A DNA stretch of 64,000 nucleotides from positions 137,479-201,478 of the forward strand of contig CAVXAT010000002.1 of NCBI GenBank assembly GCA_963759805.1, read 5' to 3'. Positions within the stretch are counted from its first letter, which is position 1, and every line of letters starts with the position of its first letter. Positions 1-64,000 of this stretch are shown here, piece by piece. The position numbers and the translations under genes were made by a program. The notes under the pieces were generated by a model, which was given only the letters and a program-made list of their open reading frames with translations, searched no databases and was not told the origin of the DNA. This stretch comes from an uncultured bacterium. GTDB taxonomy: Bacteria > Babelota > Babeliae > Babelales > RVW-14.

Positions 1-728
1 AACCTCATGGATTTTTCTTGGTAACAGGTCCAACAGGATCCGGCAAAACAACAACTTTATATGCCATTCTTTCGGAATTGAATAAACCGGGAATAAACAT
101 TGTTACAATGGAAGATCCGGTTGAGTATGCCGTTCCGGGTATTACACAAAGCCAAGTAAATGACAAAGCAGGCTTTAGTTTCCAAAATGGATTGCGCTGC
201 ATGCTACGCCAGGACCCTGATATTATAATGATTGGTGAAATACGGGATAAAATCACAGCGCAAATTGCAATTGAAGCCTCACTTACCGGACATCTTGTTT
301 TTAGCACGTTGCACACAAACGATGCCGCAGGGGCAGTCACTCGGCTTCTTGATATGGGAGTTGAACCATTTCTCATCAATGCTACGTTGACCGGAGTTTT
401 GGCTCAAAGACTTGCTCGTAAGCTTTGCAATAAATGTAAAAGCGAGACAGAATCTAAAAATCCTGACATAAAAAATCTAAAAACTAATTTTGCAGCACCC
501 GGCTGTGCTGACTGCTTTAATCTTGGGCACAAGGGACGCCTAGGCGTTTTTGAATTATTGGTTTTGGATGATCAGATAAGAGATCTGGTTTTGCAAAAAG
601 CTGCAACAACAAACGTTGTGCAACAGGCGCTAAAAACCGGAATGCAGACATTGATGAATGATGGGCTGGAAAAGGTTAATAGCGGACAAATTTCGCTCGA
701 AGAGTTGTATGCAACTGTAACAGTTTAA
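1..728 (+). CDS. Type II secretion / type IV pilus assembly ATPase (GspE/PilB family), C-terminal part; 5' end is upstream of the window
   Basis: Frame is open from nt 3 (..[15 protein letters not shown], Walker A). Also [22 protein letters not shown] (Asp/Walker B box), [13 protein letters not shown] (His box) and a C-terminal tetracysteine CNKC..CADC. Stop TAA at 726-728. Confidence 0.88.
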
Positions 729-744
729 CGTCGAAACCAAAATT

Positions 745-773
745 AAAAGGCCCGGGTTTCCGGGCCTTTTTTT
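745..773. terminator. Bidirectional rho-independent terminator between convergent genes
   Basis: GGCCCGG (749-755), loop GTTT, CCGGGCC (760-766). Flanked by an A-run upstream and T7 (767-773) downstream. Lies between the + strand ATPase gene and the - strand M23 gene. Confidence 0.75.
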
Positions 774-784
774 ATAAGCTTTGT

Positions 785-2002
785 TTAATAAACTCTTTTA
801 GTCCATTCTATAGGATCAACTGAAATATTTCTTACTCGTAACTCCCAATGTAGGTGGTATCCATTGGCATATCCGGTCATTCCAAGATTACCGATTGGAT
901 TCCCCTTTTTAACTATATCGCCAACATTAATATCTGCAAAATTTTCTAAGTGAAAGTAAAGTGTGAAAACTCCGCAACCATGATCCAAAACAACAGTGTT
1001 GCCCGATATTAAAAAGCGATCTTTTATAATAACTCTTCCAATTTGACTTGCCCAAACTACCGCCTTTGGATTATCTATCAAATCAACCCCACGATGCATA
1101 TATCTCCCCAACTCAGGAGTCATTCTTATCTCTCCAAAAGGCGTTGAAATTCGTTTGACATTTACAGGGAATTCAAATGGCCCATGCCACATTTTTTCTT
1201 TGGGTGACTGCTCAAGCCAACGCACAATTGCTTCGTCCAAAACCTTGGCACTTGCGCTAATCTCTTTTTCTTCCTCAAGTTTTTCCTTTTTCACAGTAAA
1301 TCCGCGCTGATGAGGAAATTGGAATTCAATAATCCGGACTTGCGAATTTAGTTTCAAGTTATTATTTACTAGATCTTCCAAACACGCAGTGAGTTGATAC
1401 TCTGCAGCAGCAGTCTCAGTTTCAATTGGAATAAAACATTCATAAGTTGTTGAGCCTTTGGAATCAGGAAAACATTCATATTTTGCAGATAAAAACTCAA
1501 CTTCAGCTTTTGCCAGTTTTTTGTTTGATCGAATCTTAATATGCAACGTTTTGCCCTGATCAACCTTATAACCGGACTCTATAAATGCCGCCATAAGAGG
1601 GCTGTTGTCAACGCAAAACTCTGTCGACTGTACAGCTTTATTTTTATTAAAACTTGAATCTATAGCATAGACATCAAGCTTATGTTTTCCATCCGAATAC
1701 GTTCTAATGTCTGTTGAGATTGGTATTTCAAATTTCTTCGCTCCAACCTTTTTTACCCCATTGAATTCAACCTCTTTCCCATCAATCAAAACACCAATTG
1801 GGGAAATTTTATAACCGGTATCTGCACAAACCGAGAACTTAAGCTCTTTTGCAAATGCTAAGTCAGTCTCAATTCCGCTAAGAGAAAACTTGGGCGCAGT
1901 GCTGTATGAAAAATATGTGTATATTGAACTTGCAATCCAACCTATTACACAGAAAATAACAATACCGCTGACAACCAATGGAAAACGTAATTTGTTAAAC
2001 AT
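785..2002 (-). CDS. Membrane-anchored M23 (LytM-type) metallopeptidase
   Basis: N-terminal TM helix. C-terminal HRGVDL...GNTVVLDHG...GYANGYHLHWELR matches the M23 HxxxD / HxH signature. Confidence 0.8.
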   Translation of the reverse strand: MFNKLRFPLVVSGIVIFCVIGWIASSIYTYFSYSTAPKFSLSGIETDLAFAKELKFSVCADTGYKISPIGVLIDGKEVEFNGVKKVGAKKFEIPISTDIRTYSDGKHKLDVYAIDSSFNKNKAVQSTEFCVDNSPLMAAFIESGYKVDQGKTLHIKIRSNKKLAKAEVEFLSAKYECFPDSKGSTTYECFIPIETETAAAEYQLTACLEDLVNNNLKLNSQVRIIEFQFPHQRGFTVKKEKLEEEKEISASAKVLDEAIVRWLEQSPKEKMWHGPFEFPVNVKRISTPFGEIRMTPELGRYMHRGVDLIDNPKAVVWASQIGRVIIKDRFLISGNTVVLDHGCGVFTLYFHLENFADINVGDIVKKGNPIGNLGMTGYANGYHLHWELRVRNISVDPIEWTKRVY

Positions 2003-2244
2003 ATCCTACTTTCAGACATAAAATTAGATAAAAAATTAGACAATAACAAACCTAGGTCTATAAAATACATCATTTTTAAAGCTCTTCAAATAAAATTTGA
2101 TAATTAATTTAAAATCAACAGTTTTTATCACTTTTAGCGAATTTGGATCTAAATATTGGGTTAAAAAGCGAAAAAACAACACCCATTTGAATAATAGAAA
2201 ATATTCCCATACAATGTAAGTATAGTTTATGTAACAATAACATT

Positions 2245-3246
2245 TTGTATTTTATAGGAATTAACATGAATTTAAGAAAAATATTTTTAATCACAGCTCT
2301 CTTCACCTCTCCATTTTATTTAATTTATGGAATGGATGACAAAATGGATGACGGAAGGGATGATGAATTCCGTTGTTTTTTAGGAGTTCCACAACCATTA
2401 TTAGAATATGAGGCTATGGAACAATCATCTGATGCAACCCATGAAGATTTGCAGATGCAGACATCTGATGCACAATCTTTGGTGGAAAAAATTAAACACG
2501 AAATCACAACTCTAAATCTTACAGCAATTGGGTCACTGTTGGCATCTGAGCCTGCGGCAAGATTGACCAGCGAACAAAGACGAGAGCTCTATCAAGAAGC
2601 ACTCGGCCGTGAGGAAGAAATTTCAAAATTACTTGAAGACGGAATTTGCATATCAGGTGCAGCTGGCAATATAGAAAGAATCATTAGCTATCTTTATGCA
2701 TTTCAGTTTATTGAAAAATTTGAATTCCCTAGAACGTTATTTACCAATCCACCTTATCATCGCAAAATTCATCCTGAAATTGGGCCCAATGTGCCATTAA
2801 ATTCAGTTCTAGATGCATTAATAAAAAACGAGAAGGAAGGTATATTAGTTTGTTGTTTTCATATTTCAGATTCTGAGATAGCAAAATCTTTGATGTTTAG
2901 AAATAGGGTTGGTGTCAAAGTTGAAATTGTAACCAATCAACAACAGGCCGAGAACATGTCAGCAATTAAACTTTTAATTAGAAGTGGCATCGAGGTGTCA
3001 TGTCCAGCTGGACACCGATTCGAAACCGACCATCATAAATTCATTATATTTAAACGTAATATATTAAATAAATGTCTTGTTTGGCATGGTTCATATAATC
3101 CAACAAATTTCTCTAATACAAGCGCATGGGAAGACGTAACAATAGATGACAATCCAGAAGTACACCAACGCTATTCAGCCAGATTTCTGGAAATTAAGGC
3201 CGCCAGTACACGTATGACAATAGATATGCTGCCCAAAACACACTAG
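2245..3246 (+). CDS. Secreted phospholipase D-like / Nuc-like protein with a single HKD-type motif
   Basis: C-terminal DHHKFIIFKRNILNKCLVWHGSYNPTNFS (HxK...GSxN PLD-superfamily motif, one copy). Signal-like N-terminus MNLRKIFLITALFTSPFYLIYG; the in-frame ATG at 2266 is the more likely start. Confidence 0.6.
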   Translation: MYFIGINMNLRKIFLITALFTSPFYLIYGMDDKMDDGRDDEFRCFLGVPQPLLEYEAMEQSSDATHEDLQMQTSDAQSLVEKIKHEITTLNLTAIGSLLASEPAARLTSEQRRELYQEALGREEEISKLLEDGICISGAAGNIERIISYLYAFQFIEKFEFPRTLFTNPPYHRKIHPEIGPNVPLNSVLDALIKNEKEGILVCCFHISDSEIAKSLMFRNRVGVKVEIVTNQQQAENMSAIKLLIRSGIEVSCPAGHRFETDHHKFIIFKRNILNKCLVWHGSYNPTNFSNTSAWEDVTIDDNPEVHQRYSARFLEIKAASTRMTIDMLPKTH

Positions 3247-3311
3247 ATCTAATTCATGTATATTTTAAATAAAAAAATAAACTTGTATAACTGTATCGGA
3301 AATTTGAACTC

Positions 3312-5111
3312 ATGAAAGAGATTGATAGTAAAAATCTAGAAACACAGATCAAAAATCTTCCCAGAAACTCTGGCGTTTATCTTTTTAAAGATTCTCAGGA
3401 TCTTGTTTTGTATATTGGCAAAGCCAAAAACTTAAAAAGTCGCGTATCAAGTTATTTAAAAAGCGATGACATAAAATCCTACTCACTACGGCAAGAGAGT
3501 GAGCATCTAGATTTTATAGTAACAAAAAATGAACTTGAAGCCATGCTTCTTGAAGCAAAATTAATTCAAACGCATCAACCGAAATTCAATGTACTTTTGA
3601 AAACTGGGCAGCCTTTTTTATGGATTCTAATAAGCCAAAATCTATCATCTGTCACATTACCTGAACTTAAGCTTGTACGTAATCAAAAACAGAAAGGCAC
3701 ATATTTCGGCCCATTTTTAGAAAAAAACTCGGCACGAAAGGTTTATGATTTCCTAATCAAGACATTCAGATTAAAACTGTGCAAAAAAAAGATTCCTAGC
3801 GGCTGCCTTGCGTACCACATGGGAATCTGTGCAGGAAAATGTAGACCTGATTTTGATAAAAACAGTTATCTGGAAAGAATCGAGCTTGCAAAGTTTGCAC
3901 TAAAGAACAATCATGCCGAATTTTTAAAACATTTAAAAAGTTTAATCAAAGAACATAACAAAAAGATGGAATTTGAAAAGGCTCGTCAACTTCACAGTTA
4001 TATGGCTGCATTTGAGAGAGTTTTTGATATTCTTGAAACTAAGCCAATAACAAAATTCAAACTCGATGAAAAAGATATCTGGTTTTTAACAGAAGACAAG
4101 TCTGCACTATTTTTATTTAAAGAGAAAAACAGTGTTCTTATAAAAAAAGAGGCTTTTTACTTTCCCAAAGAGTATCAATTGCCAGCCCAGTTTCTGGCTC
4201 CATTAGAACAAACCCTTCGACAGGCTCAGGGTGAGCGCAGAGAGCACCTTGAAGAACCCGCTCGTGGCGCCTGCCCGCCGAAGCTAAACCTAAGCGAAGG
4301 CTGGGAGCTTGTCGAACCATTTCAATGGGTTCTTAAGGCTCAGAAGAGGGCTCAGAAAAACTCTAATATCAAAGAATCTAGTTATCTAGATTTTTTTGAA
4401 AGTTACTATCGAACTTATCCCGCCCCATCAATCATTTTAGTTAATTTTGAAATTGATAATGCAACCCAAAAACTTTATCAAAAATTCATAAAATCTTGGC
4501 ATAAGAAAAGTTATGACGTCTCAATAATAATGAAGCCCGAATCCGGCCACTTTGCCAATCTGATCAAGTTAGCAAAAATTCATGTAGATGCAGAAATATC
4601 AAAACAGGCCACAATTCCAAAAGCACTGAAAAGTCTACTAAAACTCCCAATTGAGCCCCACACTATTGATTGTTTTGATATTTCACATAAACAGGGCATG
4701 TACATGGTTGGATCATGTGTACGTTTTGCCGATAACATCCCGGACAAAAAAAATTTTAGGCATTTTTATATAAAAAGCATAGAACAACAAAATGACTATG
4801 CCGCGTTGCATGAAATTGTTCAACGCAGGTACAGAAATACAAACGAACTTCCCGATTTAATCTTAATTGATGGAGGCAAGGGGCAACTCAACGCCGTCCA
4901 GAAACTATTTCCACAGGCAGAATTTGCAAGCTTGGCAAAAAAAGAAGAAACTGTTTTTTCTAAACGAATTCCTGAGGGTAAAAAACTGAATTTAAAAAGT
5001 TTTGTGGGACAAACATTAACCGCTCTTAGAGATTATGCACACCACTTTGCGATAAGTTTTCATCGCAAAGTGGAACACAAAAATTCATTTGATATTAACT
5101 CAATCGATTGA
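3312..5111 (+). CDS. uvrC: Excinuclease ABC subunit C
   Basis: GIY-YIG N-terminus (GVYLFKD..VLYIGKAKNLKSRVSSY). Endonuclease domain (IDCFDISH...LILIDGGKGQLN...RDYAHHFAISFHRK). Carries a GC-rich in-frame insert at about 4205-4345. The protein ends about 10 aa after FHRK, so no (HhH)2 tail is present. Confidence 0.92.
   Translation: MKEIDSKNLETQIKNLPRNSGVYLFKDSQDLVLYIGKAKNLKSRVSSYLKSDDIKSYSLRQESEHLDFIVTKNELEAMLLEAKLIQTHQPKFNVLLKTGQPFLWILISQNLSSVTLPELKLVRNQKQKGTYFGPFLEKNSARKVYDFLIKTFRLKLCKKKIPSGCLAYHMGICAGKCRPDFDKNSYLERIELAKFALKNNHAEFLKHLKSLIKEHNKKMEFEKARQLHSYMAAFERVFDILETKPITKFKLDEKDIWFLTEDKSALFLFKEKNSVLIKKEAFYFPKEYQLPAQFLAPLEQTLRQAQGERREHLEEPARGACPPKLNLSEGWELVEPFQWVLKAQKRAQKNSNIKESSYLDFFESYYRTYPAPSIILVNFEIDNATQKLYQKFIKSWHKKSYDVSIIMKPESGHFANLIKLAKIHVDAEISKQATIPKALKSLLKLPIEPHTIDCFDISHKQGMYMVGSCVRFADNIPDKKNFRHFYIKSIEQQNDYAALHEIVQRRYRNTNELPDLILIDGGKGQLNAVQKLFPQAEFASLAKKEETVFSKRIPEGKKLNLKSFVGQTLTALRDYAHHFAISFHRKVEHKNSFDINSID
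4213..4318. repeat. GC-rich palindromic repeat element, in-frame inside uvrC
   Basis: Local GC is far above the flanks. Inverted repeat TTCGACAGGCTC (4216-4227) / GAGCTTGTCGAA (4305-4316). Motifs CCCTTCGA, CTCAGGGTGAGCG and CCCGCTCGTGG are shared with 26041-26115; GCCTGCCCGCCGAAG is shared with 12834-12848. Confidence 0.6.
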
Positions 5112-5450
5112 ATCTAGTTTTGTAAGCAAGTCGACAGCCCCTGACATATTTTCTTTCAATTTTTCTTTGCAAATTTCAATATTATTCATGCAGATTGAAT
5201 GTTCAGGATTGTGCGCAAGCGCCAAAGTATAAGATTTGATGGCATTTTGAAAATCACCTCTTCGTTGTGAAAGTTTTCCCAAATCATAATAAAGCTTACC
5301 CATATCTTCATTAAAATCATTAACAGAGTAACCACCATAGTCCTGATCGCTACTACTTTTAAAGAAAGGCAAAAAAAACCATACGCACATAAATAAAATA
5401 GCAACCCAAACAACCGGCACTTGCATTCGTAAAACCATCATCATCTCCAC
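5100..5450 (-). CDS. Small membrane-anchored TPR-like protein
   Basis: N-terminal hydrophobic helix. One TPR-like unit: YYDLGKLSQRRGDFQNAIKSYTLALAHNPEH. The 3' end overlaps the uvrC stop by 12 nt. Confidence 0.4.
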   Translation of the reverse strand: MEMMMVLRMQVPVVWVAILFMCVWFFLPFFKSSSDQDYGGYSVNDFNEDMGKLYYDLGKLSQRRGDFQNAIKSYTLALAHNPEHSICMNNIEICKEKLKENMSGAVDLLTKLDSID

Positions 5451-5488
5451 CCAAATATCAAAATAGCCCTTATTATTTTGTTAAAATA

Positions 5489-6445
5489 TTATTTTTTGTT
5501 AAAAAGTTCTTTAATCGTTGTAAGCGAACCCATCAAAGCTGTAGCCTCATAAGGCATCATTATAATTTTATCGTCTTTGCCTTTTGTAATCTCAGGCAAT
5601 GTTTTAATGTAATTAATTGCAACCATGTATGGCAAAGGATCAGCGTTGGGGATAGCTTTTCTGACAACTTCAATTGAATCAGCTTCTGCTTGAGACAAAA
5701 TCAATCTGGCCTCAGCCTCTCCCTTTGCACGAGTAACTTTAGACTGATAGTCACCCTCAGCACAAAGAATTGCCGATGACTTTTGTCCTTCTGCTTCCAA
5801 AATCAAGGCACGACGATCACGCTCTGCTCTCATCTGTTTTTCCATTGCCTGCCGAATGTCAACAGGAGGCATAATCTCTTGTAACTCAACTCTATTAACT
5901 TTGACGCCCCATTTTTCGGTTGCATCATCAAGCACGTGCCTCAATCTCTCATTAATTCTATCACGCGACGTTAATGTTTCATCCAAATCCATCGAACCGA
6001 TTATGTTTCGCATGGTAGTTTGTGTCAGTTTTTCAATCGCAAGGGGAAGGTCTGCAACTTCATAAATGGCAGCCTTAGGATCAGTAATTTGATAGTAAAG
6101 TAAAACGCTTATTTCGATCGAAACATTATCTTTAGTTATAACACTCTGCCTTGGAAAGTCATAAACGGTTTCTCGTAAATCAATTCTATCAATAAAAGAG
6201 TTATATCTGTAAGTAACTTTTCCGCGAGGATCATCTTTTAAAAGAGTCCAGTAAACACTTCTGGGTTGATCCATAAATGGCACAACAAAATGCAACCCAG
6301 AGGTAAGCATCTTGTGAAAACACCCAAAGCGTTCAATCATAACAACTTCAGCTTGCCTGACCAGATAAGTTGATTTCAGAAGAGCTGCAAGCAAAAATAT
6401 AAACAAGACAGCAAAAAATACGGAAATAATCATTGTAATCATCAT
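5489..6445 (-). CDS. SPFH/Band 7 (stomatin-like) protein
   Basis: N-terminal TM plus an SPFH core (VRQAEVVMIERFGCFHK..GLHFVVPFMD..ITKDNVSIEISVLLYYQITDP..RNIIGSMDLDETL). Ala/Glu-rich coiled coil follows. Confidence 0.85.
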   Translation of the reverse strand: MMITMIISVFFAVLFIFLLAALLKSTYLVRQAEVVMIERFGCFHKMLTSGLHFVVPFMDQPRSVYWTLLKDDPRGKVTYRYNSFIDRIDLRETVYDFPRQSVITKDNVSIEISVLLYYQITDPKAAIYEVADLPLAIEKLTQTTMRNIIGSMDLDETLTSRDRINERLRHVLDDATEKWGVKVNRVELQEIMPPVDIRQAMEKQMRAERDRRALILEAEGQKSSAILCAEGDYQSKVTRAKGEAEARLILSQAEADSIEVVRKAIPNADPLPYMVAINYIKTLPEITKGKDDKIIMMPYEATALMGSLTTIKELFNKK

Positions 6446-6945
6446 AAACTCCTAACAACAAGCTTGTTACCCTGAATATCAACAATTTTAACAACAGTGC
6501 CAATTTGCAACATAGAGCCATCTCTTATAATTGCCCCCCACAACTCTCTATTAACTTTGACCGCCCCAGGTTGATTCACACTAATTGGTTCAACAACTAC
6601 CGCCTCTTGCCCAATCAACGCATCAACATTTGTTTTATTATCAAGATTTTTGGTTTTGTGTGTTGCAAAAAAAGATTTAATAGCAATGAAACAGACTGCC
6701 CCACCCAGAAGTGCAATCACAATTTGAAAAATTATTGAGAAATCAAAAAAAGCTACGATTGCAGCACACACGGCACCACATGCAAAGGCAACGAAAAAAA
6801 ATAACCCTGGAGTTGAAAGTTCAAGAAGAAGCAGTACCAGAGCAAGAATCAGCCACACATAGGGCGTATATCCAAGATATTGAACCAGTAAATTATTATT
6901 AAGTTCCCTATAATATTCTTTCATAGTCCAAAAATATTCTTTCAT
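6442..6945 (-). CDS. NfeD family membrane protein
   Basis: Multi-TM N-terminal half and a C-terminal OB-like segment (GQEAVVVEPI..GAVKVNRELWGAII..VKIVDIQGNKLVV). ATGA 4-nt overlap with the downstream SPFH gene, the classical nfeD-stomatin operon. Alternative start at 6924. Confidence 0.7.
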   Translation of the reverse strand: MKEYFWTMKEYYRELNNNLLVQYLGYTPYVWLILALVLLLLELSTPGLFFFVAFACGAVCAAIVAFFDFSIIFQIVIALLGGAVCFIAIKSFFATHKTKNLDNKTNVDALIGQEAVVVEPISVNQPGAVKVNRELWGAIIRDGSMLQIGTVVKIVDIQGNKLVVRSL

Positions 6946-7312
6946 AAAGCCCTCTTCTTTCGTAAAGACCTATACATCGGTTAAAATATAATTAGATTTT
7001 ACCAGAACCCCATAAAATCTAAACAAAAATCTGTCATACCTACAAAATATCTTTGCCAGCCAAGCTTTAAAGCCAACCCAACAACAAATATTTTCAAACA
7101 AGCAAAAACTGCCGATCAGCTTGCACTATTCTTTCAAGCATAAATTTTTATATGCCAAACCAGCACATTATCTTGATTATCGTCTTAAAACATGTAAAGA
7201 TAAACAATCGACTAAAGTAATAAAGGTTATCAAAAAGCTACTGACTCTCGCAAATTATAATTTAGATAATAATCTAGAAAATTAACGGTTTATTGAAAAT
7301 AAGGGTTTATTC

Positions 7313-8104
7313 ATGAATAAAAGTTTCGTTAAGACACGTCTTGTAAAAACAAGTTTTCTAATCCTATCTTTAGGCGCAGCAACATTTATCTGTGGCTGCA
7401 GTAAACAAAAAAGCCGAAATGAACTAGGATATGAAGAGCTCAAACAACAGGCTTACGCAGATTTAAGTAATAAAAAAGAGGATTCTGCATCGGAGTACTT
7501 GGAAGAGATAGTGACACGTTTTGCCGACCGCCAGGATATCTCGCAACACAAATTAGCCTTAGCCGAAACCTATTTTAAACTTGGAAAGTTCCCATCAGCT
7601 TACGAACTTTACAACAATTTTGCACAATTCTATCCATCCGATGAAAATGCAGAGTATGCAAAGTACCGTGCAATTCTTTCAAAATTTTACCAAACTCTAA
7701 ATCCTAACTGCGACCAGACAACAACAATTGAGGCAACCAAGCTTTGCAAAGAGTATCTTGATACCCCTGCCTACAAAAAGCATGCCTCTGATGTACGTGA
7801 TATACAACATACATGCGAATTTAAGCTAATAGACAAAGAGGTTTACGTATTTAATTTTTATTTACATCAAAAAAAGTACGTTGCTGCGCAAAATCGCATA
7901 AATTCATTAGAAAAAGAGTATTTACCTAAGAATCCAAGCCTTGAGGCCCGCATTCTTTACCTGAAGTGTCAGCTGGCAAAAAAACAAAAAAAGAACACAG
8001 AATTTAAGCAACATCTTGAACAGTTATTAATGAAGTTCCCGGATTCACAATTCACGCAACTGGCGCAGGGAATTAAGAGCAAACCTACTGATATGTTCTT
8101 TTAA
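7313..8104 (+). CDS. bamD: Outer-membrane assembly lipoprotein BamD/YfiO-like (TPR lipoprotein)
   Basis: Lipobox LGAATFICGC. TPR-like helices with the typical ..LAETYFKLGKFPSAYELYNNFAQFYPSDENAEYAKYR.. pattern. Size about 260 aa. Confidence 0.55.
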   Translation: MNKSFVKTRLVKTSFLILSLGAATFICGCSKQKSRNELGYEELKQQAYADLSNKKEDSASEYLEEIVTRFADRQDISQHKLALAETYFKLGKFPSAYELYNNFAQFYPSDENAEYAKYRAILSKFYQTLNPNCDQTTTIEATKLCKEYLDTPAYKKHASDVRDIQHTCEFKLIDKEVYVFNFYLHQKKYVAAQNRINSLEKEYLPKNPSLEARILYLKCQLAKKQKKNTEFKQHLEQLLMKFPDSQFTQLAQGIKSKPTDMFF

Positions 8105-8125
8105 GCCGCGCCATACACATAATTC

Positions 8126-8497
8126 ATGACAATCACAAACAAAAAATTAGTTGGAATAACAGGAGAGCAAGCCGTTGAAAAATGGCTTGCTCTTAATAAT
8201 TTTAAGATTCTCGCTCGCAACTACAGTATTCGATATGGCGAAGTGGACCTGATCGCACAGCATGATGACGTCATCGCTTTTATAGAAGTAAAAACCCGAA
8301 AAACAGAATATTTTCCAACTTCACTTGTCGTGAATAGATCCAAGCAACTCAAAATTATAAAAGCTGCCAAGCATTTTGTCTTGCAAAATCAAATTAGAGA
8401 CAAAGTCTTACGATTCGATGTCGCAACCGTTCATTTAAAAGAAAATAATGAGCACGAAGTTACATATATTCCAAATGCCTTCATGAGACCGGAGTAA
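8126..8497 (+). CDS. yraN: YraN family (UPF0102) endonuclease-like protein
   Basis: GEQAVEKWL..NFKILARNYSIRYGEVDLIA..VIAFIEVKTR matches the YraN signature. 123 aa. Confidence 0.8.
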   Translation: MTITNKKLVGITGEQAVEKWLALNNFKILARNYSIRYGEVDLIAQHDDVIAFIEVKTRKTEYFPTSLVVNRSKQLKIIKAAKHFVLQNQIRDKVLRFDVATVHLKENNEHEVTYIPNAFMRPE

Positions 8498-8694
8498 CAG
8501 ACAGCCCTTTTATTAAAAGCAGCCAAAAATAGTTCAAAAATGCCCATTTTTTACGTTTTTTTTAATTTAACGGCAATTTAATGGCAGTTTAATGGCAATA
8601 CCAAAAAGATCACCCAATTTAATAAGAGATCTTGATGCTCGCCAACAGTTCAGGCCAAATTTAAATAAAAAATTATTTTGAGCATTAAAATTTT

Positions 8695-9504
8695 TCAGCG
8701 ACCATCAATTTCAAATTCTTTTTTCAAATAACTTTGTTCAATAGGGGTAAAGGCACACCATGCCAAAATCAATTGAACCGGATCACCATCTTTGTTCAAG
8801 TGAGGCAGATTTACAATATCATAAAATTCATTCATTCTGTTTTGTTTTTTGAGATATTTAAGAATCAAAATTAATAGAACTTGATTAAAATCTGTAACAT
8901 TACGACATATCATTAAAGGGACAGCAGGTATTCCCGCCCAAGTGACCACATATTTGCCATCAGGACTCCATGCCCCCGATTTCCTCCGGCCGTTTGATGT
9001 TACTTCGTATAGATCAAATGATGCCCCTTCAATAATATCTCCCTCGGGATTCAATGCTACCGAGCACATCGAATCTTTATACGATGCAAGCGTTCTGCAT
9101 TCTCCTGTTTCTACATTCCATTCCCTTGCCGTTCCATCAGATAATACCCCTGCAATATATTCACCATCAGGACTCCATACTACTGAGCTCATCCGTCTTT
9201 CACTCTCAGCACCCAAGGTTTTGTGCAACACAAAAAAATCGGGTAATAAGCTCGCTGCCAAACCTTTTGGCACTTCAGGATCTTCACAATACTTTTCAAA
9301 AAAATTTAATTTTTCAAAAAAGTTTAACGTTTCGACATCCCCTGCAATCAATTTTTCTATAAAAGCGTCTGTTTTCACAATACTCGCAACACATGCAGTA
9401 CAACTTTCCTGCAATTTTGGCATAGCAACCAAAACTGTTTTTTGAGAGCAAGTGATCAAGGGTAAAATCAAAAATAATTTTGTTGTTTTAAATAAATTTT
9501 TCAT
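8695..9504 (-). CDS. Secreted WD40-repeat protein, short paralog of 9501..10604
   Basis: Signal peptide. WSPDG(E/K)Y WD-type repeats. A 151-nt N-terminal segment (9237-9387) differs at only 2 positions from 10292-10442. Lacks one repeat and the C-terminal extension of its neighbour. Confidence 0.7.
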   Translation of the reverse strand: MKNLFKTTKLFLILPLITCSQKTVLVAMPKLQESCTACVASIVKTDAFIEKLIAGDVETLNFFEKLNFFEKYCEDPEVPKGLAASLLPDFFVLHKTLGAESERRMSSVVWSPDGEYIAGVLSDGTAREWNVETGECRTLASYKDSMCSVALNPEGDIIEGASFDLYEVTSNGRRKSGAWSPDGKYVVTWAGIPAVPLMICRNVTDFNQVLLILILKYLKKQNRMNEFYDIVNLPHLNKDGDPVQLILAWCAFTPIEQSYLKKEFEIDGR

Positions 9505-10604
9505 AAATTCTGGAGCACAACACTTACCATCTGGGGCACATCAAAACCCTTACCATTAAATACTTCTAGTGAGTATCGAGTTATCGAGCCATCTTGAAAA
9601 CACTGTTCAAGCTCAGGGTCAATACCAAATCTTTCTTTCAGATAACGCTGTTCAATAGGAGTAAAGGCATACCATGCTAAAATCAACTGAATCTGATCGG
9701 CCTCTCTATTTAAGTGGGGCTCATTTACAATTTTATAAAATTCATTCATTCGATTGTGTTTTTTAAGATATTGAAGAACTAAAAATAATAGAATTTGATT
9801 AAAATCTGCAACTTCACGCCATATCGTTAAAGGAGTACCGTCTCGCCAACTGACCAAATATTCGCCATCAGGACTCCATGCTCCCGATATCCCCTGATGT
9901 TTATTCCAGCCATTTGATCTTACTTTGTATAGATCAAATAATGTGCTGTGAAGAGTTTTCCACTCATGACTAAATGATACCCAAATCGAATCTTTATACG
10001 ATGCAAGCGTTCTGAATTCTCCTGTTTCTACATTCCATTCTCTTGCCGTTCCATCATATAATACCCCTGCAATACATTTACCATCAGGACTCCATGCTAC
10101 TGACTTAACCCCACAACCATGCACTGTAAACACTCTGCATTCTCTTGATGCTACATGCCATATGCTTACTATTCCATCAAATGAGGGAATTTTAAATGAT
10201 GCACTGGCAATATATTTACCATCAGGACTCCATGCTACTGATGACGTCCACGTTGCAACCTCTACAGCCAAGATTTTGTGTTGCACAAAGAAATCGGGTA
10301 ATAAGCTCGCTGCCAAACCTTTTGGCGCTTCAGGATCTTCACAATACTTTTCAAAAAAATTTAATTTTTCAAAAAAGTTTAACGTTTCGACATCCCCTGA
10401 AATCAATTTTTCTATAAAAGCGTCTGTTTTCACAATACTCGCGATTCGCGCAGCGCAACTTTCCTGCAAAGTCAACATTCCAAATAAAATTGTTTTTTGA
10501 AAGCAAGCGATCAGGAATAAAATTAAAAATAATTTTGTTGTTTTTACTAAATTGTTCATAAATAATCCCAAAGCTAAGTAAAAGTTAAGTAATAGAATAA
10601 ACAT
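9501..10604 (-). CDS. Secreted WD40-repeat protein
   Basis: Repeated AWSPDGKYIAS / VAWSPDGKCIAG / AWSPDGEYLVS..W motifs. Signal-like N-terminus; the likely real start is MNNLVKTTKLF at 10559. ATGA overlap with the downstream paralog. Confidence 0.75.
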   Translation of the reverse strand: MFILLLNFYLALGLFMNNLVKTTKLFLILFLIACFQKTILFGMLTLQESCAARIASIVKTDAFIEKLISGDVETLNFFEKLNFFEKYCEDPEAPKGLAASLLPDFFVQHKILAVEVATWTSSVAWSPDGKYIASASFKIPSFDGIVSIWHVASRECRVFTVHGCGVKSVAWSPDGKCIAGVLYDGTAREWNVETGEFRTLASYKDSIWVSFSHEWKTLHSTLFDLYKVRSNGWNKHQGISGAWSPDGEYLVSWRDGTPLTIWREVADFNQILLFLVLQYLKKHNRMNEFYKIVNEPHLNREADQIQLILAWYAFTPIEQRYLKERFGIDPELEQCFQDGSITRYSLEVFNGKGFDVPQMVSVVLQNL

Positions 10605-10706
10605 AATACAACTAAGTTGGGAGAGTTTAGCAACAAAAACGAAAAAGTAAAATTTAGATTATGTTTTTATATTTTAAATTGATAGCTTTAAAATTACGCT
10701 CTATTT

Positions 10707-11852
10707 TTATCTTCCAAGCACCTCTTGCCATGTAGGCAAAACCATATCATCAATCATTATCTCATTGATCATGCGCAGCGGCAACTCCGACAATGATTGT
10801 GCCGGGGAGTTCTCGCCTAGGCGCGGATGTTGGACGAGGGCTAGCGTTAACATTTGACGTTTTTGAAGTTTTCTTTCTTGCGTAATTCTTTGTGCAGGCA
10901 AATTTGTCCATATTACTACTCTAACCTCAGATCCATTAAATCCATTCTGTGTAACAATCATGGCCGCTATTTGCATCCCATCTGGGCTAAATGCTATTTT
11001 GAATACGTAACCATCTCCATATTTAAATGTATGAATGCAAGTCTTACTCTGCATATCCCACAACTCAATTTTTCCATCATTGTCTCTATTCTCACATGCG
11101 ATAGCAAAAAGACTTCCATCCGAACTGAATGCTACTGCATTTGATGTTGCATAACAATGTCCCACCACGGGCCATAATTCAAACAGTGGAATACATGTGT
11201 CTTTACCCAAATCCAATAAACCAAGACCTTTTAAAAGGCGCGACTCACCTAAAAGGCACGGCCCACAATAAACCAAAATATTATCATACAAATTGAATGC
11301 TAACGCATCTACAGAACCACTGCATTTAATCGTATGTATACGTTCCATAGTCGTCAAATTCCATACACTAACTTCTCCAGAATCATCTCCGGAGGCCAAA
11401 ATGTTACCGTCTGAGTTGAATGCTAACGCTTCTACACAGCCACTAACTTCAAATTTATGTATATTCTTGCCCAACTTCAGATTCCATAATGCAACTTCAC
11501 GCTGACCTCCAGAGGCCAAAATGTTACCATTGGGACTGATTGCCAATGCCCATGCTAAACAATCAATTTCAAGATCACGAGTGCAAATCCTAGACTGCAT
11601 ATTCCAAAATTTGAAATGATCATACCGTTGCCCCCATTTCCATTTAAACTCATGAACCAAAAATTCTCCCCCATGACTGGTTGCCAACGCAGTCAAAGGC
11701 GCACCGCCTTTGTAGCAACCTATATTAACTAAAGTCTCATCTATTACACTCTCATCTATGCCTGGTGCTGCAGCCGCCGCCGACAAATTAGCTGCATAAA
11801 ATAAAACATGTGCAAACAGTATTGTTTTAATGCAATTTTTGATATTCTCCAC
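10707..11852 (-). CDS. Secreted WD40-repeat protein with GC-rich C-terminal tail
   Basis: Signal peptide (..ANLSAAAAAPG). Repeats ISPNGNILASGG..VALWNL, FNSDGNILASGD..VSVWNL, FSSDGSLFAIA..IELWDM, FSPDGMQIAA. The tail LALVQHPRLGENSPAQSLSELPLRMINEI is encoded by unusually GC-rich DNA. Confidence 0.8.
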   Translation of the reverse strand: MENIKNCIKTILFAHVLFYAANLSAAAAAPGIDESVIDETLVNIGCYKGGAPLTALATSHGGEFLVHEFKWKWGQRYDHFKFWNMQSRICTRDLEIDCLAWALAISPNGNILASGGQREVALWNLKLGKNIHKFEVSGCVEALAFNSDGNILASGDDSGEVSVWNLTTMERIHTIKCSGSVDALAFNLYDNILVYCGPCLLGESRLLKGLGLLDLGKDTCIPLFELWPVVGHCYATSNAVAFSSDGSLFAIACENRDNDGKIELWDMQSKTCIHTFKYGDGYVFKIAFSPDGMQIAAMIVTQNGFNGSEVRVVIWTNLPAQRITQERKLQKRQMLTLALVQHPRLGENSPAQSLSELPLRMINEIMIDDMVLPTWQEVLGR

Positions 11853-12672
11853 TGCCTTGCCCCTTCTTCCAAATGGTTATATTTCCATCAGAACATCCGG
11901 CCGCTACTTGCATACCATCTTGATTTAACGCCACTGCAGTTACCCACCTAGAACCACATTTGAACACATTTATGCATGCCCTTGCCTTCAGATCCCATAA
12001 CTCAACTTTTCCTAATTGATCTACAAAAGCCAAAAAGTTACCATCTGAGGTGAACGCTGCTGCTTGATCGGAAGGGTATACTGTTTGACTCACTTCCAAC
12101 ACAGAATTACATGTATTTGCCTTCAAATCTAACAGCTTAACAGCTCGGGCACTCACACAAAAAGCTAAAATGTTGCCATCTGGGTTGAACGCTAATGCGC
12201 ATACCCAATCTTTACACTCAAACTTATGAATAAGTGTGTCTGTATTCAGATTCCATACCTCAACATTTCCGCCTTCCCCAATGGCCAAAGTTTTACCATC
12301 CGGACTGAAAGCTACTGAGAATACATAATTTTTGCAGGGAAAAGTAAATATATTTTTTTTCTCGTTTAAATCGACCAAATCAACCTTGCCATTAGATCCC
12401 ACAGCCAAACCGCCACCTCCCGGACTAAATGCTAGCGCACGTGCAGAACCAACATATCCAAAATCACAAAAACGTCCATCCGACAAAAATTTCCATAATA
12501 GAGCATTCTCATCATGGGCAAAAGCCAAATCTTTCTCATTCGGACTAAAGGCTAATGCATGGACTGTCGCCTCCCCATACACCGGATCAGCGCAGGCAGC
12601 ATTGAGATTAGCAGGCCCAAACAGAACAAATAAAAACAACCCAGTTTTAATAAAGTTTTTGATACTCTTCAT
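11827..12672 (-). CDS. Secreted WD40-repeat protein
   Basis: Signal peptide (..ANLNAACA). Repeats FSPNEKDLAFA, FSPGGGGLAVG, FSPDGKTLAIG..VEVWNL, FNPDGNILAF, FTSDGNFLAF..VELWDL, LNQDGMQVAAG..ITIW. 26-nt overlap with the next WD40 gene. Confidence 0.8.
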   Translation of the reverse strand: MKSIKNFIKTGLFLFVLFGPANLNAACADPVYGEATVHALAFSPNEKDLAFAHDENALLWKFLSDGRFCDFGYVGSARALAFSPGGGGLAVGSNGKVDLVDLNEKKNIFTFPCKNYVFSVAFSPDGKTLAIGEGGNVEVWNLNTDTLIHKFECKDWVCALAFNPDGNILAFCVSARAVKLLDLKANTCNSVLEVSQTVYPSDQAAAFTSDGNFLAFVDQLGKVELWDLKARACINVFKCGSRWVTAVALNQDGMQVAAGCSDGNITIWKKGQGSGEYQKLH

Positions 12673-12781
12673 AGATACATCTCCTTATTTTTTCACTAAA
12701 CATTATTTTGATATAAAGCGTATCAAAATATATCGAATTTAATATTAAAAAAGAGAAAGTTTTTTGCAAAATTCACAGTCA

Positions 12782-12900
12782 GGGAGGCTGTTGTCATCCG
12801 CCGTCGCCAAAGCTTGGCTGTAGCGAGATTTCAGCCTGCCCGTCGAAGTATTAACTACATACCAAATTTTTTTGAACGAATAAAGCGAGGTCGGGCGTAA
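12782..12900. repeat. Intergenic copy of the GC-rich palindromic repeat family
   Basis: GC-rich island in an AT-rich spacer. GGGAGGCTG (12782-12790) pairs with CAGCCTGCCC (12833-12842). GCCTGCCCGTCGAAG (12834-12848) matches uvrC 4269-4283 at 14 of 15 positions. GCGAGGTCGGGCG resembles GCGAGGCGTATCG in the gnd insert. Confidence 0.5.
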
Positions 12901-12909
12901 TATCACGCT

Positions 12910-14571
12910 TCAAATCATGATCTTGCCACTATCCGCCGATTCATAGATCAACATTCGTTCTGCTACTCTTTGGAAGAGTGGGGCTGCAACTTCAGATGCC
13001 CACAAATGAGTTTTTTGCGGGCGATTTATAAACGTAACTATAACACGCTTGTAATCACCCTTTTCTAAAATTCCGACAAAAGTATAAATGTGCTCTTTAT
13101 CCGAATATCCACCAGGTATAGCACAGCGAGCTGTCCCCGTTTTACCAAAAACAGTGCATCCACGCACCGGATGAAGGTTTCCAATTCCCAGTAAAATTTC
13201 ACGCATTTGAGACAGAATTTTATCATCATAAAGTTTAATTTTATCAGGATGACAAACTGCCCCCTTTTTTATTTTTGGATCAATAATAAGAGTTGGATTT
13301 ACCAGATATCCGCCGTTTGAAAAAATACAGAATGCACGTCCAAGTTGAAGCAATGATGCCATAATCTCATAACCAAATGACATAACTTTTGCAGAATGCT
13401 TACTCCAATTGTTTGGAGGGTTAACAAAGCCATCGCGCTCACCGGGAAACTCAATGCCGGTTTTAGCCCCAAAACCAACCCGTTTTAAATGATCATAATA
13501 TTTGGGACCAATTCGCCCTACAACTTTTGCAGTTCCAACATTGCTTGAAAGTCTGATTACATCTGCAAAGCTCAAAATGCCAAGACTCTTCCAATTTTCT
13601 ACCTTAAAACCATCAACGTAAGTAATCTTACCCTCGCAATCAAACTCTTCATCAAGCGTGACTACCCCTTCAGCAATGGCGGCCAGTGCCAAAAATGCTT
13701 TCATAACAGAACCCAACTCGAAACATTCGGATACAATAAAATTTTTGGTTATATCAAGCTTTTGAATATTTTTCTGATTTGGATCAAACGATGGATAATT
13801 AGTCATGGCAATAATCTGTCCGGTATCAGGATCCAGAACCAAAACAGACCCGGATACAGCTTGATAATTCTGAACAGCACTTTCCAGCTCTTCAAATGCA
13901 AGATTTTGAATATTTTTGTCAATTGTCAGTTTTACAGGTTTGCCAGAATATCCCTCTTGTTCAATTAATTTTTCAAAATAAAAATTTTTTGATCGTGCAT
14001 CCTTTTGGATACTCATACGCATCGGCTTACCACCAAGCCATTTTTCAAGCTCAAGCTCAATTCCGGATATCCCCCGACCATCAATATCAGTAAATCCAAT
14101 TAGGTGCGCCAAAGAGGGAGAAAAATAAAAACGACGAGGTTCATCAATAAATTGAATGTCATCTGTTCCATTTTTTTTCAACTTTGTAACCTGATCATCG
14201 GTAAGAATTCGATCAAGCCAGAGAAAATGCTTATCCGGTCGTGCTTTCATCTTTTTGTAAACAGTAGGATAAAAACGTTTTAAAAACCGCTCTGTCTTTT
14301 TCTGCTCATTAAATTGGTGGGGCAAAATGAAAGCCGATGTAACCTCTCTATTAAATGCAAGCAACTCCTGCCCACTCCTATCAAAAATTTCACCTCGAGG
14401 AAGGTTAACTTTTACTGAAAAGTTGTACTGTTGAGAGGCAAGATCTCTGAAAAAATTTTTCTGATAAATTTGCAACAAAAAAAGTCTCATTAAGATAAGA
14501 ATATAAAGAGCTCCAAATAAAATCAGGACAACACCAAGCCGAATTCTGTAATCTTTTTGATTTTTTACCAT
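12910..14571 (-). CDS. ftsI: Peptidoglycan D,D-transpeptidase (class B PBP, FtsI/PBP2-like)
   Basis: N-terminal TM. SxxK (GSVMKAF), SxN (LSSNVG) and KTG (GKTGTA) motifs in the correct order. Sits directly downstream of an ftsL-like gene. Confidence 0.85.
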   Translation of the reverse strand: MVKNQKDYRIRLGVVLILFGALYILILMRLFLLQIYQKNFFRDLASQQYNFSVKVNLPRGEIFDRSGQELLAFNREVTSAFILPHQFNEQKKTERFLKRFYPTVYKKMKARPDKHFLWLDRILTDDQVTKLKKNGTDDIQFIDEPRRFYFSPSLAHLIGFTDIDGRGISGIELELEKWLGGKPMRMSIQKDARSKNFYFEKLIEQEGYSGKPVKLTIDKNIQNLAFEELESAVQNYQAVSGSVLVLDPDTGQIIAMTNYPSFDPNQKNIQKLDITKNFIVSECFELGSVMKAFLALAAIAEGVVTLDEEFDCEGKITYVDGFKVENWKSLGILSFADVIRLSSNVGTAKVVGRIGPKYYDHLKRVGFGAKTGIEFPGERDGFVNPPNNWSKHSAKVMSFGYEIMASLLQLGRAFCIFSNGGYLVNPTLIIDPKIKKGAVCHPDKIKLYDDKILSQMREILLGIGNLHPVRGCTVFGKTGTARCAIPGGYSDKEHIYTFVGILEKGDYKRVIVTFINRPQKTHLWASEVAAPLFQRVAERMLIYESADSGKIMI

Positions 14572-14585
14572 ATCTTATCCCTGAT

Positions 14586-14858
14586 TTAAAAACCGGTAAA
14601 AGTAATGACTTGGGCAAACTTTAGTCTTTCCATTCCCCATTTCTCTTGTGCAATTTTTTTTATCTGCCCGGTGCATTTTAAGCCGCATAATTCAATACCC
14701 AAGTTGCTACAACTCTTCTTTAAATCATTTTTTTTCAGTTCTAACCGCTGTTTCTCGTAATTTAATTTTATTATCTGGTTGTGCTGATAAATTTTTATAA
14801 ATATCAAACACAAAATAAATACGCCAACAATACGTCCCAATCGCAAGTTTGTCATCAT
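14586..14858 (-). CDS. ftsL: Cell division protein FtsL-like
   Basis: 90 aa with a single N-terminal TM then a coiled coil (LNYEKQRLELKKNDLKK). C-terminal ..IAQEKWGMERLKFAQV.. is typical of FtsL. Sits immediately upstream of ftsI. Confidence 0.55.
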   Translation of the reverse strand: MMTNLRLGRIVGVFILCLIFIKIYQHNQIIKLNYEKQRLELKKNDLKKSCSNLGIELCGLKCTGQIKKIAQEKWGMERLKFAQVITFTGF

Positions 14859-15034
14859 TTTAAAATTTCCACTAAACTTTTTAATAAAACCTGATATAAT
14901 ACCATACTGCTTTAATTAAATAGTATCTGTACGAAATTGATTTTTCTAGATATTATACAATCAGAGTTGTTTTTATTTATTTTATTAACATTATTAATAC
15001 TATTTTATTTCTCTTTTTTGAAAGGACTTTTTTT

Positions 15035-15505
15035 ATGATGAAACATTCATCATGGTTGCTGGGTTTGTTGACATTGGTAGTTTTCACGGGTTGTGATTGG
15101 TGCAAAAAATGCAAAGAGGGCGAAGCACCTAAAACAGAACAAACCGCAACAGAAGCTGCTGCTCCAACCGTTGTAATTTCAATTGAGAACAAAGAACAGT
15201 TCGAAAATGAAGTTCTCAAGTCTGACAAGCTCGTAGTTGTTGATTTCTACGCAGATTTCTGCAGCGTATGCAAAGATATGAAACCGGTATTTGAAGAAGT
15301 TGCAAACAGCATGAAGGATAAATGCAAATTTGTAGCAATCTGCAAAGAAAAGGCAGAAGACGTATTTGCAGCACAAAAGAGCCTTCAAGGCGTTCCAACA
15401 ATTATAATCTTCAAAAAAGGCGAAGAACAGGACAGAATTGCAGGGGCAATTTCTAAGGAAGATCTTTCTAAGAAGATTGAAGAAGCACTCGAAGAGCATG
15501 AATAA
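15035..15505 (+). CDS. Thioredoxin-family lipoprotein
   Basis: Lipobox LVVFTGC. Thioredoxin fold with a CxxC site (VVDFYADFCSVCKDMKP) and a cis-Pro region (GVPTIIIFKKG). Confidence 0.75.
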   Translation: MMKHSSWLLGLLTLVVFTGCDWCKKCKEGEAPKTEQTATEAAAPTVVISIENKEQFENEVLKSDKLVVVDFYADFCSVCKDMKPVFEEVANSMKDKCKFVAICKEKAEDVFAAQKSLQGVPTIIIFKKGEEQDRIAGAISKEDLSKKIEEALEEHE

Positions 15506-15520
15506 GCTCTAAAAGTTATT

Positions 15521-15547
15521 GAGCCCGCTGAAAAGCGGGCTCTTTTG
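15521..15547 (+). terminator. Rho-independent terminator after the thioredoxin gene
   Basis: GAGCCCGC (15521-15528), loop TGAAAA, GCGGGCTC (15535-15542), followed by TTTTG. Confidence 0.75.
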
Positions 15548-15619
15548 TTATTTTTAAAGGAAGTTTATTAATTGATAGATCCTGAATCAAGTTCAGGATG
15601 ACAAAAAGCAACACCAATC

Positions 15620-16975
15620 ATGCCAAAAATAAAATTAACTAACACCTTAACTCGAGAAGAAGAGTTTTTTACCCCACAAGAGCCCAATCATGTGAAAATA
15701 TATGTCTGCGGCATAACTCCGTATGATTATTCACATCTTGGCCATGGAAGGTGTTATGTTAATTTTGATGTTTTAGTGAGACTATTCAAATTTCTTGGGT
15801 ATAAAGTAAATTATGTCCGTAACTTCACAGATATTGATGACAAAATTTTAAAAAAAGCTGAGGAACAGGGCGACATAAATCTTTATCCCAAAATTGTTAA
15901 AAAATTTATCGAAGCATATCACCTAGATATGAAAGCGTTGGGTAATATCAAACCTGACCACGAGCCACGCGTCACCCAGTATATTCCCCAGATAATAAAG
16001 TTTATTGAGGGTTTAATAAAAAATGGCAAGGCATATGTCATTGATTCCGATGTTTACTTTGATATCGCTACATTCCCAGAGTATGGCAAACTCTCAGGCA
16101 GAGAGCTGGATGAGCAAAAATCCGGTGCACGAGTAGAAGTTGACCTACGTAAACATAATCCTGAAGACTTTGCTTTATGGAAAGGCAATGAAGAAGGTGC
16201 GTTCTGGAGATCTCCCTGGGGATTTGGACGCCCGGGTTGGCATATTGAATGCTCGGTCATGGCACAAGAGTTACTCGGACAAACTATTGATATACACGGT
16301 GGAGGCATAGATTTAATTTTCCCACATCATGAAAATGAGATAGCCCAGTCCGAAGGACTGCACGGGGTAGTTTTTGCAAGATATTGGTTACACAATGCAT
16401 TTGTAACAATAAATGAAGAGAAAATGTCCAAGTCGCTGGGTAACTTTGTAACTCTAAAAGACATTTTTAAACAATTCGATCCAATGGTTCTAAGATACTT
16501 TTTCTTGCAACACAACTACCGAACGCCAATCGACTTTTCTGATGAAGAATTAAAGGCCAGCCAAGTTGCATACAAAAAATTAGTGACTTATTTTGGCAAA
16601 ACTTTGGGCCAAGAAAATACGCAAGTTATAAGCCCTACCGTCATTCTAAAAAATCCATTGGCAGAAAAAATTGTTCAAGCCATATGCGACGATCTTAATA
16701 CCCCCAAAGCCTTGGGGTTAATATTCGAAAATTTCGCCCAGATTAAAGAAGATGAGCAAACATGCCTGGCTATCAAATTGTTAATACAGCAGGTTTTAGG
16801 CTTAACGCTTGATCAGATACACGAAGATGTTGTTACGTTAACGCCCGAAATTCAAGACTTAATTGATCAACGGGAGCAGGCACGCAAAGACAAAAATTGG
16901 GCGCTTGCTGACAAAATTCGCGATCAATTAAAAAATCTTGGGTATGACACCAAAGACAAAAAGCTTGGCTCATAA
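15620..16975 (+). CDS. cysS: Cysteine--tRNA ligase
   Basis: CGITPYDYSHLGHGRCY (HIGH-type), KMSKSLGN (KMSKS), and WHIECS zinc/cysteine-binding region. 451 aa. Confidence 0.95.
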   Translation: MPKIKLTNTLTREEEFFTPQEPNHVKIYVCGITPYDYSHLGHGRCYVNFDVLVRLFKFLGYKVNYVRNFTDIDDKILKKAEEQGDINLYPKIVKKFIEAYHLDMKALGNIKPDHEPRVTQYIPQIIKFIEGLIKNGKAYVIDSDVYFDIATFPEYGKLSGRELDEQKSGARVEVDLRKHNPEDFALWKGNEEGAFWRSPWGFGRPGWHIECSVMAQELLGQTIDIHGGGIDLIFPHHENEIAQSEGLHGVVFARYWLHNAFVTINEEKMSKSLGNFVTLKDIFKQFDPMVLRYFFLQHNYRTPIDFSDEELKASQVAYKKLVTYFGKTLGQENTQVISPTVILKNPLAEKIVQAICDDLNTPKALGLIFENFAQIKEDEQTCLAIKLLIQQVLGLTLDQIHEDVVTLTPEIQDLIDQREQARKDKNWALADKIRDQLKNLGYDTKDKKLGS

Positions 16976-17015
16976 AACAATTTAACCCACAAAGTTCTAT
17001 TTTTTAGGAAACACC

Positions 17016-18230
17016 ATGAAACTCACACAATATTTTTTAATCATTTTAATTTCAATCGTATCAATTTGGAATTTAAATGCAGAAATTCCATGTACACACA
17101 CGACTCTAAAGGTAGACCCTCTACATGGAATTTCAATTTCAAGAGATTGTCGTTTTGTTGTAGGAATTACGCTTGCAAATCAATATCTACATCAGGATGG
17201 ATTTGCACGTTGTAGTGAATGTTTAAATTTTTGGGATCTATACTCAGGAAATAAACCAATAATAAATTTAGGAGTCACATTTGATATCCTTTTCCCTCAA
17301 ATGATAACAAGCTCAAGCATATCTGATGTATTTGATGATGGCACCATCTTAATTTCTACGCAAACCAGACGTCATACAAGTTCGATTTTAGAATTTAATT
17401 CTAATGTAAAAGTAATTAGATACAATTTAAATACCAAAGAATTAAATTCCAATTTTTATGAGTATCAAAATGAAGATGATATTTTGGAGGTATTTATTCA
17501 AAACTATATTTTATATATAATCACAACCAACGGATACCTGCGTCAAATTGATTTAATAACTCATAATGAAGAAGATGTAACAAATTTATTCGAAAATCTT
17601 CCAGATGCAATTATATATAAAGTTAAAGTTTGCAAAGAAGAAAATTTAATTATTATTGCAAATAAGTATAAAGATACATCTAAGCGACATACAGTAAGTT
17701 ATTGGCATAATAATAACCTTATAAATCGTACAAATATACCTTCGGAATACAAATTTGATGGAATGTTTTCCGACGGGTCTTTCCTTTTAAGACGCCAATC
17801 TGATCATGGCGCTGGAATTTACAATATTAACTCAAAAAAATTTCCTATAATTTCATACTCCCCTAATATCGAAATTTTGGGTTGTGATGTCATAAATGAC
17901 GACGTTGGATATATTGCTTATAAGGAAAGATTGGCAACTTTTTTAAAACTAATTTGCAATCAAACCAAAGAAAATGTAATTTTTGAAATGCCAATTTTTC
18001 ATACATTTTTAAGTGCACGCATCTCTGCTGACAATAAAATTTTAAAAATATTTTTACTTGAACAGGGTCATTTTAAAACAATTATGCTAGAAATTTGCTT
18101 ATTCAATCCGTTTAATCATGTAATTAATCAAACAATACGAAAAAATGACAAGTCTGTGGAAATGTTAACAGGAGATTATCAAATAACTAATGGTCCAACT
18201 GATACATTTAAAATAAACAAAGTACCATAA
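17016..18230 (+). CDS. Hypothetical secreted protein
   Basis: Long ORF with a signal peptide (LIILISIVSIWNLNA-E). No motif I can place. Asn/Ile-rich, possibly beta-rich. Confidence 0.5.
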   Translation: MKLTQYFLIILISIVSIWNLNAEIPCTHTTLKVDPLHGISISRDCRFVVGITLANQYLHQDGFARCSECLNFWDLYSGNKPIINLGVTFDILFPQMITSSSISDVFDDGTILISTQTRRHTSSILEFNSNVKVIRYNLNTKELNSNFYEYQNEDDILEVFIQNYILYIITTNGYLRQIDLITHNEEDVTNLFENLPDAIIYKVKVCKEENLIIIANKYKDTSKRHTVSYWHNNNLINRTNIPSEYKFDGMFSDGSFLLRRQSDHGAGIYNINSKKFPIISYSPNIEILGCDVINDDVGYIAYKERLATFLKLICNQTKENVIFEMPIFHTFLSARISADNKILKIFLLEQGHFKTIMLEICLFNPFNHVINQTIRKNDKSVEMLTGDYQITNGPTDTFKINKVP

Positions 18231-18339
18231 AGAACCAGTCAAATGCCTGTACAACAGGATTTTTAGATACAAAACTCAAAATTGTTGTGTGCAAAATGTT
18301 GTATACATACAATAATCTTTAACAAAAAAAGGATTATTT

Positions 18340-19533
18340 ATGATGGATTACTTTCAAAAAAAGTTGAAACTTTCCAGAAATGTCATTGTAATGGGATTTG
18401 TAAGCTTCTTCAATGACACGGCTTCAGAGATGATATACCCATTAATACCAACATTTTTAACGGTATGGCTGCACGCTCCCGTTTATATAATGGGTTTCAT
18501 TGTTGGATTGTCTGAGTCAATTTCAAATATATGTAAAGTTTTTTCCGGCTGGTATTCAGACAAATTAAACACACGTAAACCATTTGTTGTGTTTGGGTAC
18601 TCATTATCTGCCGTCTCCAAAGCCATGATTGGGCTAGCATACAGTTGGCCAATGGCAATGGCTGCCAGAGTCGCAGACAGATTAGGGAAAGGGATAAGAG
18701 TTTCGGCACGTGATGCCTTAATAGCTGATTACACAGAGCCAAAATACCGCGGCCGAGCTTTTGGGTTGCACAGGGGTTTTGATAGCGCAGGCGCAGCCAT
18801 TGGACCACTCATAGCAATAGTATTGCTTTCAGTTTTAAATAATAACCTGCGTGCAATATTTTTATTAAGCCTTATCCCATCAATTATTGGTGTCTTTCTT
18901 TTAATGTTTTTAACTGATGGGCGAAAGCCGGGGCAGATAGAGTCGCTTGACGCACCACACGAAAAGATTGCACTAGTAAACATATCCCCAACATTTAATA
19001 AATTTTTGTTAATATCAGTACTTTTCAATATAGGAAATAGCTCAGATCTATTTTTGATTTTAAGATCACAAAGTCTTGCGCTTTCGCTCACATTAACAAT
19101 GTCGGCTTACATTCTTTATAACCTGACCCACTCACTATTTGCACTTCCGATTGGCATTCTTTCAGACAAAATCGGTACAGAAAAAATTTTAATTTCAGGG
19201 TTTCTAACATTTGCCATATCATTTGCACTAAGCGGATTCATCACGGATGGAGCGTGGATGTGGCTTGTATTTGTTCTTTATGGGCTTTATCTGGCGCAAA
19301 CCGAGAGCATAATCAAAGCGCACATTGCCAACATTGTTCCCCCAAAAATGTTTGGAACAGCATTTGGACTGTATCAAACGGTAGTCGGCATCTGCACGTT
19401 TTTTGCATCATTCATCGCAGGTCTTTTATGGACATACGTCAGCAGCACGGCACCATTCCTGTTTGGAAGCGTGATGGCAATTATCGCAACAATTTTGTTT
19501 GCTTGGGACAGAACAAAGAAATTTCGATCGTAA
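18340..19533 (+). CDS. MFS transporter
   Basis: About 12 predicted TM helices. MFS loop 2-3 motif (GWYSDKLNTRKP..). 397 aa. Confidence 0.75.
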   Translation: MMDYFQKKLKLSRNVIVMGFVSFFNDTASEMIYPLIPTFLTVWLHAPVYIMGFIVGLSESISNICKVFSGWYSDKLNTRKPFVVFGYSLSAVSKAMIGLAYSWPMAMAARVADRLGKGIRVSARDALIADYTEPKYRGRAFGLHRGFDSAGAAIGPLIAIVLLSVLNNNLRAIFLLSLIPSIIGVFLLMFLTDGRKPGQIESLDAPHEKIALVNISPTFNKFLLISVLFNIGNSSDLFLILRSQSLALSLTLTMSAYILYNLTHSLFALPIGILSDKIGTEKILISGFLTFAISFALSGFITDGAWMWLVFVLYGLYLAQTESIIKAHIANIVPPKMFGTAFGLYQTVVGICTFFASFIAGLLWTYVSSTAPFLFGSVMAIIATILFAWDRTKKFRS

Positions 19534-19549
19534 TTAATTCAAAACAAAA

Positions 19550-19585
19550 AGAGAGTCAAGCACCGCTGCCCAACTCTCTTTTTTT
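19550..19585. terminator. Putative bidirectional terminator hairpin
   Basis: AGAGAGT (19550-19556) pairs with ACTCTCT (19573-19579), then a T-run; an A-run lies upstream. Sits between the convergent MFS and nrdD genes. The loop is long (16 nt), so confidence is moderate. Confidence 0.45.
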
Positions 19586-19609
19586 AATTCTTTTTTATTC
19601 AAAAAAATC

Positions 19610-21526
19610 TTATAAACCTTGTTGTTCTACATCCGAATTTGTTAATTTGGACAATTCACCATTAGTTTTAAAAACTCTTTGCTTATGCTCTTTTTGACGA
19701 TGCTTGGTCCAAGCTGAAACCGGTGTGAAGTACCCAATAATTCTGGTTAAATAATCAACAATCTGATCACCACAAACAGGACAATTCTTAACTTGTCCTG
19801 CTATTGTAACGTGGCTATTTTTGCAGCGACAAAAATTATAGTTAACCGCAAAGTGCTCGCATCCGCACTCGATTGCATACTTTACTAAACGTTCCATCTG
19901 TGATGTATGGGTAAGCTTTTCTCCTATATTCAAGTGTGAAATTCCGCCGCCGGTCAATGCACGTGAAAACTCTCCATCAAGTTTTACGCGCTCTGAGATA
20001 TCACAATCAACCCAAAGTGGAATAAACTGATTCGCATACAATGGATAATCCATGCCGTAAAGCAATCTGTCCTTTGCTGCAAATTTTACAGCCAAGCTTT
20101 CTGCCGGAACCTGCTCGATATTAAATGGATTCCCAGTCTCTTTGCTTGCCTTATGCGAGTAGTCCTTAATAAATTTTAAAATTTTGTGAGCTAATGCTTT
20201 GCCCTGCGCTGAAAGCATGGTAAAGCCCATCTCATTGACACACTCATAAACCCCATTTAATCCAAATGTACTAAACATACGGGCTTCATGCATAATTCCA
20301 TAATTAAAGAATGGTAAAAATCCGGCTGCAATATTTGCTTTTAAGAGTTTACGATGCGCACTCAGTAACATTTTTGCGTCATCAAGATTTTTTTGCAAAA
20401 GCTTAAACAGAACCTCTTCTGATTTTCTAGATAAACGGCCAATACGTGCAAGATTTAAGGTAACAACTCTGTGTGACCCAAGAGACACGCCTCCATTACC
20501 AAAACTGTCAACGCCTGCTAAATCCAAGTCATTGACCAATCTACAACAGCTTGCAATTTTATTGCCCGAAGAGATATAAATATTGAAACAGCCCTTTTCA
20601 AGATTGATATTGGAAAAATATTCAAATGATTTTTGATCAACAATTTGTTGATTCTCATCAATGCGAATATTCAATGTAACAACCGGAAAGCGGTAAGGCA
20701 GCCCTGTTTTGGGATCGCCGCATTTAAACCAATCACAAAAAATGTGCTGCACCTCTGCAATCAGATCAATATCAGGTTTGGAACCGTCCGGGTAACAGAC
20801 ATCGGCAAATAGATGCTCAAGATTTGGTTTGTCAAAAATTGAAAGGTTTGTAAATGGGGACTGAAATGATGGACGTAATTTCTTATTCAAAGTGTGAACC
20901 AAAGATTGAAAATCATTTTCAACAGCTTTTCGATCTTCCTCCTTTGATAAATCCAAATTCTCTTTTTTAACAAAATATGAGTAGTTTACAAAAAAATCTC
21001 CAATCGCTATCGCGCCACCGGCCTGCTGAGCCAACTCAATTGTCACCTCTTTGACTTGGTCAATAAACGAACGGCAATGCTTTGCAGGCAGTGAATGCAA
21101 CTGCCCCCATCGACTACCTTCAAATAGAATAAATGATGTTGAGTACGCCCAACAGTAAGGAACCATGATGGAAGTACTGTCGTGAAAATAAAGATCACCA
21201 TACCAGATGGAGGTCATCAGATCTGCTGCACGACCCAAGCCAACCTCTTTGACCAAAATATTGTACAACTCATAATAACCAATAAGCTTGTACCAACTTT
21301 TTGCGATTTCGCTTAAATAGTTTCCGTACGCTTTGGATTCACTTACATTTGCATTATCATCAATTGACATCTCTGCAGTATGTTTACTCATGTACATCTG
21401 TGCCATATTTGGAATATCAAGTTGATGCGGCGCAATTCCTTCGACATCTAAAATGGCTTCGGACATCTGATTATAAACATCTATAAATTCCTTAGAAAAG
21501 GTTACTGGCAATTTTGACAGATCCAT
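19610..21526 (-). CDS. nrdD: Anaerobic ribonucleoside-triphosphate reductase (class III)
   Basis: C-terminal Zn ribbon CRCKNSH..CPVCG followed by the glycyl-radical segment TRIIGYFTPVSAWTKHRQKE. Long NrdD-type core. I prefer the start at ATG 21526 (MDLSKLP, preceded by AGGTGGA) over the ORF-track start at 21610. Confidence 0.9.
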   Translation of the reverse strand: MDLSKLPVTFSKEFIDVYNQMSEAILDVEGIAPHQLDIPNMAQMYMSKHTAEMSIDDNANVSESKAYGNYLSEIAKSWYKLIGYYELYNILVKEVGLGRAADLMTSIWYGDLYFHDSTSIMVPYCWAYSTSFILFEGSRWGQLHSLPAKHCRSFIDQVKEVTIELAQQAGGAIAIGDFFVNYSYFVKKENLDLSKEEDRKAVENDFQSLVHTLNKKLRPSFQSPFTNLSIFDKPNLEHLFADVCYPDGSKPDIDLIAEVQHIFCDWFKCGDPKTGLPYRFPVVTLNIRIDENQQIVDQKSFEYFSNINLEKGCFNIYISSGNKIASCCRLVNDLDLAGVDSFGNGGVSLGSHRVVTLNLARIGRLSRKSEEVLFKLLQKNLDDAKMLLSAHRKLLKANIAAGFLPFFNYGIMHEARMFSTFGLNGVYECVNEMGFTMLSAQGKALAHKILKFIKDYSHKASKETGNPFNIEQVPAESLAVKFAAKDRLLYGMDYPLYANQFIPLWVDCDISERVKLDGEFSRALTGGGISHLNIGEKLTHTSQMERLVKYAIECGCEHFAVNYNFCRCKNSHVTIAGQVKNCPVCGDQIVDYLTRIIGYFTPVSAWTKHRQKEHKQRVFKTNGELSKLTNSDVEQQGL

Positions 21527-21960
21527 GATCCACCTACTTTCTTTAAATATCTTTGATTTTTTGACGCAGGAAAACCTTTTACAAAAAGATCTTGCCTGAA
21601 AGGTCCACACACAATCATATCGATATTATCGATCAATTCCTGTGGTAGATCCTCAAATTCTCTTCCCGTGTAAAGAGCCTTGTAAAGTAAAATCTTTTTG
21701 CAAAGCTCTATTAAAAAATCCATTTGATCCGTTGGCTCCCCTCCCAAAAAAACTACACTCTCCGCTAACAAATTACTTTTTATTTTGGACAAAACTTCAT
21801 TCATTGATGTCAGAGTATCATCATTTCGTTCCCACAAAATAGAATTTTGGCATTCTTTGCAGCGAATACTGCAACCGGAAAAATAGATAGCTACAGCAAT
21901 CCTGTCCGGAACATCGATGAAGGACGTACAAGTACGAACTATGTATGCACTCCTGTCCAT
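21502..21960 (-). CDS. nrdG: Anaerobic RNR activating protein (radical SAM)
   Basis: CxxxCxxC cluster GCSIRCKECQN. 152 aa. Immediately upstream of nrdD and overlapping it by 25 nt. Confidence 0.8.
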   Translation of the reverse strand: MDRSAYIVRTCTSFIDVPDRIAVAIYFSGCSIRCKECQNSILWERNDDTLTSMNEVLSKIKSNLLAESVVFLGGEPTDQMDFLIELCKKILLYKALYTGREFEDLPQELIDNIDMIVCGPFRQDLFVKGFPASKNQRYLKKVGGSWICQNCQ

Positions 21961-22235
21961 AAAACCCTTTGATAATAAAAATTTCTTAAAAATTTAAATG
22001 AGCCACTACCCCAAAATTCACACAAATTTTATTGCAATATTTTTTGAGTCACAGGTCATCTTACCAGACTCCACAGAGTAGCTCAAGCAAGATTTTTTTA
22101 AAGTTAAATTAGCTTGGTTTATACAGGATAAGTAGATAAATTTTATTTATGAACAGCGCGTGAATCAACGCTAAGAAAAATTAGAAAAGGAGATACAAAA
22201 TGCCAGTGCCTGTTTACCCCAAAATTATCTTATTT

Positions 22236-23093
22236 TTACTTCTCCAAACCAAGCAAAAACTTACAAATTTTTTTACCTCTTGAATCATATCCAAATTTGG
22301 TAAAATTATCCAAACACTTGGGATGTGCTATATCCGGACTTGATGTGATTGTAAAGTCAAATATTTTTAGCGGTTTGTTTAAATCAACCTTTCTAGAACC
22401 TTTTACATCAGCCGCACAAACTAAAGTTATAAGTTTAAGCAGTCTTGAATCCAGTTTCTTTTCATAATCAGCCCAAACAAGAACTTTGTAAATATTTGCA
22501 AAAAAATCATATATAGCAGGCTTGGATCTAGATAATTTATCTAAATTATTCGTTTTTTGAGGCAATTTACTCAAAAGCATGCCTAGCTGATTGTGACATC
22601 CAACAAGAATTGCGATAATTTTAATTTCATCTTCGCTCAACCCTAAATTTGCAAAAAATTCAGCAAAATCAATTGTTTTATTATGCGTTAAATAAAAAGA
22701 TTTTTTACCCAGAAGATATTTTAGTCCTTCAATTTCATGCCCCGGCTTTGTATAAAAAACAAAATCTAAATCGCCGGCTTTTCCAATATCATGCAAAAGT
22801 GCTGCTAAAACAGCAAGCTCTCTATCGTGCGCACTTAATCCATTACTCCAGAATTCATGATTTTCAAACCACTGATCAACAATAAGAGCTGTCCATATCG
22901 AGTGCTGATAAAGATCGCCCGCATGAAATCTTACATTTGTTGTCGTATATTTTTTAAAATTATCGATTAAATCCTGTAACTTATAGCTGTCGCTTGCAAA
23001 AACAGCTGGCTCAGTTTTTTGGGTATAAACAGTTATACTTACAGAATTTATTAGAAATACAGAAACTAATAATAATTTTAATAATTTTTTCAT
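22236..23093 (-). CDS. HD-domain phosphohydrolase with signal peptide
   Basis: H..HD motif (YQHSIW...AALLHDIGKAGD). N-terminal MKKLLKLLLVSVFLINSVS signal-like segment. Confidence 0.7.
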   Translation of the reverse strand: MKKLLKLLLVSVFLINSVSITVYTQKTEPAVFASDSYKLQDLIDNFKKYTTTNVRFHAGDLYQHSIWTALIVDQWFENHEFWSNGLSAHDRELAVLAALLHDIGKAGDLDFVFYTKPGHEIEGLKYLLGKKSFYLTHNKTIDFAEFFANLGLSEDEIKIIAILVGCHNQLGMLLSKLPQKTNNLDKLSRSKPAIYDFFANIYKVLVWADYEKKLDSRLLKLITLVCAADVKGSRKVDLNKPLKIFDFTITSSPDIAHPKCLDNFTKFGYDSRGKKICKFLLGLEK

Positions 23094-23103
23094 ATTAAGC
23101 CTA

Positions 23104-24369
23104 CTATTTTACCCGTCTTTGTTTAGCTGATAACTTTCTATGCTTAACTGAAGCCTTTTCATACCCCTGCTCAATTTTACCCAGCAATGTTTTTAGCTCT
23201 GTTTTATATTTCTTCAAATTTGGAGTTTCGTTACAATATTTAAAGATTTTCACACCACTTTTAGGATCAAGCATTTTTTTATTCATCAGAAGCCTAAATT
23301 GCATAGTATCCAACACATTCCCGGATAAATCACTGTCAAAAGAGTCACAATCCTTGTACGCCTCCAAATCTTTTGATGCTGGATTGTATGATATACCGCC
23401 AAATATTTTATTGAGGAGTGATTTACCACATGGGCCATATACAAAGCCTCCAGGGGCACACCGATATGCAACCTCATCAACTAATTTTTGGGGAACAAAA
23501 ATTTGAAGCAAAAGACCCGTTTTTTCCTTTTCATAATCACCAAGCAGATTATTAAGTTCCTTAATCAATTCTCGATATTGATCGAAATATTTATTCATCT
23601 TGAAAGCCTGAAACGCCTGACTCACTAAATCACACACATCCACCTCTGTTACATTGCTTGAATTAATAAAATAACAAAAGGAGCATTCCCCTCCCCAATC
23701 CAAAGCCGTATTACCAAACAATGTTGAATTTACCGAAAGTAAATATTTTTTGACATGAGGCTGTGTGTCAAACCATACCAAATGGTTTGTTAGCTCGCCA
23801 TTGTCCATATATTGCTTTATAAAGTTTTCAACCGACCCAAATTTACTAAAATCTTTATCCGGAAACCTAAGCATCACAAAATCATGTAAAATTTTTTTAT
23901 AAGCAATTTTATAAAGCCCTTGATAAATATCCTGAGGCAATGTAAATTCACGCTTTTGGCCATGATAAAAAACATAATAATCATCTTTAAATTCAATTTC
24001 CTTTTCAATGATTTCTCTGAATAATTCCTTAAAAAAATTGGAGCCTAATTCATTTACTCTTTTGCTAAAATGCCAATTCAGATTTTCATAAAGGGTATGA
24101 TTGGAAAGATATGCCAACGTCTGGGTCTGCTTTGGCTTATCAATGCTATTTTTTAAGCCCAATTTTTGATAAGCATCGTCAATTATATTCGTGACATTCA
24201 AGTCTTGGCCCGGACAATATGCAGCAAAAAGCGATGCCTGAAGAGACAATACATTCAAGTCTTGGCCCGGACAATATGCAGCAAAAAGCGATGCCTGAAG
24301 AGACAATAATATTAATGCTATAAATAAGAATCTATTTTTTAGATTTACAACCACCATTTTAACCCCCAT
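23104..24369 (-). CDS. Hypothetical secreted protein with duplicated leader segment
   Basis: Long ORF with a hydrophobic N-terminus. 19 aa (LSLQASLFAAYCPGQDLNV) occur twice because of a perfect 57-bp tandem duplication. No recognisable catalytic motif. Confidence 0.5.
   Translation of the reverse strand: MGVKMVVVNLKNRFLFIALILLSLQASLFAAYCPGQDLNVLSLQASLFAAYCPGQDLNVTNIIDDAYQKLGLKNSIDKPKQTQTLAYLSNHTLYENLNWHFSKRVNELGSNFFKELFREIIEKEIEFKDDYYVFYHGQKREFTLPQDIYQGLYKIAYKKILHDFVMLRFPDKDFSKFGSVENFIKQYMDNGELTNHLVWFDTQPHVKKYLLSVNSTLFGNTALDWGGECSFCYFINSSNVTEVDVCDLVSQAFQAFKMNKYFDQYRELIKELNNLLGDYEKEKTGLLLQIFVPQKLVDEVAYRCAPGGFVYGPCGKSLLNKIFGGISYNPASKDLEAYKDCDSFDSDLSGNVLDTMQFRLLMNKKMLDPKSGVKIFKYCNETPNLKKYKTELKTLLGKIEQGYEKASVKHRKLSAKQRRVK
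24194..24307. repeat. Perfect 57-bp tandem duplication (2 copies) inside CDS 23104..24369
   Basis: 24194-24250 and 24251-24307 are identical by manual alignment (ACATTCAAGTCTTGGCCCGGACAATATGCAGCAAAAAGCGATGCCTGAAGAGACAAT). Confidence 0.95.
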
Positions 24370-24568
24370 CTAAAACAATAATTTACCAACCCTACAATTT
24401 ACAAACCTCCGGATACCATATATCTAATCTATAGATTTTATAGTAGGTTTCAAACGGTAGGGGGGTAAGTGGGGGAATATGGGGCGTCAGGTCCAAGATT
24501 ATTACAAATGAGAAATATTGCGTGCAAGCAATGCTTTAATCGTAAAAAACAGAATTAAAATTCATTAT

Positions 24569-25219
24569 TTAGACAAAATCAAGCAGTACGGCCCTTGAGA
24601 GCGCCGCCTCTACACCTTCAAATTTGACGGGCAAGCAGATAAGAAAATATTCACCAGGACTTACATCGCCCAGGCGCAAACCTTCGATAATCGTAATATT
24701 AGCTTTAAAAAAAATCTTATGTGTTTCATGTTCGGGCTGGGCACGCTCAATGCCAAGATAGTCAATTCCAACCGTTTTTACTTTTTTTGACGCAAGATAC
24801 TGCGCCGCCGTTTTATCAAGATAGACAAAATTGGGCTCGAATTGGCCTTGCGCAGGAAGTTCACTATTTTTTGTTTTGAATAAAACTATGTCATTTTCCT
24901 GAATATCTAATTCTTGTAAGTCAGACGCGCTAATCTTTTCCACCCCATTTTTTTCTTTTACTTCAGTTAAATCAAAAACTTTGCAGTTACTAATCAAGTG
25001 ATCAAATGGCACTTGATCAACAGTCGCGCCATCTTTGGAAAAATGCGCTGGTGCATCAATATGCGTTCCGGTATGCATATCAAGATACACATGCGTTTGC
25101 GCAACGCCATCAGTCTGAATATCTTTTACTGCATCAAATTTTAACGCGCCCTTATTTTTATATTCGACTGTATTTTGATTTACGGGCCAGCTGATATCAA
25201 TAACTTTATACTTTTTCAT
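24569..25219 (-). CDS. Cyclase-family protein (kynurenine formamidase-like)
   Basis: Signature HTGTHIDAPAHF plus DxxGxE-type ..VGIDYLGIE.. About 215 aa. Confidence 0.7.
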   Translation of the reverse strand: MKKYKVIDISWPVNQNTVEYKNKGALKFDAVKDIQTDGVAQTHVYLDMHTGTHIDAPAHFSKDGATVDQVPFDHLISNCKVFDLTEVKEKNGVEKISASDLQELDIQENDIVLFKTKNSELPAQGQFEPNFVYLDKTAAQYLASKKVKTVGIDYLGIERAQPEHETHKIFFKANITIIEGLRLGDVSPGEYFLICLPVKFEGVEAALSRAVLLDFV

Positions 25220-25227
25220 TTCTACGC

Positions 25228-26298
25228 CTACTTTTTATTACCCGCGATATCTTTGCCAACCCTGTCCACAGCATGTCCACCAAACTGATTCCGCAGCATA
25301 GCAACAACTTTTGTCGCATAATTTCCGCCATCTTGCCTGGAATCAGCACGAATCTGCAGTGCACGTTCAATTAGATCAACAGGAACGTTCTGCTCTTTAG
25401 CCTCGTCAAGCATCCATCGTCCTGTTTTGTTTTCGCCTATCTTCCCGGAGATTTCCGTTAAATTTTGATCATGTTCAAAAATGTTATGGGCTAGCTCTAA
25501 AATCCACGATCTTATAATCGAGCCATGATTCCATACGTCAGAAATTTTTTCAAGATCCAAGTCTTTATATTTGCCTTGTTTGAGAAGATGGAAACCTTCT
25601 GCGTAAGCCTGCAGTAATGCATACTCAATTCCGTTATGAATCATCTTAACATAATGACCGGCCCCGGAAGGCCCCATGTATGCATATCCCTGTGGAGCAG
25701 CAATGGCTTTAAAAATTGTCTCAAGATGCTCAAAAACTTTTTTATCTCCACCAATCATAAGAGAGAATCCAATATCTTTGCCATGTAGTCCACCGGACGT
25801 ACCACAATCAACGTAATTTATTTTTTGGGATATTAAATTTTGATATCGACGAACCGTATCTTTAAAATTGCTGTTCCCGCCGTCTATAATTATATCGTCC
25901 GGCTTTAGATATGGAGTCAGTTCGTTAATAACGTTATCGACTGTATCACCCGCCGGAACCATAAGCCAAAAAATATTTACCTGCGTTACACCATTCGAAG
26001 TAAATTTTATGCCCGCATGGTTCGATACATTTTTTTTGGCCGCTCGCCCTGAGTGCCGAGCTTTGCGAGGCGTATCGAAGGGTGCGGCCTGCAAAAAACA
26101 CTCACCACGAGCGGGCACGTTTGGTTCATTAACTATGCCAAGATCTTGCAGCTTTGCCACAGTTTTAACACCGACATCAGCTGCTAATCTTAAATTTTTT
26201 TCATTACTATCAAAACCCCAAACCTCATGCCCATATTTTAAAAGTCTGTATGCAATAGCATGCCCCATCCGGCCAAGACCAATTACGCTTATTTTCAT
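25228..26298 (-). CDS. gnd: 6-phosphogluconate dehydrogenase (decarboxylating, short Gnd/YqeC-like form) with an in-frame GC-rich insert
   Basis: MKISVIGLGRMGHAIAYRL (Rossmann GxGxxG), WLMVPAG, GGNSNF, GTSGG, and GAGHYVKMIHNGIEYALLQAYAEG. An extra segment ..PARGECFLQAAPFDTPRKARHSGRAAKK.. is encoded by 26037-26118. Confidence 0.82.
   Translation of the reverse strand: MKISVIGLGRMGHAIAYRLLKYGHEVWGFDSNEKNLRLAADVGVKTVAKLQDLGIVNEPNVPARGECFLQAAPFDTPRKARHSGRAAKKNVSNHAGIKFTSNGVTQVNIFWLMVPAGDTVDNVINELTPYLKPDDIIIDGGNSNFKDTVRRYQNLISQKINYVDCGTSGGLHGKDIGFSLMIGGDKKVFEHLETIFKAIAAPQGYAYMGPSGAGHYVKMIHNGIEYALLQAYAEGFHLLKQGKYKDLDLEKISDVWNHGSIIRSWILELAHNIFEHDQNLTEISGKIGENKTGRWMLDEAKEQNVPVDLIERALQIRADSRQDGGNYATKVVAMLRNQFGGHAVDRVGKDIAGNKK
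26037..26118. repeat. GC-rich palindromic repeat element, in-frame inside gnd
   Basis: On the gene's sense strand: CCCGCTCGTGG (26115-26105), CCCTTCGA (26082-26075) and CTCAGGGCGAGCG (26053-26041). All three are shared with the uvrC insert. Confidence 0.6.
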
Positions 26299-26315
26299 AG
26301 AAAACCCTATTTTAA

Positions 26316-27728
26316 TTAAACTTTGAACAAATCTTTTTGCTCTACTGGTCCATCACTAGATTTTTTATAAATATATATTTTGGCTTTATCAGTTTTGATC
26401 TGCTTTAAAATTTTCCATGACAACTCTACCTCATCTGATCGAACAAAGGCTGACTGATCGCCTTTTATAACATCAGTCAACAAAACTTGATACGCTTCAG
26501 GCGTGTTAGGACCAAATAAACAACTGTGGCAAAAATCCATTGAAACAGGCATAACCTCATTTGCAACCCCGGGAACTTTTACATTCAGTCCAAGATAAAA
26601 ACCTTCGTCCGGATGTATTTTGATTTTTAGAGAATTTGACTGGCTTGGACAAAAATCTAATAAACATTCAACACGCTTAAAGGTTATTTCAACAAACGAC
26701 TCTTGTTTATTAAGATACTTGCCGGTTTTTAAATAAAATGGAACACCGTCCCAACGTTTGTTATTAACTTTTAGTCGCAACGCAACAAATGTATCGGTCT
26801 TTGAATTTGGCTTCACATTTTTTTCTTGTGTATAACCTTCATACTGTCCAAGAACTGCCTTTTCAACCTCAACTCTTTTTAAAACATTTGCCTTTGCATC
26901 TCGGATGAAATCCGCCGTTAATTTTTTGGGAGCCTCCATGGCAATAAGAGCTAAAATCTGTAACATGTGGCTCTGAACCATATCTTTAAGAGCACCATAA
27001 TTATCATAAAAAGCCCCTCGAGTTTCTACTCCCATCTCTTCAGATATGTTAATTGAAACAGACTCGATATGTTGATTATTCCATAATGGCTCAAAAACCC
27101 GATTCGTGAAACGAATTAGGGCAATATTTCCAACAAGTTCTTTGCCGAGATAATGGTCTATTCTATAAATCTGCCGTTCATCAAAAATTTGAGTTATATA
27201 CTTGTTGATATTTTTAGCCGAAGTTAAATCAAAGCCAAACGGCTTTTCATAAACAAGTTTGGCCCACGGGGCACTGCTTGATAAAAAATCAGATGATTTA
27301 ATCTTTTTCTTATCTGGAACTATGCGGTGATTTGCAAAATTTCTTGATATAACTTCAAAATGGTTAGGCATGGTTGCGAAATAAAAAATTCGATTACCAA
27401 CCAGGCTATTTTTCTTTTCAATATCTTTGAGTAAATTGCTAAGTTGCACATACGCCGCGCTGTCATTAAAATCCATCTGAAAGTAAGCTGTCTTTTTCTG
27501 AATATCATTTAATAAATTTGAGTCAATCGCACCAAGAAACGGCCTGCTTTGATCGAAAATTTGTGCAACGGTTGTCTTTGCATTTGAAACCAAAACAATT
27601 GCAAATTTACAAATCTTATCTTCTGCAACAAGCTTACAGATAGCCGGAATCAATTTTCGTTTAGTTAAATCTCCTGTTCCCCCAAGAATTACAAACAAAC
27701 TTTCATCAAAACATGTCACTTTCTTCAT
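26316..27728 (-). CDS. zwf: Glucose-6-phosphate 1-dehydrogenase
   Basis: GGTGDLTKRKLIPA (NADP site), YRIDHYLGKE (active-site motif), EKPFG. Confidence 0.9.
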   Translation of the reverse strand: MKKVTCFDESLFVILGGTGDLTKRKLIPAICKLVAEDKICKFAIVLVSNAKTTVAQIFDQSRPFLGAIDSNLLNDIQKKTAYFQMDFNDSAAYVQLSNLLKDIEKKNSLVGNRIFYFATMPNHFEVISRNFANHRIVPDKKKIKSSDFLSSSAPWAKLVYEKPFGFDLTSAKNINKYITQIFDERQIYRIDHYLGKELVGNIALIRFTNRVFEPLWNNQHIESVSINISEEMGVETRGAFYDNYGALKDMVQSHMLQILALIAMEAPKKLTADFIRDAKANVLKRVEVEKAVLGQYEGYTQEKNVKPNSKTDTFVALRLKVNNKRWDGVPFYLKTGKYLNKQESFVEITFKRVECLLDFCPSQSNSLKIKIHPDEGFYLGLNVKVPGVANEVMPVSMDFCHSCLFGPNTPEAYQVLLTDVIKGDQSAFVRSDEVELSWKILKQIKTDKAKIYIYKKSSDGPVEQKDLFKV

Positions 27729-29926
27729 CGTGCCTCCAAATCCGTCGTTAAAAACTCTTTTAAAAAGGTTAAACGCTGCACACCCTTGGCATTCCTAATT
27801 CCCATCGCTATCGCTTTGGCTTGTCCCATAAGGATGCACATCTTTTTTGCCCTTGTAATTGCAGTGTAAATCAAATTTCTTTGTAACAGAATAAAATGCT
27901 GCATAAATATTGGAATTATTACTGCTGCAAATTCAGAGCCCTGACTTTTATGAATAGAGATTGCATAAGCATGAACTAATTCGTCAAGTTCTGTGAAATC
28001 ATACTCTAAAACCCTATCACCAAAATTAATAAACATTTTTTGGTCGATTTTATTTATATCACTGATTTTGCCAATATCACCGTTAAAAACAAATTTTTCA
28101 TAATTATTTCTGATCTGCATAACACGATCTGCAACTTTGTACTGATTGCCAAAAACAAGCACCTGCTTATCTAAATCGTTAGAGGGATTTAAGAGTTTTT
28201 GCAGTTCTTGATTAATTCGCTGCGTTCCAACAACCCCTCTGTTCATTGGCACAAGCACAACCGAATCGTCCGGACTTATGCCCAAAGCAGGAAGACGCTT
28301 TAAGTAAATTTCTCTTAACTCTGCAAGAGCCTCCTCAGGTTCAGTCTGTTTTATATACACAAAATCACGTTTAGTTCCGGCGGTAGCAGAGCTTGGGAAT
28401 TCGCCATGATTAACTTTATGCGCGTTGACAATGATCATGCTGTCTTGTGCTTGTCGAAAAATTTGAGTAAGACGAATAACCGGTATTTTTTCGGAGTTAA
28501 TCAGATCGTTTAAAACGTTTCCCGCACCAACGGAGGGAAGTTGATCAATGTCCCCAATCAAAACCAAATTTGCATTTGCAGGCATTGCTTTTAAAACGGC
28601 ATGCATCAAAAAAACATCTATCATCGATGATTCATCGATAATCAGAAAATCAAGTTGTAACGCATTCTGCTCATTGCGCGAAAATCCCATTGTAGCAGGG
28701 GTAAACTCAAGCAGACGATGAAGCGTTTCAGAGTTTCGGCCCGTACTTTCAAACAGGCGCTTGGCAGCACGTCCTGTCGGAGCGGCCAGCTTGAAGCGAA
28801 TATTATAGTCTTCCAGAATATTAATAAGATTTTTCACAAGAGTCGTCTTACCAGTTCCAGGGCCACCGGTGATTATGGTAATTTTATTTTGAAGACAGGT
28901 CAAAATGCCTCTTTGCTGATCCTCGTTTAATTCGATGCCTGAAGGGCTTGAAATTCGCATTTTATTATAAATTTTGTCGATATCAAAACCTCCAGTATCA
29001 AACTGGCGTGTATTTGTATACTCAAGCAGATACTTAACCCTCTTTGCGATACCTCTTTCTGAGTGATAAAATTGTGGTAAAGTTATAAAATGTTTGTCTT
29101 TAGTTGAAATCAATTTAATTTTATCTTGAGTATATAGATCATACAAAGCTTCTTTCAATCTCTCTTGAGATGAGGATTCATCAAGCTCGAGTAACTCGAT
29201 CACCTTCTTTTTAGAATCATCAAGATCAACATAAAGATGCCCAGCTCCCGCCCCTTCTGAAATTGTAAACACAAAGGCTGCTTTAATTCGCTCAATCGAA
29301 TCACTTGCAAGTCCAAGCTTAAGTGCAATTTTGTCTGCAGACTTGAATCCTATACCCCAAACATCATCGATAAGTTGATACGGATTCTGTTGCATTTTTT
29401 GAATTGCATCATTACCATATGCTTTATAAATTTTGGCAGCAAATGATGCTGAAACATCTTTGGACCGTAAAAAAATCATTACCTGAGAAATTTCTTTCTG
29501 TTCTTTCCAGGCTGTAACTATCAGCTCAACTCGCTTTCCTCCGACGCCTTCAACCTCGTAGAGTTTATCAGGATCTTGATCAATTATTTCAAGTGTATGT
29601 TCACCAAATTTTTTAACCATTCTTTGGGCAAATTTGGGACCAATGCCTTTTATCATTCCTGAGGCAAGATATTTTTCGATTCCTGAGGCAGAGCTTGGTA
29701 GATTCGTTGTGCATTCTTTAACGTCAAACTGCCTGCCGTATTTGGGATTAAATTGCCAAGAACCACTTAACGTAACCTTTGCACCCTCTTGCAAGCCCGG
29801 CAAATAACCCTTGGCAATAATATCATTTGAACTATTCAATTTAACTGAGAATATTACAAAACCGTCTTCTCCACTTCTGAAAATGACTTTTTCTACGGAT
29901 CCGACAATTTCAATAATTTCCCCCAC
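27725..29926 (-). CDS. recD2: RecD2-type SF1 ATP-dependent DNA helicase
   Basis: N-terminal OB/HhH modules (GIGPKFAQRM), Walker A ITGGPGTGKTT, LLIIDESSM, GDIDQLPSVGAGNV, and C-terminal YAISIHKSQGSEF..TAITRAK. ATGA overlap with zwf. Confidence 0.85.
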   Translation of the reverse strand: MGEIIEIVGSVEKVIFRSGEDGFVIFSVKLNSSNDIIAKGYLPGLQEGAKVTLSGSWQFNPKYGRQFDVKECTTNLPSSASGIEKYLASGMIKGIGPKFAQRMVKKFGEHTLEIIDQDPDKLYEVEGVGGKRVELIVTAWKEQKEISQVMIFLRSKDVSASFAAKIYKAYGNDAIQKMQQNPYQLIDDVWGIGFKSADKIALKLGLASDSIERIKAAFVFTISEGAGAGHLYVDLDDSKKKVIELLELDESSSQERLKEALYDLYTQDKIKLISTKDKHFITLPQFYHSERGIAKRVKYLLEYTNTRQFDTGGFDIDKIYNKMRISSPSGIELNEDQQRGILTCLQNKITIITGGPGTGKTTLVKNLINILEDYNIRFKLAAPTGRAAKRLFESTGRNSETLHRLLEFTPATMGFSRNEQNALQLDFLIIDESSMIDVFLMHAVLKAMPANANLVLIGDIDQLPSVGAGNVLNDLINSEKIPVIRLTQIFRQAQDSMIIVNAHKVNHGEFPSSATAGTKRDFVYIKQTEPEEALAELREIYLKRLPALGISPDDSVVLVPMNRGVVGTQRINQELQKLLNPSNDLDKQVLVFGNQYKVADRVMQIRNNYEKFVFNGDIGKISDINKIDQKMFINFGDRVLEYDFTELDELVHAYAISIHKSQGSEFAAVIIPIFMQHFILLQRNLIYTAITRAKKMCILMGQAKAIAMGIRNAKGVQRLTFLKEFLTTDLEAR

Positions 29927-29934
29927 AATAAATC

Positions 29935-30522
29935 CTATTTATTATCTACTGTTTTACTATCATTATTTGTAGTTTTATTATTTTGTTTTTTGTTGGCAGT
30001 TAATTTATCCAGAAGCTTATTATAAGCATTGGTGGCGGGCTCACTTAAGCTTGCATTAATATCTGCAAAAAACATCAAAAATTCTGTCGCAGTTGCATTC
30101 AAATCCGGAACGGTTTTAATTGTCTTGCTAAAATATACGAGAAAAGACCCTTCAACATCAAATGATTTGTATATAAAAGAATTTTTGACTTTTTCTGTAC
30201 CTAAACAATGTTCCAAAAGATTTTTAACAATATTCCGTTGTTCCTTTATGTCTTCCATAAATTTTTCAACAGGCTCAAGTACGAATGTTAACTGTTTTTT
30301 AACATACTCATGCTCCTGCGCTCCTGTTTCAAAATAAATCGGCTCACCGCGAGATGTCATTCCAATAGGATTAAGTTTTGCAATAGCATTCACAACCTTT
30401 TGGCCTCTGTCCGCAGCCATTGCCATTCGCAATGTAGTTGTTGGAAATTTAACGAAAACATTATTTAACATATTCATCCATGGGCTGTCAATTGGTTTTC
30501 CCTTATAGTCCTTGTTTTTCAA
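29935..30522 (-). CDS. Hypothetical protein; TTG-initiated ORF, possibly the frameshifted body of a secreted protein
   Basis: The ORF starts at TTG. A 29-codon signal-peptide-like mini-ORF with SD and ATG (30592..30503, MKFNKLILVGALVVLNSSVFVAAVEKQGL) overlaps it in the adjacent frame. The frames would fuse by loss of one A in the A5 run (T5 on the + strand, 30515-30519). Confidence 0.4.
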   Translation of the reverse strand: MKNKDYKGKPIDSPWMNMLNNVFVKFPTTTLRMAMAADRGQKVVNAIAKLNPIGMTSRGEPIYFETGAQEHEYVKKQLTFVLEPVEKFMEDIKEQRNIVKNLLEHCLGTEKVKNSFIYKSFDVEGSFLVYFSKTIKTVPDLNATATEFLMFFADINASLSEPATNAYNKLLDKLTANKKQNNKTTNNDSKTVDNK

Positions 30523-30613
30523 CTGCGGCTACAAACACAGAACTATTCAAGACAACCAAAGCACCCACTAATATTAGTTTATTGAATTTCATAAAAAACC
30601 TTTCTTTTATAAA

Positions 30614-32182
30614 TTAGAAACTAGCTGCTATTTTAAAATATACCGTCCAATCATTACCTATGCCACGACTATAAATTGCAGTATCGCCTCCTAATCCTAC
30701 GCTTAAATCGCATCTTTTATACTTCTTTACATACAGGGCTTCTGCAAAAATCTTATGTTGCTCAACACTATCAGCTTCTGTGTCTTCAATTTTTAAAGCT
30801 GACATTGAAGAATTCGTGTTATAAATTTTTTCGATAGATTCTTTCTGTTGCGAGTAATAATCATAACCTATCGCAAATTTCATTTTTTTGATTTCCGTGC
30901 TTGCAGCAAGAACAAAATTAAAAATTCCACCGGGATACACTTCTGATTTAAAAGAGGTCGGTAAAAGATACTCTTGAATGAATGGTTTAAGAACATCCCT
31001 TATATATTTATCGTCTCCTTTTACAGCCACCGCATGCACCTCATCCGGAGTTACAGTTTCTTTATACATAAACAAACGATATTCATCGGCAGGAAGCAGT
31101 TTAACATAAGCCGCACGCATCCAAAGCTGGAGTAATCTATGGAATAGATCAGCCTTGGACTCCATGTAACACCCAAATCCAAAATGCCCCCCATTCCCAA
31201 GCCGTGGGTCAATAAGATAGTCCCTAATACCTTTTAAAACATTCACAATACCATCTTGTAAAGCTTCATTACTGCTTATATCATCAATAATACCACTTGG
31301 ATCAGCGTCTATTTTTGTACTACGTGAAAGCAGGCTCGTAGGAATTATACATTCAAACCCAAAGTCATTTTGAAAATCTGTCATATTCAATGTGTTAATA
31401 CCAAGCTTAAGCCTAGTATCACCCATTCCAAATCTTATACGATAAAGCTCACTTTCATCAAATTTCCCACCCTCATCATATTTTGAGAATAACTCTTTCA
31501 GCTCACGTTGACGTTTTTTGCTTATGTAAAAATTGCGCTCGGCCACCTGCAGCGACGTATGTATTTGAACTGAAAATGGTCCTTTTATGAACCCTCCCTG
31601 CAAAAGCACTCCAACCTTACGTTCTTGAAGTACAAACTCCTCCAAAAGTGGCACCACACTAGACAAGTCCTTTGCCTTTTGTTCGCCAACAAGCTGTCCA
31701 ACATATAAATTAATTACCTGTTTTAACGCCTCTAAGCCCTCCCCTTTAATTTTTGCCACAAGACTTCCTGTAGGCGTATGCATGCGATTTGTCATATTAA
31801 AGAAAAGATTTCCTGCAAATCCTCCATATTCAATTGCAGCAATTTTATAAGGAATGTGATAAAGAATATCACGGCCCTGTGGATAAACGGTATTTGCCCA
31901 TAGAGGTTGTTTAATACCTTCAGATAAAGCAATGGCCGCTTCTTGCAAGTTAAGCGCCTCCATTCTTGTATCTACAGAATCTTTCTCACTATCCTCAATC
32001 TTATCAATATCAGATAAATCAATATCCCCAATTCCAATGCGATCCATAACAGATGTACCGGCATCTAAACTACCACTCTGACCTACTTGATCATCGGCAA
32101 CCAACTGAGGCATTAAAAATAAAGACAATATTAGATAAACATACTTGTTCAAACACCTAAACTTCATAAATTTAGTTCCCAT
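30614..32182 (-). CDS. Putative outer-membrane beta-barrel protein
   Basis: Signal peptide (YLILSLFLMPQLVA-DD). Alternating beta-strand-like pattern. C-terminal ..DWTVYFKIAASF ends in Phe, the typical OMP sorting signature. Confidence 0.5.
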   Translation of the reverse strand: MGTKFMKFRCLNKYVYLILSLFLMPQLVADDQVGQSGSLDAGTSVMDRIGIGDIDLSDIDKIEDSEKDSVDTRMEALNLQEAAIALSEGIKQPLWANTVYPQGRDILYHIPYKIAAIEYGGFAGNLFFNMTNRMHTPTGSLVAKIKGEGLEALKQVINLYVGQLVGEQKAKDLSSVVPLLEEFVLQERKVGVLLQGGFIKGPFSVQIHTSLQVAERNFYISKKRQRELKELFSKYDEGGKFDESELYRIRFGMGDTRLKLGINTLNMTDFQNDFGFECIIPTSLLSRSTKIDADPSGIIDDISSNEALQDGIVNVLKGIRDYLIDPRLGNGGHFGFGCYMESKADLFHRLLQLWMRAAYVKLLPADEYRLFMYKETVTPDEVHAVAVKGDDKYIRDVLKPFIQEYLLPTSFKSEVYPGGIFNFVLAASTEIKKMKFAIGYDYYSQQKESIEKIYNTNSSMSALKIEDTEADSVEQHKIFAEALYVKKYKRCDLSVGLGGDTAIYSRGIGNDWTVYFKIAASF

Positions 32183-32612
32183 TCCATTAAACTTATAAAC
32201 TTAAATTTTATTCTACTTAAGACGCGCTGTCATTCAGACTAAATATTAATTCTTTGCTATGTCAATTTACCAGCAGATTAAGTCAGTTTTATCAAAACTT
32301 TATCTAAACATCCATTAACGTTGATTTTGAAATTTGAAGTCGAGATAATCCACCCCGACCAAAAACATACACCAAACTTAGCAGATTTTATAAAAAATAA
32401 AACATTATAATACGAATAATAGACAAAGTGAAAAATAATACCTCTTGAAAAGAAGCATTTATCCTAAATATAAATTTTTATACGCTCCAGCCTATTGCAG
32501 GCGCCACAAATTAAAAAAATTTACAAAAACCTATTAACTAATGACCAAAAAAAATATAATGTAATTTGTGTGATATTGAAAAATACAAAACTTAATATGA
32601 AAGAGGTGCGTT

Positions 32613-32864
32613 ATGGCAGATGTTGAAATGGCAAAAATAGCCGCTTACGTTGCAGCAGGATTTTGTATGGGCATAGGAGCTCTCGGACCTGCTCTAGGCC
32701 AGGGCTTGGTTGGATCAAAAGCTTGCGAAAGTATTGGAAAACAACCGGAATCGGCAAATCTTGTAACAAAAACCATGGTACTTGCACTTGCCTTCATTGA
32801 ATCAACATCAATCTACTGTTTAGTCATTGCATTGATGCTAATATTTTTTGTAGGCAGCAAGTAA
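32613..32864 (+). CDS. atpE: F-type ATP synthase subunit c
   Basis: 83-aa hairpin protein: GIGALGPALGQGLVG..ESIGKQPE loop, then ..ALAFIESTSIYCLVIAL with the conserved carboxylate (E). Confidence 0.88.
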   Translation: MADVEMAKIAAYVAAGFCMGIGALGPALGQGLVGSKACESIGKQPESANLVTKTMVLALAFIESTSIYCLVIALMLIFFVGSK

Positions 32865-32887
32865 ATATAATCGAATAAAGGATATGA

Positions 32888-33244
32888 ATGCAAATTAATT
32901 GCACCGTCTTTATTCAGATAATCAACTTCTGGGTAACATACTTTTTTTTGCGCAAAATCCTTTTAGAGCCGGCAATGGCAATGATCCATAAAAAGAGGGC
33001 CGCAATGGACTCTTTAGCTAATCATCTAAAAGAAAAAGAGCTCGTTATAACTGGGCTTATCAACAAAAAAAGTAAAGAGCTCGTCGATTTTCGCGAACAG
33101 GTACAGTTTAAATATAAAAAGCCACAATTAAAGCCCTTAGAAATTAAAACGGATCTAATTTATGAGTCAAATCCCAAACAGATAGAAGAATTGATAAATT
33201 CAAGCAAGAATTTGATAATCGAGAAGGTTTCAAATGCACTTTGA
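32888..33244 (+). CDS. atpF: F-type ATP synthase subunit b' (b-like)
   Basis: N-terminal TM (FIQIINFWVTYFFLRKILLEP) then a long charged helix. Position between atpE and the second b gene. Confidence 0.6.
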   Translation: MQINCTVFIQIINFWVTYFFLRKILLEPAMAMIHKKRAAMDSLANHLKEKELVITGLINKKSKELVDFREQVQFKYKKPQLKPLEIKTDLIYESNPKQIEELINSSKNLIIEKVSNAL

Positions 33245-33725
33245 ATTTCAGTTTTGGGACATGCTATTTCGCTTAACAATATTTGGTTTGCTGTCGTATA
33301 AATTTTTTTCGTTTGCTAAGCAGTATTTAATTCCATACCTACGTGGGCAGATAAAGGAAGAACAGAATGCTCGACTGAATTTGATAGAAAAAGAGAACAT
33401 TTTAATATCAAGTCAGCACAAGATAGAAACTCAAATCCGACATCAACAAACCCTTTTCAATTTGCTTGAAAAAAATGTTCAATCTTGGCAAATGCTTCTT
33501 TTGACACAGAAAAACAACAAAGAAGAGGAATTTAACAAAATTAAAATATCGGCAGATCAAAAAAGAGCAGTCCAACAAAAAAATTATTTTATTGTATGCG
33601 AAAGTAAAGAGATACTTCCCTATGCCGTCAACAGCGCAGAAGCTGAACTGATTAATAAATACTCCGGACAGCCGGGTAAATTTTCATTTGATAATTTAAT
33701 TGAAAAAATAGCGGAAAAAAATTAA
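33234..33725 (+). CDS. atpF: F-type ATP synthase subunit b
   Basis: TM plus extended coiled-coil stalk. 11-nt overlap with the preceding b' gene. Followed by atpH. Confidence 0.6.
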   Translation: MHFEFQFWDMLFRLTIFGLLSYKFFSFAKQYLIPYLRGQIKEEQNARLNLIEKENILISSQHKIETQIRHQQTLFNLLEKNVQSWQMLLLTQKNNKEEEFNKIKISADQKRAVQQKNYFIVCESKEILPYAVNSAEAELINKYSGQPGKFSFDNLIEKIAEKN

Positions 33726-33739
33726 AAAGATATCTAATT

Positions 33740-34295
33740 ATGCTTACCCAAATTGATTCAGTTGCCAAAAAATACGCCATTGCCTATCTAAACCTATATA
33801 TCAGTGAACTCACAACCAAAATGGTTGACGACTTGGGCCAGATTAAAAAAATTTTTATATAAAAATAAAAAATTATATGCTTATTTAAGCATTCCAAAAC
33901 TATCTTTGAAGACGAAATTAACTTTTATTGACCGACTTTGTAACGCATTTAATCTGGCTCAAGGCGAAATTAGACTTATACGATTGTTAGTAGAACAAGG
34001 GCGCATAGAGATTCTGGATGCAACGCTCAAAAGGATTATCGAAGAATACCATATAAAAACCGGCGTGGTGCTATTAAATGTTTATACTTCACACGAAACT
34101 AATGATGCCCAGAAAATTATAATCAAAAATTTTATACATAATTTAATCAAACAAAAAACTGAAATTAAATTTTTTATTGATAAAAGTTTAATTAATGGAA
34201 TTAGAATAAAAAGTTCCACATTTTTGTGGGAACACTCCGTAAGAAAACACATTAAAAAATTTAAAAACAATTTATTTCAACAGGCCATATTATGA
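33740..34295 (+). CDS. atpH: F-type ATP synthase subunit delta (OSCP), interrupted by a 1-nt frameshift in an A7 tract
   Basis: ATG 33740 encodes MLTQIDSVAKKYAIAYLNLY..DDLGQIKK (typical delta N-terminus) and stops at 33860-33862. The rest (..KKFLYKNKKLYAYLSIPKLS..LIRLLVEQGRIEIL..IDKSLINGIRIK..) is in the +1 frame, which the ORF track starts at GTG 33804. The frames merge if A7 (33845-33851) is read as A6. Confidence 0.8.
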
Positions 34296-35812
34296 AAGAA
34301 AAAGATACTGATCTTATATCATTGTTAGAAAAAGCACTTAGCCAACAGCCTCAAGAATATCCGGATGAAATTGGAACTGTTATTAAGGTTGGCGATGGCA
34401 TTTGTAAAGTATTCGGATTAAATAACGCAACTTTAGGCGAGGTAATAGAGTTTGAAAATGGGGGAAGAGGCATAATTCTTGATATGGATGAGGATTTTGT
34501 TTCTGTGGTTCTTTTTGAAGGCACCAAGCTTGTTCTTGAGCAAGATGTTGCCAAAAGAACAGGACAAGTTTTAAGTATACCAGTAGGTAGTGGTCTTATG
34601 GGCCGAATTATAAGCCCAACCGGTATGCCACTTGATCTACTCGGAGATATTAAAGCAGAAAAATGGATGCCACTGGAACAACCATGTGCTCCTATAATTG
34701 ATCGCTCACCGGTTAATGAACCTCTCGGTACTGGCATAACAGTTATTGACAGCATGTTCCCAATCGGTAAGGGACAACGTGAGCTATTTATTGGAGATCG
34801 AGGAACAGGTAAGACCTCACTTGTCGTAGATACAATTCTCAACCAAAGAGGCAAAAATGTCATCTGCATTTATGTTTCAATAGGGCACAAACAATCTGAT
34901 ACCGCTCGTCTAATTTATTTACTTGAAAAGCATGGATCTCTTGAATATACAGTTATAGTTGAGGCAGACGCAAAAGAGAGTGCTTTAAATCTATATCTTG
35001 CTCCTTATGCAGGATGCTCAATAGGTGAATATTTTATGAGGCAGGGAAAAGACGCCTTAATCATATATGACGATTTAAGTAAGCATGCGATTGCTTATCG
35101 TGAGCTTTCTCTGTTACTCAAAAGACCTCCGGGAAGAGAAGCATACCCGGGAGACATATTTTACATTCATTCCAGGTTATTGGAGCGCGCAGGTAAAATG
35201 TCAGCTCAGTTAGGCAGTGGATCATTAACGGCCATTCCAATCATTCAAACGCAGGAAGATGACATCTCAGGATATATTCCAACCAATTTAATTTCTATCA
35301 CAGACGGACAAATTATTTTAGATACATCATTATTCAACAGTGGAATAAAGCCAGCCGTAAATGTCGGGCTTTCAGTTTCGCGTATTGGTTCTATTGCACA
35401 GACAAAGGCAATGCGTTCAGTTTCCGGTTCTTTAAAACTTGAATTGGCTCAATACTATGAACTTTTGGCATTTGTTCAATTCGGTTCAGAGCTAGATAAA
35501 GCAAGTCAAAAAGCGATAGATCGTGGCCAAAGAGCAATTGAAATTTTAAAGCAACCAGAGCATGAAACATACTCATTCGTTGATCAGGTTCTGTTTTTAT
35601 TTTTATTAAGGGAAAATTATCTAACTAAGATAGATCTACATGATGTAAAAAAATTCGTTCTTCAATTTGCATCATACATACAGGGTGCACACGGTGAAAC
35701 ATACAATAGCATCTTAAATACAAAGGACCTAACACCAAACGACCTGACTAAACTTAAAAAAGCAGCGGATGAGTTTGGAATCATTTTCTCCAGCAAAACA
35801 AGCATTTTTTGA
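34292..35812 (+). CDS. atpA: F-type ATP synthase subunit alpha
   Basis: GDRGTGKTS Walker A, LIIYDDLSKHAIAYRELSLLLKRPPGREAYPGDIFYIHSRLLERA, and ITDGQIIL. ATGA overlap with atpH. Confidence 0.96.
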   Translation: MKEKDTDLISLLEKALSQQPQEYPDEIGTVIKVGDGICKVFGLNNATLGEVIEFENGGRGIILDMDEDFVSVVLFEGTKLVLEQDVAKRTGQVLSIPVGSGLMGRIISPTGMPLDLLGDIKAEKWMPLEQPCAPIIDRSPVNEPLGTGITVIDSMFPIGKGQRELFIGDRGTGKTSLVVDTILNQRGKNVICIYVSIGHKQSDTARLIYLLEKHGSLEYTVIVEADAKESALNLYLAPYAGCSIGEYFMRQGKDALIIYDDLSKHAIAYRELSLLLKRPPGREAYPGDIFYIHSRLLERAGKMSAQLGSGSLTAIPIIQTQEDDISGYIPTNLISITDGQIILDTSLFNSGIKPAVNVGLSVSRIGSIAQTKAMRSVSGSLKLELAQYYELLAFVQFGSELDKASQKAIDRGQRAIEILKQPEHETYSFVDQVLFLFLLRENYLTKIDLHDVKKFVLQFASYIQGAHGETYNSILNTKDLTPNDLTKLKKAADEFGIIFSSKTSIF

Positions 35813-35825
35813 GATATAAGACAGA

Positions 35826-36287
35826 ATGCAATACAACAAGTTTTACAGTCAAATTTTAATAATAAGTTTTTTACTTTTTACCGGCTGCGGGCGCAAACAG
35901 AAGAATATATTCTCCTTTGAGCCCGAACCAAAGATTAAGGTCAAAAAGCTGGATCTGCCTGCAGTTAGGGGATTAAATATAACTCCAAAAGACGGGTTCC
36001 CCGAATTAACTTGGTTTGATTTGTTTAATCAAAAAAACAGTACTCAAATCAATTCGCTACAAAAAAACTTTGTTGGATATGATGTTTTTAAATTAACGAA
36101 ACAAAATTTTATACCCAAACATCCTCTCAATAAAAATCCTTTAACAGAGACACAATTTTTGGATAAGAGTAAAAAGCCAGCAAGAAAAAACCCTTCAAAA
36201 TCATTTTACCTGGTTCAACCCGTTTTCAAATTTGATAATCAAATTATAAAAGGGCCATCCAGTCAAATTGTTGGCATCGAAAATTAA
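35826..36287 (+). CDS. Hypothetical lipoprotein (occupies the position where atpG normally lies)
   Basis: Lipobox FLLFTGC. 153 aa with no gamma-subunit similarity. Confidence 0.5.
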   Translation: MQYNKFYSQILIISFLLFTGCGRKQKNIFSFEPEPKIKVKKLDLPAVRGLNITPKDGFPELTWFDLFNQKNSTQINSLQKNFVGYDVFKLTKQNFIPKHPLNKNPLTETQFLDKSKKPARKNPSKSFYLVQPVFKFDNQIIKGPSSQIVGIEN

Positions 36288-36384
36288 GAATCAAAAATAT
36301 CCAGACTTGATAAACCATGGGATTTTCTGGCGATGGCGAATAAAAATCCCTCCAACTTAGGACAAGCTGGAGGGTTGGGGGGGC

Positions 36385-36408
36385 GAACAATACTTTTTAG
36401 TATTGTTC
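36385..36408. terminator. Putative bidirectional terminator hairpin
   Basis: Perfect 10-bp stem GAACAATACT / AGTATTGTTC with a TTTT loop, between convergent genes. Preceded by a second inverted repeat, CCCTCCA..TGGAGGG. Confidence 0.4.
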
Positions 36409-36552
36409 ATTTAGGGACTCTTTAATGTTTTTTCTATGGAATCTGTCTCAAAAAATTTCTATCACACCATATGCACCGAAATGGTAACAAGGTCTAAGAT
36501 CTATGTCAAGAAAAAAACTTTCTCTTTATAAATTTTACTCAAAAAACATTCC

Positions 36553-37695
36553 CTACCAAACAACATTCTTTCCCAACGCAATATCACGCATCTTTTGGAT
36601 CTTGCTATCAGGCCCAAAATATGAACCCAAGAAAATACGTTTGCCGTTTTTAGCAATCGTTTTCCCACTTTCAATTTCAGAAAGATCAACACCAATTAAC
36701 TCTCTTATCGCAATTTCTCTTACGCCTAAATCACTAATCGTAAAGCCAAGCGTATTTACATTTTTATCATCAAGATCTTTAACAGAAGAAAAACCCAATC
36801 CTGTAGATTCAACAACCTTTCCATCGCCTACATACATAACAACATGTGACACTTTCAGCCCTTGCTCATCGTTTGCAAAAAAGATCAGATCGGCTAGTTT
36901 TAAGTCTTGTCCATTTCTTAGCTCGTTTGCAGCTCTGCGCTGAGGGCCTGCATCGCGCGGAATTTCAAGCCCCCACGCCAAATAACATTCATTTGTAAGG
37001 CCTGAACAATCTATGCCTGTAATTTGATCAAATTTAGAGTTTAAAGGACTTCTTCCGCCCCAAACATATGAAGTGCCACTTTCAACGAATAATCGTGCAT
37101 TCCTTACAATTTGATCACGTAACAAACTTTCTGATTCTCTTACAACTTCTGTCATTTCATAAATCGCATTGTTAGTTTGCAAATAGCCTGCAGCTTTTTG
37201 ATCAATTATAACAGCCCACCACTCTCCATTAATTCTTCTAGCCTCAAGCCTAGTTCCCATTGCCAAGTCTCTTAAAACAGGACTTTTAACATCCATATCT
37301 GAAAAAAGTGGCATCCACAAATTTTGTAAAATAATGTTATATTTGGGAAATTCAGGAACAGGCATAAGATTAGATCTTAACACAAAACCGGGATATGGAA
37401 CCCATTGATTATTTCGCCACGCTTTTTGACCTAAAACAGAAACTTTCATCCAATCTGGATTCCCTTCCACTGGCTCTGCCAAAATGCATTCTCCATAAAG
37501 CAGTTGCGAATCTTGTGCTCCTATGTCTTTTGACATTGCAGGCGCCTTTAAATGCTCCGGCACAAATTCCGGCTTACATCTTAAATCAGCTACGCAACTG
37601 CCTACGATCATTTTTTCATTTGGTTCACAAACTAAATTTGACTGTGGCACAAATTGGATCAAAGCACATACACAAATAAAAATAGTCTTTTTCAT
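36553..37695 (-). CDS. NlpC/P60 (C40) peptidoglycan endopeptidase with SH3-like N-terminal domains
   Basis: Catalytic GIDCSGLTNECY..., ..HVVMYVGDGKVVES (Cys-His). Signal peptide from MKKTIFICVCALIQF; I prefer the start at 37695, which removes the overlap implied by the ORF-track start at 37791. Confidence 0.8.
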   Translation of the reverse strand: MKKTIFICVCALIQFVPQSNLVCEPNEKMIVGSCVADLRCKPEFVPEHLKAPAMSKDIGAQDSQLLYGECILAEPVEGNPDWMKVSVLGQKAWRNNQWVPYPGFVLRSNLMPVPEFPKYNIILQNLWMPLFSDMDVKSPVLRDLAMGTRLEARRINGEWWAVIIDQKAAGYLQTNNAIYEMTEVVRESESLLRDQIVRNARLFVESGTSYVWGGRSPLNSKFDQITGIDCSGLTNECYLAWGLEIPRDAGPQRRAANELRNGQDLKLADLIFFANDEQGLKVSHVVMYVGDGKVVESTGLGFSSVKDLDDKNVNTLGFTISDLGVREIAIRELIGVDLSEIESGKTIAKNGKRIFLGSYFGPDSKIQKMRDIALGKNVVW

Positions 37696-37738
37696 AAAAA
37701 TTTCCTTAAATACAAAAACTCCACACACAACAATTGTT

Positions 37739-39037
37739 TTATAACCCAAAATATTGGGAAATACCTTTAAAATAAGCAGATGCGACTTCATAAATACGTG
37801 AAGAAATTATAACTCCATTAAAATTAAAATCTTTTAGCGCTAGTCGTTTTGCTTCGTCTGGATTATTTTGGATTAAAGTCTCTCCATAGCATAATGGACT
37901 ATGTACCAGACGTGTTAACGCAAGATTGCGGCAGTAAATTCCATCCTGCGCAAATTTTACAGCATCTGACAGATAAAAATCACTATTCATCAACGGAACC
38001 TTCAATCCAGTTTCCAAGTTCTTTACGATAGCCTGAGAAAGTCGCAACGATTCTTCAACATCATTTGACACAATAAGCCTTACAAATTCATAGCGCGCCG
38101 CCTGCCCCGAAAGCTCTCCTTTTAAAAAACTTCCTGGTATAAAAGCAAGGTTGTAATCCATCATGGAAATATCCTCGCTTCCGCCATTGGCATTGAAATG
38201 AATTATTATGGTGAGATGAGGATTAAACTCATTTATTTTTTCTGAACGAGCTTTTAAATCAAGTGAATTATAACAAACCCTAAACAGTGTTTTCTTTATA
38301 AGTTGAACTTTATCCTCCAAGCTTGCCTGTGCCATTAATTTTAAGCGTCGTGCTAAATTTTCACTAGCAGCAACTGATGCCTGGGCATTTGCTAAATGTA
38401 AAAAAACTTTTTTTCGATTTTCTTCTGTAAGCCATTGGGTATCATCGGTAACGCCAAAAACATCCGCACACCACTCTTCAAATGACTGCTTAAAAACAGA
38501 TTTCCCAGCCTCATCTCTTGTCAAAAAAACATCCGCACCTACTTGAGTCAAAAAATGTTTCAATACCATTGCTGTAACTGTTGCCAATGCCCCTTCATCA
38601 AATTGAATTCGTGTTTGTTGCTCGTCAGGAAGTTTCATATCGATAAAACGTTCTTCAATTTGAGCCATCCGTCCCCCCAGATGCCCTGGATCGATGGCAA
38701 CCCTTAACCCATGAAACGGTTTATCTGAGTATGAATTGGGCTTGAAGACATTTGTACTTGGTTTGGGGGATATTCCAAAATGCAAAACATATTCTGGTTT
38801 ATTTATCTTTTTATTTTCTGCTGACGAAAAACTAAAAAGGGCGTCATCCGTAATTGCATAAAAATCTTCATTCGCAGAATCATGTAAAATGTAATGTTTT
38901 ATTTTGTGTTCAGCCTCCTGCCTAGTTACAGCATGCTGAAAAACATCAAAGTCACGAAAAGTCATTGGATATATTAAATTTGGTTGAATTAAACCACAAA
39001 TAATTGCAAAAAAACAAATACCTATAACCTTTTTCAT
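37739..39037 (-). CDS. N-acetylmuramoyl-L-alanine amidase-like (Amidase_3-like) protein
   Basis: Signal peptide. VAIDPGHLGG and LTIIIHFNANGG resemble the Zn-ligand segments of Amidase_3 (xDPGHGG / xxHxNA). Adjacent to the NlpC/P60 gene. Confidence 0.55.
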   Translation of the reverse strand: MKKVIGICFFAIICGLIQPNLIYPMTFRDFDVFQHAVTRQEAEHKIKHYILHDSANEDFYAITDDALFSFSSAENKKINKPEYVLHFGISPKPSTNVFKPNSYSDKPFHGLRVAIDPGHLGGRMAQIEERFIDMKLPDEQQTRIQFDEGALATVTAMVLKHFLTQVGADVFLTRDEAGKSVFKQSFEEWCADVFGVTDDTQWLTEENRKKVFLHLANAQASVAASENLARRLKLMAQASLEDKVQLIKKTLFRVCYNSLDLKARSEKINEFNPHLTIIIHFNANGGSEDISMMDYNLAFIPGSFLKGELSGQAARYEFVRLIVSNDVEESLRLSQAIVKNLETGLKVPLMNSDFYLSDAVKFAQDGIYCRNLALTRLVHSPLCYGETLIQNNPDEAKRLALKDFNFNGVIISSRIYEVASAYFKGISQYFGL

Positions 39038-39218
39038 GTTAAATCCCTATGTTTAAACCAGATTTCAACCTAAAAATACTAAAATAAATTATATACTCTT
39101 TACAAATAAAATGTCGAGTTATAAGCTTTATTTTAAGGGGCGTCTTAAATTTTAACCAATTTTTAACTTAACAGGTTGATAACTTAACAAGTTAAAAACT
39201 TTAAAAGGGGTATACCTC

Positions 39219-40877
39219 ATGCAAGAGACTTTTTTTCTAAAAAAATTAAGTGAAAACTGGAAATCCGGGCTCGCTGTTTCACTGGTTTCTATTCCACTTG
39301 CAGTATCACTGGCCGTCGCATCACATGCTACGCCGGTAATGGGCGTAATCACGGCAATTTGGGCCGGATTCATCGCCGCAATCTTTGGTGGTAGCAACTA
39401 CAATATCATTGGCCCCACCGGAGCTCTATCCGGAATTCTTGCAACATACGCAATTGCCAATGGAACAGGAGTTTTGCCAACACTTGCAATCATGTCCGGC
39501 ATAATAATTTTTGTTGCGTACATTTTTAAGCTAGAAAAATACCTTGTGTTCGTGCCGGCAAGCACAATTCATGGATTTGTTCTTGGTGTCGCATTAATTA
39601 TTATATTTAATCAGATAAACTTCGCTTTCGGCCTTACAAATTTACCGACACATGAAAGCTTTGTTCAAAATGTTATCGAATCAATGAAGCATATTCCAAA
39701 TGGATCAGCAAGCGCATTTTTATTATTTTTAATTTTTTCTGCTGTTCTTTTTCTTTTACTTAAAATACTCCCAACCATACCGGGAGCCATCATAGTTTCA
39801 CCGTTTGGAATACTGATTGGATACTTATCAACACAGAAAATAATCCCAATCGAATTACAAACATTACAAACTCGTTTTGCAGATTTACAACCAAAATTAT
39901 TCATACTGCCTGGCTTTATATTTTCACCAAAATTTATCATTCCTGCTCTAACCGTTGCACTAATTTCAATTCTTGAAACAATGATCTCTGCAAGAATCGC
40001 AGATGGAATGACGAAAACAAAGCACAATAAAAACAGGGAGATGCTCGGGCTTGGCCTTGCCAACATTGCCTGTGGCCTTGCAGGTGGCATTCCGGCCACA
40101 GCCGCGCTGGCGCGCACAACTTTAAATATAAAAAGCGGCTGCACAAGTAAAATTTCATCTGCTATAAACAGTGCTTTTATAGTGGTAATATCATTCATCT
40201 TCCTTGGATATTTCAAATTTATGCCTCTGTCTGTTGTGGCAGCAATTTTGACCGTAACTGGGATAAAAATGATTGAGACGGAACACTTCATCAAAATGTT
40301 TAAAATAGACAAAACTAATTTTACACTGGCATTTGTTGTCGCAGGGGTAACAGTTTTAGAGGACCCAATAATTGGAATTTTACTTGGGGCATGCGTGGCG
40401 ATGCTTATTTTTATGCAGAAGCTTTCAAAGGGACAGTATGAATTGACGGAAAGCACACATATAACCGAGCCAATAAGCGTAGCAGAACCACTGCGTACAA
40501 TAGCCCCAACACAACAACCAACAACTCCCCCCGCTCCATCCAAAAATGAAACCCTGGTGTACTCAATCAATGGAGAACTTGCTTATATCAATTCGCAAGC
40601 GCATGTAGCGCGTTTTGAAAAACAGAAAACTACCCATAAAAACATATTGCTCGACTTAAAATCTTTGCATTTTATTGATCAAGACGGCATTGACGCGCTT
40701 GATGAAATTGTAGAGTTTTTGCACGAACAAAAGAAATTTGTTGGAATTATAGGGGCAAATGCTTTTATTTCAAAAATGCTTGAACAATCAAAAGCATTCA
40801 AAATATTAGAGCAGAACGGATTTGTTTTTGAAAATTTACAGAAGGCACTGCAAGTAATTAAAATGCGAAGCTTTTGA
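39219..40877 (+). CDS. SulP family anion transporter with C-terminal STAS domain
   Basis: SLVSIPLAVSLAVASHATPVMGVITAIWAGFIAAIFGGSNYNIIGPTGALS (SulP signature region). Many TM helices. C-terminal STAS-like ..INGELAYINSQ...LDLKSLHFIDQDGIDALDEIV. Confidence 0.9.
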   Translation: MQETFFLKKLSENWKSGLAVSLVSIPLAVSLAVASHATPVMGVITAIWAGFIAAIFGGSNYNIIGPTGALSGILATYAIANGTGVLPTLAIMSGIIIFVAYIFKLEKYLVFVPASTIHGFVLGVALIIIFNQINFAFGLTNLPTHESFVQNVIESMKHIPNGSASAFLLFLIFSAVLFLLLKILPTIPGAIIVSPFGILIGYLSTQKIIPIELQTLQTRFADLQPKLFILPGFIFSPKFIIPALTVALISILETMISARIADGMTKTKHNKNREMLGLGLANIACGLAGGIPATAALARTTLNIKSGCTSKISSAINSAFIVVISFIFLGYFKFMPLSVVAAILTVTGIKMIETEHFIKMFKIDKTNFTLAFVVAGVTVLEDPIIGILLGACVAMLIFMQKLSKGQYELTESTHITEPISVAEPLRTIAPTQQPTTPPAPSKNETLVYSINGELAYINSQAHVARFEKQKTTHKNILLDLKSLHFIDQDGIDALDEIVEFLHEQKKFVGIIGANAFISKMLEQSKAFKILEQNGFVFENLQKALQVIKMRSF

Positions 40878-40901
40878 TTACTTGCAACCTGGCTATGAAT
40901 G

Positions 40902-42254
40902 TCATGGCAAATCGTTCCAACTTTTTTTAATTTTTAAAAATACATCATGAAAACAAAAACACTCGGGGCGATCAAGTAATTTTTTACCAATATTTGGTTT
41001 GATAAAATCTAAATTTGCAAATGCATATGCTGAAGGGAAAATAATATTTTTAAAAATACCGTCATTAAATGAATTACAAATTGCGCGCGTAAATCCAATT
41101 GGGCCGGTTATATGTATCGTTTTAAATCCACGAATAGACCGACGAAGCCCCGCATCTGTAGTATTTTCAGGCCGCTCAACCATCTGATATATTATATCAT
41201 CAGTAATATCCTCAAATTGCTTAATAAAATGTATCATGTTGATCAATATAGGATGATTTTGAATCGCTCCAAAATGTCCACTCGCTGCCCAAAAAATTAG
41301 TTGCGATGCATCTTGCGTAGCATAAAAATCATATAAAAAATGCAACTTTTCAAAGGATTCAAAACACAAAATATCTGTATCAACATATAAACCACCGAAT
41401 TTATTTACTATTTCGAACCTGGCTATATCTGAGGCTTTTGCGTAATTTTTTTCCTCAAACAATGCTGTATCAAAGGTCCGCTGATTAAATAGACCGTCAG
41501 CAAAATATTTTGACAATAATTTTTCTGTCCACAAAACATATCTCCACCCCGGATGGCATTTTCTCCAAATTCGCGACCATTGCCTAAAAATTTGGGGGTA
41601 AATGTTTTGCCCAACCCATATTTGATGAATAATTTTTGGAATTTTATGCTTATTTTTATTGAAAGGCATGGCTGCTGATAAATTATTCTTTGCATAGTAA
41701 CAGTTTATTTTCTTAATGATGTCTTGTTGCATTGCTGATGAAATGTAAATTTCAGATATCCTATCACAATATGGAACGGGACCCCAGCTATTCACATAAT
41801 TACTGTTGACAACCATATTTTTTTCAAAATCAAAATCTATATGAATAGGAAAATCGTCAATATCATTTCTATACTTTTCAATATTTAAAACATAAATATC
41901 ATCAATTTTTTTGTTTAAAAAGAAGGTTCGATTTTCTGGTTCAAAAGGACATATTTTATTAATAGTTCCATTTTGGGTCTTTGTTTTTATAACCTTTTCC
42001 TCGTTAGGGTGAATTGTAACAACATTTTTAACATAATAATGCTCATCACATGTCTCGCATTTTTCAGAGCATAAGATTTTGATTTTTTGATCCGAATCTA
42101 TTTGATTTTTCAGTAAAAAACTATTTTGGCACAATTTTTGTATATTTATTGGCCTCAATGCTGAACTTGAAAAAAGGCAAAGACAGAATAATAATAACAA
42201 CATGTTTTTATCCATTGCACTTTTTTTTATCTTCTTTATCTTGCGTAGTAACAT
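40902..42254 (-). CDS. Secreted DXD-motif glycosyltransferase (GT32 / Gly_transf_sug-like), paralog 1
   Basis: IPKIIHQIWVGQ.., ASDIARFEIVNKFGGLYVDTDILC (DXD = DTD). Signal-like leader MLLLLFCLCLFSSSA; likely start at 42203 or 42215. Confidence 0.7.
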   Translation of the reverse strand: MLLRKIKKIKKSAMDKNMLLLLFCLCLFSSSALRPINIQKLCQNSFLLKNQIDSDQKIKILCSEKCETCDEHYYVKNVVTIHPNEEKVIKTKTQNGTINKICPFEPENRTFFLNKKIDDIYVLNIEKYRNDIDDFPIHIDFDFEKNMVVNSNYVNSWGPVPYCDRISEIYISSAMQQDIIKKINCYYAKNNLSAAMPFNKNKHKIPKIIHQIWVGQNIYPQIFRQWSRIWRKCHPGWRYVLWTEKLLSKYFADGLFNQRTFDTALFEEKNYAKASDIARFEIVNKFGGLYVDTDILCFESFEKLHFLYDFYATQDASQLIFWAASGHFGAIQNHPILINMIHFIKQFEDITDDIIYQMVERPENTTDAGLRRSIRGFKTIHITGPIGFTRAICNSFNDGIFKNIIFPSAYAFANLDFIKPNIGKKLLDRPECFCFHDVFLKIKKSWNDLP

Positions 42255-43593
42255 TTGATTGACTAACTCCTACACTGTAGCTATAAATTCCACGAGCACA
42301 AAATGATTCAGGTTGGCTTGCTAAATGAGTATAAGCAGCCTGCACCGGTTCTTCGATATGATTAAATTCCATTTCAACATCGTTCCCATCAAAAAATGTT
42401 GCCGGAAATATTATATCAACATTAGATTTTTGATCGATACTGTTATACACACATAAGGTAAACATCTGATGACCAAGATTTTTTGAGGTCCAGTCATAAA
42501 ATCCACCTGGCGGTGTTTCACAATTTTTTATGTAATCCATACATGCTTTTAGAATTGGATGACCAGATCGACTACCAAAGACTCCATTGTTAATACATCC
42601 CCATGTATCAAAATGGCCAAGGCCACAGTAAAAATCATATGCCTGATGAAGTGGTGCAAAACTTTCAAAGCATCGTATGTCTGGGTCTACGTACAAACCC
42701 CCATATTTATTTAAAATTTCATAGCGAGCAATTTTGGACATCGTGGCATAATCGTACATATCTTCGGCTTGCGTATATACTGCCTTGTTAAACAATCCAT
42801 CAGGAAATTCCCGTTTTATGCGATCTTCATTCCATAGCATTAATGTCCAATCCGAATGTTTTGTTTTCCACTCATCTTGCCATTGTTTAAATAATTTGGG
42901 TTGCTCAAACCCACCAAACCAACAAATATGGATATAATGAGGAATTTTGGGAGTTTTTGATACTCCATTGGAAGCGTTTTGTTTGGCTTTTAGATTATTT
43001 TTTTGATAAATATTTTTTACTTTGCCAAAAAAATCCTTAAAAGAAACATTGACCGGCAAACATTTTACGTAATTTCGATGACCATTTTTAAGCATCTCAT
43101 AGTCGTCATTATCTTTAAGTGTACTATCAAAATCAACATAGTAAGGAAAATCTGTTCGTTGTTTGGTGCCTATTTCAAATATTTTGCATGGGGGATTTAC
43201 TTTAGAAGTTAAGTACAAATATGCCCCTTGATCGGAAACACTCATAGTTTTGATATAATTTGGCGCATCAGTAATCAATAGTTTTTCGCCAGCTTTGACA
43301 ACAAACGTTTTTTCATAATCATCTCGAAGGCAAGGGCAATCGGGGCATTTTTTATAAAATGTAACATTAAGTGTTTTATCATTTGATGTCACATTAGTTA
43401 CACGGGCTGATGGTAAAATCAATTTAGAAATATTAATTGCTGATAACTGAGATATTGTTATCAGAATCAACGTAGCAATATTTGATCGCACAAAATTAAA
43501 AACATCACTCATGCTAAACCCTTTAATCTTTAAAAAATATGTAATTGATATGGAAATGTAGCACAAAAATCGAATTATGGCCAAACAAGTCAA
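42208..43593 (-). CDS. Secreted DXD-motif glycosyltransferase (GT32 / Gly_transf_sug-like), paralog 2
   Basis: IPHYIHICWFGG.., MSKIARYEILNKYGGLYVDPDIRC (DXD = DPD). Likely start MSDVFNFVRSNIATLILITISQLSA at 43512. Confidence 0.7.
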   Translation of the reverse strand: MTCLAIIRFLCYISISITYFLKIKGFSMSDVFNFVRSNIATLILITISQLSAINISKLILPSARVTNVTSNDKTLNVTFYKKCPDCPCLRDDYEKTFVVKAGEKLLITDAPNYIKTMSVSDQGAYLYLTSKVNPPCKIFEIGTKQRTDFPYYVDFDSTLKDNDDYEMLKNGHRNYVKCLPVNVSFKDFFGKVKNIYQKNNLKAKQNASNGVSKTPKIPHYIHICWFGGFEQPKLFKQWQDEWKTKHSDWTLMLWNEDRIKREFPDGLFNKAVYTQAEDMYDYATMSKIARYEILNKYGGLYVDPDIRCFESFAPLHQAYDFYCGLGHFDTWGCINNGVFGSRSGHPILKACMDYIKNCETPPGGFYDWTSKNLGHQMFTLCVYNSIDQKSNVDIIFPATFFDGNDVEMEFNHIEEPVQAAYTHLASQPESFCARGIYSYSVGVSQSNVTTQDKEDKKKCNG

Positions 43594-43727
43594 ATAAAAT
43601 AAACAATTATTAACACTTGTTGCGCTTTAACTTGAATTATCTAGATTTTCATGCAATTATTCTCTATTAATTAGAAAAAAACTTTTGTAATGAAATTTTA
43701 GAATGTAAGCGGCAGGAGTAAATAGTC

Positions 43728-44675
43728 ATGGAAAAAACACTACTGGTGTTTTTGCTCATTTTCGAACAAACATTGGTAGCACAACAAGCAGCAAATCAAC
43801 CTACGGTAATCCAGCAAGGCAATAGCCCCTCACAAGAAGATCACTTACTCACGAACGCAACAAGCAATAAGTCTGATATCGCAATGAACAAAGGGTTAAA
43901 GTTTAGAACTTTGATAGACTTGAACTTGGTCAAAAATTGGGAACAAGATGGTTACCCTGAAGATTCATATTCAGACTTAGATAATACAAATACAAATAAA
44001 GAAAACTTAATTATCAAAAATTTAATAAGCGATGGGAACATAATTTTTGATGTTGGGGCAAATGTTGGAGATTGGACCAATCAGGTGTTATTAAACCACA
44101 AAGATACTTGTATTTTTTCATTTGAACCACTTCATTTTTTAGCTGAATCAATGAAAGAACGCTTTAAGGATAAAAAAGTAAAAATATATGAATCTGCAGT
44201 CTTTTCCGAAGAAAAAACAATTATCTTTAATTATTATGAAAAATGGCCACAAAGCAGTTCAATTTATCCGCAAAATTGGCTTACGACTTGGCTTCAGGAA
44301 CCCAAAAAGATATCGGTCAAGACTGTATGTCTCGATAAATTTTGCACAGACAATAAAATCAATCATATTGATTTTTTAAAAATAGATGTTGAGGGGAGCG
44401 AGCTGGATGTTTTAAAAGGAAGCTCTGATTTGTTAAAAAAACATGCAGTTGATTTTATCCAATTTACATACAACAGGGCGTATTTTGGCGCCCAAATACG
44501 CCTCAAGCAGATGTATGATCTGTTGGCTAGTTTTAAATATTATATTTTCAAAGAGTACGCAGATGGACTGGTTTACATTCCCCAATGGGATGATTCTTTA
44601 GAAAATTATAGACGCTCAAATTACATTGCAATTGCAAATTTCGATCCAAGTAGTACAAGGCAAAGAGACCTATGA
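43728..44675 (+). CDS. FkbM-family SAM-dependent methyltransferase
   Basis: IIFDVGANVGDWT (SAM motif I) and IDFLKIDVEGSELDVLKG (FkbM hallmark). Hydrophobic N-terminus. Confidence 0.75.
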   Translation: MEKTLLVFLLIFEQTLVAQQAANQPTVIQQGNSPSQEDHLLTNATSNKSDIAMNKGLKFRTLIDLNLVKNWEQDGYPEDSYSDLDNTNTNKENLIIKNLISDGNIIFDVGANVGDWTNQVLLNHKDTCIFSFEPLHFLAESMKERFKDKKVKIYESAVFSEEKTIIFNYYEKWPQSSSIYPQNWLTTWLQEPKKISVKTVCLDKFCTDNKINHIDFLKIDVEGSELDVLKGSSDLLKKHAVDFIQFTYNRAYFGAQIRLKQMYDLLASFKYYIFKEYADGLVYIPQWDDSLENYRRSNYIAIANFDPSSTRQRDL

Positions 44676-44812
44676 GGCGTGCGGCAGCAAACTTGTTCAC
44701 CGAGACCATGATAAAGAAGATATTGTCCGCATACGTCTTAAAAGTTTTGATTGGTTATCGTTATGCATAAACAAGCATACAACACAATAAAAAGAGTGTG
44801 CTATTCACAAAC

Positions 44813-45322
44813 TCATTCTATCTGATATAGATTATTAATCTGAGTGATTTGATTTTGAAGATCAACGATTTGGTTATTCAGTAGCGTGACTTGTAGTTGA
44901 GCGCCTGTGAGCCCTCGCAAATATTGAAGCTCTAGTTGAATCTGATTGATTTGCCCTTTAAGTTGCGCAATTATAGTTGCTTTGGCTGCACGCCTATCTA
45001 TCGTATACGTTCTTCCCTTTTCAACACTACTTTTCCACAGGTATACAGGGGCAACTCCGAGTACCGCTAATGTTACCTGAATGTAGGTACAACCTTTTAG
45101 CGGGACGGATATAGTTTGTTTATTAAGGGGGCATTCGGAAACCGAAACGTACTCTTGGGTCTTACATGTTGAATCTTTATAAAGCTCAATCTGATTTATC
45201 ATAAATCCTTTTGGAATTATGAGTGCTGCAGATGGCTGATTAACAGCACATTTGATTTCTCTTGCTGTTCCCATAAGAGCACTCAGCAATACAACGGTTA
45301 AAGTAACTTTACAAGTCATCAT
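44813..45322 (-). CDS. Hypothetical secreted protein with C-terminal Gln/Leu coiled coil
   Basis: Signal peptide (VVLLSALMGTA). The C-terminal heptad region QLKGQINQIQLELQYL..LLNNQIVDLQNQITQINNL. Confidence 0.4.
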   Translation of the reverse strand: MMTCKVTLTVVLLSALMGTAREIKCAVNQPSAALIIPKGFMINQIELYKDSTCKTQEYVSVSECPLNKQTISVPLKGCTYIQVTLAVLGVAPVYLWKSSVEKGRTYTIDRRAAKATIIAQLKGQINQIQLELQYLRGLTGAQLQVTLLNNQIVDLQNQITQINNLYQIE

Positions 45323-45624
45323 ACGTTCCCTTTTTTTAAAATGAAAATAATCATATTTATTTTCTAATATAAATATGACTGATAAATGACAGTTAGCACA
45401 AGAGTTTAAAGAAAAAACAATACGTTATAGAGTATTTAAGCTGGGACCAAATTTTATTACACAGATATTTTGGCTTTAAAATCGTAATTTTTCCTGTTTA
45501 ATACGCAAGCCCTAGTTTAACCACCATTAAACCGGTTAATATAATAATTAAGTATTATGAATAAATTTTTGTTTTTTACAATTTTTTTAACCATCACGAA
45601 GGAGCACAGATAAAGGAGGAGATC

Positions 45625-47217
45625 ATGACGATACATAAATGTTTGATTGTTGTAATTGTGCTAAGTATCATCGACATCCTCAATACCCCAATTGCCTCTT
45701 CAATGCAACAGAAGCAATCGACTCAGCAACCAGTGCAACAAGACCCATTGCACCAAATGGTTAATGCCGCGGTAGCAGAAGCGTTGAGCGGCCAAGCAAA
45801 TATATTAAAAGAATTTAATAAGAAAATACATGAATGTATCGATCCTCTAAATGAATCTATACATTTAGCACGTTATGCTAATGGAAGTGCCCTGGATGCT
45901 CTGGAGAAAATAAAAGAAGTATCTGCGCATCTAAGCGAAACAAGAGCAGGTGTAGAGCAAGTCAAAAATTTACCGGCAGACTTGAAAAGGCAGGCTCAAG
46001 CTATTAGTGCAAATCTAGAACGTGATTCTGAACGGATAAGCACTGCACTTTTGAATGTTTTAAAAGTAGGCAGAGGCAACCCAGAAGAAAAAACTAAAAC
46101 AAAACTAGCAGAAATAGCTGAAAAAAAACGACTCGGAATTTATGAGCAAGAAGCATCAATTATGGCTGAGGGAAATGTTAAAGTTGAAAAAGCAAGAGGA
46201 GAATGGGTCCGTGAGATGATAGGAGATCCAAAACTCATGATAAAAATTGCAGTTACAATAGTAGTAATTGCTTTGTGTATCTACATACTCAAGTATGGCT
46301 TACCAGTACTTGTAAATTATTTGACAAGACCACGTGTTATAAGTGAAACGTCAAGACCTGGATTGTTTGAATGGTTTAAACCAAAACAAACCGTTAATAT
46401 TGATGACTTAATTTTTGCACCTTCTCTGCAAAATCAACTTTTTGATCTCTTATTGCGTGTACAAACTGCAAAAAAGTATGATGAATTACTCCCCAATGTT
46501 CTTTTTTACGGAGCTCCAGGAACTGGCAAGACAGCTTTTGTTAAAGCATTGGCTTATGAATCAGGACTTGATTATGCATTAACATCCGGTTCAGAATTTG
46601 CAAAAATTACGGACCTTAACCAGGCTAACAACGAATTACGAAAACTCTTAAAGTGGGCAAAAAGAAGCAAAAATGGATTGATTGTTTTTATTGACGAGGC
46701 TGAATCTCTGTTTGCAAATAGAAAGCTGCAAACCACATCCAAGTCAACGCAAGATTTCATTAATACATTCTTGTCACTTGTTTCAGATCAATCACAAAAA
46801 AAAGTTATGTTTATTTTCGCAACTAATCACCCATTTAAACTTGATGATGCAATTACCAATCGCGTTGGAACAAACATTGAGTTTACTTTGCCAGAAGCAC
46901 CCGAACGAGAAAAAATTCTTTCTACATACCTTGTAAAATCTGCGCAAGAAAACGAAGCTGCAATTGTTGATTTGCATCCGGACGTTATAAAATTGCTTCC
47001 AGCTTATGCAGATGAGCTCAAAGGCTTTTCGCCACGAGCTATTAAATTTGTTGCCGAAGAGATGATTATTAATGCACGACGACAAGAATCTATGCAATTG
47101 ACTAATGACATTGCACAAGCAGTAATGGACCAGGCAAAACATAGCTTGCGACAAGCAGTTCTGTGGGAAACGGAACGAAAAGAATGGAGTGGAGATGCAA
47201 ATGTTATTCATTCATAA
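45625..47217 (+). CDS. ATAD3-like membrane-anchored AAA+ ATPase
   Basis: Strong SD (AAAGGAGGAG). N-terminal hydrophobic segment, about 170-aa coiled-coil region, central TM (IKIAVTIVVIALCIYILKYGLPVLV), then RPRVISETSRPG..., VLFYGAPGTGKTAFVKALA..GLDYALTSGSE (Walker A), LIVFIDEAESL (Walker B), FIFATNHPFKLDDAITNR. Domain order and these motifs parallel eukaryotic ATAD3 (..KPSLVRETSR.., LMYGPPGTGKT..GMDYAIMTGGD.., LLFVDEADAF). Confidence 0.75.
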   Translation: MTIHKCLIVVIVLSIIDILNTPIASSMQQKQSTQQPVQQDPLHQMVNAAVAEALSGQANILKEFNKKIHECIDPLNESIHLARYANGSALDALEKIKEVSAHLSETRAGVEQVKNLPADLKRQAQAISANLERDSERISTALLNVLKVGRGNPEEKTKTKLAEIAEKKRLGIYEQEASIMAEGNVKVEKARGEWVREMIGDPKLMIKIAVTIVVIALCIYILKYGLPVLVNYLTRPRVISETSRPGLFEWFKPKQTVNIDDLIFAPSLQNQLFDLLLRVQTAKKYDELLPNVLFYGAPGTGKTAFVKALAYESGLDYALTSGSEFAKITDLNQANNELRKLLKWAKRSKNGLIVFIDEAESLFANRKLQTTSKSTQDFINTFLSLVSDQSQKKVMFIFATNHPFKLDDAITNRVGTNIEFTLPEAPEREKILSTYLVKSAQENEAAIVDLHPDVIKLLPAYADELKGFSPRAIKFVAEEMIINARRQESMQLTNDIAQAVMDQAKHSLRQAVLWETERKEWSGDANVIHS

Positions 47218-48058
47218 TGACAATCTGCTACAAAGTCTGCTTTTCACAAATTTGAGATATCTGTTTTTTTGCATTGCATGTTTTATTGCTTTGAGTAGTT
47301 ATAGGTCTTTATGGGCACAAAGTTCTAGTGAGAATCATGAATTTAACACTCTTGTGGAAAATATTTATGATCTCCTGCTACAAGGACATTCGGCCGACGA
47401 TATTATAGAAATGCTCGATGATGAACAAGAAAATCCCTACAATGTTCAAAAACTCGTAACATACATTCATGATCAATTGAATGGGAACAAATCAAAGGGA
47501 GCTATTACAAAGGTTATTTCGAGTAATAAAGAATCCGAAAAATATTATTCGCGAAAAAATTTTTTAACAAATGTAAAAATTTGTTATTTTGTTTTGAAAA
47601 TTGTTGCAGTTATTGTCGCTATTATAGTTGTTTGCAATTTATTATCGTCATGGTTTCCCGGAATGTTTGGATTCCTGCCAGGATTACCAAAACCTAAAAA
47701 TCAGAGCAATGCTGATGTTGATAAAAAATCTGATACTAGTGAATCTGGTACTAGTGAATCGAAACATAACGAAGAGACTCCATTGGCTTGCAGCGAGTCA
47801 GAATCTCATGAAAAAAGCTCTCAACCAAGCCTGGAAGTCCTTGGTCCCTGTGTTGAAATGGATTCTTTTGATAGCAAAAAATACGCAGATATTATTGCCC
47901 AGCTTGAGTATGCAAAACGTGAAAATTATATACCCGCGAATGGGGTCTTTGATGTTATTGGAGCAGATAAAGAGCAAGTCGATACTCATTCATTATTTTA
48001 CAAAATGCGATTAACGGAACAGATAGCGTTTGTAAAACGTAATGGCTATATAAAATAA
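47189..48058 (+). CDS. Hypothetical membrane protein, translationally coupled to the AAA+ gene
   Basis: Start codons (47189/47195/47201) overlap the AAA+ stop (47215-47217). Signal-like N-terminus, a central TM (VLKIVAVIVAIIVVCNLL), and a Ser/Glu-rich linker. Confidence 0.45.
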   Translation: MEMQMLFIHNDNLLQSLLFTNLRYLFFCIACFIALSSYRSLWAQSSSENHEFNTLVENIYDLLLQGHSADDIIEMLDDEQENPYNVQKLVTYIHDQLNGNKSKGAITKVISSNKESEKYYSRKNFLTNVKICYFVLKIVAVIVAIIVVCNLLSSWFPGMFGFLPGLPKPKNQSNADVDKKSDTSESGTSESKHNEETPLACSESESHEKSSQPSLEVLGPCVEMDSFDSKKYADIIAQLEYAKRENYIPANGVFDVIGADKEQVDTHSLFYKMRLTEQIAFVKRNGYIK

Positions 48059-48165
48059 GCCTGCAGTTGGCTTTACGATAGGGGGTGCCTAGAGAATTTC
48101 TCTTATATGCAAAGCATTCAATAACAAATATATTTTTAAATTTTAAAACGATTAGGATAGGAATT

Positions 48166-48906
48166 ATGAAGAAATTTATGTTGCAATCAATATTATTTGC
48201 CGGAATGATTGTTTTCAACTTGGTAAACGCAGATAACGACCACATTGAATTTATTGAATTTGCCAGGAACGAAGTATCTATTCCAGAAAGATTAGGAAAT
48301 CTTCAGCTTTATAAGGACAATTATGGATTTCATGTTTTTAAAGACGGTGAAACTTATGACATCCCCAATTATTTTTGTGATCCATTGTTACTAAGAATGT
48401 CCAATGAACAACTAGTGAATTTCTTAGGAAGAAACAAACCCAAGATTATTACTCTAACGCCGGAAGAAGTTAGCCAAATAAATCCAAATAACATGGTTGA
48501 AATAACTGACGCCGAAAAGGACAATCTTCTAAGCCTATTATTTGGTAGTGGATACATTGCAATTAATCAGATGGATGATGGCGAATATATCCTTCGCGCT
48601 AAAATAAGACTTCTGGGGGGAGGTTTTTTTGGATCTATGGCTAAAATTTTCACTGTGGGACTTGCCGTAGATCTTGTCGGCTGTATGATACTAAGCCCTG
48701 TAGGATACTACTTTGTATTGGCACCCATAGAATGTATTGCTGTAACAATTTATCAAATAGCAACTGAAGACGATCCTAAATCCACTGCCGCAAAACAACC
48801 AGAACCTAATCCAGCACCCAATCCAGCACCACAGCCTACAGATCAATATGAATTTGTGTATGAACCTGAACCTATACCCTACATTACTTCTGTTCTTGGT
48901 GAGTAG
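48166..48906 (+). CDS. Hypothetical secreted/membrane protein with Pro-rich C-terminus
   Basis: Preferred start MKKFMLQSILFAGMIVFNLVNA (ATG 48166, in frame with the ORF-track 48085). Two C-terminal TM-like segments, then PEPNPAPNPAPQP. Confidence 0.45.
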   Translation: MKKFMLQSILFAGMIVFNLVNADNDHIEFIEFARNEVSIPERLGNLQLYKDNYGFHVFKDGETYDIPNYFCDPLLLRMSNEQLVNFLGRNKPKIITLTPEEVSQINPNNMVEITDAEKDNLLSLLFGSGYIAINQMDDGEYILRAKIRLLGGGFFGSMAKIFTVGLAVDLVGCMILSPVGYYFVLAPIECIAVTIYQIATEDDPKSTAAKQPEPNPAPNPAPQPTDQYEFVYEPEPIPYITSVLGE

Positions 48907-49005
48907 TTTTCTTTTTTGGGAATTTTTTCTACCATGGAAAACTAATCAAGAAATAGCTTGTAAATTAGACAAATCCAACCACTACGTTTTGGGGATAATC
49001 TGAAC

Positions 49006-49980
49006 TTACATTCGAAGTGAAGCAATCAATGCAACAGGAATAGACATTTTCGACCCTTCAGGAAAAAGTTTTTTACGAGCATCACAATATTTTTTTATAA
49101 GTAATGCCCAACACCCCCATCTTCCCAATATCGATAAGCCATGAGCGATTTTAAGAGGGGCGCCTGAGACATCCATAAATTCTTTCCAGATTTTCATGCC
49201 ATCTCCAGAACGGTATGGTGTACATCCATAAAAAAATTGATCTATAAGGGATAAGCTTATGACAAGTGTTGCATTAAGCAAGAATCGTTTTTGTTTGAGT
49301 GACAAAGCTTTTGTATTTAAAATATAAGTAAACGGGCTAGCCCCGTTGATGAAACTCTTTAATGTTATTTCGAATAATCCTTTATTATCGCAATAAGAAC
49401 AGTATCCTGTTATTGTCGAGAGTAAAGTGTACATGAAGGCTGCAGTAGATAGGCCTCCTGCGACATATGCAATACTTAACTCTGTGGCAGATGCAATACT
49501 TAACTCGATATTTTCGTAAGCATCATGATTTTGTTTTATAGATCTTTTTCGCCCAACCCTTGTTATTCCTCTTTTCCATGGGAAAATGTTATAAAAATGC
49601 ATGTTGTCTAATGAAAAGAGTCGGCGTTGAGGCATTGTTTCTGGCGTTGTTGTGCCTATGTAAATTTGAATTGGATTAGGGACATCCAATAAAGCCTTTG
49701 CTGCAACTGCATGTCCCGATTCATGAGTAATGGTTGCTATGGAAGAAATTAAAAACTCCAGGAGCCATATCTGTGCGACATCAATAAGAAATTCTTTGCT
49801 TAGCTCTTTAAATTCATTTTTATAATTTGACGTCTGAGTTTGTACTAGATCAGTATCTGCACATAAAGTTTCGTCAACAAATTCTGCGTCTTTAATTGAA
49901 CTTGTAACATCATCAGGTGCTTGCGCACCGATTGATGCAAATGTTATCAATAATAAACAATATTTTAACCTTTTTAGCAT
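49006..49980 (-). CDS. Putative membrane metalloprotease (M50B-like, HExxH)
   Basis: Signal/TM N-terminus. HESGHAVAAK (HExxH) is embedded in a hydrophobic segment. Several further TM helices. Confidence 0.45.
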   Translation of the reverse strand: MLKRLKYCLLLITFASIGAQAPDDVTSSIKDAEFVDETLCADTDLVQTQTSNYKNEFKELSKEFLIDVAQIWLLEFLISSIATITHESGHAVAAKALLDVPNPIQIYIGTTTPETMPQRRLFSLDNMHFYNIFPWKRGITRVGRKRSIKQNHDAYENIELSIASATELSIAYVAGGLSTAAFMYTLLSTITGYCSYCDNKGLFEITLKSFINGASPFTYILNTKALSLKQKRFLLNATLVISLSLIDQFFYGCTPYRSGDGMKIWKEFMDVSGAPLKIAHGLSILGRWGCWALLIKKYCDARKKLFPEGSKMSIPVALIASLRM

Positions 49981-50066
49981 GCGGTAAATTCCTTAAAAAG
50001 CTACGCTTTATTGAAATTTTCGGAAAAATTGGGAAAGCGGGGGACATTTGATGCAATACCTATTCA

Positions 50067-50795
50067 TTATTGATATGCCGGCTGTGCATATTGATATGCC
50101 GACTGTCCATTCCACCAACTACTAACTCGATTCCAGGCATAATCGAAACCTCGCTTAATCTTATTTCTTGCGCTCTCTATATTTTCACCCATCGACTGAA
50201 AAGCATACTGGAATCGCGCTTTGAGCTCTTCCCTTTCTCTGTAGCTCTGATATTCCTTATAAATATAAGTGCTACAAGCTCCAACTATAAACAAAACAGC
50301 TAAAATAAGCATAAACTTTTCGCTTGATGATAATGATAAAGTTTTATTCGAACCTTCAATATCATTGGAAAAATTCAAATACCTAATTTCATTTGATAAA
50401 CCTGCAAATTTGGCTGCAACTAAAAAATTTTTTACCTCTTCAACGGGAATCTTGTTTAAAATAGAGTATGCAATCAACACTCTTATTAGCTCTTCATCTA
50501 AAACACCAGCACATTTAGCCTCAGCTACAAACTTATGAATGTTTTTTAACAACTCCCTATCATCGCACATGCTAGCCATTTCAATATCCATACCCGCAAC
50601 TTTAGGTTTTTTTCTGGCCCCAGTAACGGTAGTTGATTTTGTGGGATTCGATTGTTGTTCATAAGTGGGCTCCTGGCAATTGCAATTGCAACAACAAAGC
50701 ACTATCAGAATTAACAAAAAAACCATGCGCTCTACATTTTTATTGTTCATAAAATTCCTGCTAAATGTAAATGACATAAATAAACTAATTATCAT
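50067..50795 (-). CDS. Hypothetical membrane protein
   Basis: ORF with an N-terminal hydrophobic/Cys-rich leader (likely start MNNKNVERMVFLL at 50748), one C-terminal TM, and a Tyr/Gln-rich tail. Confidence 0.4.
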   Translation of the reverse strand: MIISLFMSFTFSRNFMNNKNVERMVFLLILIVLCCCNCNCQEPTYEQQSNPTKSTTVTGARKKPKVAGMDIEMASMCDDRELLKNIHKFVAEAKCAGVLDEELIRVLIAYSILNKIPVEEVKNFLVAAKFAGLSNEIRYLNFSNDIEGSNKTLSLSSSEKFMLILAVLFIVGACSTYIYKEYQSYREREELKARFQYAFQSMGENIESARNKIKRGFDYAWNRVSSWWNGQSAYQYAQPAYQ

Positions 50796-52017
50796 CAGTT
50801 ACGCTTTCAGCCAATTGCTGTAACTCCTGTGCTTTTTTTATAAGCACAGCTTTGCGTTGCTGTTCCAAATCTTTTGTTTCAAAATATTTCTCAAGCAACA
50901 GATCAAAATCCATATCAACTGAAAGCATTGCGCGCTTCTCTCGTACTGCCGGCTGAAAAACTGGAACTACGGCTGCCAAAAAATGGGCCTTACTACACGC
51001 CCGCGTTATTGCAAACATATCTATTTTTTGGTTACTTCCAACCGGAAGACTGTACAAAATTTTCACAATGGCATTGGTTACGTCGTTTTTTTCAATTTCA
51101 TCAATAATCTGCTGCGTGAAATCTTTGCCATCTACCACATCAAATTCAATCTGAACCATGGGGCGAACTTGCAATTCGACGAATTCGTACTTACAAACTT
51201 TGTTATCAATAGTAACACGACAGAAGCCTTTAGGTTCCCTACGTTCACCAAAGTCAATTCGCTCAATTGAACCGGAATAAACAACAGGAATCCCACCTTT
51301 ATTCAAATTTTGATGTCGATGCAAATGCCCAAGTGCTACATAATCAAAAGGTTGGATTGCAAGTTGTGACGGAAGAAAAATTGGATCATTGCCAAAAATT
51401 GCGCATTTTTCCGATCCTGAAAATACTCCACTACTTACCGTTAAGTGAGCAGCCAGAACGCTTGGAATTTCGGGATCTAATGTTCGTGCCATTTGTTGAA
51501 TTATCTGTCCAACTTTTTCAGACAGATATTTTGTAATCTCATAGTTATCCTTAAACCGGTGCTGTTCGGCCCCAATTAAATTACTACGAGTTGGCCAGGG
51601 AATTCCAACAATCTGGACAAGACCACTTTTTGTTTCAAGCTTTAATATCTCGGGCTTGCTCAAAACATGAAAACCATCAAACGGAAGGTATGAAAACACG
51701 TCAAGCGAATGAGCTTTGCCAAAACTGAGTGGATGATCATGATTTCCCACAATGATAACGATGGGGATTTTTTCGACATGTAAACGCATAAGCTGTTTGG
51801 CAAAAAGTTTTTGTTGAGTGGGAGTTGGATTTGCCGTTTTATATGCATCGCCACAAAACAGTAAAAAATCAATCTGTTCTGTTATTGCACGATCTATACA
51901 CAACTCAAGACTACTATTAAAATCCGACAGACGGGAGTGAATTCCCGTCTGTGGATCAATTTTACCGTAGTTTTCAATGCCAAAATGCGTATCAGCCGTA
52001 TGAAAAAATTTAATCAT
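50785..52017 (-). CDS. sbcD: Exonuclease SbcD / Mre11-family nuclease
   Basis: Calcineurin-like phosphoesterase motifs FHTADTHFG, CGDAYK, GNHDH and LGHLH in the correct order. Confidence 0.85.
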   Translation of the reverse strand: MIKFFHTADTHFGIENYGKIDPQTGIHSRLSDFNSSLELCIDRAITEQIDFLLFCGDAYKTANPTPTQQKLFAKQLMRLHVEKIPIVIIVGNHDHPLSFGKAHSLDVFSYLPFDGFHVLSKPEILKLETKSGLVQIVGIPWPTRSNLIGAEQHRFKDNYEITKYLSEKVGQIIQQMARTLDPEIPSVLAAHLTVSSGVFSGSEKCAIFGNDPIFLPSQLAIQPFDYVALGHLHRHQNLNKGGIPVVYSGSIERIDFGERREPKGFCRVTIDNKVCKYEFVELQVRPMVQIEFDVVDGKDFTQQIIDEIEKNDVTNAIVKILYSLPVGSNQKIDMFAITRACSKAHFLAAVVPVFQPAVREKRAMLSVDMDFDLLLEKYFETKDLEQQRKAVLIKKAQELQQLAESVTDDN

Positions 52018-52032
52018 AGATTGCGCGTTTGT

Positions 52033-53550
52033 TTATAAATTGCTCTGCTTGTCTGTATCCGTTTTTACAGCACCTCTGAAATTGAAACCTACTTTATTTT
52101 CTCTATCAGATTGAGCATCATCATCACAGGAGTTATTTTTACTGTTTTTTATAGAGCTATCTTTGGAGTTATCTTTTTTTTTCCCAAGTAATTTCTGCGC
52201 ATATTCAAGTTTATTTTCTTGCCTAGATCGTCCAATTCCCAATCCACCGGCCGGAACATCCTGTGTTATCGTTGAGCCACCCGCAGTGTAAGCTCCCTTA
52301 CCAATATTTAATGGCGCAATCAATGTATTATTACTGCCTACAAAAGCCCCGTCCTCAATCTCCGTTTTAAATTTATTTACACCATCATAATTACACGTAA
52401 TCGTACCGGCCCCAATGTTTACAGATTTGCCAATTTCAGCATCACCGATATATGTTAAATGCTTAGATTTGGAATTTTCCCCAATTTGAGTATTTTTAAT
52501 TTCAACAAAATTTCCAATCTCAACATTGTTTCCAAGTTTGACATTGTGCCTGAGCCTGGCAAACGGACCAACATGAACATTTGTTCCAATAACGCTGTCT
52601 TGAATAACCGAATGTGAATGTATCGTGGTTCCTTCACCAATATTGGAATTTTCAACAATTGAAAAAGCTCCAAGAAAGCACTCTTCCCCAATAACTGTGT
52701 TCCCAAGCAAATGCACGCCTGTACCAATAAATGATCCCGGACCAATCTTAACATTTATATCAATGTGAATACTTTGGGCAAGCTCAAAACGAACCCCTTG
52801 AGCCATCCAATGTTTTATGAATTCCGACCGTTTTATCTGTTCCACATTCCAAAGTTCTTGTAAAGTATTTACACCTCGAACATCATCGTATGGAACCGGA
52901 ATCTCTTTAACTATGACATCCTGCTCTGAGGCCATTTTTATAAGATCTGGTAAATAATACTCACCGGATGGGCTTTTTGAGATCTGGCTTATATTTTCTT
53001 CGAGCCATTTACGATTAATAACATAAACTCCTGCGTTTATTTTATTAATCTGCAGTTGTTCAAAGTTACAATCTTTTTCCTCAACAACTGTAAATTTTCC
53101 GCCTAATTCAACAACCCTACCATAGCTAGTTGGATCAAGAACAAGCGCAGAAAGAAACGTTAATGCAGCTCGACTTCGTTCATGCTTTTCAAGAGCCTCA
53201 CATATCAACTCTTTTGTAATCAGTGGCATATCACCATTCATTATCAGCACATCGTCAAAACCCTGCCATGAATCAAATGCGCAATGAACTGCATGCCCTG
53301 TTCCAAGTTGCTCTTTTTGGGTTACAAAGGATAGATCTTCAACATTACCAGATTCGACTAATGGCTTAATCAAGTCTGCTTGATGTCCAAGTATTAGGGT
53401 TGTTGATATTCCAAGTTCCTGCAACGTTCTTATAGGATACATTATCATTGGACGCCCACAGATACTGAATAGTAATTTACTTTTTCTGGTTTTAAATCTA
53501 GTAGATTTTCCAGCCGCCAGAAGTATGGCTTTAACCTTTGCATAATTCAT
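52033..53550 (-). CDS. glmU: Bifunctional UDP-N-acetylglucosamine pyrophosphorylase / GlcN-1-P N-acetyltransferase
   Basis: ILAAGKSTRFKT.. (LxxGxGTxM-type), GTGHAV, and a left-handed beta-helix hexapeptide region. A low-complexity Lys/Ser/Asp C-terminal extension follows. Confidence 0.9.
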   Translation of the reverse strand: MNYAKVKAILLAAGKSTRFKTRKSKLLFSICGRPMIMYPIRTLQELGISTTLILGHQADLIKPLVESGNVEDLSFVTQKEQLGTGHAVHCAFDSWQGFDDVLIMNGDMPLITKELICEALEKHERSRAALTFLSALVLDPTSYGRVVELGGKFTVVEEKDCNFEQLQINKINAGVYVINRKWLEENISQISKSPSGEYYLPDLIKMASEQDVIVKEIPVPYDDVRGVNTLQELWNVEQIKRSEFIKHWMAQGVRFELAQSIHIDINVKIGPGSFIGTGVHLLGNTVIGEECFLGAFSIVENSNIGEGTTIHSHSVIQDSVIGTNVHVGPFARLRHNVKLGNNVEIGNFVEIKNTQIGENSKSKHLTYIGDAEIGKSVNIGAGTITCNYDGVNKFKTEIEDGAFVGSNNTLIAPLNIGKGAYTAGGSTITQDVPAGGLGIGRSRQENKLEYAQKLLGKKKDNSKDSSIKNSKNNSCDDDAQSDRENKVGFNFRGAVKTDTDKQSNL

Positions 53551-53762
53551 ATCCGGCTCCTTTCGGGATCAACCGCTAATATTTAACCCGTTTTTTAAAT
53601 TTCTAATTTTTTTCATTTTTCAATCATTACAAATGCATTTTTTATCGTACTATGATATAATACAGCGTAAAGCATAAAATAAGCAAATAATTATGTAAAA
53701 TCAAGTTTGTTCTTTCAAATCCTATATTTTTTTATATTTTTATATTTTTTTACTCTTTAATT

Positions 53763-53854
53763 GGAGAGATGGCTGAGTGGTTGAAAGCGACCGCCTCGAA
53801 AGCGGTTATTCCGGGAAACTGGAATCGTGGGTTCGAATCCCACTCTCTCCACCA
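53763..53854 (+). tRNA. tRNA-Ser (anticodon CGA), CCA encoded
   Basis: Manual cloverleaf: acceptor GGAGAGA/TCTCTCC; anticodon stem ACCGC/GCGGT with loop CTCGAAA; long variable arm (TATTCCGGGAAACTGGAATC); T arm GTGGG-TTCGAAT-CCCAC; 3' ACCA. Confidence 0.9.
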
Positions 53855-53868
53855 GTCTTCGCTGCTTC

Positions 53869-53939
53869 GCAGCTTCGTCTGGCAGGAAAGCAGCTTCGTC
53901 TGGCAAGCCATCCAATTTAGGCTAGTTACTAGCTTGCCA
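53869..53939. repeat. GC-rich direct repeat plus hairpin immediately 3' of tRNA-Ser
   Basis: GCAGCTTCGTCTGGCA occurs at 53869-53884 and 53890-53905 (period 21). Nested inverted repeats follow: TGGCAAGC (53901-53908) / GCTTGCCA (53932-53939), and GCTAG/CTAGC. Confidence 0.6.
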
Positions 53940-54810
53940 AAGCAACATGCTCATGTTGTAATTCAAGTACTTTGATTTTTATCTCTTCAAAAAATTGATC
54001 TATATCTCTAAGTTTTTCTATCTTAAGTAAATATGGATCGCTCCCTGCAAGCAGTCCATCAAAAAGCAGTATTAAGAAAATAAAGTAAGCAATTCCGGCG
54101 GCAGAACCAATGCCAACACTAATAGCCCATCATTATGACCTAAACTATAATTGTCCCCACGGCTACACCAAAAACCCCTGACTCTAAACAAAATATCGAT
54201 TTTTCAAAGAACCATCTTATAATTTTTCTAAGAATACCCGCGCCACGGTCGTGATCAAGCTTATTCGCAATCAAGCCATAATCCTTTTCAAAAAGTTTCA
54301 AAATCAAAGCTGTATGTTCTTTAATCAGATCATCATCCGAAGAAATGGCTTGATGAATATATTTTTCAAAATTTTCTAAATTTTGAAGATTCTCATCTTT
54401 TTGAAACAAGCAGATAATCAAATAATAGTCGCATAGTTGTGTGAGTTAACACCGCCGCGAACAACCCTACTGGAATTTTGTTATTGGGCGATTTATCAAA
54501 TTTTTCAGCCGCATCAGCGAAGACACCAGTAACCAATGATGCCATCAGATAACAAATCTCTTTAAGTGTTTTACTCGCTGCACTATGCAAAAATGATGAT
54601 GATTTTGTCCGTAAAATTCTTTTTACAAGCTCGTTATATCTCTTTTTGTCAAATTTTACAGATTTAGATTGTTCAATAGGGTACTGCTCAACAGAGTTAG
54701 GTGGAGTTGACTGAATTAGATGAGTTTACTGATTCTGCAACTAAATATGATGTTTTAACAAAAACCAGTCCCAATAAAACGGTCAAAATCAGATAAATAT
54801 TCTTTTTCAT
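53929..54810 (-). pseudogene. Fragmented (multiply frameshifted) gene for a secreted/membrane protein of unknown function
   Basis: Four consecutive minus-strand frame pieces. (1) 54810-54697, MKKNIYLILTVLLGLVFV.. signal peptide ending in TAA. (2) A frame open to 54393 (..SVEQYPIEQSKSVKFDKKRYNELVKR..HSAASKTLKEICYLMAS..). (3) 54421-54140. (4) A piece ending at TAG 53931-53929 (..AISVGIGSAAGIAYFIFLILLFDGLL..LELQHEHVALAS). Confidence 0.4.
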
Positions 54811-54995
54811 AGTTTTCTCCAGTCATGCTTTAAAGTTGCCTCAAATATAACGGTTCTCAATCTAGAAAAATTTTTGGTTAAAAGCAAGCCATATTTGACT
54901 TTTTGCTCCTTTTTGCCGATTATGATTGGTGTTATAGTTGCTGCGCAGAACCGCTTAAAACAACTATTATTTCAATCACTATAAATTTGGATATT

Positions 54996-55553
54996 ATGAA
55001 AAAAATAGTATATCTGGCTCTAATTTTAACCACCATAATCACTGGAACATTATTTTTCCTTATTCAACGCAAATGGTTAATTATCCACTGGACGTTTCAA
55101 CCAATTCAAAACTCCATTCTGCTAACTTCAAAATATGGCTCTAAACAGCAAAAAATTCGGGTTTATTTTGGGAAGGATGACAAATTCCGGCACGATGATG
55201 TAACAATAATATGGAACATGGAAAATAAGCACGATACGCTGAAGCATCTTATTGATAGTTGGCTTTCGACGCTACATGACGAAAAAATTTTAAATAAAAA
55301 GCTCAAAGTTGAAACCATAGCACTTGGTTCATCCGAACAGGAGGCATATATTTCACTCAGCCAAAATATACCCTGGCAGGAGTGGTCAATTATTCAAAAG
55401 TGGCTCTTAGTAGAATGTCTTTTAAAAACGATTAGAGAAGCCGGGCTTGGAATAAAGTTTGTAAATATTCTTGTTAATAATAAACCACTTGAAGATGCAC
55501 ATCTTAACTTTATTCAACCATGGCCAATTGAAGGTTTTAGAGAACAGCATTAA
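54996..55553 (+). CDS. Hypothetical membrane-anchored protein
   Basis: Preferred ATG 54996 (MKKIVYLALILTTIITGTLFFL, N-terminal anchor), in frame with the ORF-track TTG at 54903. Confidence 0.45.
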   Translation: MKKIVYLALILTTIITGTLFFLIQRKWLIIHWTFQPIQNSILLTSKYGSKQQKIRVYFGKDDKFRHDDVTIIWNMENKHDTLKHLIDSWLSTLHDEKILNKKLKVETIALGSSEQEAYISLSQNIPWQEWSIIQKWLLVECLLKTIREAGLGIKFVNILVNNKPLEDAHLNFIQPWPIEGFREQH

Positions 55554-55656
55554 AGAAAAAGGGAGAGAAAGATGAAGAGAAATTCTGTAGTTTTTTTACT
55601 AATATCAATATTTATAATAAAAACAAATAATTTAACAGCACAAGAACAATTGGGAC

Positions 55657-56148
55657 ATGCTTGCTGTAGATCTTCCAACTCTAGATCTTACTCAGGTAGA
55701 TTTTGCTCCGGATTCTGTCGAATTACGTAAAATTAAGATATCAGCGTCCAACATTTTTCAAGGACTCGCAACTGCCTGCGTATGTATAGCAAAAGTAGCT
55801 GAGGCAAAAACATCAAAGGAGAAAAAAGAAACCACGTGTGCTATTGTTTCATCCGCACTTCTACTGGCATCAGATGCATGCGAAAAGCATGAACAACATA
55901 AACAAAAAAAACAAGAGCAACAAACACAAACTAATAAAACAGAAAAAACAAAAACAGATTCTAAAGAAGATTCTGAAACAAAATCCATTAATTTTGCATA
56001 TCTTCAACAAATTCAGGATTTAAGCACAGATCAGGAAAGAATGGAATTGGTGAATAACATTTTGCAGAACAGAGAGGAGACAGAAATATTACTTGATGAA
56101 GTAAACTCCGCCACAAAGCTTTTACTAATCGATGCTCTGTTCGAGTAA
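55657..56148 (+). CDS. Hypothetical protein with Lys/Gln/Glu/Thr-rich low-complexity centre
   Basis: ORF of 163 aa. An upstream SD-led signal-peptide mini-ORF (55572-55730) is in the adjacent frame, so the true 5' end is uncertain. Confidence 0.4.
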   Translation: MLAVDLPTLDLTQVDFAPDSVELRKIKISASNIFQGLATACVCIAKVAEAKTSKEKKETTCAIVSSALLLASDACEKHEQHKQKKQEQQTQTNKTEKTKTDSKEDSETKSINFAYLQQIQDLSTDQERMELVNNILQNREETEILLDEVNSATKLLLIDALFE

Positions 56149-57504
56149 TTAAGAGATAATTTTATTATCACACACTAATTTTTTATTGGTTTTGCCAACA
56201 TATAAAGCTAACACAATCCAGAGCCCTACCATTCCCAGAGAAATTATAGAACCAAAAAAAAGTAGCGTAGACATGTCAACAAAAATTGCATTTATGGCAG
56301 CCCCAAAAGACTTTGCTGATCGACTGCCAAATACGTCAATCCAGCTTTTCGCCTTAAATTTAATATCGCTACTGGTAGGAATATACATAATCTCAACACA
56401 GGGCTTATTTAATGCGTAACTAAAGCCTTTCAACATAATCATCGCTACAAAAAACGAATATAGATTCGGATTAATCCAAACAAATAAAACTAAAAATCCA
56501 ACAAGAGTGGGAAATAAAATTAGAGAAAAGATCAAGCCAAATCTTCTTATAAGAAAACTCGTACCAATCAATGAAATAACAAGAGCAAGCAAGTTGGCAT
56601 AAAAACCATATGCACCAAGTAACTCCGTCAAAGTCTCAACTGATGGACAAATGCCGTCAGCCAGAAATTTCATCTGATAATCAATAATGGTTCCAATAAT
56701 CTCATAAAGCGTTATCAAGCCCAATATTCCCAATAAATATGGTTTTGATAAAAGCAAGCGCAATCCTTCTATTGGCCCGGTAGATGCGTCTATTTGCTCT
56801 GTAGATGCGCCTGAATCTTTTATGATACATTCAGGCGCAAATTTAGAATAATTTTTTACAAAATAACTTACCAAAAACGGGACAATCATTATGCCACACA
56901 CCACAACAAGAAGCAACGTTGTAATACCTATCACACTCGCCATTCTGGCCAATAGAGGTCCAACAACTGATCCAATTTGAGCGCCACAAATAATTAGCGC
57001 ATACCCTTTTTTAGCAGAATTCGTATCATTTGTACTTGCAACAAACGACCAAAAGAGCGCAACAGCCAAAGACCCAAAACTTTCAATGCTCAAATAAATT
57101 ATCCAACCAAGAATTCGTCCCTTATCTAAAACCGGATTGGCCAAACCAATGGTGGGATGAGCAACAAAATATGCTATACCCAAAAACAGAGAGGCATAAA
57201 ACAGAAAAATAATGTAAAAAAGTCGATGCTTCTGAACCAGATCAACAAGCTTTGAATAAATTAAAATAAGAGGAATCATTATGAGAACTGATGCAATTTT
57301 TGCATATGGTAGATAACATTTTCCAACAATCCGCATGAAAAGTGCGTCTTTAAGAGGTCGCATCAACCAATAAGTTCCAACAATAAAAAGATATGTGCAT
57401 GCAAGCAGACTAAGTCTTCTAATTTCTTTAGCGGTTAACCCAATCCAAAAAAAACGAACCATCCGCTTTAACATTGCAAAATCTCCCGAAGAATATTTAG
57501 TCAA
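56149..57504 (-). CDS. ATP/ADP translocase family nucleotide transporter (Tlc/NTT), paralog B
   Basis: About 12 TM helices. N-terminal KEIRRLSLLACTYLFIVGTYWLMRPLKDALF and C-terminal YALNKPCVEIMYIPTSSDIKFKAKSWIDVFGSRSAKSFGA parallel Rickettsia/Chlamydia Tlc/Npt motifs (..LRSIKD.., ..KNMAYIPLD..VKGQAAVEVIGGRLGKSGGA). Confidence 0.8.
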   Translation of the reverse strand: MTKYSSGDFAMLKRMVRFFWIGLTAKEIRRLSLLACTYLFIVGTYWLMRPLKDALFMRIVGKCYLPYAKIASVLIMIPLILIYSKLVDLVQKHRLFYIIFLFYASLFLGIAYFVAHPTIGLANPVLDKGRILGWIIYLSIESFGSLAVALFWSFVASTNDTNSAKKGYALIICGAQIGSVVGPLLARMASVIGITTLLLVVVCGIMIVPFLVSYFVKNYSKFAPECIIKDSGASTEQIDASTGPIEGLRLLLSKPYLLGILGLITLYEIIGTIIDYQMKFLADGICPSVETLTELLGAYGFYANLLALVISLIGTSFLIRRFGLIFSLILFPTLVGFLVLFVWINPNLYSFFVAMIMLKGFSYALNKPCVEIMYIPTSSDIKFKAKSWIDVFGSRSAKSFGAAINAIFVDMSTLLFFGSIISLGMVGLWIVLALYVGKTNKKLVCDNKIIS

Positions 57505-58837
57505 TCAACTGTTTATTCTCAATGACTTTTGTAAAGTTTTTTCCAACCAGACCCGCAACAAATATCCAACCAGCTATGCAACACAAAGCAAAGCCACCTA
57601 CCAAGCTGATGTAGCTTCCCATAAGCCCATTTACTAACGATCCTGAAGCCTTTGATAATCGCATACCAAACATATCAATCCAAGCTTTAGATTTATATTT
57701 AATACTCTTTATTGTAGGAATATATAAACTTTCCTTAGCCGGCTGGTTAAATGCATAGTTTAACGATTTTCCAATTAACATCAAATATGTAACCGTATGT
57801 AAAGAGGGGTGCAAAAGATATGCAACCAAGGCTGCCCCAATTAAAACAGGATAAACAACCAAACAAAATGGTATTCCATATTTACGCTGAAAATATGACG
57901 TTCCAAATAACGCAAAGACACATGCAATTACTTGTACAGCCAAAGCATAATTAAATAAAAATTTATTTACAGCTCCCGGATCTATGTAGGAAGCCTTGAC
58001 CATTAAAGAGAGCTGAAAACCAATAACCGTCGTAATAAATTCTTGGAAAAAAATTATTGCAAAAATTCCTGCAACATACGGTCTTGTTAGCAGTATTTTT
58101 AGACCTTCATTGAATCCAACATTCTCCTTTGCCATCTGTTCAGACTCTATTTTAACAACCTCCTCATAGCCCTGAGGATTATTTTTAATAATAAAGTGCT
58201 TTAAAACATAAACAATAACTGCCAACATTAAAAACATTGACACTGAGATTGCCGTAATAATCGGTACACTCTGCGCATATTTTGTGGGATCGTTTGAAAG
58301 AAAATTTCCAAGCAAAATAAACAATACACCACCAAGTTGCGTACCAAATGCTATCAAGCCATAACCCTTTTGGGCCGATTCCGGCGTTGTTACGTCATTG
58401 ATAAACGACCAATAAAGCGAAATCATCAATGTGATAAAGCTTTCAACAAATAAATAGTAAATCCACCCAATCCAACGCGATGGAGAAACGGTTGTATTTG
58501 TAAGTCCAATTACAGGATCACACAAAAAATATACAAGAATGAAACCAAGAACTACATAAAACCCAACCACAAAATAAATAAGTTTTTCTTTTTCTAACAA
58601 ATCCACAAGTTTTGAATAAAAAAGAACAACCGGGAAAAGCAGTGCTAATGAGATAAGTTTGGCATATGGAAGATAAAGAGGCCCTACAATATTAATAAAA
58701 ATGCTTTCTTTAAGTGTCTTAAGCGGCCAGAAAGCTCCAATCAAAAAGAAAAAACCCAAAGCAAGCAGTAAGAACTTCGAAAGCTCTTTGCCCTGCAGGT
58801 CACCCCAGAAAAATTTGACTACCCTTAAAATTTTCAT
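57497..58837 (-). CDS. ATP/ADP translocase family nucleotide transporter (Tlc/NTT), paralog A
   Basis: KELSKFLLLALGFFFLIGAFWPLKTLKESIF.., ESFITLMISLYWSFINDVTTPESAQKGYGLIAFGTQLG, YAFNQPAKESLYIPTIKSIKYKSKAWIDMFGMRLSKASGS. 8-nt overlap with paralog B. Confidence 0.8.
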   Translation of the reverse strand: MKILRVVKFFWGDLQGKELSKFLLLALGFFFLIGAFWPLKTLKESIFINIVGPLYLPYAKLISLALLFPVVLFYSKLVDLLEKEKLIYFVVGFYVVLGFILVYFLCDPVIGLTNTTVSPSRWIGWIYYLFVESFITLMISLYWSFINDVTTPESAQKGYGLIAFGTQLGGVLFILLGNFLSNDPTKYAQSVPIITAISVSMFLMLAVIVYVLKHFIIKNNPQGYEEVVKIESEQMAKENVGFNEGLKILLTRPYVAGIFAIIFFQEFITTVIGFQLSLMVKASYIDPGAVNKFLFNYALAVQVIACVFALFGTSYFQRKYGIPFCLVVYPVLIGAALVAYLLHPSLHTVTYLMLIGKSLNYAFNQPAKESLYIPTIKSIKYKSKAWIDMFGMRLSKASGSLVNGLMGSYISLVGGFALCCIAGWIFVAGLVGKNFTKVIENKQLID

Positions 58838-59038
58838 AAAAACCTTAAAATAAAAAAACTATCCCTAAATCACTTTTCAAATAAAACAACCAACCAAAAG
58901 TGACGTATAAGGAAAACCCTTAATTTCTTAATTTATTGAGGAATTTTGTTTTGAATTAATTATTTGAGAATTTGATTCTATCCTAAACAAAATTAATAGT
59001 CAAAACAAAAACACTATTGAAATCCATTAATTTCTAAA

Positions 59039-59296
59039 TTAAAAATCAAGAATAGCGACTGCTTTATTATTTTCCACACTGAAAATACCGCCGCTAACAA
59101 ATAGCTCCACACCATCATCAAGCCCAACTTTTTTGTAAAGCAGGCTATTTCCCTTTTTTATAACCGATATCAATGGACTGTGGCCCGGCCCAACCAAAAA
59201 GCACCCACTCAAACCCTCAACCTCAACCCACTCAACTGTTATCAACTGAGTTCCCATCGGAGAGATAATTTCTAAATCAAAATGATTTTCGTGCAT
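59039..59296 (-). CDS. atpC: F-type ATP synthase subunit epsilon, N-terminal beta-sandwich domain only
   Basis: Located directly downstream of atpD. FDLEIISPMG...VEVEGLSGCFLVGPGHSPLISVIKKG..L.......LFVSGGIFSVENNKAVAIL fits the epsilon N-terminal domain. At 85 aa it has no room for the about 45-aa C-terminal helical hairpin. Confidence 0.75.
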   Translation of the reverse strand: MHENHFDLEIISPMGTQLITVEWVEVEGLSGCFLVGPGHSPLISVIKKGNSLLYKKVGLDDGVELFVSGGIFSVENNKAVAILDF

Positions 59297-59313
59297 AAAA
59301 AATCCCTAAATGG

Positions 59314-60855
<1,542 letters not shown>

Positions 60856-60890
60856 CTAAAACTATTTAAATAAATTAGTTTTGTAAATAC

Positions 60891-62156
60891 TTAAATAAAT
60901 AAACTGACTATTGCAGCATTCAAAAGATTTGCAAGAGTACCACCAAGCAGTGCCGTTAGCCCAAGTTTTGTTAATGTTATCCGTTTTTCAGGACAAATGG
61001 CACCAAGTCCACCGATTTGAATTCCGATACAAGAAAAATTTGAAAAACCGGCAAGCGCATAAGTCAAAATTGCTTTGCTGCGATCTGTAAGCAAAGACTT
61101 TGCAAATTCAGAATATGCGACAAATTCATTAATAACAAGTTTTTTACCAAGCAAAACGCCTGCAGTTCCACTGTCGGCCCAAGGAACGCCAATCAACAAT
61201 GCAACCCAACGGAACGCCTGTGCGAACAAGCAATTTAACGTTAACGGCTCCTTTAAAACCGGCATAATGTGATAAGAGATTAGAAAGCTTGTTGATGCAA
61301 ATAGGACATAATCAACCAATGCAATCAAACTTATAAATGCAACCAGCATTGCGGCAACATTAACTGCCAAACGAAGCCCATCTCCCGTTCCGGATGCGAT
61401 AGCATCCAAAACATTACTCGCTGTTTTTTCCATTTTTACACTGCTGCCTGCCATTGTTTCTGGTGTTTCGGTCTCCGGAATCAAAATTTTTGAAATTAAA
61501 ATTGCCCCAGGAATTGCCATAACACTTGCAGAAATTAAGTGAACAAGCGGCACCCCCATCATCCCATAAACGGCCATAATGGCACCACTCAGGTGAGCCA
61601 TACCACTAACCATGACGGTTAACATTTCTGAATTTGTCATTTTTGCAAGATAATGGCGAATTAACAACGGCGCCTCGGTTTGACCGAGCATGCTGTTGGC
61701 AGCCACCGATAATGTTTCTGCCCCGGATGTTCCAAGAATTGGCCTAATCACCCAGGCCAAACCTTTTACTAGAAGCTGTACAAAGCCAATGTGATACAGC
61801 AAAGACATTAATGCGCCAAAAAAGATAATTATTGGCAAAACCTTAATGGCAAAAACAAACCCCCAAGGCCCACCGGAATTTGCCAGATTTCCAAAAACAA
61901 ACGCACATCCACTGTCTGCAAATCCATACAACGCCCTAAATCCCTGGGAAATTTGTATAAAAATATCCCGACCCAAAGTCGTTTTTAAGATAAGAAAAGA
62001 CAGAATAAGTTGCATGATTATTGCAGAAAAAACTAATCTCAGCTTAATGTTTTTTTTATGCCGCGAGAATAAGAAAGCAATTCCAAGAATTACCCCAATG
62101 CCAATAATACTCATGAAATGGTTATCTTGAAGCAAATAATCGATAATAAAAGTCAT
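60891..62156 (-). CDS. nupC: NupC/CNT-family concentrative nucleoside transporter
   Basis: GAETLSVAANSMLGQTEAPLLIRHYLAKMTNSEMLTVMVSGMAHLSGAIMAVY and C-terminal ..FSNFSCIGIQIGGLGAICPEKR.. are typical NupC blocks. Confidence 0.85.
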   Translation of the reverse strand: MTFIIDYLLQDNHFMSIIGIGVILGIAFLFSRHKKNIKLRLVFSAIIMQLILSFLILKTTLGRDIFIQISQGFRALYGFADSGCAFVFGNLANSGGPWGFVFAIKVLPIIIFFGALMSLLYHIGFVQLLVKGLAWVIRPILGTSGAETLSVAANSMLGQTEAPLLIRHYLAKMTNSEMLTVMVSGMAHLSGAIMAVYGMMGVPLVHLISASVMAIPGAILISKILIPETETPETMAGSSVKMEKTASNVLDAIASGTGDGLRLAVNVAAMLVAFISLIALVDYVLFASTSFLISYHIMPVLKEPLTLNCLFAQAFRWVALLIGVPWADSGTAGVLLGKKLVINEFVAYSEFAKSLLTDRSKAILTYALAGFSNFSCIGIQIGGLGAICPEKRITLTKLGLTALLGGTLANLLNAAIVSLFI

Positions 62157-62224
62157 GCCCGCACCTTTTGAGTTAACTTTTTTAAAAAATTTAAAACGAA
62201 CTAACCCAATGATATAAAAAAAGA

Positions 62225-62248
62225 GCCTTTAGATAAAGGCCCTTTTTT
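62225..62248. terminator. Putative bidirectional terminator hairpin
   Basis: GCCTTT (62225-62230), loop AGAT, AAAGGC (62235-62240), then T6; an A-run lies upstream. Sits downstream of the minus-strand gene 62271..63092. Confidence 0.5.
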
Positions 62249-62270
62249 ATTTAATTTTTTAATTTCGAGA

Positions 62271-63092
62271 TTATGCTTTGACCGGCGTCATCTTTCCACC
62301 AAAGACATAGCTAGCCCCAATCGAAATTCCATTTACCATGCCCAAAATTAAAATTTTATTTGGGTTATCTTTAATATTTGCCAAAACCACACAAACTCCA
62401 GGAACCAACGCAGCAAGGGCAAGGTTAACTATTTTAGAATCTCTATCTACATCATCCTCTGGAATAATAGCTTTAGCTGCAAATGGCAAAACAGTAAGAG
62501 CCAGATCTATTCCTCTATCAAAAATAAACTCTTGGTTAGAATCGTAATAATTCAAAGGCTTATTGTCATCATTAATAATCATTATTAAATGACTTCTGAG
62601 GGCAAATTCAATCTTTACTCCAATCGACCAAATCTTGAGCTCATACTTTCTTGCTTTTAGTTTTCCTTCTGGATTGGCAAAATAGAGCGTGAAATTTGGA
62701 TCCATCTCATCAAAAATACATGCAAAATTAAAGTCAATTTGCCAGTCAGTACATTTTGCAACAAAACCTTTTAAATACTCAATTAAGTCATCTTTAACTT
62801 TTTGAACTTTTGTCTCTTGATCAACCGGTAATTTTTGAAGCAATAAATCATTGCATACTTTAATCAATCCTTCTTCGAGGGATTCTTCTTTGACAAAATT
62901 ATATGGAGATCGAACAAAATCCCAAATACGCTCGCTCTCAGCCTTTTGTTCAATTAAATGTTTTGCAATTTCATAAATATCTCTGATTCTTCCCTTTATA
63001 TTATCAGATGTTATTGTCGCAAATGCACTTGATAAACTTACGGAAGACATCAATGTCACAAAAAATAATTTTTTTAATATTCCAGAAAACAT
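62271..63092 (-). CDS. Hypothetical secreted protein, paralog family member 1
   Basis: Signal peptide (FFVTLMSSVSLSSAFA). Shares collinear blocks with the next gene (..FNFACIFDEMDPNFTLYFANPEGKLKARKYELKIWSIGVKIE.. and the C-terminal YVFGGKMTPVKA). Confidence 0.45.
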   Translation of the reverse strand: MFSGILKKLFFVTLMSSVSLSSAFATITSDNIKGRIRDIYEIAKHLIEQKAESERIWDFVRSPYNFVKEESLEEGLIKVCNDLLLQKLPVDQETKVQKVKDDLIEYLKGFVAKCTDWQIDFNFACIFDEMDPNFTLYFANPEGKLKARKYELKIWSIGVKIEFALRSHLIMIINDDNKPLNYYDSNQEFIFDRGIDLALTVLPFAAKAIIPEDDVDRDSKIVNLALAALVPGVCVVLANIKDNPNKILILGMVNGISIGASYVFGGKMTPVKA

Positions 63093-63164
63093 AATTAAGC
63101 CTCTCTATAATAAAAATTTACTTTTATACTCACATATATTTCAAACAAGTCTCACATCCATTAA

Positions 63165-64000
63165 TTATCCTTTGATCGGCGTCATTTTACCGCCAAAAAC
63201 ATAAGCTGCTTCCGCCCCTTTAGTGAAATTTGGTCCGTACCCACCAAATCCGAATGCAATCCCACATATCACAAGCACGCTATTAGTTTCTTTGATCTTA
63301 GCAGATGTCAAACATATACCAATGAACCCTCTTTCTTTCTGACATTCTTTAGTCTTTGGTTTATCTTTAGAATCATCATCCGAATACCACACCAACGCTG
63401 ATGCGTGTTCTGCAAGTGCATTTGTAAGAGATTTTGCCTCGTATTCCAAAAAATTTGGGTACCAGCCCACATCCAACCCAGCCCCCAGATCATACTCTTT
63501 ATTTGCCGAATCATAATAATTAAAATCAGAGCCAATAATCATGATCCCATTAATTTTTATAACTAGCTCAAACTTAAATCCAATCGACCGAACGGTAAGC
63601 GCATATTTTCTTGTTTTAACTTCTCCTGCTGGATTTTTGAATTTAATTGTAAAATCCGGATTTTGTGCATTGTAAATAAATGCGAAATTGAAATCAAGCT
63701 CGCCCAAGTCTATACCACTTGCAATGAAACTTCTCAAATAACTGATTAATTCGTTTTTGATATTTTCAACATCACTTGCCTTTGAACCAAGATCCTCTCG
63801 ATAGAGAAGTATTTGATTACAAAATCCAATAAGTTCTTCTTCTACTAGAATCGCACCTTCTTTAACAACTGATCTGTCCAATGAAAAAATCTTTGGATTG
63901 TCAACATTCTTGTCCATGAGATCTTGAGCTATTTCTTTTAGCTGAGTTTTACATTCGCTAACTGTACGAGCCGACATAAATACAAAACTTGCAGATGCAA
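63165..64000 (-). CDS. Hypothetical secreted protein, paralog family member 2 (5' end beyond the window)
   Basis: The frame stays open upstream of ATG 63977 (..ASASFVF-MSARTV.., aligning with ..LSSAFATITS.. of the paralog), so the signal peptide probably starts past nt 64000. Blocks FNFAFIYNAQNPDFTIKFKNPAGEVKTRKYALTVRSIGFKFE and YVFGGKMTPIKG. Confidence 0.45.
   Translation of the reverse strand, partial: ASASFVFMSARTVSECKTQLKEIAQDLMDKNVDNPKIFSLDRSVVKEGAILVEEELIGFCNQILLYREDLGSKASDVENIKNELISYLRSFIASGIDLGELDFNFAFIYNAQNPDFTIKFKNPAGEVKTRKYALTVRSIGFKFELVIKINGIMIIGSDFNYYDSANKEYDLGAGLDVGWYPNFLEYEAKSLTNALAEHASALVWYSDDDSKDKPKTKECQKERGFIGICLTSAKIKETNSVLVICGIAFGFGGYGPNFTKGAEAAYVFGGKMTPIKG

Follow-up and report, generated by a model that had tools for sequence, protein, structure and literature searches.

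The uvrC Gene and Its GC-Rich Segment

The window, i.e., the whole stretch of 64,000 nt analysed here, has a GC content of 36.2% and carries a uvrC gene whose reading frame is uninterrupted, as the earlier note on this DNA had described. Within this gene a segment of 59–70% GC was found, compared to 36% for the genome. The GC fraction was 0.59 at 4200–4299 and 0.56 at 4250–4349 versus 0.26–0.36 in the flanks, and the maximum for 60 nt within 4178–4332 reached 0.70. The segment encodes the low-complexity peptide LRQAQGERREHLEEPARGACPPKLNLSEGWELVEP, also correctly given in that note, and contains the inverted repeat TTCGACAGGCTC (4216–4227) versus GAGCTTGTCGAA (4305–4316) with 11 of 12 positions complementary. 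The motifs CCCTTCGA (4213–4220), CTCAGGGTGAGCG (4225–4237), CCCGCTCGTGG (4257–4267), and GCCTGCCCGCCGAAG (4269–4283) were all found in place. The extent of about 45 codons assumed before had to be revised, since the GC-rich core (4213–4319) comprises 107 nt or approximately 36 codons, while the part differing from relatives covers 68 codons. All features are summarized in Table 1.

The element is carried by five independent assemblies originating from NCBI/ENA, JGI, and Logan, indicating that it is not an assembly artefact. No Rfam family was detected at E ≤ 1 for 4100–4450 and none at gathering score in the window. Pfam searches with the insert peptides of uvrC and of the second host gene gnd yielded no match, which ruled out an intein or a known domain; the inserts are also far too short for these.

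Table 1. Coordinates of the host genes, the repeat units and related pieces in the window.
Feature	Position	Strand	Basis or remark
uvrC, host gene, 599 aa	3312–5111	+	ORF; 100% match to P0001; Babeliales UvrC homologs
UvrC Pfam domains	GIY-YIG aa 20–93; UvrC_RNaseH aa 354–423; UvrC RNase H endonuclease aa 441–581		UvrC_RNaseH below Pfam's cut-off
Variable linker segment, 68 codons	4179–4382	+	DNA and protein alignments versus relatives without the element
Left outer AT-rich hairpin arm (AGCCCAGTTTCTGGCTCCATTAGAACAAA)	4184–4212	+	RNA fold; pairs with 4320–4352
Unit A, CCC-TTCGACAGGCTCA-GGG-TGAGCG, intact, CCC/GGG type, translated LRQAQGER	4213–4237	+	PWM 39.8 bits
19-nt spacer, loop of the dimer	4238–4256	+
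Inverted unit B, tail half, TGG/CCA type; + strand reads CCCGCTCGTGG	4257–4267	-
Nested 37-nt piece; - strand CCAGCCTTCGCTTAGGTTTAGCTTCGGCGGGCAGGCG; encodes ACPPKLNLSEGW	4268–4304	-	Not in L001 or L003, but found in L127
Inverted unit B, core half; + strand GAGCTTGTCGAACCA	4305–4319	-	16.0 bits when split
Right outer AT-rich hairpin arm	4320–4352	+	RNA fold
Intergenic GC-rich hairpin; 3' arm (CAGCCTGCCCGTCGAAG) similar to an end of the nested piece	12781–12848	+	Weak, 14/15 nt
gnd-like gene (decarboxylating 6-phosphogluconate dehydrogenase), 356 aa, second host gene	25228–26298	-
gnd insert, residues 54–106, ~50 aa	25981–26139	-	Alignment A2; missing in all aligned homologs
GC-rich mosaic within the gnd insert	26009–26118	-	Sequence, motif matches
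Nested-piece family, stand-alone copy (CCAGTCTTCGCTGCTTCGCAGCTTCGTCTGGCAGG) and partial second copy	53852–53909	+	Starts at the CCA end of tRNA-Ser(CGA)

Anatomy of the uvrC Element

The GC-rich core is dimeric: it contains a 25–27-nt unit with the consensus xxx-TTCGACARGCTCA-yyy-YGARCGG twice, in inverted orientation. Both unit A (CCC...GGG) and unit B (TGG...CCA) show the complementarity of the xxx and yyy triplets which characterizes this family. Unit A is the one intact unit in the 64 kb of the window (4212–4238, 39.8 bits, with a maximum of 16.3 bits in shuffled sequence). In the related loci L001 and L003, PWM scores of 40.6 and 34.3 bits were obtained for the core, in which unit A is followed by the 19-nt spacer and by an inverted unit B whose two halves are contiguous (CCCGCTCGTGGTGAGCTTGTCGAACCA; 34 bits). 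In the window, the nested piece stands where unit B otherwise has just one A, flanked by GCTC and the CCA triplet, resulting in a net gain of 36 nt. Pieces of this type were observed at the equivalent position in four split units on three Dependentiae contigs.

The left outer AT-rich arm is also found in L001, L003, and L127. No copies of the outer arms were detected elsewhere in approximately 1 Mb of Dependentiae DNA; they are part of the hairpin, but as they are not repeated elsewhere their membership in the repeat is not demonstrated. A composite in L003 has similar outer arms, CTTCTGA...TCAGAAG.

Folding of 4160–4380 as RNA yielded one long hairpin over approximately 4184–4352 (z = -3.1), thus longer than the 12-nt arms noticed before, and the single mismatch between those arms becomes a G-U pair in the sense RNA. 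As DNA, the hairpin was only modestly better than shuffled sequences (z = -1.4; z = -1.6 for the L001 copy). At the protein level, the variable linker approximately coincides with residues 287–355 of UvrC, for which AlphaFold pLDDT values of 26–37 (all below 50) were obtained versus 78–89 on either side. Five of the six reading frames of the unit are open. The insert is presumably translated and harmless; the frame-preserving indels described below lend indirect support to its translation.

A Second Mosaic in gnd and Further Pieces in the Window

The insert in the gnd product splits the NAD_binding_2 domain, for which Pfam reports two stretches. It is missing in 15 of 15 aligned homologs, one of them 87% identical over the aligned residues. 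In the mosaic, 77 nt lie between the two halves of a unit B (CCCGCTCGTGGTGAG ... TCGAACCATG). These 77 nt contain a unit A that is likewise split (CCCTTCGA ... CTCAGGGCGAGCGG) as well as a stem of a T-run and an A-run. On the gnd sense strand, CCCGCTCGTGG is located at 26115–26105, ACCCTTCGA at 26083–26075, CTCAGGGCGAGCG at 26053–26041 (12/13), and TCGAACCAT at 26025–26017. The motifs which the earlier note had assigned to both uvrC and gnd are thus present in the two genes, CTCAGGGCGAGCG with 12 of 13 positions, and both frames read P-A-R-G. Their order is not collinear, as both inserts are mosaics. The gnd mosaic folds as a single long hairpin, which is not better than shuffles (z only approximately -0.9). 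No target-site duplication was readable at the gnd site, and the gnd product of the window was not found in the protein collection.

The proposed sharing of a uvrC motif with the intergenic hairpin at 12834–12848 amounts to a match of 14/15, which is not significant when taken alone (E = 1.7). A piece similar to the stand-alone copy at 53852–53909 was seen in L129 after a tRNA-like 3' end (...GGCACCA).

Presence, Absence, and Turnover Among Relatives

The uvrC segment is a lineage-specific insertion and not a conserved linker. The alignment with P0005 and P0006 (82% identity, 532–534 aa), the UvrC proteins of the nearest relatives without the segment, runs uninterrupted through the site, and the segment is also absent from L002, L005, L129, and L142. 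L129, with approximately 95% DNA identity to L001, carries an unrelated AT-rich linker of 72 nt versus 168 nt in L001 (6279–6446). The two sequences match completely over the 69 nt that precede the linker and, beyond it, over the final 30 nt of the segment extracted, with nothing alignable in between. This corresponds to the replacement of a whole linker, and neither a target-site duplication nor a clean boundary was readable at the uvrC site.

The element is turned over at the strain level. In a sister species with approximately 95% nucleotide identity among strains one strain lacks the element, and the others differ solely by indels of multiples of three inside it. Comparing L127 and L001, which are 94.6–97.5% identical, three gaps (+36, +36, -9) with a total of 63 nt were found in 4.8 kb, all of them within the element. 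L127 is only approximately 80% identical to the window, yet both carry the nested piece at the matching position. The reading frame was preserved in six of six indels of the element (window +36; L127 +36, +36, -9; L004 +30, -69), for which a chance of approximately (1/3)^6 can be calculated if they are independent; the piece common to the window and L127 may represent one event. One arm is entirely gone in the L004 copy.

A clean insertion was found by comparing L002 with L142 (94% identical). Here, an insertion of 93 nt has added a dimer, and the 8-nt sequence ACCCAGCT is directly repeated at or close to its two ends; this is a single case, and the left copy lies 7 nt inside the boundary. The comparison of L003 (2204–2366) with L129 as a clean empty site was rejected, since L129 has a decayed unit at this position.

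Among Dependentiae the uvrC linker varies in length between 13 and 90 aa. Linkers of at least 39 aa are GC-rich, except for the AT-rich one of L129, and inserts occur in at least three groups which differ in sequence. This survey was performed with a regular expression that parsed 18 of 86 loci, so the view of the linker as a hotspot rests on these 18 loci and on alignment A1.

Dispersal of the Unit in Dependentiae and Other Phyla

The unit is dispersed in the genomes of related bacteria. Using a cutoff of 18 bits, 35 units were found in 942 kb of Dependentiae DNA versus 0–2 in ten shuffles, i.e., approximately one unit per 27 kb of the sample. Both this search for further copies and the comparison with orthologs, proposed in the earlier note as tests of its interpretation, spoke for that interpretation. 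They are located both in intergenic regions (e.g., L002 3562–3611; L003 2285–2350) and in long ORFs. ORFs of more than 250 aa with units comprise the uvrC genes of L130, L138 (three units), and L163, a gnd-like ORF in L138, and an ORF in L189. Often, units directly follow the 3' end of a gene, as in L002 and in L181, where the unit lies 20 nt past the uvrC match. L204 carries two intergenic 98-nt dimers, 88% identical and 2.7 kb apart, which flank ordinary genes. The unit remains GC-rich in genomes of 31–42% GC.

The repeat unit is not peculiar to the Babeliales lineage but is found in many phyla. A 22-mer of the unit was present in at least 120 DNA stretches from genomes of other phyla and in at least 120 from viral contigs. 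Carriers of the unit comprise Babeliales, Sphingomonadales, Burkholderiales, Dehalococcoidia, cyanobacteria, and viral contigs. The xxx and yyy triplets are reverse-complementary in 230 of 267 units from other phyla and in 29 of 33 from Dependentiae. These include AT-shifted TTC/GAA pairs, indicating that a small stem was conserved through change. Dimers of the family are mostly heterotypic (91 versus 6 homotypic ones, and 10 to 1). The uvrC dimer, combining CCC and TGG in inverted orientation, belongs to this heterotypic class, and five dimers of the same order and types (forward CCC, then inverted TGG) were found among the loci from other phyla.

No transposase or other recurrent gene was detected beside the units in 120 loci from other phyla; the neighbours considered as transposase candidates were just ABC ATPases, CoA-transferases, and similar abundant families. 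The search for plasmids and cultured phages as carriers yielded three weak megaplasmid matches and zero phage matches. No Rfam family reached gathering score in 14 unit-bearing loci. We do not claim that the unit resembles the terminal repeats of the Tn3 family (GAC..GCTCAG..GAACG).

Comparison With Known Repeat Systems

The element had been likened in the earlier note to the Rickettsia palindromic elements (RPE-1 to RPE-10; Ogata et al., 2000, 2002, as presented in PMC10969869 and PMC3733652). This likeness is supported for its behaviour (in-frame, dispersed, hairpin-forming) and not for family membership. The uvrC repeat behaves like the RPE and CGTC families but does not belong to the latter, and probably not to the former either. 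In common with RPEs, a dispersed palindrome resides both in intergenic regions and in-frame in housekeeping genes including repair genes of an AT-rich, host-dependent bacterium, where a few dozen residues are added at places tolerated by the fold, and the copies decay and vary between close relatives. The palindrome can form a hairpin (11/12 in the core arms; RNA z = -3.1), and insertions that are in-frame in conserved genes and absent from orthologs were observed for uvrC, gnd, and further Dependentiae ORFs. In contrast, the GC-rich unit of 25–27 nt crosses phyla, whereas RPEs are genus-specific and approximately 100–150 bp long. Copies are also far fewer here than in R. conorii, where the ORF insertions by themselves number 44 by the count cited in PMC10969869. 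RPE-4 and RPE-6 are CGTC REPs (PMC3733652), and the unit described here has neither their CGTC tag nor their stem of 8–9 bp. Rickettsia is not the only case of palindromic repeats residing in-frame in genes; REPs of the GTAG and CGTC types within ORFs, including uvrA, uvrB, and other repair genes, have been published (Di Nocera et al., 2013, PMC3733652).

With REPs, BIMEs, and REPINs the unit shares its short length and its occurrence mostly as inverted dimers which form hairpins, and as in REPINs two inverted units and a spacer form the uvrC hairpin. Like REPs, the units are mostly intergenic, often just past the 3' ends of genes, and at times lie in ORFs. The dominance of heterodimers (91 to 6, 10 to 1) corresponds to the heterodimer preference of REPs (PMC3733652), and no linked transposase was seen, as for CGTC REPs. 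However, neither a GTAG nor a CGTC tag is present at the end of the unit. None of the tetranucleotides GTAG, CTAC, CGTC, and GACG occurs in 4213–4319, and TGTC lies within the conserved loop of the unit, not at its end. Moreover, in REPs a stem of 8–9 bp or more encloses a loop of 4–5 nt (8–9 bp and 4–5 nt for CGTC repeats), whereas here a covarying triplet stem of 3 bp, up to 5 bp with neighbouring positions, surrounds the loop of 11–13 nt (TTCGACARGCTCA); conservation lies in the loop and not in the stem. True CGTC-1 units (ATTCCCGC-loop-GCGGGAAT-GACG), which adjoin the present units in L039 and L103, differ clearly from them. The strings of the unit are absent from the text and supplements of PMC3733652.

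The 8-nt direct repeat at one insertion differs from the REPIN-RAYT system; to our knowledge, RAYT-type single-strand transposition leaves no direct repeat. Furthermore, one sequence spans phyla here, whereas for REPIN-RAYT systems (Bertels and Rainey, 2011, PMC3116915) mainly vertical inheritance has been described. MITEs (PMC10969869) are likewise small and non-coding with inverted-repeat ends, occasional in-frame fusion to ORFs, and nesting, and a flanking direct repeat was found in one insertion here (L002 versus L142). They differ in that the element described here consists almost entirely of its inverted repeats and that the direct repeat was seen once. We know of no parent insertion sequence with ends matching the unit.

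Literature searches with the literal DNA and peptide strings yielded no relevant paper, and 'Dependentiae' combined with 'palindromic' nothing relevant. In the Babela genome paper one IS4 transposase is mentioned, but repeats of this kind are not. Palindromic-repeat inserts in this host lineage, the unit family, and the nested piece were thus not found described.

Origin of the Inserts

We consider it probable (approximately three in four) that the uvrC segment represents one copy of a dispersed repeat which is non-autonomous, forms a hairpin, and is tolerated in-frame in uvrC. The repeat would be the dimer of the inverted CCC/GGG and TGG/CCA units around the 19-nt spacer. It would have entered a UvrC loop between a beta-strand and the next helix in the RNase H-like region, in an ancestor of the lineages of the window, L001, L003, L004, and L127. 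The open frames of the unit, an insertion that kept the frame, and a site tolerant of extra residues would explain its persistence. Every later change observed in the element has kept the frame, including the gain of 36 nt by which unit B was split in the window. Solely in this genome, another mosaic of these units, in a more scrambled form, would have been inserted into gnd, in a loop of the NAD-binding domain. The insertions, the dispersal, the turnover among strains, and the preservation of the frame are demonstrated by the comparisons above. Copies would arise by transposition in trans; for the nested pieces, gene conversion between copies is an alternative.

The hairpin might instead be kept for a function of its own, as an RNA stem acting in translation pausing, mRNA stability, or the binding of a host factor, or as a DNA structure employed by a host protein, with its presence in uvrC and gnd being selected. 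The folding of the sense RNA beyond shuffles with its G-U pair, the triplet complementarity including TTC/GAA, and the high GC content of the unit even in genomes of 31–42% GC agree with this, as do the effects of REPs elsewhere on mRNA stability and termination (PMC3733652). Nevertheless, close relatives do without the element, an arm is split by 37 nt in the window and lost in L004, which a required structure should not permit, the host genes and positions are unrelated, and the gnd mosaic folds no better than chance. We therefore regard selection for such a function as unlikely.

Recombination as the source of the strain differences, by exchange of uvrC linker alleles or conversion by other copies of the repeat, with an element that may no longer be mobile here, is quite improbable. 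The identical flanks and unalignable middle of L129 and L001 do show the pattern of an allele replacement, and a nested piece common to the window and L127 but not L001 requires repeated site-specific gain, loss, or conversion. On the other hand, L002 and L142 differ by a plain insertion flanked by a direct repeat, conversion needs donor copies and hence presupposes a dispersed family, and no donor of the gnd insert allele exists among the 15 homologs. An ordinary low-complexity linker expanded locally, resembling other GC-rich DNA by chance, or an assembly chimera has a negligible probability: linker length does vary across the phylum and single short matches such as 12834–12848 are at chance level, but this explanation is refuted by the score of unit A far above the shuffle maximum, its identity to the 22-mer pattern of at least 120 stretches of other genomes, the five independent assemblies, and 35 units versus 0–2 expected in related DNA.

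For the dispersed repeat as a whole, a wider interpretation is possible, though tentative. The unit might represent an undescribed miniature mobile DNA which crosses phyla and occurs also in viral contigs, with a conserved loop of 11–13 nt, a freely covarying stem of 3–5 bp, and heterotypic inverted dimers, moved without a linked transposase. It might repeatedly write new peptide segments into housekeeping enzymes of the AT-rich Dependentiae as RPEs do in Rickettsia, and might itself be the specific target of a second element of 34–37 nt, whose insertion point, in the examples available to date, lies between GCTC and the 3' triplet. The inserts described here point to Dependentiae as a second host-dependent, AT-rich lineage in which palindromic repeats reshape conserved proteins, so that Rickettsia does not stand alone in this respect. 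The presence of the unit in many phyla and in viral contigs raises the question by which means a sequence this short is maintained in, or spreads between, different phyla. As close strains with and without the element and varied nested pieces are available in public metagenomes, insertion, decay, and selection of the frame are directly measurable. Finally, the inserts can mislead gene calling, as suggested by the gnd product missing from the collection, and translations of the unit can give rise to spurious ORFs.

Insertion into uvrC

The window is AT-rich (36.2% GC), and the proteins closest to its UvrC and 6-phosphogluconate dehydrogenase (gnd) were labelled Candidatus Babeliales or Dependentiae (= TM6). 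An uninterrupted uvrC with a GC-rich segment, as described in an earlier note, was borne out: GC content is 0.59 at 4200-4299 versus 0.26-0.36 in the surroundings. On re-reading the window, all strings, coordinates and the peptide quoted in that note were correct, and the P-A-R-G frame common to uvrC and gnd was confirmed. The string CTCAGGGTGAGCG, said to be shared with gnd, is present there, but with one base different. The match noted at 12834-12848 comprises 14 of 15 nt, by itself chance level. It falls within an isolated intergenic GC-rich hairpin (GGGAGGCTG ... CAGCCTGCCC).

Ortholog alignment identified the segment as a lineage-specific insertion. Using 23 Babeliales UvrC sequences, the nearest relatives without it, P0005 and P0006 (82% identical, 532-534 amino acids), were continuous across the site. 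In the UvrC proteins P0002 and P0003 (84%) LRQAQGERSEHLEEPARG-ELVEP is present and the inner twelve residues ACPPKLNLSEGW are absent. Among Dependentiae uvrC loci, L129 and the element-bearing L001 share 93-97% identity across 20 kb; nevertheless, the linker of L129 consists of 72 AT-rich nt unrelated to the 168 nt of L001 at the same place. Comparing L127 with L001 (94.6-97.5% identical), 4.8 kb held three gaps only, with a sum of 63 nt, all within the element. The window's UvrC and its Babeliales homologs (approximately 520-530 amino acids without inserts) stop directly after the RNase H endonuclease domain, and no C-terminal helix-hairpin-helix domain was found in them by Pfam.

Each of the six indels within the uvrC element has a length divisible by three (window: +36; L127: +36, +36 and -9; uvrC locus L004: +30 and -69), an argument for uvrC being read through the element. 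In an AlphaFold model calculated from the 23-sequence alignment, pLDDT is 26-37 at residues 287-355 and 78-89 on either side. This excursion sits between strand 275-283 and helix 357-368, within the RNase H-like region (Pfam). For the loci that could be parsed, linker length ranged from 13 to 90 amino acids; linkers of at least 39 amino acids were GC-rich, that of L129 (37 amino acids) AT-rich. The long linkers formed at least three groups differing in sequence, so the site has been colonised repeatedly.

Features of the window and of related Dependentiae loci
Feature	Locus	Position	Strand	Remark
uvrC	window	3312-5111	+	uninterrupted ORF
Nested piece	window	4268-4304		
Intergenic hairpin	window	12781-12848		
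Tandem duplication	window	24194-24308		perfect; 57-nt unit, 2.0 copies, 100% identical
gnd-like gene	window	25228-26298		
Stand-alone nested-piece relative	window	53852-53909		starts at CCA end of tRNA-Ser(CGA), 53763-53909 region
Intergenic copy	L002	3562-3611		
Intergenic copy	L003	2285-2350		
Intergenic composite	L003	2204-2366		
Intergenic copies	L204			two 98-nt dimers, 88% identical, 2.7 kb apart
Copies within long ORFs	L130, L163			uvrC
Copies within long ORF	L138	10001-12064		uvrC, three units
Copy within long ORF	L138			gnd-like ORF
Copy within long ORF	L189			279-aa ORF

The repeat unit and its distribution

The GC-rich core of L001 and L003 consists of CCCTTCGACAGGCTCAGGGTGAGCG, a 19-nt spacer and CCCGCTCGTGGTGAGCTTGTCGAACCA; as read from the sequence, its two ends are inverted copies of one unit of 25-27 nt. 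In a scan with one genome per species TTCGACARGCTCAGGGYGARCG was found in at least 120 stretches, and the matches listed came from Burkholderiales, Sphingomonadales, Dehalococcoidia, cyanobacteria, Methylococcales, Deltaproteobacteria, Sulfuricurvum and Moraxella. Using the slightly broader pattern TTCGACARGCTCAGGRYGARCG, the IMG/VR scan detected the unit in at least 120 stretches of predicted viral or prophage contigs (L207-L286 and others). No match to the 72-nt Babeliales dimer was found among 50,697 cultured phage records.

The consensus of 243 copies is xxx-TTCGACARGCTCA-yyy-YGARCGG. Of 267 units in other phyla, 230 have reverse-complementary triplets xxx and yyy, as do 29 of the 33 Dependentiae units; the pairs include CCC/GGG, GGC/GCC, TGG/CCA, TGC/GCA, TCC/GGA and the AT-shifted TTC/GAA. 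For the most part the units are found as inverted dimers, which combine two different triplet types far more often than the same type (91 versus 6 in other phyla, 10 versus 1 in Dependentiae). The uvrC core is such a heterotypic dimer, a CCC type (unit A) followed by an inverted TGG type (unit B), an order and pairing seen in five cases among the other-phylum loci. When the unit is translated directly, five of its six frames prove open (PFDKLRAN, PSTSSGRT, LRQAQGER, PFALSLSK, VRPELVEG), which makes its in-frame survival likely.

As the window contains only one intact unit, 80 metagenomic Dependentiae uvrC loci with flanks were drawn on for more. Using a threshold of >18 bits, 35 units were found in 942 kb of Dependentiae DNA, versus 0-2 in ten composition-preserving shuffles, and the proposed dispersal thus held. 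The loci L002 and L142 (94% identical) form a clean filled/empty pair, differing by a 93-nt dimer insertion at the extreme end of uvrC with the 8-nt direct repeat ACCCAGCT at or near each end. The distant uvrC of L138 (45% identity) carries its units at different positions, two with the nested piece. Its reading frame is divided into two ORFs (359 and 344 amino acids), perhaps because it is a pseudogene or through a sequencing error. The unit-bearing gnd-like ORF adjoins it.

Nested pieces and the gnd insert

In unit B of the window 37 nt, the nested piece, replace a single A between GCTC and the CCA triplet (net +36 nt). A piece of this type (CCAGSCTTCGC...GCTTCGGCGGRCA...) occupies precisely that place in four split units on three Dependentiae contigs (window, L127, twice in L138) and in none of 267 units from other phyla. 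In L127 and L004 a related piece lies at the corresponding point of unit A. The nested piece of unit B is missing from L001, to which L127 is close, but is shared by L127 and the distant window, indicating repeated gain at one site, or loss, or gene conversion; gene conversion between copies could be the source of the nested pieces.

Relatives were also observed elsewhere. In the window a GC-rich 35-nt piece of this family adjoins the tRNA-Ser(CGA) directly at its CCA end, with a partial second copy after it, and a similar piece follows what by appearance is a tRNA-like 3' end (...GGCACCA) at approximately 1510-1557 of L129. The 3' arm of the intergenic hairpin is similar to one of the ends of the nested piece. 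In the L003 composite the piece stands after TGGTT of the unit, not after GCTC, and the outer arms CTTCTGAAAC...GTTTCAGAAG resemble the AT-rich outer arms CTTCTGACTC...GACTCAGAAG of the L001 uvrC insert. In L204 (7919-7947) a family copy encodes 'SSFAKASADRH' at another uvrC site.

The gnd insert (residues 54-106, approximately 50 amino acids) splits NAD_binding_2 (Pfam) and is absent from all 15 aligned homologs, one of them 87% identical over aligned residues. Halves of one unit B (CCCGCTCGTGGTGAG ... TCGAACCATG) lie 77 nt apart, and the stretch between them contains a unit A, itself split (CCCTTCGA ... CTCAGGGCGAGCGG), together with a T-run/A-run stem. Judged from these parts, the insert is a mosaic of those in the uvrC element, hence motifs are common to both genes but not collinear. 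It folds into a single long hairpin, with a stability no greater than shuffles. The protein collection contains UvrC from this contig but lacks the exact 356-aa gnd-like product, perhaps because the insert caused the gene to be left out or shortened at annotation. Different GC-rich in-frame inserts were seen in the Dependentiae gnd homologs P0137 (mid-gene) and P0126 and P0127 (C-terminal '...FAPEELRRAG...').

Origin of the element and comparison with known repeats

The best-supported reading is that a non-autonomous palindromic repeat would have inserted into uvrC, kept its frame and been tolerated in a predicted surface loop of UvrC. The direct repeat of L002, a single case, hints at a cut-and-paste or copy-and-paste transposase moving the units; no gene family recurring beside them was found in the neighbourhoods of the other-phylum loci. 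The triplet stem is maintained by covariation, AT-decayed copies included, and conservation of the loop extends across phyla. Each unit thus appears to be under constraint, which points to a recognition structure for the mover or to an RNA or DNA function. A selected function of the element in uvrC itself is unlikely, because it is absent from close relatives and an arm is interrupted or missing in some copies.

The uvrC/gnd repeat behaves like Rickettsia palindromic elements, and the earlier comparison with these stood for behaviour (in-frame, dispersed, palindromic), but not for membership of known REP families, whose defining features are missing. GTAG/CGTC REPs end in the tag GTAG or CGTC, absent here, and have a stem of 8-9 bp and a loop of 4-5 nt, compared to a 3-5 bp stem and a conserved 11-13 nt loop in the present unit. 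Behaviour matches that of intragenic REPs: REP-decorated ORFs include uvrA, uvrB and other repair genes, heterodimers are preferred, and CGTC REPs lack an identified transposase (Di Nocera et al., PMC3733652). In the Dehalococcoidia loci L039 and L103, true CGTC-1 units of different appearance (ATTCCCGC-loop-GCGGGAAT-GACG) and tandem arrays of partial units adjoin the present units; therefore, several repeat families cluster together. No Rfam family was found for the unit or element. In open-access full text, where figure-printed sequences would escape, we found neither the unit sequence or its translations nor a mention of such repeats in Dependentiae. Palindromic repeats residing in-frame in repair genes are of a known kind; what appears to be new is the lineage of the host, the unit shared across phyla, with its covarying triplets, and the site-specific nested piece.

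Elsewhere in the window, several ORFs on the - strand at 8700-12650 contain long direct repeats, with identities of 85% over 300 nt and 94% over 122 nt, and resemble an array of paralogs encoding repeat proteins. At a comparable place L004 has a WD40 beta-propeller gene.

What the first reader, a model, noticed from the sequence alone, without database searches (positions are those of the whole stretch)
26030..26125. Second in-frame copy of the GC-rich repeat, inside 6-phosphogluconate dehydrogenase
The gnd-like ORF (minus strand) has an extra segment, ..NVPARGECFLQAAPFDTPRKARHSGRAAKKNV.., between the Rossmann strand region and the WLMVPAG block. It is encoded by a GC-rich patch. On the sense strand the patch contains CCCGCTCGTGG (26115-26105), CCCTTCGA (26082-26075) and CTCAGGGCGAGCG (26053-26041). 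These are the same three motifs seen in the uvrC insert, though in a different order, consistent with a palindromic or permuted element. Two unrelated housekeeping enzymes carrying related inserts with no stop codons argues for a mobile or recombinogenic repeat rather than chance.
Basis: partly seen in the sequence, partly recalled or inferred. Interest (0 to 1): 0.62.

Follow-up and report, generated by a model that had tools for sequence, protein, structure and literature searches.

The report
Nested hairpin repeat inside gnd gene
The 6-phosphogluconate dehydrogenase gene of a Babeliales (Dependentiae/TM6) bacterium carries, in frame, two nested copies of a small GC-rich hairpin repeat; this repeat is scattered through genomes of the group and regularly brackets a tiny GIY-YIG nuclease gene that may be what moves it.

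Summary
The gnd ORF (25228-26298, minus strand) has 53 codons where 17 aligned Dependentiae orthologs (61-87% identity) have about four.

The GC-rich core (26012-26115) is two nested copies, in opposite orientation, of one repeat unit: ACC-CTTCGATAC-[variable perfect hairpin]-ACTCAGGGYGAGCGG. A covariance model built from 103 metagenomic copies scores them E=2e-10 and E=2e-5. It finds a third copy in uvrC (E=2e-4) and no other significant copy in the window.

Most sampled copies are intergenic and many form inverted doublets. Nine of 142 lie in frame in long ORFs, including ValRS, FtsK and DnaG. AlphaFold puts the Gnd insert in a disordered loop (pLDDT <50) of an otherwise confident fold.

New lead: a 95-aa stand-alone GIY-YIG (UPF0213) gene is bracketed by inverted units in 6 of 7 independently fetched loci; the seventh has only the upstream unit. 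This resembles a REPtron with a different nuclease.

Verdict: an RPE-like or intragenic-REP-like insertion of an apparently undescribed repeat family. The nuclease link is inferred, not shown.

The parts
25228..26298 (-). Host gene: short-chain decarboxylating 6-phosphogluconate dehydrogenase (Gnd/YqeC type), 356 aa, intact
   Evidence: Pfam NAD_binding_2 1.3e-34 and 6PGD 6.2e-23. PDB 6vpb 1e-63. All 52 invariant columns of a 112-sequence alignment are present. Synteny recD2-zwf-gnd-cyclase is kept in relatives.
25981..26139 (-). Extra in-frame segment (53 codons, GIVNEPNV...SNGVTQ) where orthologs have about 4 codons; net insertion about 147 nt
   Evidence: Protein alignment A1, hand comparison with L001/L004 DNA and coordinates. 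AlphaFold pLDDT <50 for residues 61-98 and 100-104, between helix 51-56 and strand 109-112.
26012..26115 (+). Outer repeat unit: CCCGCATGG-TTCGATAC-ATTTTT[59 nt]AAAAAC-ACTC-ACCACGAGCGGG. Its variable hairpin encloses the inner unit. The basal stem is TGGT/ACCA instead of CCCT/AGGG, which is a compensatory change.
   Evidence: cmsearch with R1, filters off: 29.7 bits, E=2.4e-5, full model length.
26039..26088 (-). Inner repeat unit: GCACC-CTTCGATAC-[GCCTCGCAAAGCTCGGC]-ACTCAGGGCGAGCGG, read as PFDTPRKARHSGRA in the gnd frame
   Evidence: cmsearch with R1: 50.1 bits, E=2.2e-10, full model length.
4207..4239 (+). uvrC unit 1 (short-loop form ACCCTTCGACAGGCTCAGGGTGAGCG, read as TLRQAQGER)
   Evidence: R1: 26 bits, E=1.8e-4. 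nhmmer profile of 122 cross-phylum units: E=4.7e-9.
4257..4323 (-). uvrC unit 2, inverted relative to unit 1 (CCGCTCGTGG...GAGCTTGTCGAACCA), interrupted by a secondary insertion
   Evidence: The relative L256 has the uninterrupted unit CCGCTCGTGGTGAGCTTGTCGAACCA at the same place. Protein alignment A5 agrees. Not scored by R1, so the assignment rests on sequence comparison.
4268..4304 (+). 37-nt hairpin-type module (CGCCTGCCCGCCGAAGCTAAACCTAAGCGAAGGCTGG) replacing one T inside uvrC unit 2; adds ACPPKLNLSEGW
   Evidence: DNA alignment of the window against L256. P0122 and P0123 lack these 12 residues.

Best explanation
SHOWN. The segment is a lineage-specific, in-frame insertion of selfish repeat DNA into gnd. 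Its core is two nested copies, in opposite orientation, of a roughly 50-nt hairpin unit.
- Unit anatomy: a conserved basal stem (CCCT/AGGG or a compensated variant), conserved internal-loop strands (TCGATAC and ACTC), a freely varying perfect hairpin, and a GAGCGG tail.
- The inner unit sits in the apical loop of the outer unit's variable hairpin.
- Units of this family are common in AT-rich contigs; those carrying a name are Candidatus Babeliales. Most sampled copies are intergenic and many form inverted doublets. A minority lie in frame inside housekeeping genes.

INFERRED.
- Insertions land anywhere, and those inside essential genes survive only if they keep the frame, contain no stop and fall in a permissive surface loop. 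That filter is easy to pass, because five of the six frames of a unit are stop-free in 70-80% of copies.
- In Gnd the insert lies in the loop entering Rossmann strand beta4. This is the end of the sheet away from the cofactor, and the insert is predicted to be disordered, so the enzyme probably still works.
- Once trapped in a gene, a copy cannot be lost by imprecise deletion. That may be why the only three units in this window are intragenic.

INFERRED, about 40% likely. Mobility depends on a 95-aa stand-alone GIY-YIG (UPF0213) nuclease acting in trans. Its gene is bracketed by inverted units, like a RAYT in a REPtron. Cleavage at extruded hairpins, followed by copying from another unit, would also explain the nesting of units inside the loops of older units.

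The confidence given (0.8) is for the shown part plus the tolerated-insertion inference. The nuclease step is rated separately at about 0.4.
For: Insertion:
- 17 of 17 aligned orthologs lack the segment.
- Syntenic relatives L001 and L004 have an uninterrupted site.

Family membership:
- R1 hits at E=2e-10, 2e-5 and 2e-4, with no other significant hit in 64 kb.
- The model was built from 103 distinct copies found elsewhere.

Hairpin:
- Variable-stem pairs are 97-99% paired, with 27-42 double changes per pair and almost no G.U pairs. This points to a DNA-level palindrome.

Distribution:
- 111 of 142 matches lie in contigs of GC 0.29-0.42. Named examples are Candidatus Babeliales (L078; P0248 and P0306).
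- Nine of 142 units lie in frame in long ORFs, including ValRS (L162, L241), FtsK (L145) and DnaG (L159).

Tolerance:
- pLDDT is <50 only in the insert and the C-terminal tail, and >90 for most of the rest of the protein.
- All invariant family residues are present.

Relative age:
- The uvrC insert is shared with P0122 and P0123. P0123 lies on the same 55,083-nt contig as the uninterrupted gnd P0005.

Nesting recurs:
- A 37-nt module sits inside uvrC unit 2.

Nuclease link:
- The GIY-YIG ORF is the most recurrent family among unit-selected loci (7 loci, flanked on both sides in 5).
- In 7 contexts fetched by protein homology alone, unit(-) lies 2-66 nt upstream in 7 of 7 and unit(+) 2-17 nt downstream in 6 of 7.
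- In L246 and L249 no other units occur in 20 kb.
Against: - No GIY-YIG gene is in the window. Relatives L001, L004 and L256 have almost no units. So there is no sign of a currently active partner in this lineage.
- No clear target-site duplication or terminal signature was found at the gnd site. About 43 nt of AT-rich insert flank is unexplained.
- Predicted DNA folding of the whole insert is only modestly better than shuffles (z = -1.7 and -1.25).
- Free doublets are arranged (+)(-), whereas the nuclease cassette is (-)gene(+). Doublets are therefore not simply gene-deleted cassettes.
- The short-loop form in other phyla showed no GIY-YIG or other enriched neighbour.
- Expression and activity of the interrupted Gnd are untested.
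Confidence: 0.8

Rival explanations
1. The units spread without a dedicated enzyme, by host recombination, gene conversion or template switching at hairpins during replication. The GIY-YIG gene is a separate selfish or homing gene that merely uses the repeats as landing sites, as some IS elements target REPs.
For: - No nuclease gene lies in the window or in close relatives.
- The cross-phylum short-loop units have no enriched neighbouring gene.
- Cassette orientation (-)gene(+) differs from free doublets (+)(-).
- Published CGTC REPs also 'apparently lack a dedicated transposase', and REPs are known IS targets (PMC3733652).
Against: - The stereotyped spacing of inverted units on both sides of the gene in 6 of 7 contexts, sometimes as the only units in 20 kb, fits element ends better than a landing site.
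- A gene inserted into a pre-existing free doublet would be expected to give (+)gene(-), which is not what is seen.
Confidence: 0.3
2. The hairpins act at the RNA level, for example as an mRNA stabiliser, processing site or translational pause inside gnd, and are kept for that reason.
For: - Many intergenic copies sit just after stop codons, for example after rpiB and after the GIY-YIG gene, as REPs do.
- Di Nocera et al. argue that many REPs function as RNA.
Against: - G.U pairs are almost absent from the covarying stem (1 per about 100 sequences per pair).
- Units occur in both orientations relative to genes.
- 17 of 17 orthologs do without the insert.
Confidence: 0.07
3. The segment is an adaptive, lineage-specific protein loop, such as a new interaction surface, that only resembles repeats by chance or through exaptation.
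For: The frame is intact and the gene is otherwise conserved.
Against: - Strong model matches to non-coding copies elsewhere.
- Predicted to be disordered.
- The peptide is simply one of five open frames of the unit.
- In other genes the units are read in different frames and strands (TLRY.., PFDT.., SARPEC.., PLALS..).
Confidence: 0.05
4. Assembly artefact: a chimeric join introduced foreign GC-rich sequence into the MAG contig.
For: - This exact Gnd is recorded on only one contig, 226,291 nt long.
- The exact-gene look-up found no second place.
Against: - The insert is in frame and free of stops, with gnd sequence continuing on both sides.
- It matches a family native to Babeliales, including AT-rich variable stems.
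- The sister uvrC insert is confirmed in independent assemblies.
Confidence: 0.03

Closest known systems
Rickettsia palindromic elements (RPE; Ogata et al. 2000, as summarised in PMC10969869 and PMC3733652)
   Same: Palindromic repeats in an AT-rich genome of an intracellular or host-dependent lineage. They are often inserted in frame into unrelated housekeeping genes that stay intact, and are predicted to be compatible with the protein fold. No transposase is known for them.
   Different: - Different phylum.
- The units here are about 50 nt, with GC-rich conserved strands and a hypervariable hairpin. They often form doublets or nest; RPEs are described as about 150 bp.
- Sequence relatedness to RPE-1 to RPE-10 was not tested.
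- Here a candidate nuclease partner exists.
REP / REPIN elements with RAYT transposases (REPtrons)
   Same: Short hairpin repeats, mostly extragenic, commonly as inverted doublets. A small nuclease-type gene is flanked by inverted repeats or doublets. Solo copies far outnumber the gene.
   Different: - The flanked gene is a GIY-YIG (UPF0213) protein, not an HUH/Y1 RAYT.
- No GTAG head.
- The conserved part is the internal loop and basal stem, while the upper stem varies freely.
- The elements nest inside one another.
GTAG- and CGTC-tagged REPs, including intragenic REPs in replication and repair genes (Di Nocera et al. 2013, PMC3733652)
   Same: That paper documents REPs entirely inside ORFs, including excinuclease ABC genes, tRNA synthetases and DnaE, as singles, dimers or clusters encoding 20-82 aa. 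It states that CGTC REPs lack a dedicated transposase. The present uvrC, ValRS and DnaG targets echo that list.
   Different: - The unit has neither tag, nor the 8-9 bp stem, 4-5 nt loop and CCA tail architecture described there.
- Repeats that I judge to be CGTC-type from that description (GGATTCCCGCCTTCGCGGGAATGAC) occur beside, and are distinct from, the short-loop units in some loci.
GC clusters and double-hairpin elements of fungal mitochondrial genomes (from memory, not checked here)
   Same: GC-rich palindromic mobile elements in very AT-rich genomes. They are found in intergenic DNA and occasionally in frame in coding sequence, and they nest.
   Different: They are organellar and unrelated in sequence, and no bracketed GIY-YIG gene of this kind is known to me.
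Free-standing or intron-encoded GIY-YIG homing endonucleases (I-TevI, Seg proteins)
   Same: A GIY-YIG catalytic domain in a selfish-DNA context. Spread by cleavage followed by copying from a donor is the mechanism proposed here.
   Different: - The protein here is the bare 95-aa catalytic domain with no DNA-binding extension.
- NCBIfam group I intron endonuclease scores 17-18 bits against a cut-off of 56.
- Its closest solved relatives are UPF0213 proteins of unknown function.

Membership tests
Decarboxylating 6-phosphogluconate dehydrogenase, short (about 300 aa) type (host gene) | N-terminal Rossmann NAD(P)-binding domain plus 6PGD C-terminal domain, with family-invariant residues | tested here: met
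   Pfam PF03446 and PF00393. PDB 6vpb 1e-63. All invariant columns are present.
Babeliales hairpin-unit family (defined here by model R1) | Full-length match to ACC-CTTCGATAC-[hairpin]-ACTCAGGGYGAGCGG, with a paired basal stem and a paired variable stem | tested here: met
   26039-26088(-): 50.1 bits. 26012-26115(+): 29.7 bits. 4207-4239(+): 26 bits.
Rickettsia palindromic elements (RPE) | Palindromic repeat inserted in frame in ORFs that remain intact | tested here: met
Rickettsia palindromic elements (RPE) | Sequence similarity to an RPE-1 to RPE-10 consensus, or occurrence in Rickettsia | not tested
The host is Dependentiae, not Rickettsiales.
REP / REPIN-RAYT | Short imperfect palindromes, commonly as inverted doublets | tested here: met
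   Inverted doublets with a spacer of roughly 20-30 nt are common. The hairpin covaries.
REP / REPIN-RAYT | Unpaired GTAG (or CGTC) tag at one end of a 20-40 nt stem-loop (PMC3733652) | tested here: not met
   Unit ends are ACCCTTCGA and GAGCGG, with no such tag in the 103-copy alignment. The architecture differs from the description.
REP / REPIN-RAYT | Associated HUH/Y1 tyrosine transposase (RAYT) flanked by the repeats | tested here: inconclusive
   Clustering of ORFs from about 105 unit-bearing AT-rich loci gave no recurrent transposase; the top family is a GIY-YIG protein. Not every ORF was scanned against Pfam.
MITE | Terminal inverted repeats plus a target-site duplication, derived from a parent IS | tested here: inconclusive
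   There is inverted symmetry, but no clear duplication at gnd. A possible 2-3 nt TGG repeat flanks the uvrC nested piece. A 27-nt direct repeat flanks one cassette. No DDE parent was found.
GIY-YIG homing endonuclease (group I intron type) | GIY-YIG domain plus DNA-binding domain; NCBIfam TIGR01453 above its cut-off | tested here: not met
   17-18 bits against a cut-off of 56; the protein is only 95 aa. It belongs to UPF0213 by PDB 1zg2 and 1ywl and has Pfam GIY-YIG at 5.6e-18.
Intein or intron | Splicing motifs and sufficient size (intein of at least about 130 aa; group I/II intron structure) | tested here: not met
   The insert is 53 aa with no Pfam hit. The Rfam scan of related loci found nothing above gathering score; the window itself was not scanned against Rfam.

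The most novel reading that the evidence does not exclude
The hairpin units are the cis sites of a previously unrecognised nuclease-repeat partnership. In it, a bare 95-aa UPF0213/YhbQ-type GIY-YIG nuclease, bracketed by inverted units, mobilises or generates the units by cutting extruded hairpins, with repair then copying a donor unit. This would be a REPtron analogue built on a different nuclease fold.

It would give a function to a widespread 'unknown function' family. It would also offer a candidate answer to how transposase-less intragenic palindromes, such as RPEs and CGTC REPs, move.
Probability: 0.38. Interest if true: 0.82.

Novelty: new variant of a known kind. Interest (0 to 1): 0.66.

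Why it matters
In-frame palindromic repeats in housekeeping genes are best known from Rickettsia (RPEs), where the mobilising mechanism is still unknown. Here the same phenomenon appears in another host-dependent phylum (Dependentiae), with an apparently undescribed family whose anatomy can be read precisely. The family has conserved loop strands, a hypervariable perfect hairpin and nesting inside older copies.

The family comes with a concrete, testable candidate enzyme. That makes an old question, what moves transposase-less REP-like elements, directly approachable by biochemistry on a 95-aa protein and a 50-nt DNA.

Practical consequences:
- These units inflate and fragment protein families.
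- They create spurious ORFs (PFDKLRANG, LRQAQGER, VRPELVEG-type peptides).
- They may break metagenomic assemblies, so a model for them is useful for annotation.

The near-identity of the short-loop core across Proteobacteria, Chloroflexota and cyanobacteria is itself unexplained.

Tried and rejected
- The generic repeat finder did not link the two inserts. Pairwise local alignment was not significant, because the modules are permuted. Module-level and model-based tests were needed.
- RNA folding of the whole region gave z = -0.97. DNA folding of the cores gave z = -1.7 and -1.25. Thermodynamics alone does not prove structure; covariation does.
- An outer CCGC/GCGG helix was proposed and rejected, at 57% paired.
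- Rfam gave nothing above gathering score on related loci, only weak sub-threshold hits to RF02901 and RF03530, which are probably repeat-contaminated.
- Literature string searches for unit DNA and its peptides returned nothing relevant. Searches for Dependentiae plus palindromic or repetitive returned nothing relevant. Searches for UPF0213/YhbQ/COG2827 or GIY-YIG plus RAYT returned nothing on repeats.
- Membership of the CGTC/GTAG REP families was rejected on architecture.
- Intein, intron and assembly artefact were considered and rejected (see membership test and rivals).
- Exact-gene look-ups of the window's Gnd and UvrC found no retrievable contig, so the rest of this genome (a 226-kb contig) could not be searched for more copies or for the nuclease.
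- Guilt-by-association among 120 loci from other phyla found no partner gene.
Full report
**1. What is in the sequence**

The minus-strand ORF 25228-26298 (356 aa) is a short-type decarboxylating 6-phosphogluconate dehydrogenase. It has Pfam NAD_binding_2 and 6PGD domains, and its best solved relative is 6vpb at 1e-63. In that alignment, query residues 1-34 match chain residues 1-34 and query residue 108 matches chain residue 66, which leaves about 42 residues unaccounted for.

As exact matches they occur only there and in the uvrC patch at 4212-4267. A fourth shared word, TCGAACCAT, has one additional occurrence in the window. The patch is GC-rich, up to 0.65 in 80 nt against 0.36 overall.

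A plain local alignment of the two patches is not significant. They nevertheless share eight 8-mers against 0.5 expected from composition-matched shuffles, and only 2 of 5000 shuffles reached that number.

**2. It is an insertion**

The best protein hits are Dependentiae/Babeliales Gnd proteins of 262-331 aa. In an alignment with 17 of them (61-87% identity), all have about four residues (ANYT, TKNV) between KLQDL and N[IV]FWLMVPAG. The window has 53 residues there, corresponding to 25981-26139.

Syntenic loci of the closest relatives (ATP synthase - recD2 - zwf - gnd - cyclase) have an uninterrupted site and no comparable GC patches. Other orthologs carry different GC-type inserts in other loops (P0017, P0006/P0007).

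**3. What the insert is**

It returned the short-loop form CTTCGACARGCTCAGGGYGARCG in Beta-, Alpha- and Gammaproteobacteria, Chloroflexota, cyanobacteria and one Candidatus Babeliales MAG. Its stems covary: GGGC/GCCC, TGGT/ACCA, TGCT/AGCA and GCCCT/AGGGC.

The Babeliales copy (L078) showed a long-loop variant, and this is the form found in gnd. It gave 142 matches, 111 of them in contigs of GC 0.29-0.42.

The 103 distinct AT-rich copies align cleanly as ACC-CTTCGATAC-[11-35 nt hairpin]-ACTCAGGGYGAGCGG. In the variable stem, four pairs are 97-99% paired, with 27-42 double (compensatory) changes each and essentially no G.U pairs. The basal CCCT/AGGG stem is invariant, and a proposed outer helix is not supported. 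The lack of wobble pairs argues for a DNA-level palindrome rather than an RNA structure.

A covariance model (R1) was run over the whole window without filters and gave three significant hits:

| Coordinates | Strand | Bits | E-value | Location |
|---|---|---|---|---|
| 26039-26088 | - | 50.1 | 2e-10 | gnd, inner unit |
| 26012-26115 | + | 29.7 | 2e-5 | gnd, outer unit |
| 4207-4239 | + | 26 | 2e-4 | uvrC |

The second hit is a complete unit whose variable hairpin (TTTTT...AAAAA) encloses the first. So the gnd core is two nested units in opposite orientation. The outer unit has TGGT/ACCA where the consensus has CCCT/AGGG, which means three compensated pairs.

**4. The uvrC copy**

UvrC (3312-5111) is 599 aa, against about 520-535 aa for most Dependentiae orthologs.

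- The insert (unit, 17-nt spacer, inverted unit) is shared with relatives P0122 and P0123 at 86% identity. It is absent from P0125, P0126 and P0128-P0132.
- Other lineages (P0138, P0146, P0150) carry different repeat-like inserts in the same linker.
- The window alone has 12 extra residues inside the second unit. At DNA level, 37 nt replace a single T of the otherwise intact unit CCGCTCGTGGTGAGCTTGTCGAACCA seen in L256. This is a second case of nesting.
- P0123 and the uninterrupted Gnd P0005 are on the same 55,083-nt contig, so the gnd insertion is the younger event.
- R1 finds no other units in about 60 kb of close relatives. In the window all three significant units are intragenic.

**5. 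Intragenic copies elsewhere**

Among the 142 sampled units, nine lie in frame in ORFs of at least 600 nt, with at least 150 nt of open frame on both sides. Examples:

- A whole inverted doublet in ValRS (L241 and L162). In L162 the spacer is further expanded by a tandem repeat.
- A single unit in FtsK (L145).
- A single unit in DnaG (L159).

The units are read in several frames and on both strands (TLRY.., PFDT.., SARPEC.., PLALS..). Five of the six frames are stop-free in 70-80% of copies, and the sixth always contains TGA. In-frame survivors are therefore expected from purifying selection alone.

**6. Effect on the protein**

AlphaFold2, using 112 homologs, gives mean pLDDT 85 and pTM 0.80. 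pLDDT is >90 for most of the fold. It is <50 with no secondary structure for residues 61-98 and 100-104, between helix 51-56 and strand 109-112.

From the standard Rossmann topology (established knowledge), a loop entering a beta-strand lies on the side of the sheet opposite the dinucleotide site. Neighbouring loops vary in length among orthologs (P0002, P0101 and P0115). All family-invariant residues are present. I infer that the insertion is tolerated and probably neutral. Activity was not tested.

**7. A candidate partner**

ORFs from the unit-bearing AT-rich loci were clustered. The most recurrent family is a 95-aa GIY-YIG protein, found in 7 loci by tblastn, with units on both sides in 5 of them.

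This was tested independently. Homologs were found by protein search; where named they are Candidatus Babeliales. They have Pfam GIY-YIG at 5.6e-18 and belong to UPF0213 by PDB 1zg2 and 1ywl. Their contigs were fetched without regard to repeats, giving seven different genomic contexts.

- R1 finds unit(-) 2-66 nt upstream in 7 of 7 contexts and unit(+) 2-17 nt downstream in 6 of 7.
- In L246 and L249 these are the only units in 20 kb.
- In L246 the inverted symmetry extends about 68 nt beyond the units.
- In L247 a 27-nt direct repeat flanks the cassette.

This is the REPtron layout with a different nuclease. It does not prove mobilisation. Free doublets have the opposite arrangement, (+)(-). 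No such gene is in the window. No partner gene was found near the short-loop units of other phyla.

**8. Comparison with the literature**

- RPEs are described as about 150-bp palindromic elements frequently inserted in frame in Rickettsia genes (PMC10969869).
- Di Nocera et al. (PMC3733652) describe GTAG- and CGTC-tagged REPs. These include intragenic copies in excinuclease, tRNA-synthetase and polymerase genes, and the paper notes that CGTC REPs lack a dedicated transposase.
- The present unit has neither tag nor that architecture.
- Nothing in Rfam reached gathering score on the related loci scanned.
- No paper in the searchable library contains the unit strings, their peptides, or a UPF0213-repeat link.

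**9. Verdict**

- The gnd segment is an RPE-like, intragenic-REP-like insertion of an apparently undescribed, modular, self-nesting hairpin repeat family of Babeliales.
- The family is related at core-motif level to a cross-phylum repeat.
- The enzymology is open, with a specific GIY-YIG candidate.

Main limits:
- Only 64 kb of this genome could be read.
- No experimental data exist.

Noticed in passing
L246 9902-10348; L247 9940-10349; L248 9913-10349; L249 9924-10341; L251 4945-5348; L252 4935-5352; also L176 1804-2295 and L244 1385-1970: A 95-aa stand-alone GIY-YIG (UPF0213) gene is bracketed by inverted hairpin units in many different genomic contexts. This is a REPtron-like cassette with a non-RAYT nuclease.
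   Followed up: yes
window 53855-53926, downstream of tRNA-Ser(cga) at 53763-53854: A GC-rich stretch with CAGCTTCGTCTGGCA repeated twice directly follows the tRNA. It resembles the 'CTTCG' type long hairpins seen inside some units and the 37-nt piece nested in uvrC.
   Followed up: no
window 24194-24307, inside ORF 23104-24369 (-): A perfect 57-nt tandem duplication gives an in-frame 19-aa duplication (..LSLQASLFAAYCPGQDLNV x2) near the N-terminus of a hypothetical protein.
   Followed up: no
window 8695-12672: A cluster of paralogous minus-strand ORFs with extensive internal direct repeats (families D1-D8, 62-100% identity). They look like repeat-domain proteins, possibly beta-propeller, but were not scanned against Pfam.
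   Followed up: no
P0017, P0006 and P0007 (Gnd orthologs, alignment A1): Other Dependentiae Gnd proteins carry different GC-type peptide inserts. P0017 has a 33-aa insert (SSHLVYGAAPKGDGSSRLRQGFDVQASSPRARL) in the loop before IIDGGNS. P0006 and P0007 have C-terminal VAPAFAPEELRRAGDS... extensions. This suggests further repeat families decorating proteins in this phylum.
   Followed up: no
L162 (ValRS ORF 212-3307) and L241: Orthologous ValRS genes carry a whole inverted doublet in frame at the same site. In L162 the spacer is expanded by a tandem repeat of about 39 nt encoding (NSIHSIQCAAQNP)n.
   Followed up: partly
L006-L125 (genome scan loci): The short-loop core CTTCGACARGCTCAGGGYGARCG is near-identical in Proteobacteria, Chloroflexota and cyanobacteria. 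It is often paired with CCGTTCG-NNN-TGAGCYTGTCGAA-NNN' partners whose stems covary, and it sometimes lies next to CGTC-type REPs (GGATTCCCGCCTTCGCGGGAATGAC). No associated gene was found and the cross-phylum conservation is unexplained.
   Followed up: partly
L130 1421-2392: An IS110-like transposase ORF (identified by eye, not scanned) sits next to the GIY-YIG cassette. The cassette is inverted relative to the otherwise identical neighbourhood in L176, which indicates local rearrangement around the cassette.
   Followed up: no
window uvrC linker (residues about 290-355) and orthologs P0138, P0146, P0150: The UvrC inter-domain linker has been hit independently by different repeat-like inserts in several Dependentiae lineages, so it is a permissive hot spot.
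   Followed up: partly

Follow-up and report, generated by a model that had tools for sequence, protein, structure and literature searches.

A one-base frameshift in atpH of a Babeliales genome bin is placed outside the neighbouring A7 run and is most likely an assembly error

The gene for the delta subunit of the F-type ATP synthase (atpH; delta/OSCP) is broken by a single base in a genome bin from an uncultured bacterium of the order Babelales, and the question raised by this locus is whether the break belongs to the organism or to its assembly. The sequence analysed here, referred to as the window, is a stretch of 64,000 nucleotides (contig CAVXAT010000002.1, positions 137,479 to 201,478), and all coordinates below are those of the window. 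The sequence bears out an earlier note in that the frame opening at ATG 33740 on the plus strand runs for only 40 codons (MLTQIDSVAKKYAIAYLNLYISELTTKMVDDLGQIKKIFI*) before a TAA stop at 33860–33862, with the rest of the gene continuing in the +1 frame, which is open from 33792 to the TGA at 34293–34295 and encodes ...WARLKKFLYKNKKLYAYLSIP.... The 5' piece, ORF1 (33740–33862, plus strand), is 40 aa long, and its TAA is premature, being met in frame 0 owing to the surplus base. The gene caller split the gene and called a product of 163 aa (P0004).

The identity of the gene was also correctly recognized, and the two pieces together do make up a complete delta protein. When the frames of atpH (33740–34295, plus strand) are joined by reading the A7 run as A6, the resulting 184-aa protein covers the whole of the PF00213 (OSCP) model (1–172 of 172, 78.5 bits against a Pfam cutoff of 22.3) and lies above the cutoff of the TIGR01145 delta-subunit equivalog (74.2 versus 57.5 bits). 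Of the separate pieces, ORF2 alone matches PF00213 with 71.7 bits and ORF1 alone gives no match. The position of the gene, between the stator b gene(s) and atpA, is that expected of delta. An uninterrupted frame of about 180 aa is missing from the window and is found in a composite of two contigs from the same strain (L092 and L091, described below), as well as in all 17 relatives compared, in which the delta protein is intact, 184–185 aa long and 57–93% identical.

Where the surplus base sits is less obvious than it appears. Both frames are open across 33792–33862, so that loss of any single base in this stretch restores the ORF, and a scan of every possible deletion returned an open frame for single-base deletions anywhere from about 33789 to 33860. 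Therefore, the seamless join reported when the A7 run at 33845–33851 is read as A6, though it does yield a continuous 184-aa ORF, is uninformative on the site of the lesion, and homology is needed to place it. A family HMM was built from the 17 relatives and each possible single-base deletion was scored with it. Deletions at 33835–33837 scored 331.0 bits and those at 33838–33840 scored 330.4 bits; deletion in the A7 run scored 327.9 bits, approximately 3 bits below the upstream deletions. When the DNA is aligned to that of L001, the closest relative (93% protein identity), the gap falls in GGGCC/AGA and, counted by hand on that alignment, the upstream join leaves 1 mismatch around the junction and the A7 join leaves 6 in 12 nt. 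The +1 frame upstream of the A7 run already encodes A-R-L-K-K-F-L-Y, and with A33840 removed the junction reads L-G-R-L-K-K-F-L-Y, which fits the family consensus [RK]-L-[KR]-x-F-L-Y, the [RK]-L-[KR] part being present in nearly all members. The A6 join produces G-Q-I-K-K instead, and this previously proposed junction is not supported, as Q and I occur at those places in none of the 17 relatives. At the codon level, the window has GGC-C-AGA-TTA, the same strain has GGC-CGA-TTA and the relatives have GGC, GCC or TCC followed by AGA-TTA. Taken with the same-strain contigs, these comparisons identify the surplus base as A33840 (plus strand), which is flanked by C33839 and G33841 and lies outside the A7 run that begins 5 nt downstream. 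Joining 33740–33839 to 33841–34295 gives an intact atpH of 555 nt encoding 184 aa. A change of A7 to A6 was rejected as the site of the lesion on the basis of the DNA alignment, the HMM scan and the presence of A7 in an in-frame contig of the same strain.

The same-strain sequences are two Logan contigs from the public run ERR11523656, L091 (7,512 bp) and L092 (1,305 bp), which encode exactly the AtpA and b-subunit proteins of the window. Over ~6,970 and ~1,295 nt, respectively (~8.3 kb), neither has a substitution relative to the window, and the sole difference is one frameshifting indel: both contigs have GGGCCGATTA (GGGCC-GATTA), and the window has GGGCCAGATTA. A33840 is absent from both and L091 retains the full A7T5 seen in the window, which runs counter to the earlier placement of the extra base in the A7 run; L092 stops after the sixth A. 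Combining L092 and L091 through their 16-nt overlap yields a 555-nt atpH identical to that of the window minus A33840, and its translation is an uninterrupted 184 aa, reading ...DDLGRLKKFLYKNKK... across the junction. An independent assembly of the same strain is, therefore, free of the indel in both contigs. The Logan contigs are themselves assemblies, made from k-mers seen at least 2 times. L091 begins at window position 33834 and L092 spans 32545–33850, and each has an end no more than 16 nt from the frameshift. L092 has its start 2 nt ahead of an A8 run and its end in the A7 run. These breaks may reflect read heterogeneity or low coverage in ERR11523656. Exact look-ups of three other window proteins found no further same-strain sequence on record, JGI metagenome contigs scanned for the junction with CGA, AGA or CAGA allowed gave no matches, and a full-text literature search for the run ERR11523656 found no papers. 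Candidate strings that distinguish the alleles across 33800–33880 are GGCCGATT, GGCAGATT and GGCCAGATT, and the corresponding junction peptides are DDLGQIKKFLYK for a slippage product and DDLGRLKKFLYK for the intact allele.

The closest genomes, judged by AtpA, are metagenome-assembled genomes (MAGs) of Candidatus Babeliales/candidate division TM6 (Dependentiae), at 91%, 89% and 74% identity. All eight related DNA loci examined are in frame and have AGA or AAA at the affected codon, which is CGA in the same-strain contigs and C+AGA in the window. For the corrected atpH, dN/dS values against the relatives are 0.10–0.22, which points to purifying selection on the gene across the clade. Comparison of the homopolymer tract in sister genomes, as the earlier note had suggested, found the relatives in frame with A6T6, AAGAAAA or AAAGAAA at this place, and the tract itself is unconserved. 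In the correct frame, the A7 of the window, which is followed by T5, is ordinary coding sequence, TTA-AAA-AAA (L-K-K), made up of the last A of a TTA codon and two AAA lysine codons. The core genes of TM6 genomes include those of ATP synthase, which is thought to run in reverse there, hydrolysing ATP to maintain a proton gradient, and TM6 bacteria take up host ATP via translocases (PMC4776705).

The split is real in the deposited sequence, and we consider that the gene itself is most likely an intact and ordinary atpH in which A33840 is a one-base assembly or consensus error. The CGA of the same strain and the AGA of the relatives are synonymous arginine codons, and the CAGA of the window would represent both, each retained. 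If co-occurring strains differed by C/A here, a consensus or polishing step may have represented this as an insertion together with a deletion and kept both bases, although the AGA allele that such a collapse would need was observed only in L001, which is from another sample and shows ~4% DNA divergence in atpH. The finding of one frameshifting indel and zero substitutions in ~8.3 kb fits a technical error better than population divergence, because populations that had really diverged would be expected to show neutral substitutions long before a conserved gene took on a frameshift. The inserted A matches neither adjacent base, which is unusual for a spontaneous insertion of one base. No other split gene was seen in the window by tblastn of the relatives' ORFs, a greedy ORF map or Pfam searches of suspicious neighbouring ORFs; hence, any errors there are sparse. 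With the error removed, delta would be made in the cell as a 184-aa protein (...DDLGRLKKFLYKNKK...) tying F1 to the b stator, and its translation is probably coupled to that of atpA via an ATGA overlap. Of the three explanations originally offered, a sequencing or assembly error is thus the best supported, though not as a homopolymer miscount, and rescue by slippage is not supported. The A6 that was expected at read level if the gene were sound is contradicted by the A7 present in full in L091, yet the ordinary, intact atpH that A6 would have implied is still the likeliest state of the gene.

The other readings of the locus differ considerably in how well they account for these observations. 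A homopolymer miscount, in which a true A6 was reported as A7, would also give an open 184-aa frame, and the end of L092 after its sixth A could hint at length heterogeneity in the reads. However, L091 is in frame with an A7T5 identical to that of the window, and the excess of mismatches to the closest relative, the Q and I unseen in relatives and the 3-bit deficit make a miscount very improbable. We attach scarcely more than nominal weight to a real frameshift from which full-length delta, with G-Q-I replacing G-R-L, is still made by recoding, be it that one A would be lost in transcription of the A7 run, 5 nt downstream of the lesion, or that ribosomes would shift +1 within A-AAA-AAA-UUU-UUA-UAU or at UUU-AUA-UAA. 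The two open frames would permit it, a slip in A7 leading to a full-length protein that scores 327.9 bits against the family HMM, and there is precedent in Blochmannia and Buchnera, where slippage at poly(A) tracts rescues frameshifted genes (PMC3017870). However, the documented cases involve tracts of at least 9 bases (PMC3017870), whereas here the indel lies outside any such tract and the nearest run has 7. The frequency of slippage grows exponentially as runs lengthen, single-base slips in A/T runs mostly add rather than remove a base, and a transcriptome-wide survey recorded zero frame-restoring events (PMC5574713). Moreover, the frameshift is not kept across populations or species, being absent from the 17 related proteins, the eight DNA loci and L091/L092, A7 is not conserved as a tract, and inspection by eye of the sequence upstream of the site showed neither a Shine–Dalgarno-like stimulator nor a stop context prone to shifting. 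A mixed case, in which the base is real and a low level of delta arises through an A7 slip or a +1 shift in A-AAA-AAA-UUU, appears similarly far-fetched. The nearness of A33840 to the A7 run is a mild coincidence: the window contains 105 A/T runs of at least 7 (about one per 600 nt), and ~3% of its positions lie within 5 nt and ~12% within 35 nt of one. If the bin was assembled from long reads, one might speculate that this nearness reflects harder base-calling beside A7T5. The ORF map revealed no other A/T run of at least 7 in the window that breaks a gene.

A more substantial alternative, though in our judgement still an unlikely one, is that the population behind the bin truly carries the insertion, either as a recent inactivating mutation of atpH or as an allele segregating beside the in-frame CGA. 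Duplication of a C in an ancestral GGC-AGA could have produced GGC-C-AGA, the CGA allele being a revertant that then lost the A; in a milder variant, the CAGA frameshift allele and the in-frame CGA revertant could coexist and record an AGA to CGA switch via a frameshifted intermediate. Relative to an ancestral AGA the surplus base is readable as a duplicated C, a natural type of mutation; the base is present in the deposited sequence, where the gene was called as split; and both Logan contigs break at the site, where the reads may be heterogeneous. A short-read de Bruijn assembly as the source of the bin would mean that GGCCAGA is present in actual reads, and would speak for a true variant over an artefact. 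Selection on ATP synthase could also be weaker in bacteria that, like those of TM6, import host ATP via translocases (PMC4776705), two of which are encoded in the window. Against this, the only independent data set from the same strain assembled the in-frame allele, ~8.3 kb is without any other difference, there is no further decay in atpH or in the other atp genes, atpH is under purifying selection across the clade, and ATP synthase is core in TM6 (PMC4776705).

The ATP synthase genes of the window lie at two sites approximately 25 kb apart, 32613–35812 on the plus strand and 59042–60837 on the minus strand. At the first, the order is atpE, two b-like ORFs, atpH and atpA, and this is common to the relatives. 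The cluster starts with atpE (c subunit; 32613–32864, plus strand; PF00137, 66.3 bits) and is followed by ORFs of 118 aa (32888–33244, plus strand), which overlaps the next ORF, and 163 aa (33234–33725, plus strand). Neither of the latter has a Pfam match at E ≤ 0.01. Judging from their position between atpE and atpH, which is kept in all Babeliales relatives, they may be highly divergent b'/b stator subunits. The atpA gene (alpha; 34292–35812, plus strand) matches PF00006, PF00306 and PF02874, encodes a protein 91% identical to that of a Babeliales MAG, and its ATG overlaps the atpH stop (ATGA), as read from the sequence. On the 3' side of atpA is a 153-aa ORF that is lipoprotein-like and has no Pfam match, and the layout around atpA is the same in the relatives. 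At the second site, atpD (beta; 59314–60837, minus strand) and atpC (epsilon; 59042–59305, minus strand) are both in frame and were identified by Pfam (PF00006, PF02874 and PF02823 for the pair). Neither atpB (a subunit) nor atpG (gamma) was found among the window ORFs scanned. The atpD/atpC pair is flanked by a tandem pair of TLC ATP/ADP translocase genes and by a gene for a CNT-type nucleoside transporter (56149–58837 and 60891–62156), and together these form a small cluster of host-exploitation and energy genes. This content fits the energy-parasite lifestyle described for TM6 (PMC4776705).

Further features of the window were recorded in passing. Directly upstream of atpE, 32516–32605 is 73% identical over 30 codons to a related locus (L011) when translated, in a frame that differs from that of atpE, and is probably a leader that is conserved but non-coding and carries an indel; in another relative (L008) a 60-aa ORF has been called at the matching position. 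The stretch 53600–54900, beside tRNA-Ser(CGA) (53763–53854), holds only small ORFs (66–110 aa, minus strand, no Pfam matches), which could be small genes of unknown function or a decayed gene. At 19610–21960 on the minus strand, the genes for NrdD (666 aa), an anaerobic ribonucleotide reductase, and NrdG (152 aa), the radical-SAM activase of NrdD, share ~100 nt. This and other adjacent pairs were considered as possible split genes and rejected, as Pfam indicates separate genes.

The atpH of this Babeliales bin, most likely intact but for an assembly error, should be counted as intact when the completeness of its ATP synthase is judged. The locus also holds a more general caution, as a frameshift beside a homopolymer invites a slippage story, and where overlapping open frames let any nearby one-base change restore the ORF, the lesion can be placed only by homology or by independent sequence. 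Were the base real, a core energy gene would have been knocked out recently in an energy parasite, and an organism with ATP/ADP translocases, such as the two encoded in the window, might tolerate the loss of ATP synthase. In that event ORF1 would retain only ~33 native residues, and translation of ORF2 would need to begin at an internal GTG, leaving out the first helices of the N-terminal domain. The N-terminal domain of delta/OSCP binds the N-terminus of alpha. The premature stop would in addition undo the coupling to atpA through ATGA. Should the base be real and recoding occur as well, atpH would be the first recoding-rescued core gene in the Dependentiae, with the slip site apart from the lesion.

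Among the closest known systems is the delta subunit/OSCP of the bacterial F1Fo ATP synthase (PF00213, TIGR01145), to which atpH without the extra base gives a full-length, 184-aa match; the gene sits between b-type stator genes and atpA, overlapping the latter by ATGA. It differs in the one-base interruption of atpH, in having two b-like ORFs without a Pfam match, and in the lack of atpB upstream and of atpG, atpD and atpC downstream, atpD and atpC being ~25 kb away. With the frameshifts in long poly(A)/poly(T) tracts that transcriptional slippage rescues in Buchnera and Blochmannia (Tamas et al. 2008, as cited in PMC5574713; PMC3017870), it has in common a host-dependent bacterium of AT-rich genome, a gene of essential type that shows a one-base frameshift but no other decay, and an A run within a stretch where both frames are open; in contrast to them, its indel is not in the run, which is 7 and not 9–12 bases long, and neither the 17 related proteins nor the contigs of the same strain have the frameshift. 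Programmed +1 ribosomal frameshifting of the prfB/RF2 type likewise places the downstream ORF in the +1 frame. However, the site in atpH is unconserved and by eye has no in-frame stop and no upstream Shine–Dalgarno-like stimulator, and with all orthologues in frame this possibility was rejected. The closest parallel for the break itself appears to be the indel errors that consensus building or polishing leaves in MAGs, especially at strain-variable sites: a conserved gene is split by an isolated one-base indel that an independent assembly of the same strain does not have, and the indel falls where strains differ between the arginine codons CGA and AGA, the atpH case differing in that it is known from assemblies rather than at read level.

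What the first reader, a model, noticed from the sequence alone, without database searches (positions are those of the whole stretch)
40902..44675. Tandem secreted DXD glycosyltransferases (toxin/effector-type fold family) with a divergent FkbM methyltransferase
Two paralogous proteins of about 450 aa carry the PKIIHQIWVG / IPHYIHICWFGG box and the (A/M)S(D/K)IAR(F/Y)EI(V/L)NK(F/Y)GGLYVD(T/P)D box. These define the DXD sugar-binding glycosyltransferase region found in GT32 enzymes. The same region occurs in the catalytic cores of large clostridial glucosylating toxins and several intracellular-pathogen effectors. Both proteins have hydrophobic signal-like leaders and long, Cys-containing N-terminal domains of unknown function, which are conserved between the two (..CP.C....Y.K..VV..GE..). 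An FkbM-type methyltransferase is transcribed divergently next door. This could be a surface-glycan (methylated sugar) module. In an intracellular organism it could instead be exported enzymes that glycosylate host targets.
Basis: partly seen in the sequence, partly recalled or inferred. Interest (0 to 1): 0.55.

Follow-up and report, generated by a model that had tools for sequence, protein, structure and literature searches.

The report
Exported GT32 glycosyltransferase pair plus methyltransferase
An intracellular, energy-parasitic bacterium (probably Dependentiae) carries two adjacent sugar-transferring enzymes and a methyltransferase that all have export signals, so they probably work outside the bacterial cytoplasm on host-supplied sugar donors; what they glycosylate is unknown.

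Summary
Two paralogous ORFs (GT1 40902-42254, GT2 42208-43593, minus strand) are GT32-type DXD glycosyltransferases, and a divergently transcribed FkbM methyltransferase lies at 43728-44675. All three begin with Sec-type leaders.

New findings:
- Each GT has four parts: a leader, a ~100-aa N-terminal beta-sandwich, a helical linker with a DFD motif, and the GT-A core. The beta-sandwich has no Pfam or PDB sequence match and only about 10 genuine representatives among 1.84 billion proteins.
- GT1 has the full donor-site motif set. GT2 has conserved replacements of the sugar-binding Asp (to Lys), the TGP lid and the C-terminal His (to Arg). The GT2-GT1 tandem persists in relatives only 30-48% identical.
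- The closest relatives form a large, mostly leader- or lipobox-bearing GT32 family. It is often in tandem arrays and is found almost only in Dependentiae, Chlamydiae and Rickettsiales.
- No LPS or capsule cluster is nearby.
- Fold searches cannot separate toxin-type from Och1-type GT32. By sequence profile, Legionella SetA is the best solved relative.

Best reading: enzymes exported by Sec, then released by type II secretion or retained in the envelope, that use host nucleotide sugars and SAM. The acceptor, whether the bacterium's own envelope or a host molecule, is unresolved. This is a new variant of a known kind, of moderate interest.

The parts
40902..42254 (-). GT1: leader-bearing GT32 glycosyltransferase with the full catalytic motif set. 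This is the ORF as listed; the likely start is 42215 or 42203.
   Evidence: PF04488, PF05704 and PF12919 all score above cut-off. Orthologs are 75-82% identical and 433 aa long.
42159..42215 (-). GT1 Sec-type leader (MDKNMLLLLFCLCLFSSSA)
   Evidence: The hydrophobic core is 11 residues, too short for a membrane span, and is followed by small residues. No SignalP was available, so this rests on a heuristic.
41841..42158 (-). GT1 N-terminal beta-sandwich domain (about 106 aa, with an invariant Asn and K-C-x-x-C)
   Evidence: The AF2 model has seven strands with pLDDT above 90. A profile search found only 12 hits among 1.84e9 representatives. There is no Pfam or PDB match.
41646..41840 (-). GT1 helical linker with the DFD motif, shared with the short leader-bearing GT32 homologs
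40905..41645 (-). GT1 GT-A catalytic core: IPKIIHQIW, SD..R, Y-x-DTD (DXD at 41373-41381), TGP lid and C-terminal His
   Evidence: Residue roles are taken from SetA (PMC13037854) and Och1 (PMC12312940).
42208..43512 (-). GT2: upstream paralog (434 aa from the ATG at 43512). It has the same architecture as GT1 but an altered donor site. It is translationally coupled to GT1: its stop is at 42208-42210 and the GT1 start is at 42203 or 42215.
43438..43512 (-). GT2 Sec-type leader (MSDVFNFVRSNIATLILITISQLSA)
   Evidence: Orthologs end in ASA, MHA or LHA directly before INISKL.
43138..43437 (-). GT2 N-terminal beta-sandwich domain
42211..42951 (-). GT2 GT-A core. W, R, Y and DPD (42679-42687) are kept. 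SD is replaced by SK, TGP by LGH, and the C-terminal His by Arg (FCARGIYSY).
   Evidence: The same substitutions occur in L080, L001, L083 and L084.
43728..44675 (+). FkbM-family SAM methyltransferase, transcribed divergently. It has a leader (43728-43784), a Q/N/S-rich linker and a methyltransferase domain (about 44049-44525).
43513..43727 (.). Divergent intergenic region between GT2 and FkbM, which presumably holds both promoters
   Evidence: The promoter scan gave no more sites than shuffled sequence.

Best explanation
This is a conserved three-gene module of an obligate intracellular, nucleotide-parasitic bacterium, most likely Dependentiae/Babeliales. GT2 and GT1 are co-transcribed and translationally coupled. 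Each is made with a cleavable Sec leader, followed by a family-specific beta-sandwich, a short helical linker and a GT32-type retaining GT-A domain.

GT1 is the catalytic enzyme. Its Trp stacks on the nucleotide base, its Asp and Arg bind the sugar, and its DXD binds the metal.

GT2 is a conserved paralog that has lost the sugar-binding Asp, the TGP lid and the C-terminal His. It most likely acts as a non-catalytic partner, or as an enzyme with altered chemistry, alongside GT1.

The leader-bearing FkbM enzyme would O-methylate the transferred sugar.

GT-A/DXD enzymes need nucleotide sugars, and FkbM needs SAM. Neither exists in a free-living bacterium's periplasm. The module is therefore inferred to work outside the bacterial cytoplasm, at the envelope or after type II secretion, on donors supplied by the host cell. 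It would build or decorate a short methylated glycan on an acceptor recognised by the beta-sandwich.

Shown: domain content, motifs, paralogy, leaders, synteny and phyletic distribution. Inferred: export, use of host donors, the GT1/GT2 partnership, methylation of the product, and the acceptor. I lean towards a glycan on the bacterium's own envelope or on secreted glycoconjugates rather than a single-hit protein toxin, but only weakly.
For: Family and fold:
- The AF2 model has pLDDT 88 and pTM 0.89.
- PDB fold hits to YeGT, SetA, PaTox and Och1 are at E about 1e-9.
- The profile search gives SetA 4.6e-21 and Och1 2.7e-13.

Export:
- Leaders have short hydrophobic cores.
- A-x-A-like sites are conserved immediately before the first strand of the N-domain in all subfamily members.
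- 86 of 121 family ORFs in related loci are leader- or lipobox-positive by a strict heuristic. These include clear lipoboxes such as VFAVAC-SSKKKEK in Chlamydiales.
- Distant cytoplasmic GT32s start directly at IPKIIHQIW.
- Cytoplasmic housekeeping proteins in the window (CysRS, UvrC, NrdD, AtpA, GlmU, SbcD) score negative with the same heuristic.
[quoted passage not shown] In Chromulinavorax, 44% of CDS carry signal peptides (PMC6561590).

Host dependence: the window holds two TLC nucleotide translocases and a nucleoside transporter.

Glycan-building context:
- FkbM-GT2-GT1 is conserved in the 75% relative.
- FkbM genes lie within 6 kb of GT32 relatives in five further loci.
- In L084 the pair is co-operonic with a leader-bearing GT2-family enzyme and lies near a leader-bearing GT4.
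- Tandem arrays reach six copies.

GT2 degeneration:
- The substitutions are conserved down to 44-48% identity.
- The residue roles come from SetA Asp118/Arg121/Asp134/Asp136 (PMC13037854) and Och1 D171/R174/H463 (PMC12312940).

Precedent for a bacterial GT working outside the bacterium on host UDP-glucose: chlamydial GlgA (PMC4829429).
Against: - No signal-peptide predictor or experiment was available. Leaders are so common in this genome (about 40%) that their presence carries limited information.
- A Sec leader only reaches the periplasm. Release by type II secretion or outer-membrane vesicles is assumed.
- It is untested whether nucleotide sugars of about 570-600 Da reach the periplasm through porins.
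- FkbM adjacency is seen in only about 6 of 80 loci. In the window, GlmU and SbcD are merely neighbours.
- The best solved sequence relative is a host-protein glucosyltransferase (SetA), which fits the rival reading at least as well.
- Neither the donor sugar nor the acceptor can be read from the sequence.
- The GT1/GT2 complex was not modelled.
Confidence: 0.4

Rival explanations
1. Host-directed effectors of the SetA, PaTox or clostridial-toxin kind. After Sec export and type II secretion or vesicle release, GT1 (with GT2 as a second enzyme or an adaptor) mono-glycosylates a host protein such as a small GTPase, or a host lipid, using host UDP-sugar. The beta-sandwich would serve as the targeting or substrate-binding domain. 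FkbM would be an unrelated neighbour or a second effector.
For: - SetA is clearly the best solved relative by profile: 78.6 bits against 53 for Och1.
- GT1 passes the PF12919 TcdA_TcdB threshold.
- PF04488 domains are recognised toxin modules (PMC3482391), and the PaTox glycosyltransferase domain is classed in GT32 (PMC11152714).
- The closest relatives are nearly all from Dependentiae, Chlamydiae and Rickettsiales.
- The family is expanded in tandem arrays, as effector families often are.
- In Dependentiae, eukaryote-like ankyrin proteins carry Sec leaders (PMC6561590), and WD40 proteins in this window do too. A Sec leader is therefore compatible with host targeting.
Against: - Known toxin GTs act alone. 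Here the GTs are clustered with other leader-bearing GT families and methyltransferases.
- Chlamydiales homologs are predicted lipoproteins, which are retained on the bacterium.
- The PF12919 match covers only 37 of 382 profile positions.
- Giant-virus glycan-building GT32-like proteins are structurally closer than any toxin.
- No membrane-localisation or PI-binding domain is present.
- The N-domain is about as conserved as the core (70-76% against 75-79% overall), which does not suggest an arms race.
Confidence: 0.3
2. Conventional envelope-glycan enzymes. The N-terminal hydrophobic segment is an uncleaved membrane anchor, and the catalytic domain faces the bacterial cytoplasm. There it uses bacterial nucleotide sugars, for example UDP-GlcNAc made by the nearby GlmU, to build a glycolipid or polysaccharide that is then methylated and flipped outward.
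For: - Both GTs hit PF05704 Caps_synth.
- FkbM/RfbT-type methyltransferases typically act in O-antigen and glycan pathways, and some FkbM homologs hit PF05575 RfbT.
- GlmU is adjacent in the relative L080.
- GT2- and GT4-family genes lie next to the pair in L084.
Against: - The hydrophobic cores are only 11-13 residues. They are followed by A-x-A-like sites, and the N-termini are basic, which predicts export of the C-terminal part.
- The lipobox variants can only be extracytoplasmic.
- The soluble FkbM also has a leader.
- No flippase, Wzx/Wzy, ABC exporter, lipid-carrier or sugar-activation genes are found in 64 kb.
- GlmU is a housekeeping equivalog needed for peptidoglycan.
- Babeliales are reported to lack most LPS genes (PMC4776705).
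- Each mature protein contains 12-14 cysteines.
Confidence: 0.15
3. Golgi-type enzymes that enter the host secretory pathway. The leader works as a eukaryotic signal peptide or anchor once the protein reaches the host, or the bacterium's compartment is continuous with the ER. The enzymes then remodel host lumenal glycans or glycolipids.
For: - GT32 is typically a Golgi family of type II membrane proteins, such as Och1 (PMC12312940).
- The invariant Asn of the N-domain sits in an N-x-T sequon in most members.
- The proteins are cysteine-rich.
- Automated JGI names for homologs are Och1-like or IPC-mannosyltransferase-like.
Against: - There is no evidence of eukaryotic origin; all close homologs are bacterial.
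- The sequon may simply be a structural Asn turn.
- No mechanism is known that would deliver a bacterial periplasmic protein into the ER lumen.
- Lipobox variants point to bacterial lipoprotein processing.
Confidence: 0.07

Closest known systems
Legionella pneumophila SetA glucosyltransferase domain (PDB 8x4j/8x4k/8x4m)
   Same: - It is the best solved relative by family profile (E 4.6e-21) and among the top fold hits.
- It shares the IHxIW Trp, the SD..R motif, Y-x-DXD and the TGP-containing lid.
- It comes from an amoeba-associated intracellular bacterium.
- It uses host UDP-glucose outside the bacterium (PMC13037854).
   Different: - SetA has no Sec leader and is translocated by the Dot/Icm type IV system.
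- It carries a C-terminal PI3P-binding domain instead of an N-terminal beta-sandwich.
- It acts alone on Rab1.
- Identity is only about 22% over about 220 residues.
CAZy GT32 small toxin glycosyltransferases PaTox-G and YeGT (PDB 4mix, 8ovs/8ovt)
   Same: - They share the GT32-type GT-A fold and are the top Foldseek hits (E about 1e-9, TM about 0.5 on the target).
- They share the DXD motif and lid.
   Different: - They are tyrosine-GlcNAc transferases delivered as parts of large toxins or by injection machinery.
- They have no leader, no N-terminal beta-sandwich and no methyltransferase partner.
- Sequence identity is 16-20%.
Fungal Och1 alpha-1,6-mannosyltransferase (GT32, PDB 9n3s)
   Same: - It belongs to the same Pfam and CAZy family (profile E 2.7e-13).
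- The conserved donor residues D171, R174, DxD and H463 correspond to the GT1 motifs.
- It has an N-terminal hydrophobic anchor and works in an extracytoplasmic (lumenal) compartment on a glycan acceptor.
   Different: - It is a eukaryotic type II Golgi protein that uses GDP-mannose imported by a transporter.
- It has no beta-sandwich.
- It is not paired with a degenerate paralog.
Large clostridial glucosylating toxins (TcdA/TcdB, GT44; PF12919)
   Same: The SD..R...GG.Y.D.D segment is shared. GT1 scores 31 bits on PF12919, and profile E-values are about 1e-9.
   Different: - Only about 40 residues align.
- The N-terminal four-helix bundle and the extra helical subdomains of the roughly 540-aa toxin domain are absent.
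- GT2 does not match PF12919.
FkbM/RfbT-family sugar O-methyltransferases
   Same: The window protein matches PF05050 and TIGR01444 above cut-off. Homologs partly match PF05575 RfbT. Its genomic pairing with glycosyltransferases is typical for the family.
   Different: It carries an N-terminal leader and an approximately 75-aa Q/N/S-rich linker that are absent from most homologs, whose coverage of the query is about 70%.
Secreted chlamydial glycogen synthase GlgA (functional analogy only)
   Same: It is a bacterial nucleotide-sugar glycosyltransferase that works outside the bacterium on host UDP-glucose (PMC4829429).
   Different: It has an unrelated fold and family (GT-B), is secreted by type III secretion, and makes glycogen.
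Giant-virus GT32-like glycosyltransferases (Harvfovirus, Hyperionvirus, Satyrvirus, Marseillevirus; BFVD models)
   Same: They are the closest structures found overall (E 1e-13 to 1e-16, TM up to 0.67 on the target). Their hosts are also amoebae and other protists.
   Different: - They are viral, cytoplasmic enzymes without leaders or the beta-sandwich.
- They are predicted models only.
- Their functions are mostly untested.

Membership tests
GT32 / Pfam PF04488 (Gly_transf_sug) | Profile match above the curated threshold | tested here: met
   GT1 scores 43.9 bits and GT2 43.2 bits against a cut-off of 23.
GT32 / Pfam PF04488 (Gly_transf_sug) | GT-A fold with a DXD metal-binding motif | tested here: met
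   AF2 models and fold hits. The motif is DTD at 41373-41381 in GT1 and DPD at 42679-42687 in GT2.
GT32 / Pfam PF04488 (Gly_transf_sug) | Conserved donor-site residues: the IHxxW Trp, the Asp and Arg of SD..R, the Tyr before DXD, the TGP lid and the C-terminal His (SetA W36/D118/R121/Y132; Och1 D171/R174/H463) | tested here: inconclusive
   GT1 has all of them. GT2 keeps W, R, Y and DXD but has Lys for the Asp, LGH for TGP and Arg for the His, and these changes are conserved in its orthologs. The feature is therefore met for GT1 and not met for GT2.
GT32 / Pfam PF04488 (Gly_transf_sug) | Retaining transfer from a nucleotide sugar | not testable with these tools
   This requires an enzyme assay and product analysis.
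Large clostridial toxin glycosyltransferase domain (GT44, PF12919) | Full-length match to the roughly 380-position catalytic domain, including the N-terminal helical bundle | tested here: not met
   GT1 matches only profile positions 159-195, and GT2 has no match. Foldseek TM scores on the target are about 0.27.
Translocated host-modifying glycosyltransferase effectors (SetA, Lgt or LtpM type) | Delivery into the host cell | not testable with these tools
   Only a Sec-type leader is seen. Type II secretion genes are core in the phylum according to PMC4776705, and the window holds a T2SSE fragment.
Translocated host-modifying glycosyltransferase effectors (SetA, Lgt or LtpM type) | Glycosylation of a host protein | not testable with these tools
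Sec-exported or lipoprotein-anchored proteins | N-terminal signal peptide with an n-region, a short h-region and a small-residue cleavage site, or a lipobox | tested here: inconclusive
   Hydrophobicity and motif heuristics are positive, are conserved across the family and are negative for cytoplasmic controls. No trained predictor or experiment was available.
FkbM methyltransferase family (PF05050 / TIGR01444) | Profile match above the curated thresholds | tested here: met
   67.6 bits against 22.7; 97 bits against 37.7.
LPS or capsule biosynthesis cluster | Neighbouring sugar-activation, flippase/polymerase or export genes | tested here: not met
   None were found in the 64-kb window. GlmU is a housekeeping equivalog. 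One distant relative (L084) does have GT2- and GT4-family genes nearby.

The most novel reading that the evidence does not exclude
Obligate intracellular bacteria of protists (Dependentiae, environmental Chlamydiae, some Rickettsiales) share a large, so far undescribed family of Sec-exported or lipoprotein-anchored GT32 glycosyltransferases. Together with leader-bearing GT2- and GT4-family enzymes and FkbM methyltransferases, these would form an extracytoplasmic, 'Golgi-like' glycosylation pathway fuelled by host nucleotide sugars and SAM. The window's pair would be a specialised branch with a new beta-sandwich acceptor-binding domain and a catalytically degenerate partner subunit.
Probability: 0.25. 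Interest if true: 0.75.

Novelty: new variant of a known kind. Interest (0 to 1): 0.5.

Why it matters
Nucleotide-sugar glycosyltransferases are normally confined to compartments that hold their donors: the bacterial cytoplasm or the eukaryotic Golgi and ER. A widespread family of exported GT-A enzymes in bacteria that live inside eukaryotic cells would mean these parasites spend the host's sugar-nucleotide pool outside their own cytoplasm. They could use it either to coat themselves or to rewrite host molecules.

That would add a new class of host-interaction factors for Dependentiae and environmental Chlamydiae, groups whose effector biology is almost unknown. The catalytic-plus-degenerate GT32 pair and the orphan beta-sandwich are concrete, testable handles. 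If the enzymes instead turn out to be ordinary envelope-glycan enzymes, the finding reduces to a routine annotation with a new accessory domain.

Tried and rejected
- A word-indexed protein search with the GT2 N-terminal 190 aa returned nothing, not even the protein itself. I treat this as a tool limitation, not as evidence. The exhaustive profile search replaced it.
- The first genome-contig scan, using single-protein patterns, found no relative. The alignment-based scan worked.
The organism is therefore inferred only from homolog names and gene content.
- The first AF2 run, with 5 N-domain sequences, left the N-domain unmodelled. It was resolved by adding the representatives.
- The models could not be cut, so whole-model fold searches reported only GT-domain matches. 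The beta-sandwich fold class remains unassigned.
- Pfam and PDB profile searches with the N-domain found only noise: Rtf2 and 3cnl at E above 0.003. P0108 is a eukaryotic C2H2 zinc-finger protein that matches the CxxC stretch, and I rejected it.
- NCBIfam has no model for either GT.
- The promoter and terminator scan of the locus gave no more sites than shuffled sequence.
- GlmU and 'Metallophos', which lie next to the module in the relative, were considered as pathway members and rejected. They are housekeeping GlmU and SbcD.
- The idea that CxxC is a catalytic or metal site was dropped, because L011 and L058 lack it.

Full report
**1. Observation**

- GT1 is 40902-42254(-).
- GT2 is 42208-43593(-).
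- FkbM is 43728-44675(+).

Both GTs pass the Pfam thresholds for PF04488 (the DXD sugar-binding region) and PF05704. GT1 also passes PF12919 (TcdA_TcdB), but over only 37 residues. The two GTs are paralogs: 32% identity, E 1e-41, with the alignment running through the N-terminal region. FkbM passes PF05050 and TIGR01444. No further copy exists in the window.

The start codons need correction.
- GT1 orthologs are called at 433 aa. The ORF upstream of M14 overlaps the end of GT2, so the start is M14 (42215) or M18 (42203).
- GT2 starts at the ATG at 43512, behind AAAGGG.
- The GT2 stop (42208-42210) is 4 nt upstream of, or overlaps, the GT1 start.
- The same tight spacing is seen in L080, L083 and L084, so the pair is an operon.

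**2. Organism and surroundings**

The window has about 36% G+C. Its gene content includes:
- two TLC nucleotide translocases and a nucleoside transporter;
- four tandem leader-bearing WD40 genes, BamD and a T2SSE fragment;
- peptidoglycan enzymes, ATP synthase, GlmU and SbcD.

Nearly all named homologs of the GTs come from Candidatus Dependentiae/Babeliales. About 19 of 52 large ORFs have leader-like N-termini and 13 more are membrane proteins. Cytoplasmic housekeeping enzymes score negative with the same heuristic. This matches the 44% signal-peptide content reported for the cultured Dependentiae Chromulinavorax (PMC6561590). I therefore treat the source as a Babeliales-like obligate intracellular bacterium. 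This is an inference, because no marker-gene taxonomy was obtained.

No LPS, capsule, flippase or sugar-activation genes occur in the 64 kb. Babeliales are reported to lack most LPS genes but to have a type II secretion system in their core genome (PMC4776705).

**3. Anatomy of the proteins**

Alignments and a confident AlphaFold model (pLDDT 88, pTM 0.89) give four parts:
- a leader with an 11-13-residue hydrophobic core;
- a seven-stranded beta-sandwich of about 100 aa that begins with (I/L)N(I/L)xKL, has an invariant Asn (usually N-x-T) and, in most members, K-C-x-x-C;
- a helical linker with a DFD motif, shared with shorter homologs;
- the GT-A core.

In every subfamily member the sandwich begins directly after an A-x-A-like site (ASA, MHA, LHA, AYA, AHA and similar). 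This is what signal peptidase I cleavage would predict.

The sandwich has no Pfam or PDB sequence relative. A profile search of 1.84 billion representatives found only 12 hits. One was spurious, and every full-length hit among the rest is fused to a GT32 core of 400-450 aa.

**4. GT1 versus GT2**

GT1 carries the complete donor-site set: IHQIW, SD..R, Y-x-DTD, TGP and a C-terminal His. One search aligns these with SetA. In SetA, W36, D118, R121, Y132 and D134/D136 bind UDP-glucose and Mg2+ (PMC13037854). In Och1, the equivalent D171, R174, DxD and H463 line the donor site (PMC12312940).

GT2 keeps W, R, Y and DPD. It has Lys in place of the sugar-binding Asp, LGH in place of TGP, and Arg in place of the His. 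The same replacements occur in its orthologs in L080/L001 (77-82% identity), L083 (48%) and L084 (about 44%). The GT2 lineage is therefore old and under selection, not decaying.

I infer either a non-catalytic partner of GT1 or an enzyme with changed chemistry. Two acidic or metal-ligand positions becoming basic would also fit a metal-independent variant. The GT2-type/GT1-type tandem is present in every contig that is long enough.

**5. The wider family**

Of the 99 homologs, at least 51 have leaders followed by xDFDxSM and the core. The most distant ones start directly at IPKIIHQIW.

A scan of one genome per species found 266 relatives. The best 80 are almost all from Dependentiae/Babeliales, Chlamydiae (Simkaniaceae, Rhabdochlamydiaceae, Parachlamydiaceae) and Rickettsiales, or from unclassified MAGs.

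In these loci, 86 of 121 family ORFs are leader- or lipobox-positive by a strict rule. Twenty-seven of 80 loci have two to six tandem copies. The Chlamydiales triplets carry textbook lipoboxes.

One caveat applies: the scan pattern (PKIIH[QH]IW) was derived from this clade. The result shows where the closest relatives live, not that GT32 in general is restricted to these lineages. I found no paper describing this family.

**6. Toxin or Och1?**

Foldseek gives YeGT, SetA, PaTox and Och1 at the same level (E about 1e-9) and the large clostridial toxins at about 1e-5. Only three GT32 structures exist, two of them toxins (PMC12312940), so the fold cannot decide.

By family profile, SetA is clearly best (78.6 bits), ahead of Och1 (53), YeGT, YGT, PaTox and TcdA/B. 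Predicted giant-virus GT32-like proteins are structurally closer than any PDB entry. The catalytic domain is thus a generic member of the GT32/toxin clan that circulates among amoeba-associated organisms.

**7. The methyltransferase and context**

FkbM-GT2-GT1 is conserved in the 75%-identical relative. There FkbM abuts SbcD/GlmU, whereas the window has six extra leader or membrane ORFans in between.

FkbM genes lie within 6 kb of family members in five other loci. Some have leaders and some do not.

In L084 the pair is co-operonic with a GT2-family enzyme and lies near a GT4 enzyme. Both of those carry leaders as well.

This clustering of several transferases with a sugar-type methyltransferase looks more like glycan assembly than a single-hit toxin.

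**8. Mechanism**

GT-A/DXD enzymes use nucleotide sugars and FkbM uses SAM. If the leaders are functional, the enzymes sit where a free-living bacterium has neither. In an intracellular parasite the host supplies both. Chlamydial GlgA, secreted and working on host UDP-glucose, is a precedent (PMC4829429).

I therefore propose the following:
- export by Sec, followed by envelope retention or type II release;
- use of host donors;
- GT1 as the catalyst, GT2 as the partner, and FkbM as the O-methylase;
- the beta-sandwich as the acceptor-binding module.

The acceptor is open. Context and the lipoprotein homologs favour the bacterium's own envelope or secreted glycoconjugates (0.40). The affinity to SetA and the phyletic pattern keep host-protein glycosylation close behind (0.30). 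A conventional cytoplasm-facing role (0.15) is disfavoured by the short hydrophobic cores, the lipoboxes, the leader on the soluble FkbM and the absence of export genes.

**9. Verdict**

The catalytic domains are members of a known family. Four features are new:
- the orphan beta-sandwich;
- the conserved catalytic-plus-degenerate pair;
- the export leaders on all three enzymes;
- membership in a large leader-bearing clade confined to intracellular bacteria.

I rate this a new variant of a known kind, with interest 0.5.

Noticed in passing
window 8695-12672 (-): Four tandem WD40-repeat genes, each with an N-terminal leader. They are eukaryote-like repeat proteins that are probably exported and directed at the host.
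   Followed up: partly
window 45625-47217 (+): An AAA+ ATPase with an unusual layout: an N-terminal leader, a long Q-rich and probably coiled-coil half, a central transmembrane segment and then the AAA domain. It has no equivalog in NCBIfam.
   Followed up: no
window 44813-50795: Six leader-bearing or membrane ORFan genes lie between FkbM and SbcD/GlmU. They are absent from the 75%-identical relative L080, where FkbM abuts SbcD. This is a variable island next to the module.
   Followed up: partly
window 56149-58837 (-) and 60891-62156 (-): Two adjacent TLC-type nucleotide translocases and a concentrative nucleoside transporter, which are hallmarks of an energy or nucleotide parasite.
   Followed up: no
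window 18-728 (+) and 7313-8104 (+): A type II/IV secretion ATPase fragment (T2SSE) lies at the window edge, and a BamD-like lipoprotein is nearby. The cell is therefore diderm and has a possible route for releasing Sec-exported proteins.
   Followed up: no
GT1 residue N37 (M14 numbering; window about 42105-42107) and the equivalent position in all N-domain homologs: The only invariant residue of the beta-sandwich is an Asn. In most members it sits in an N-x-T sequon. It may be a structural turn or a glycosylation site; this is unexplained.
   Followed up: no
L084 1146-2366 (-) and 9359-10321 (+): In a distant relative, a GT4-family and a GT2-family glycosyltransferase next to the GT32 pair also carry N-terminal leaders, as do two unknown 345-360-aa proteins. 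Export of several glycosyltransferase families may be general in Dependentiae.
   Followed up: partly
L017, L022, L032, L040, L044, L049, L053, L065 (about 5700-9200 in each): Chlamydiales genomes carry a conserved triplet of GT32 homologs with lipoprotein signal sequences (for example VFAVAC-SSKKKEK, FAAGC-SEQ). L013 has six tandem copies.
   Followed up: partly
L080 2698-4395 (+): The close relative encodes a eukaryote-type phospholipase B (PF01735) a few genes from the module. No counterpart was annotated in the window.
   Followed up: no
window 19610-21610 (-), 25228-27728 (-): An anaerobic ribonucleotide reductase (NrdD) and the oxidative pentose-phosphate pair G6PD/6PGD are retained in an otherwise reduced gene set.
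   Followed up: no
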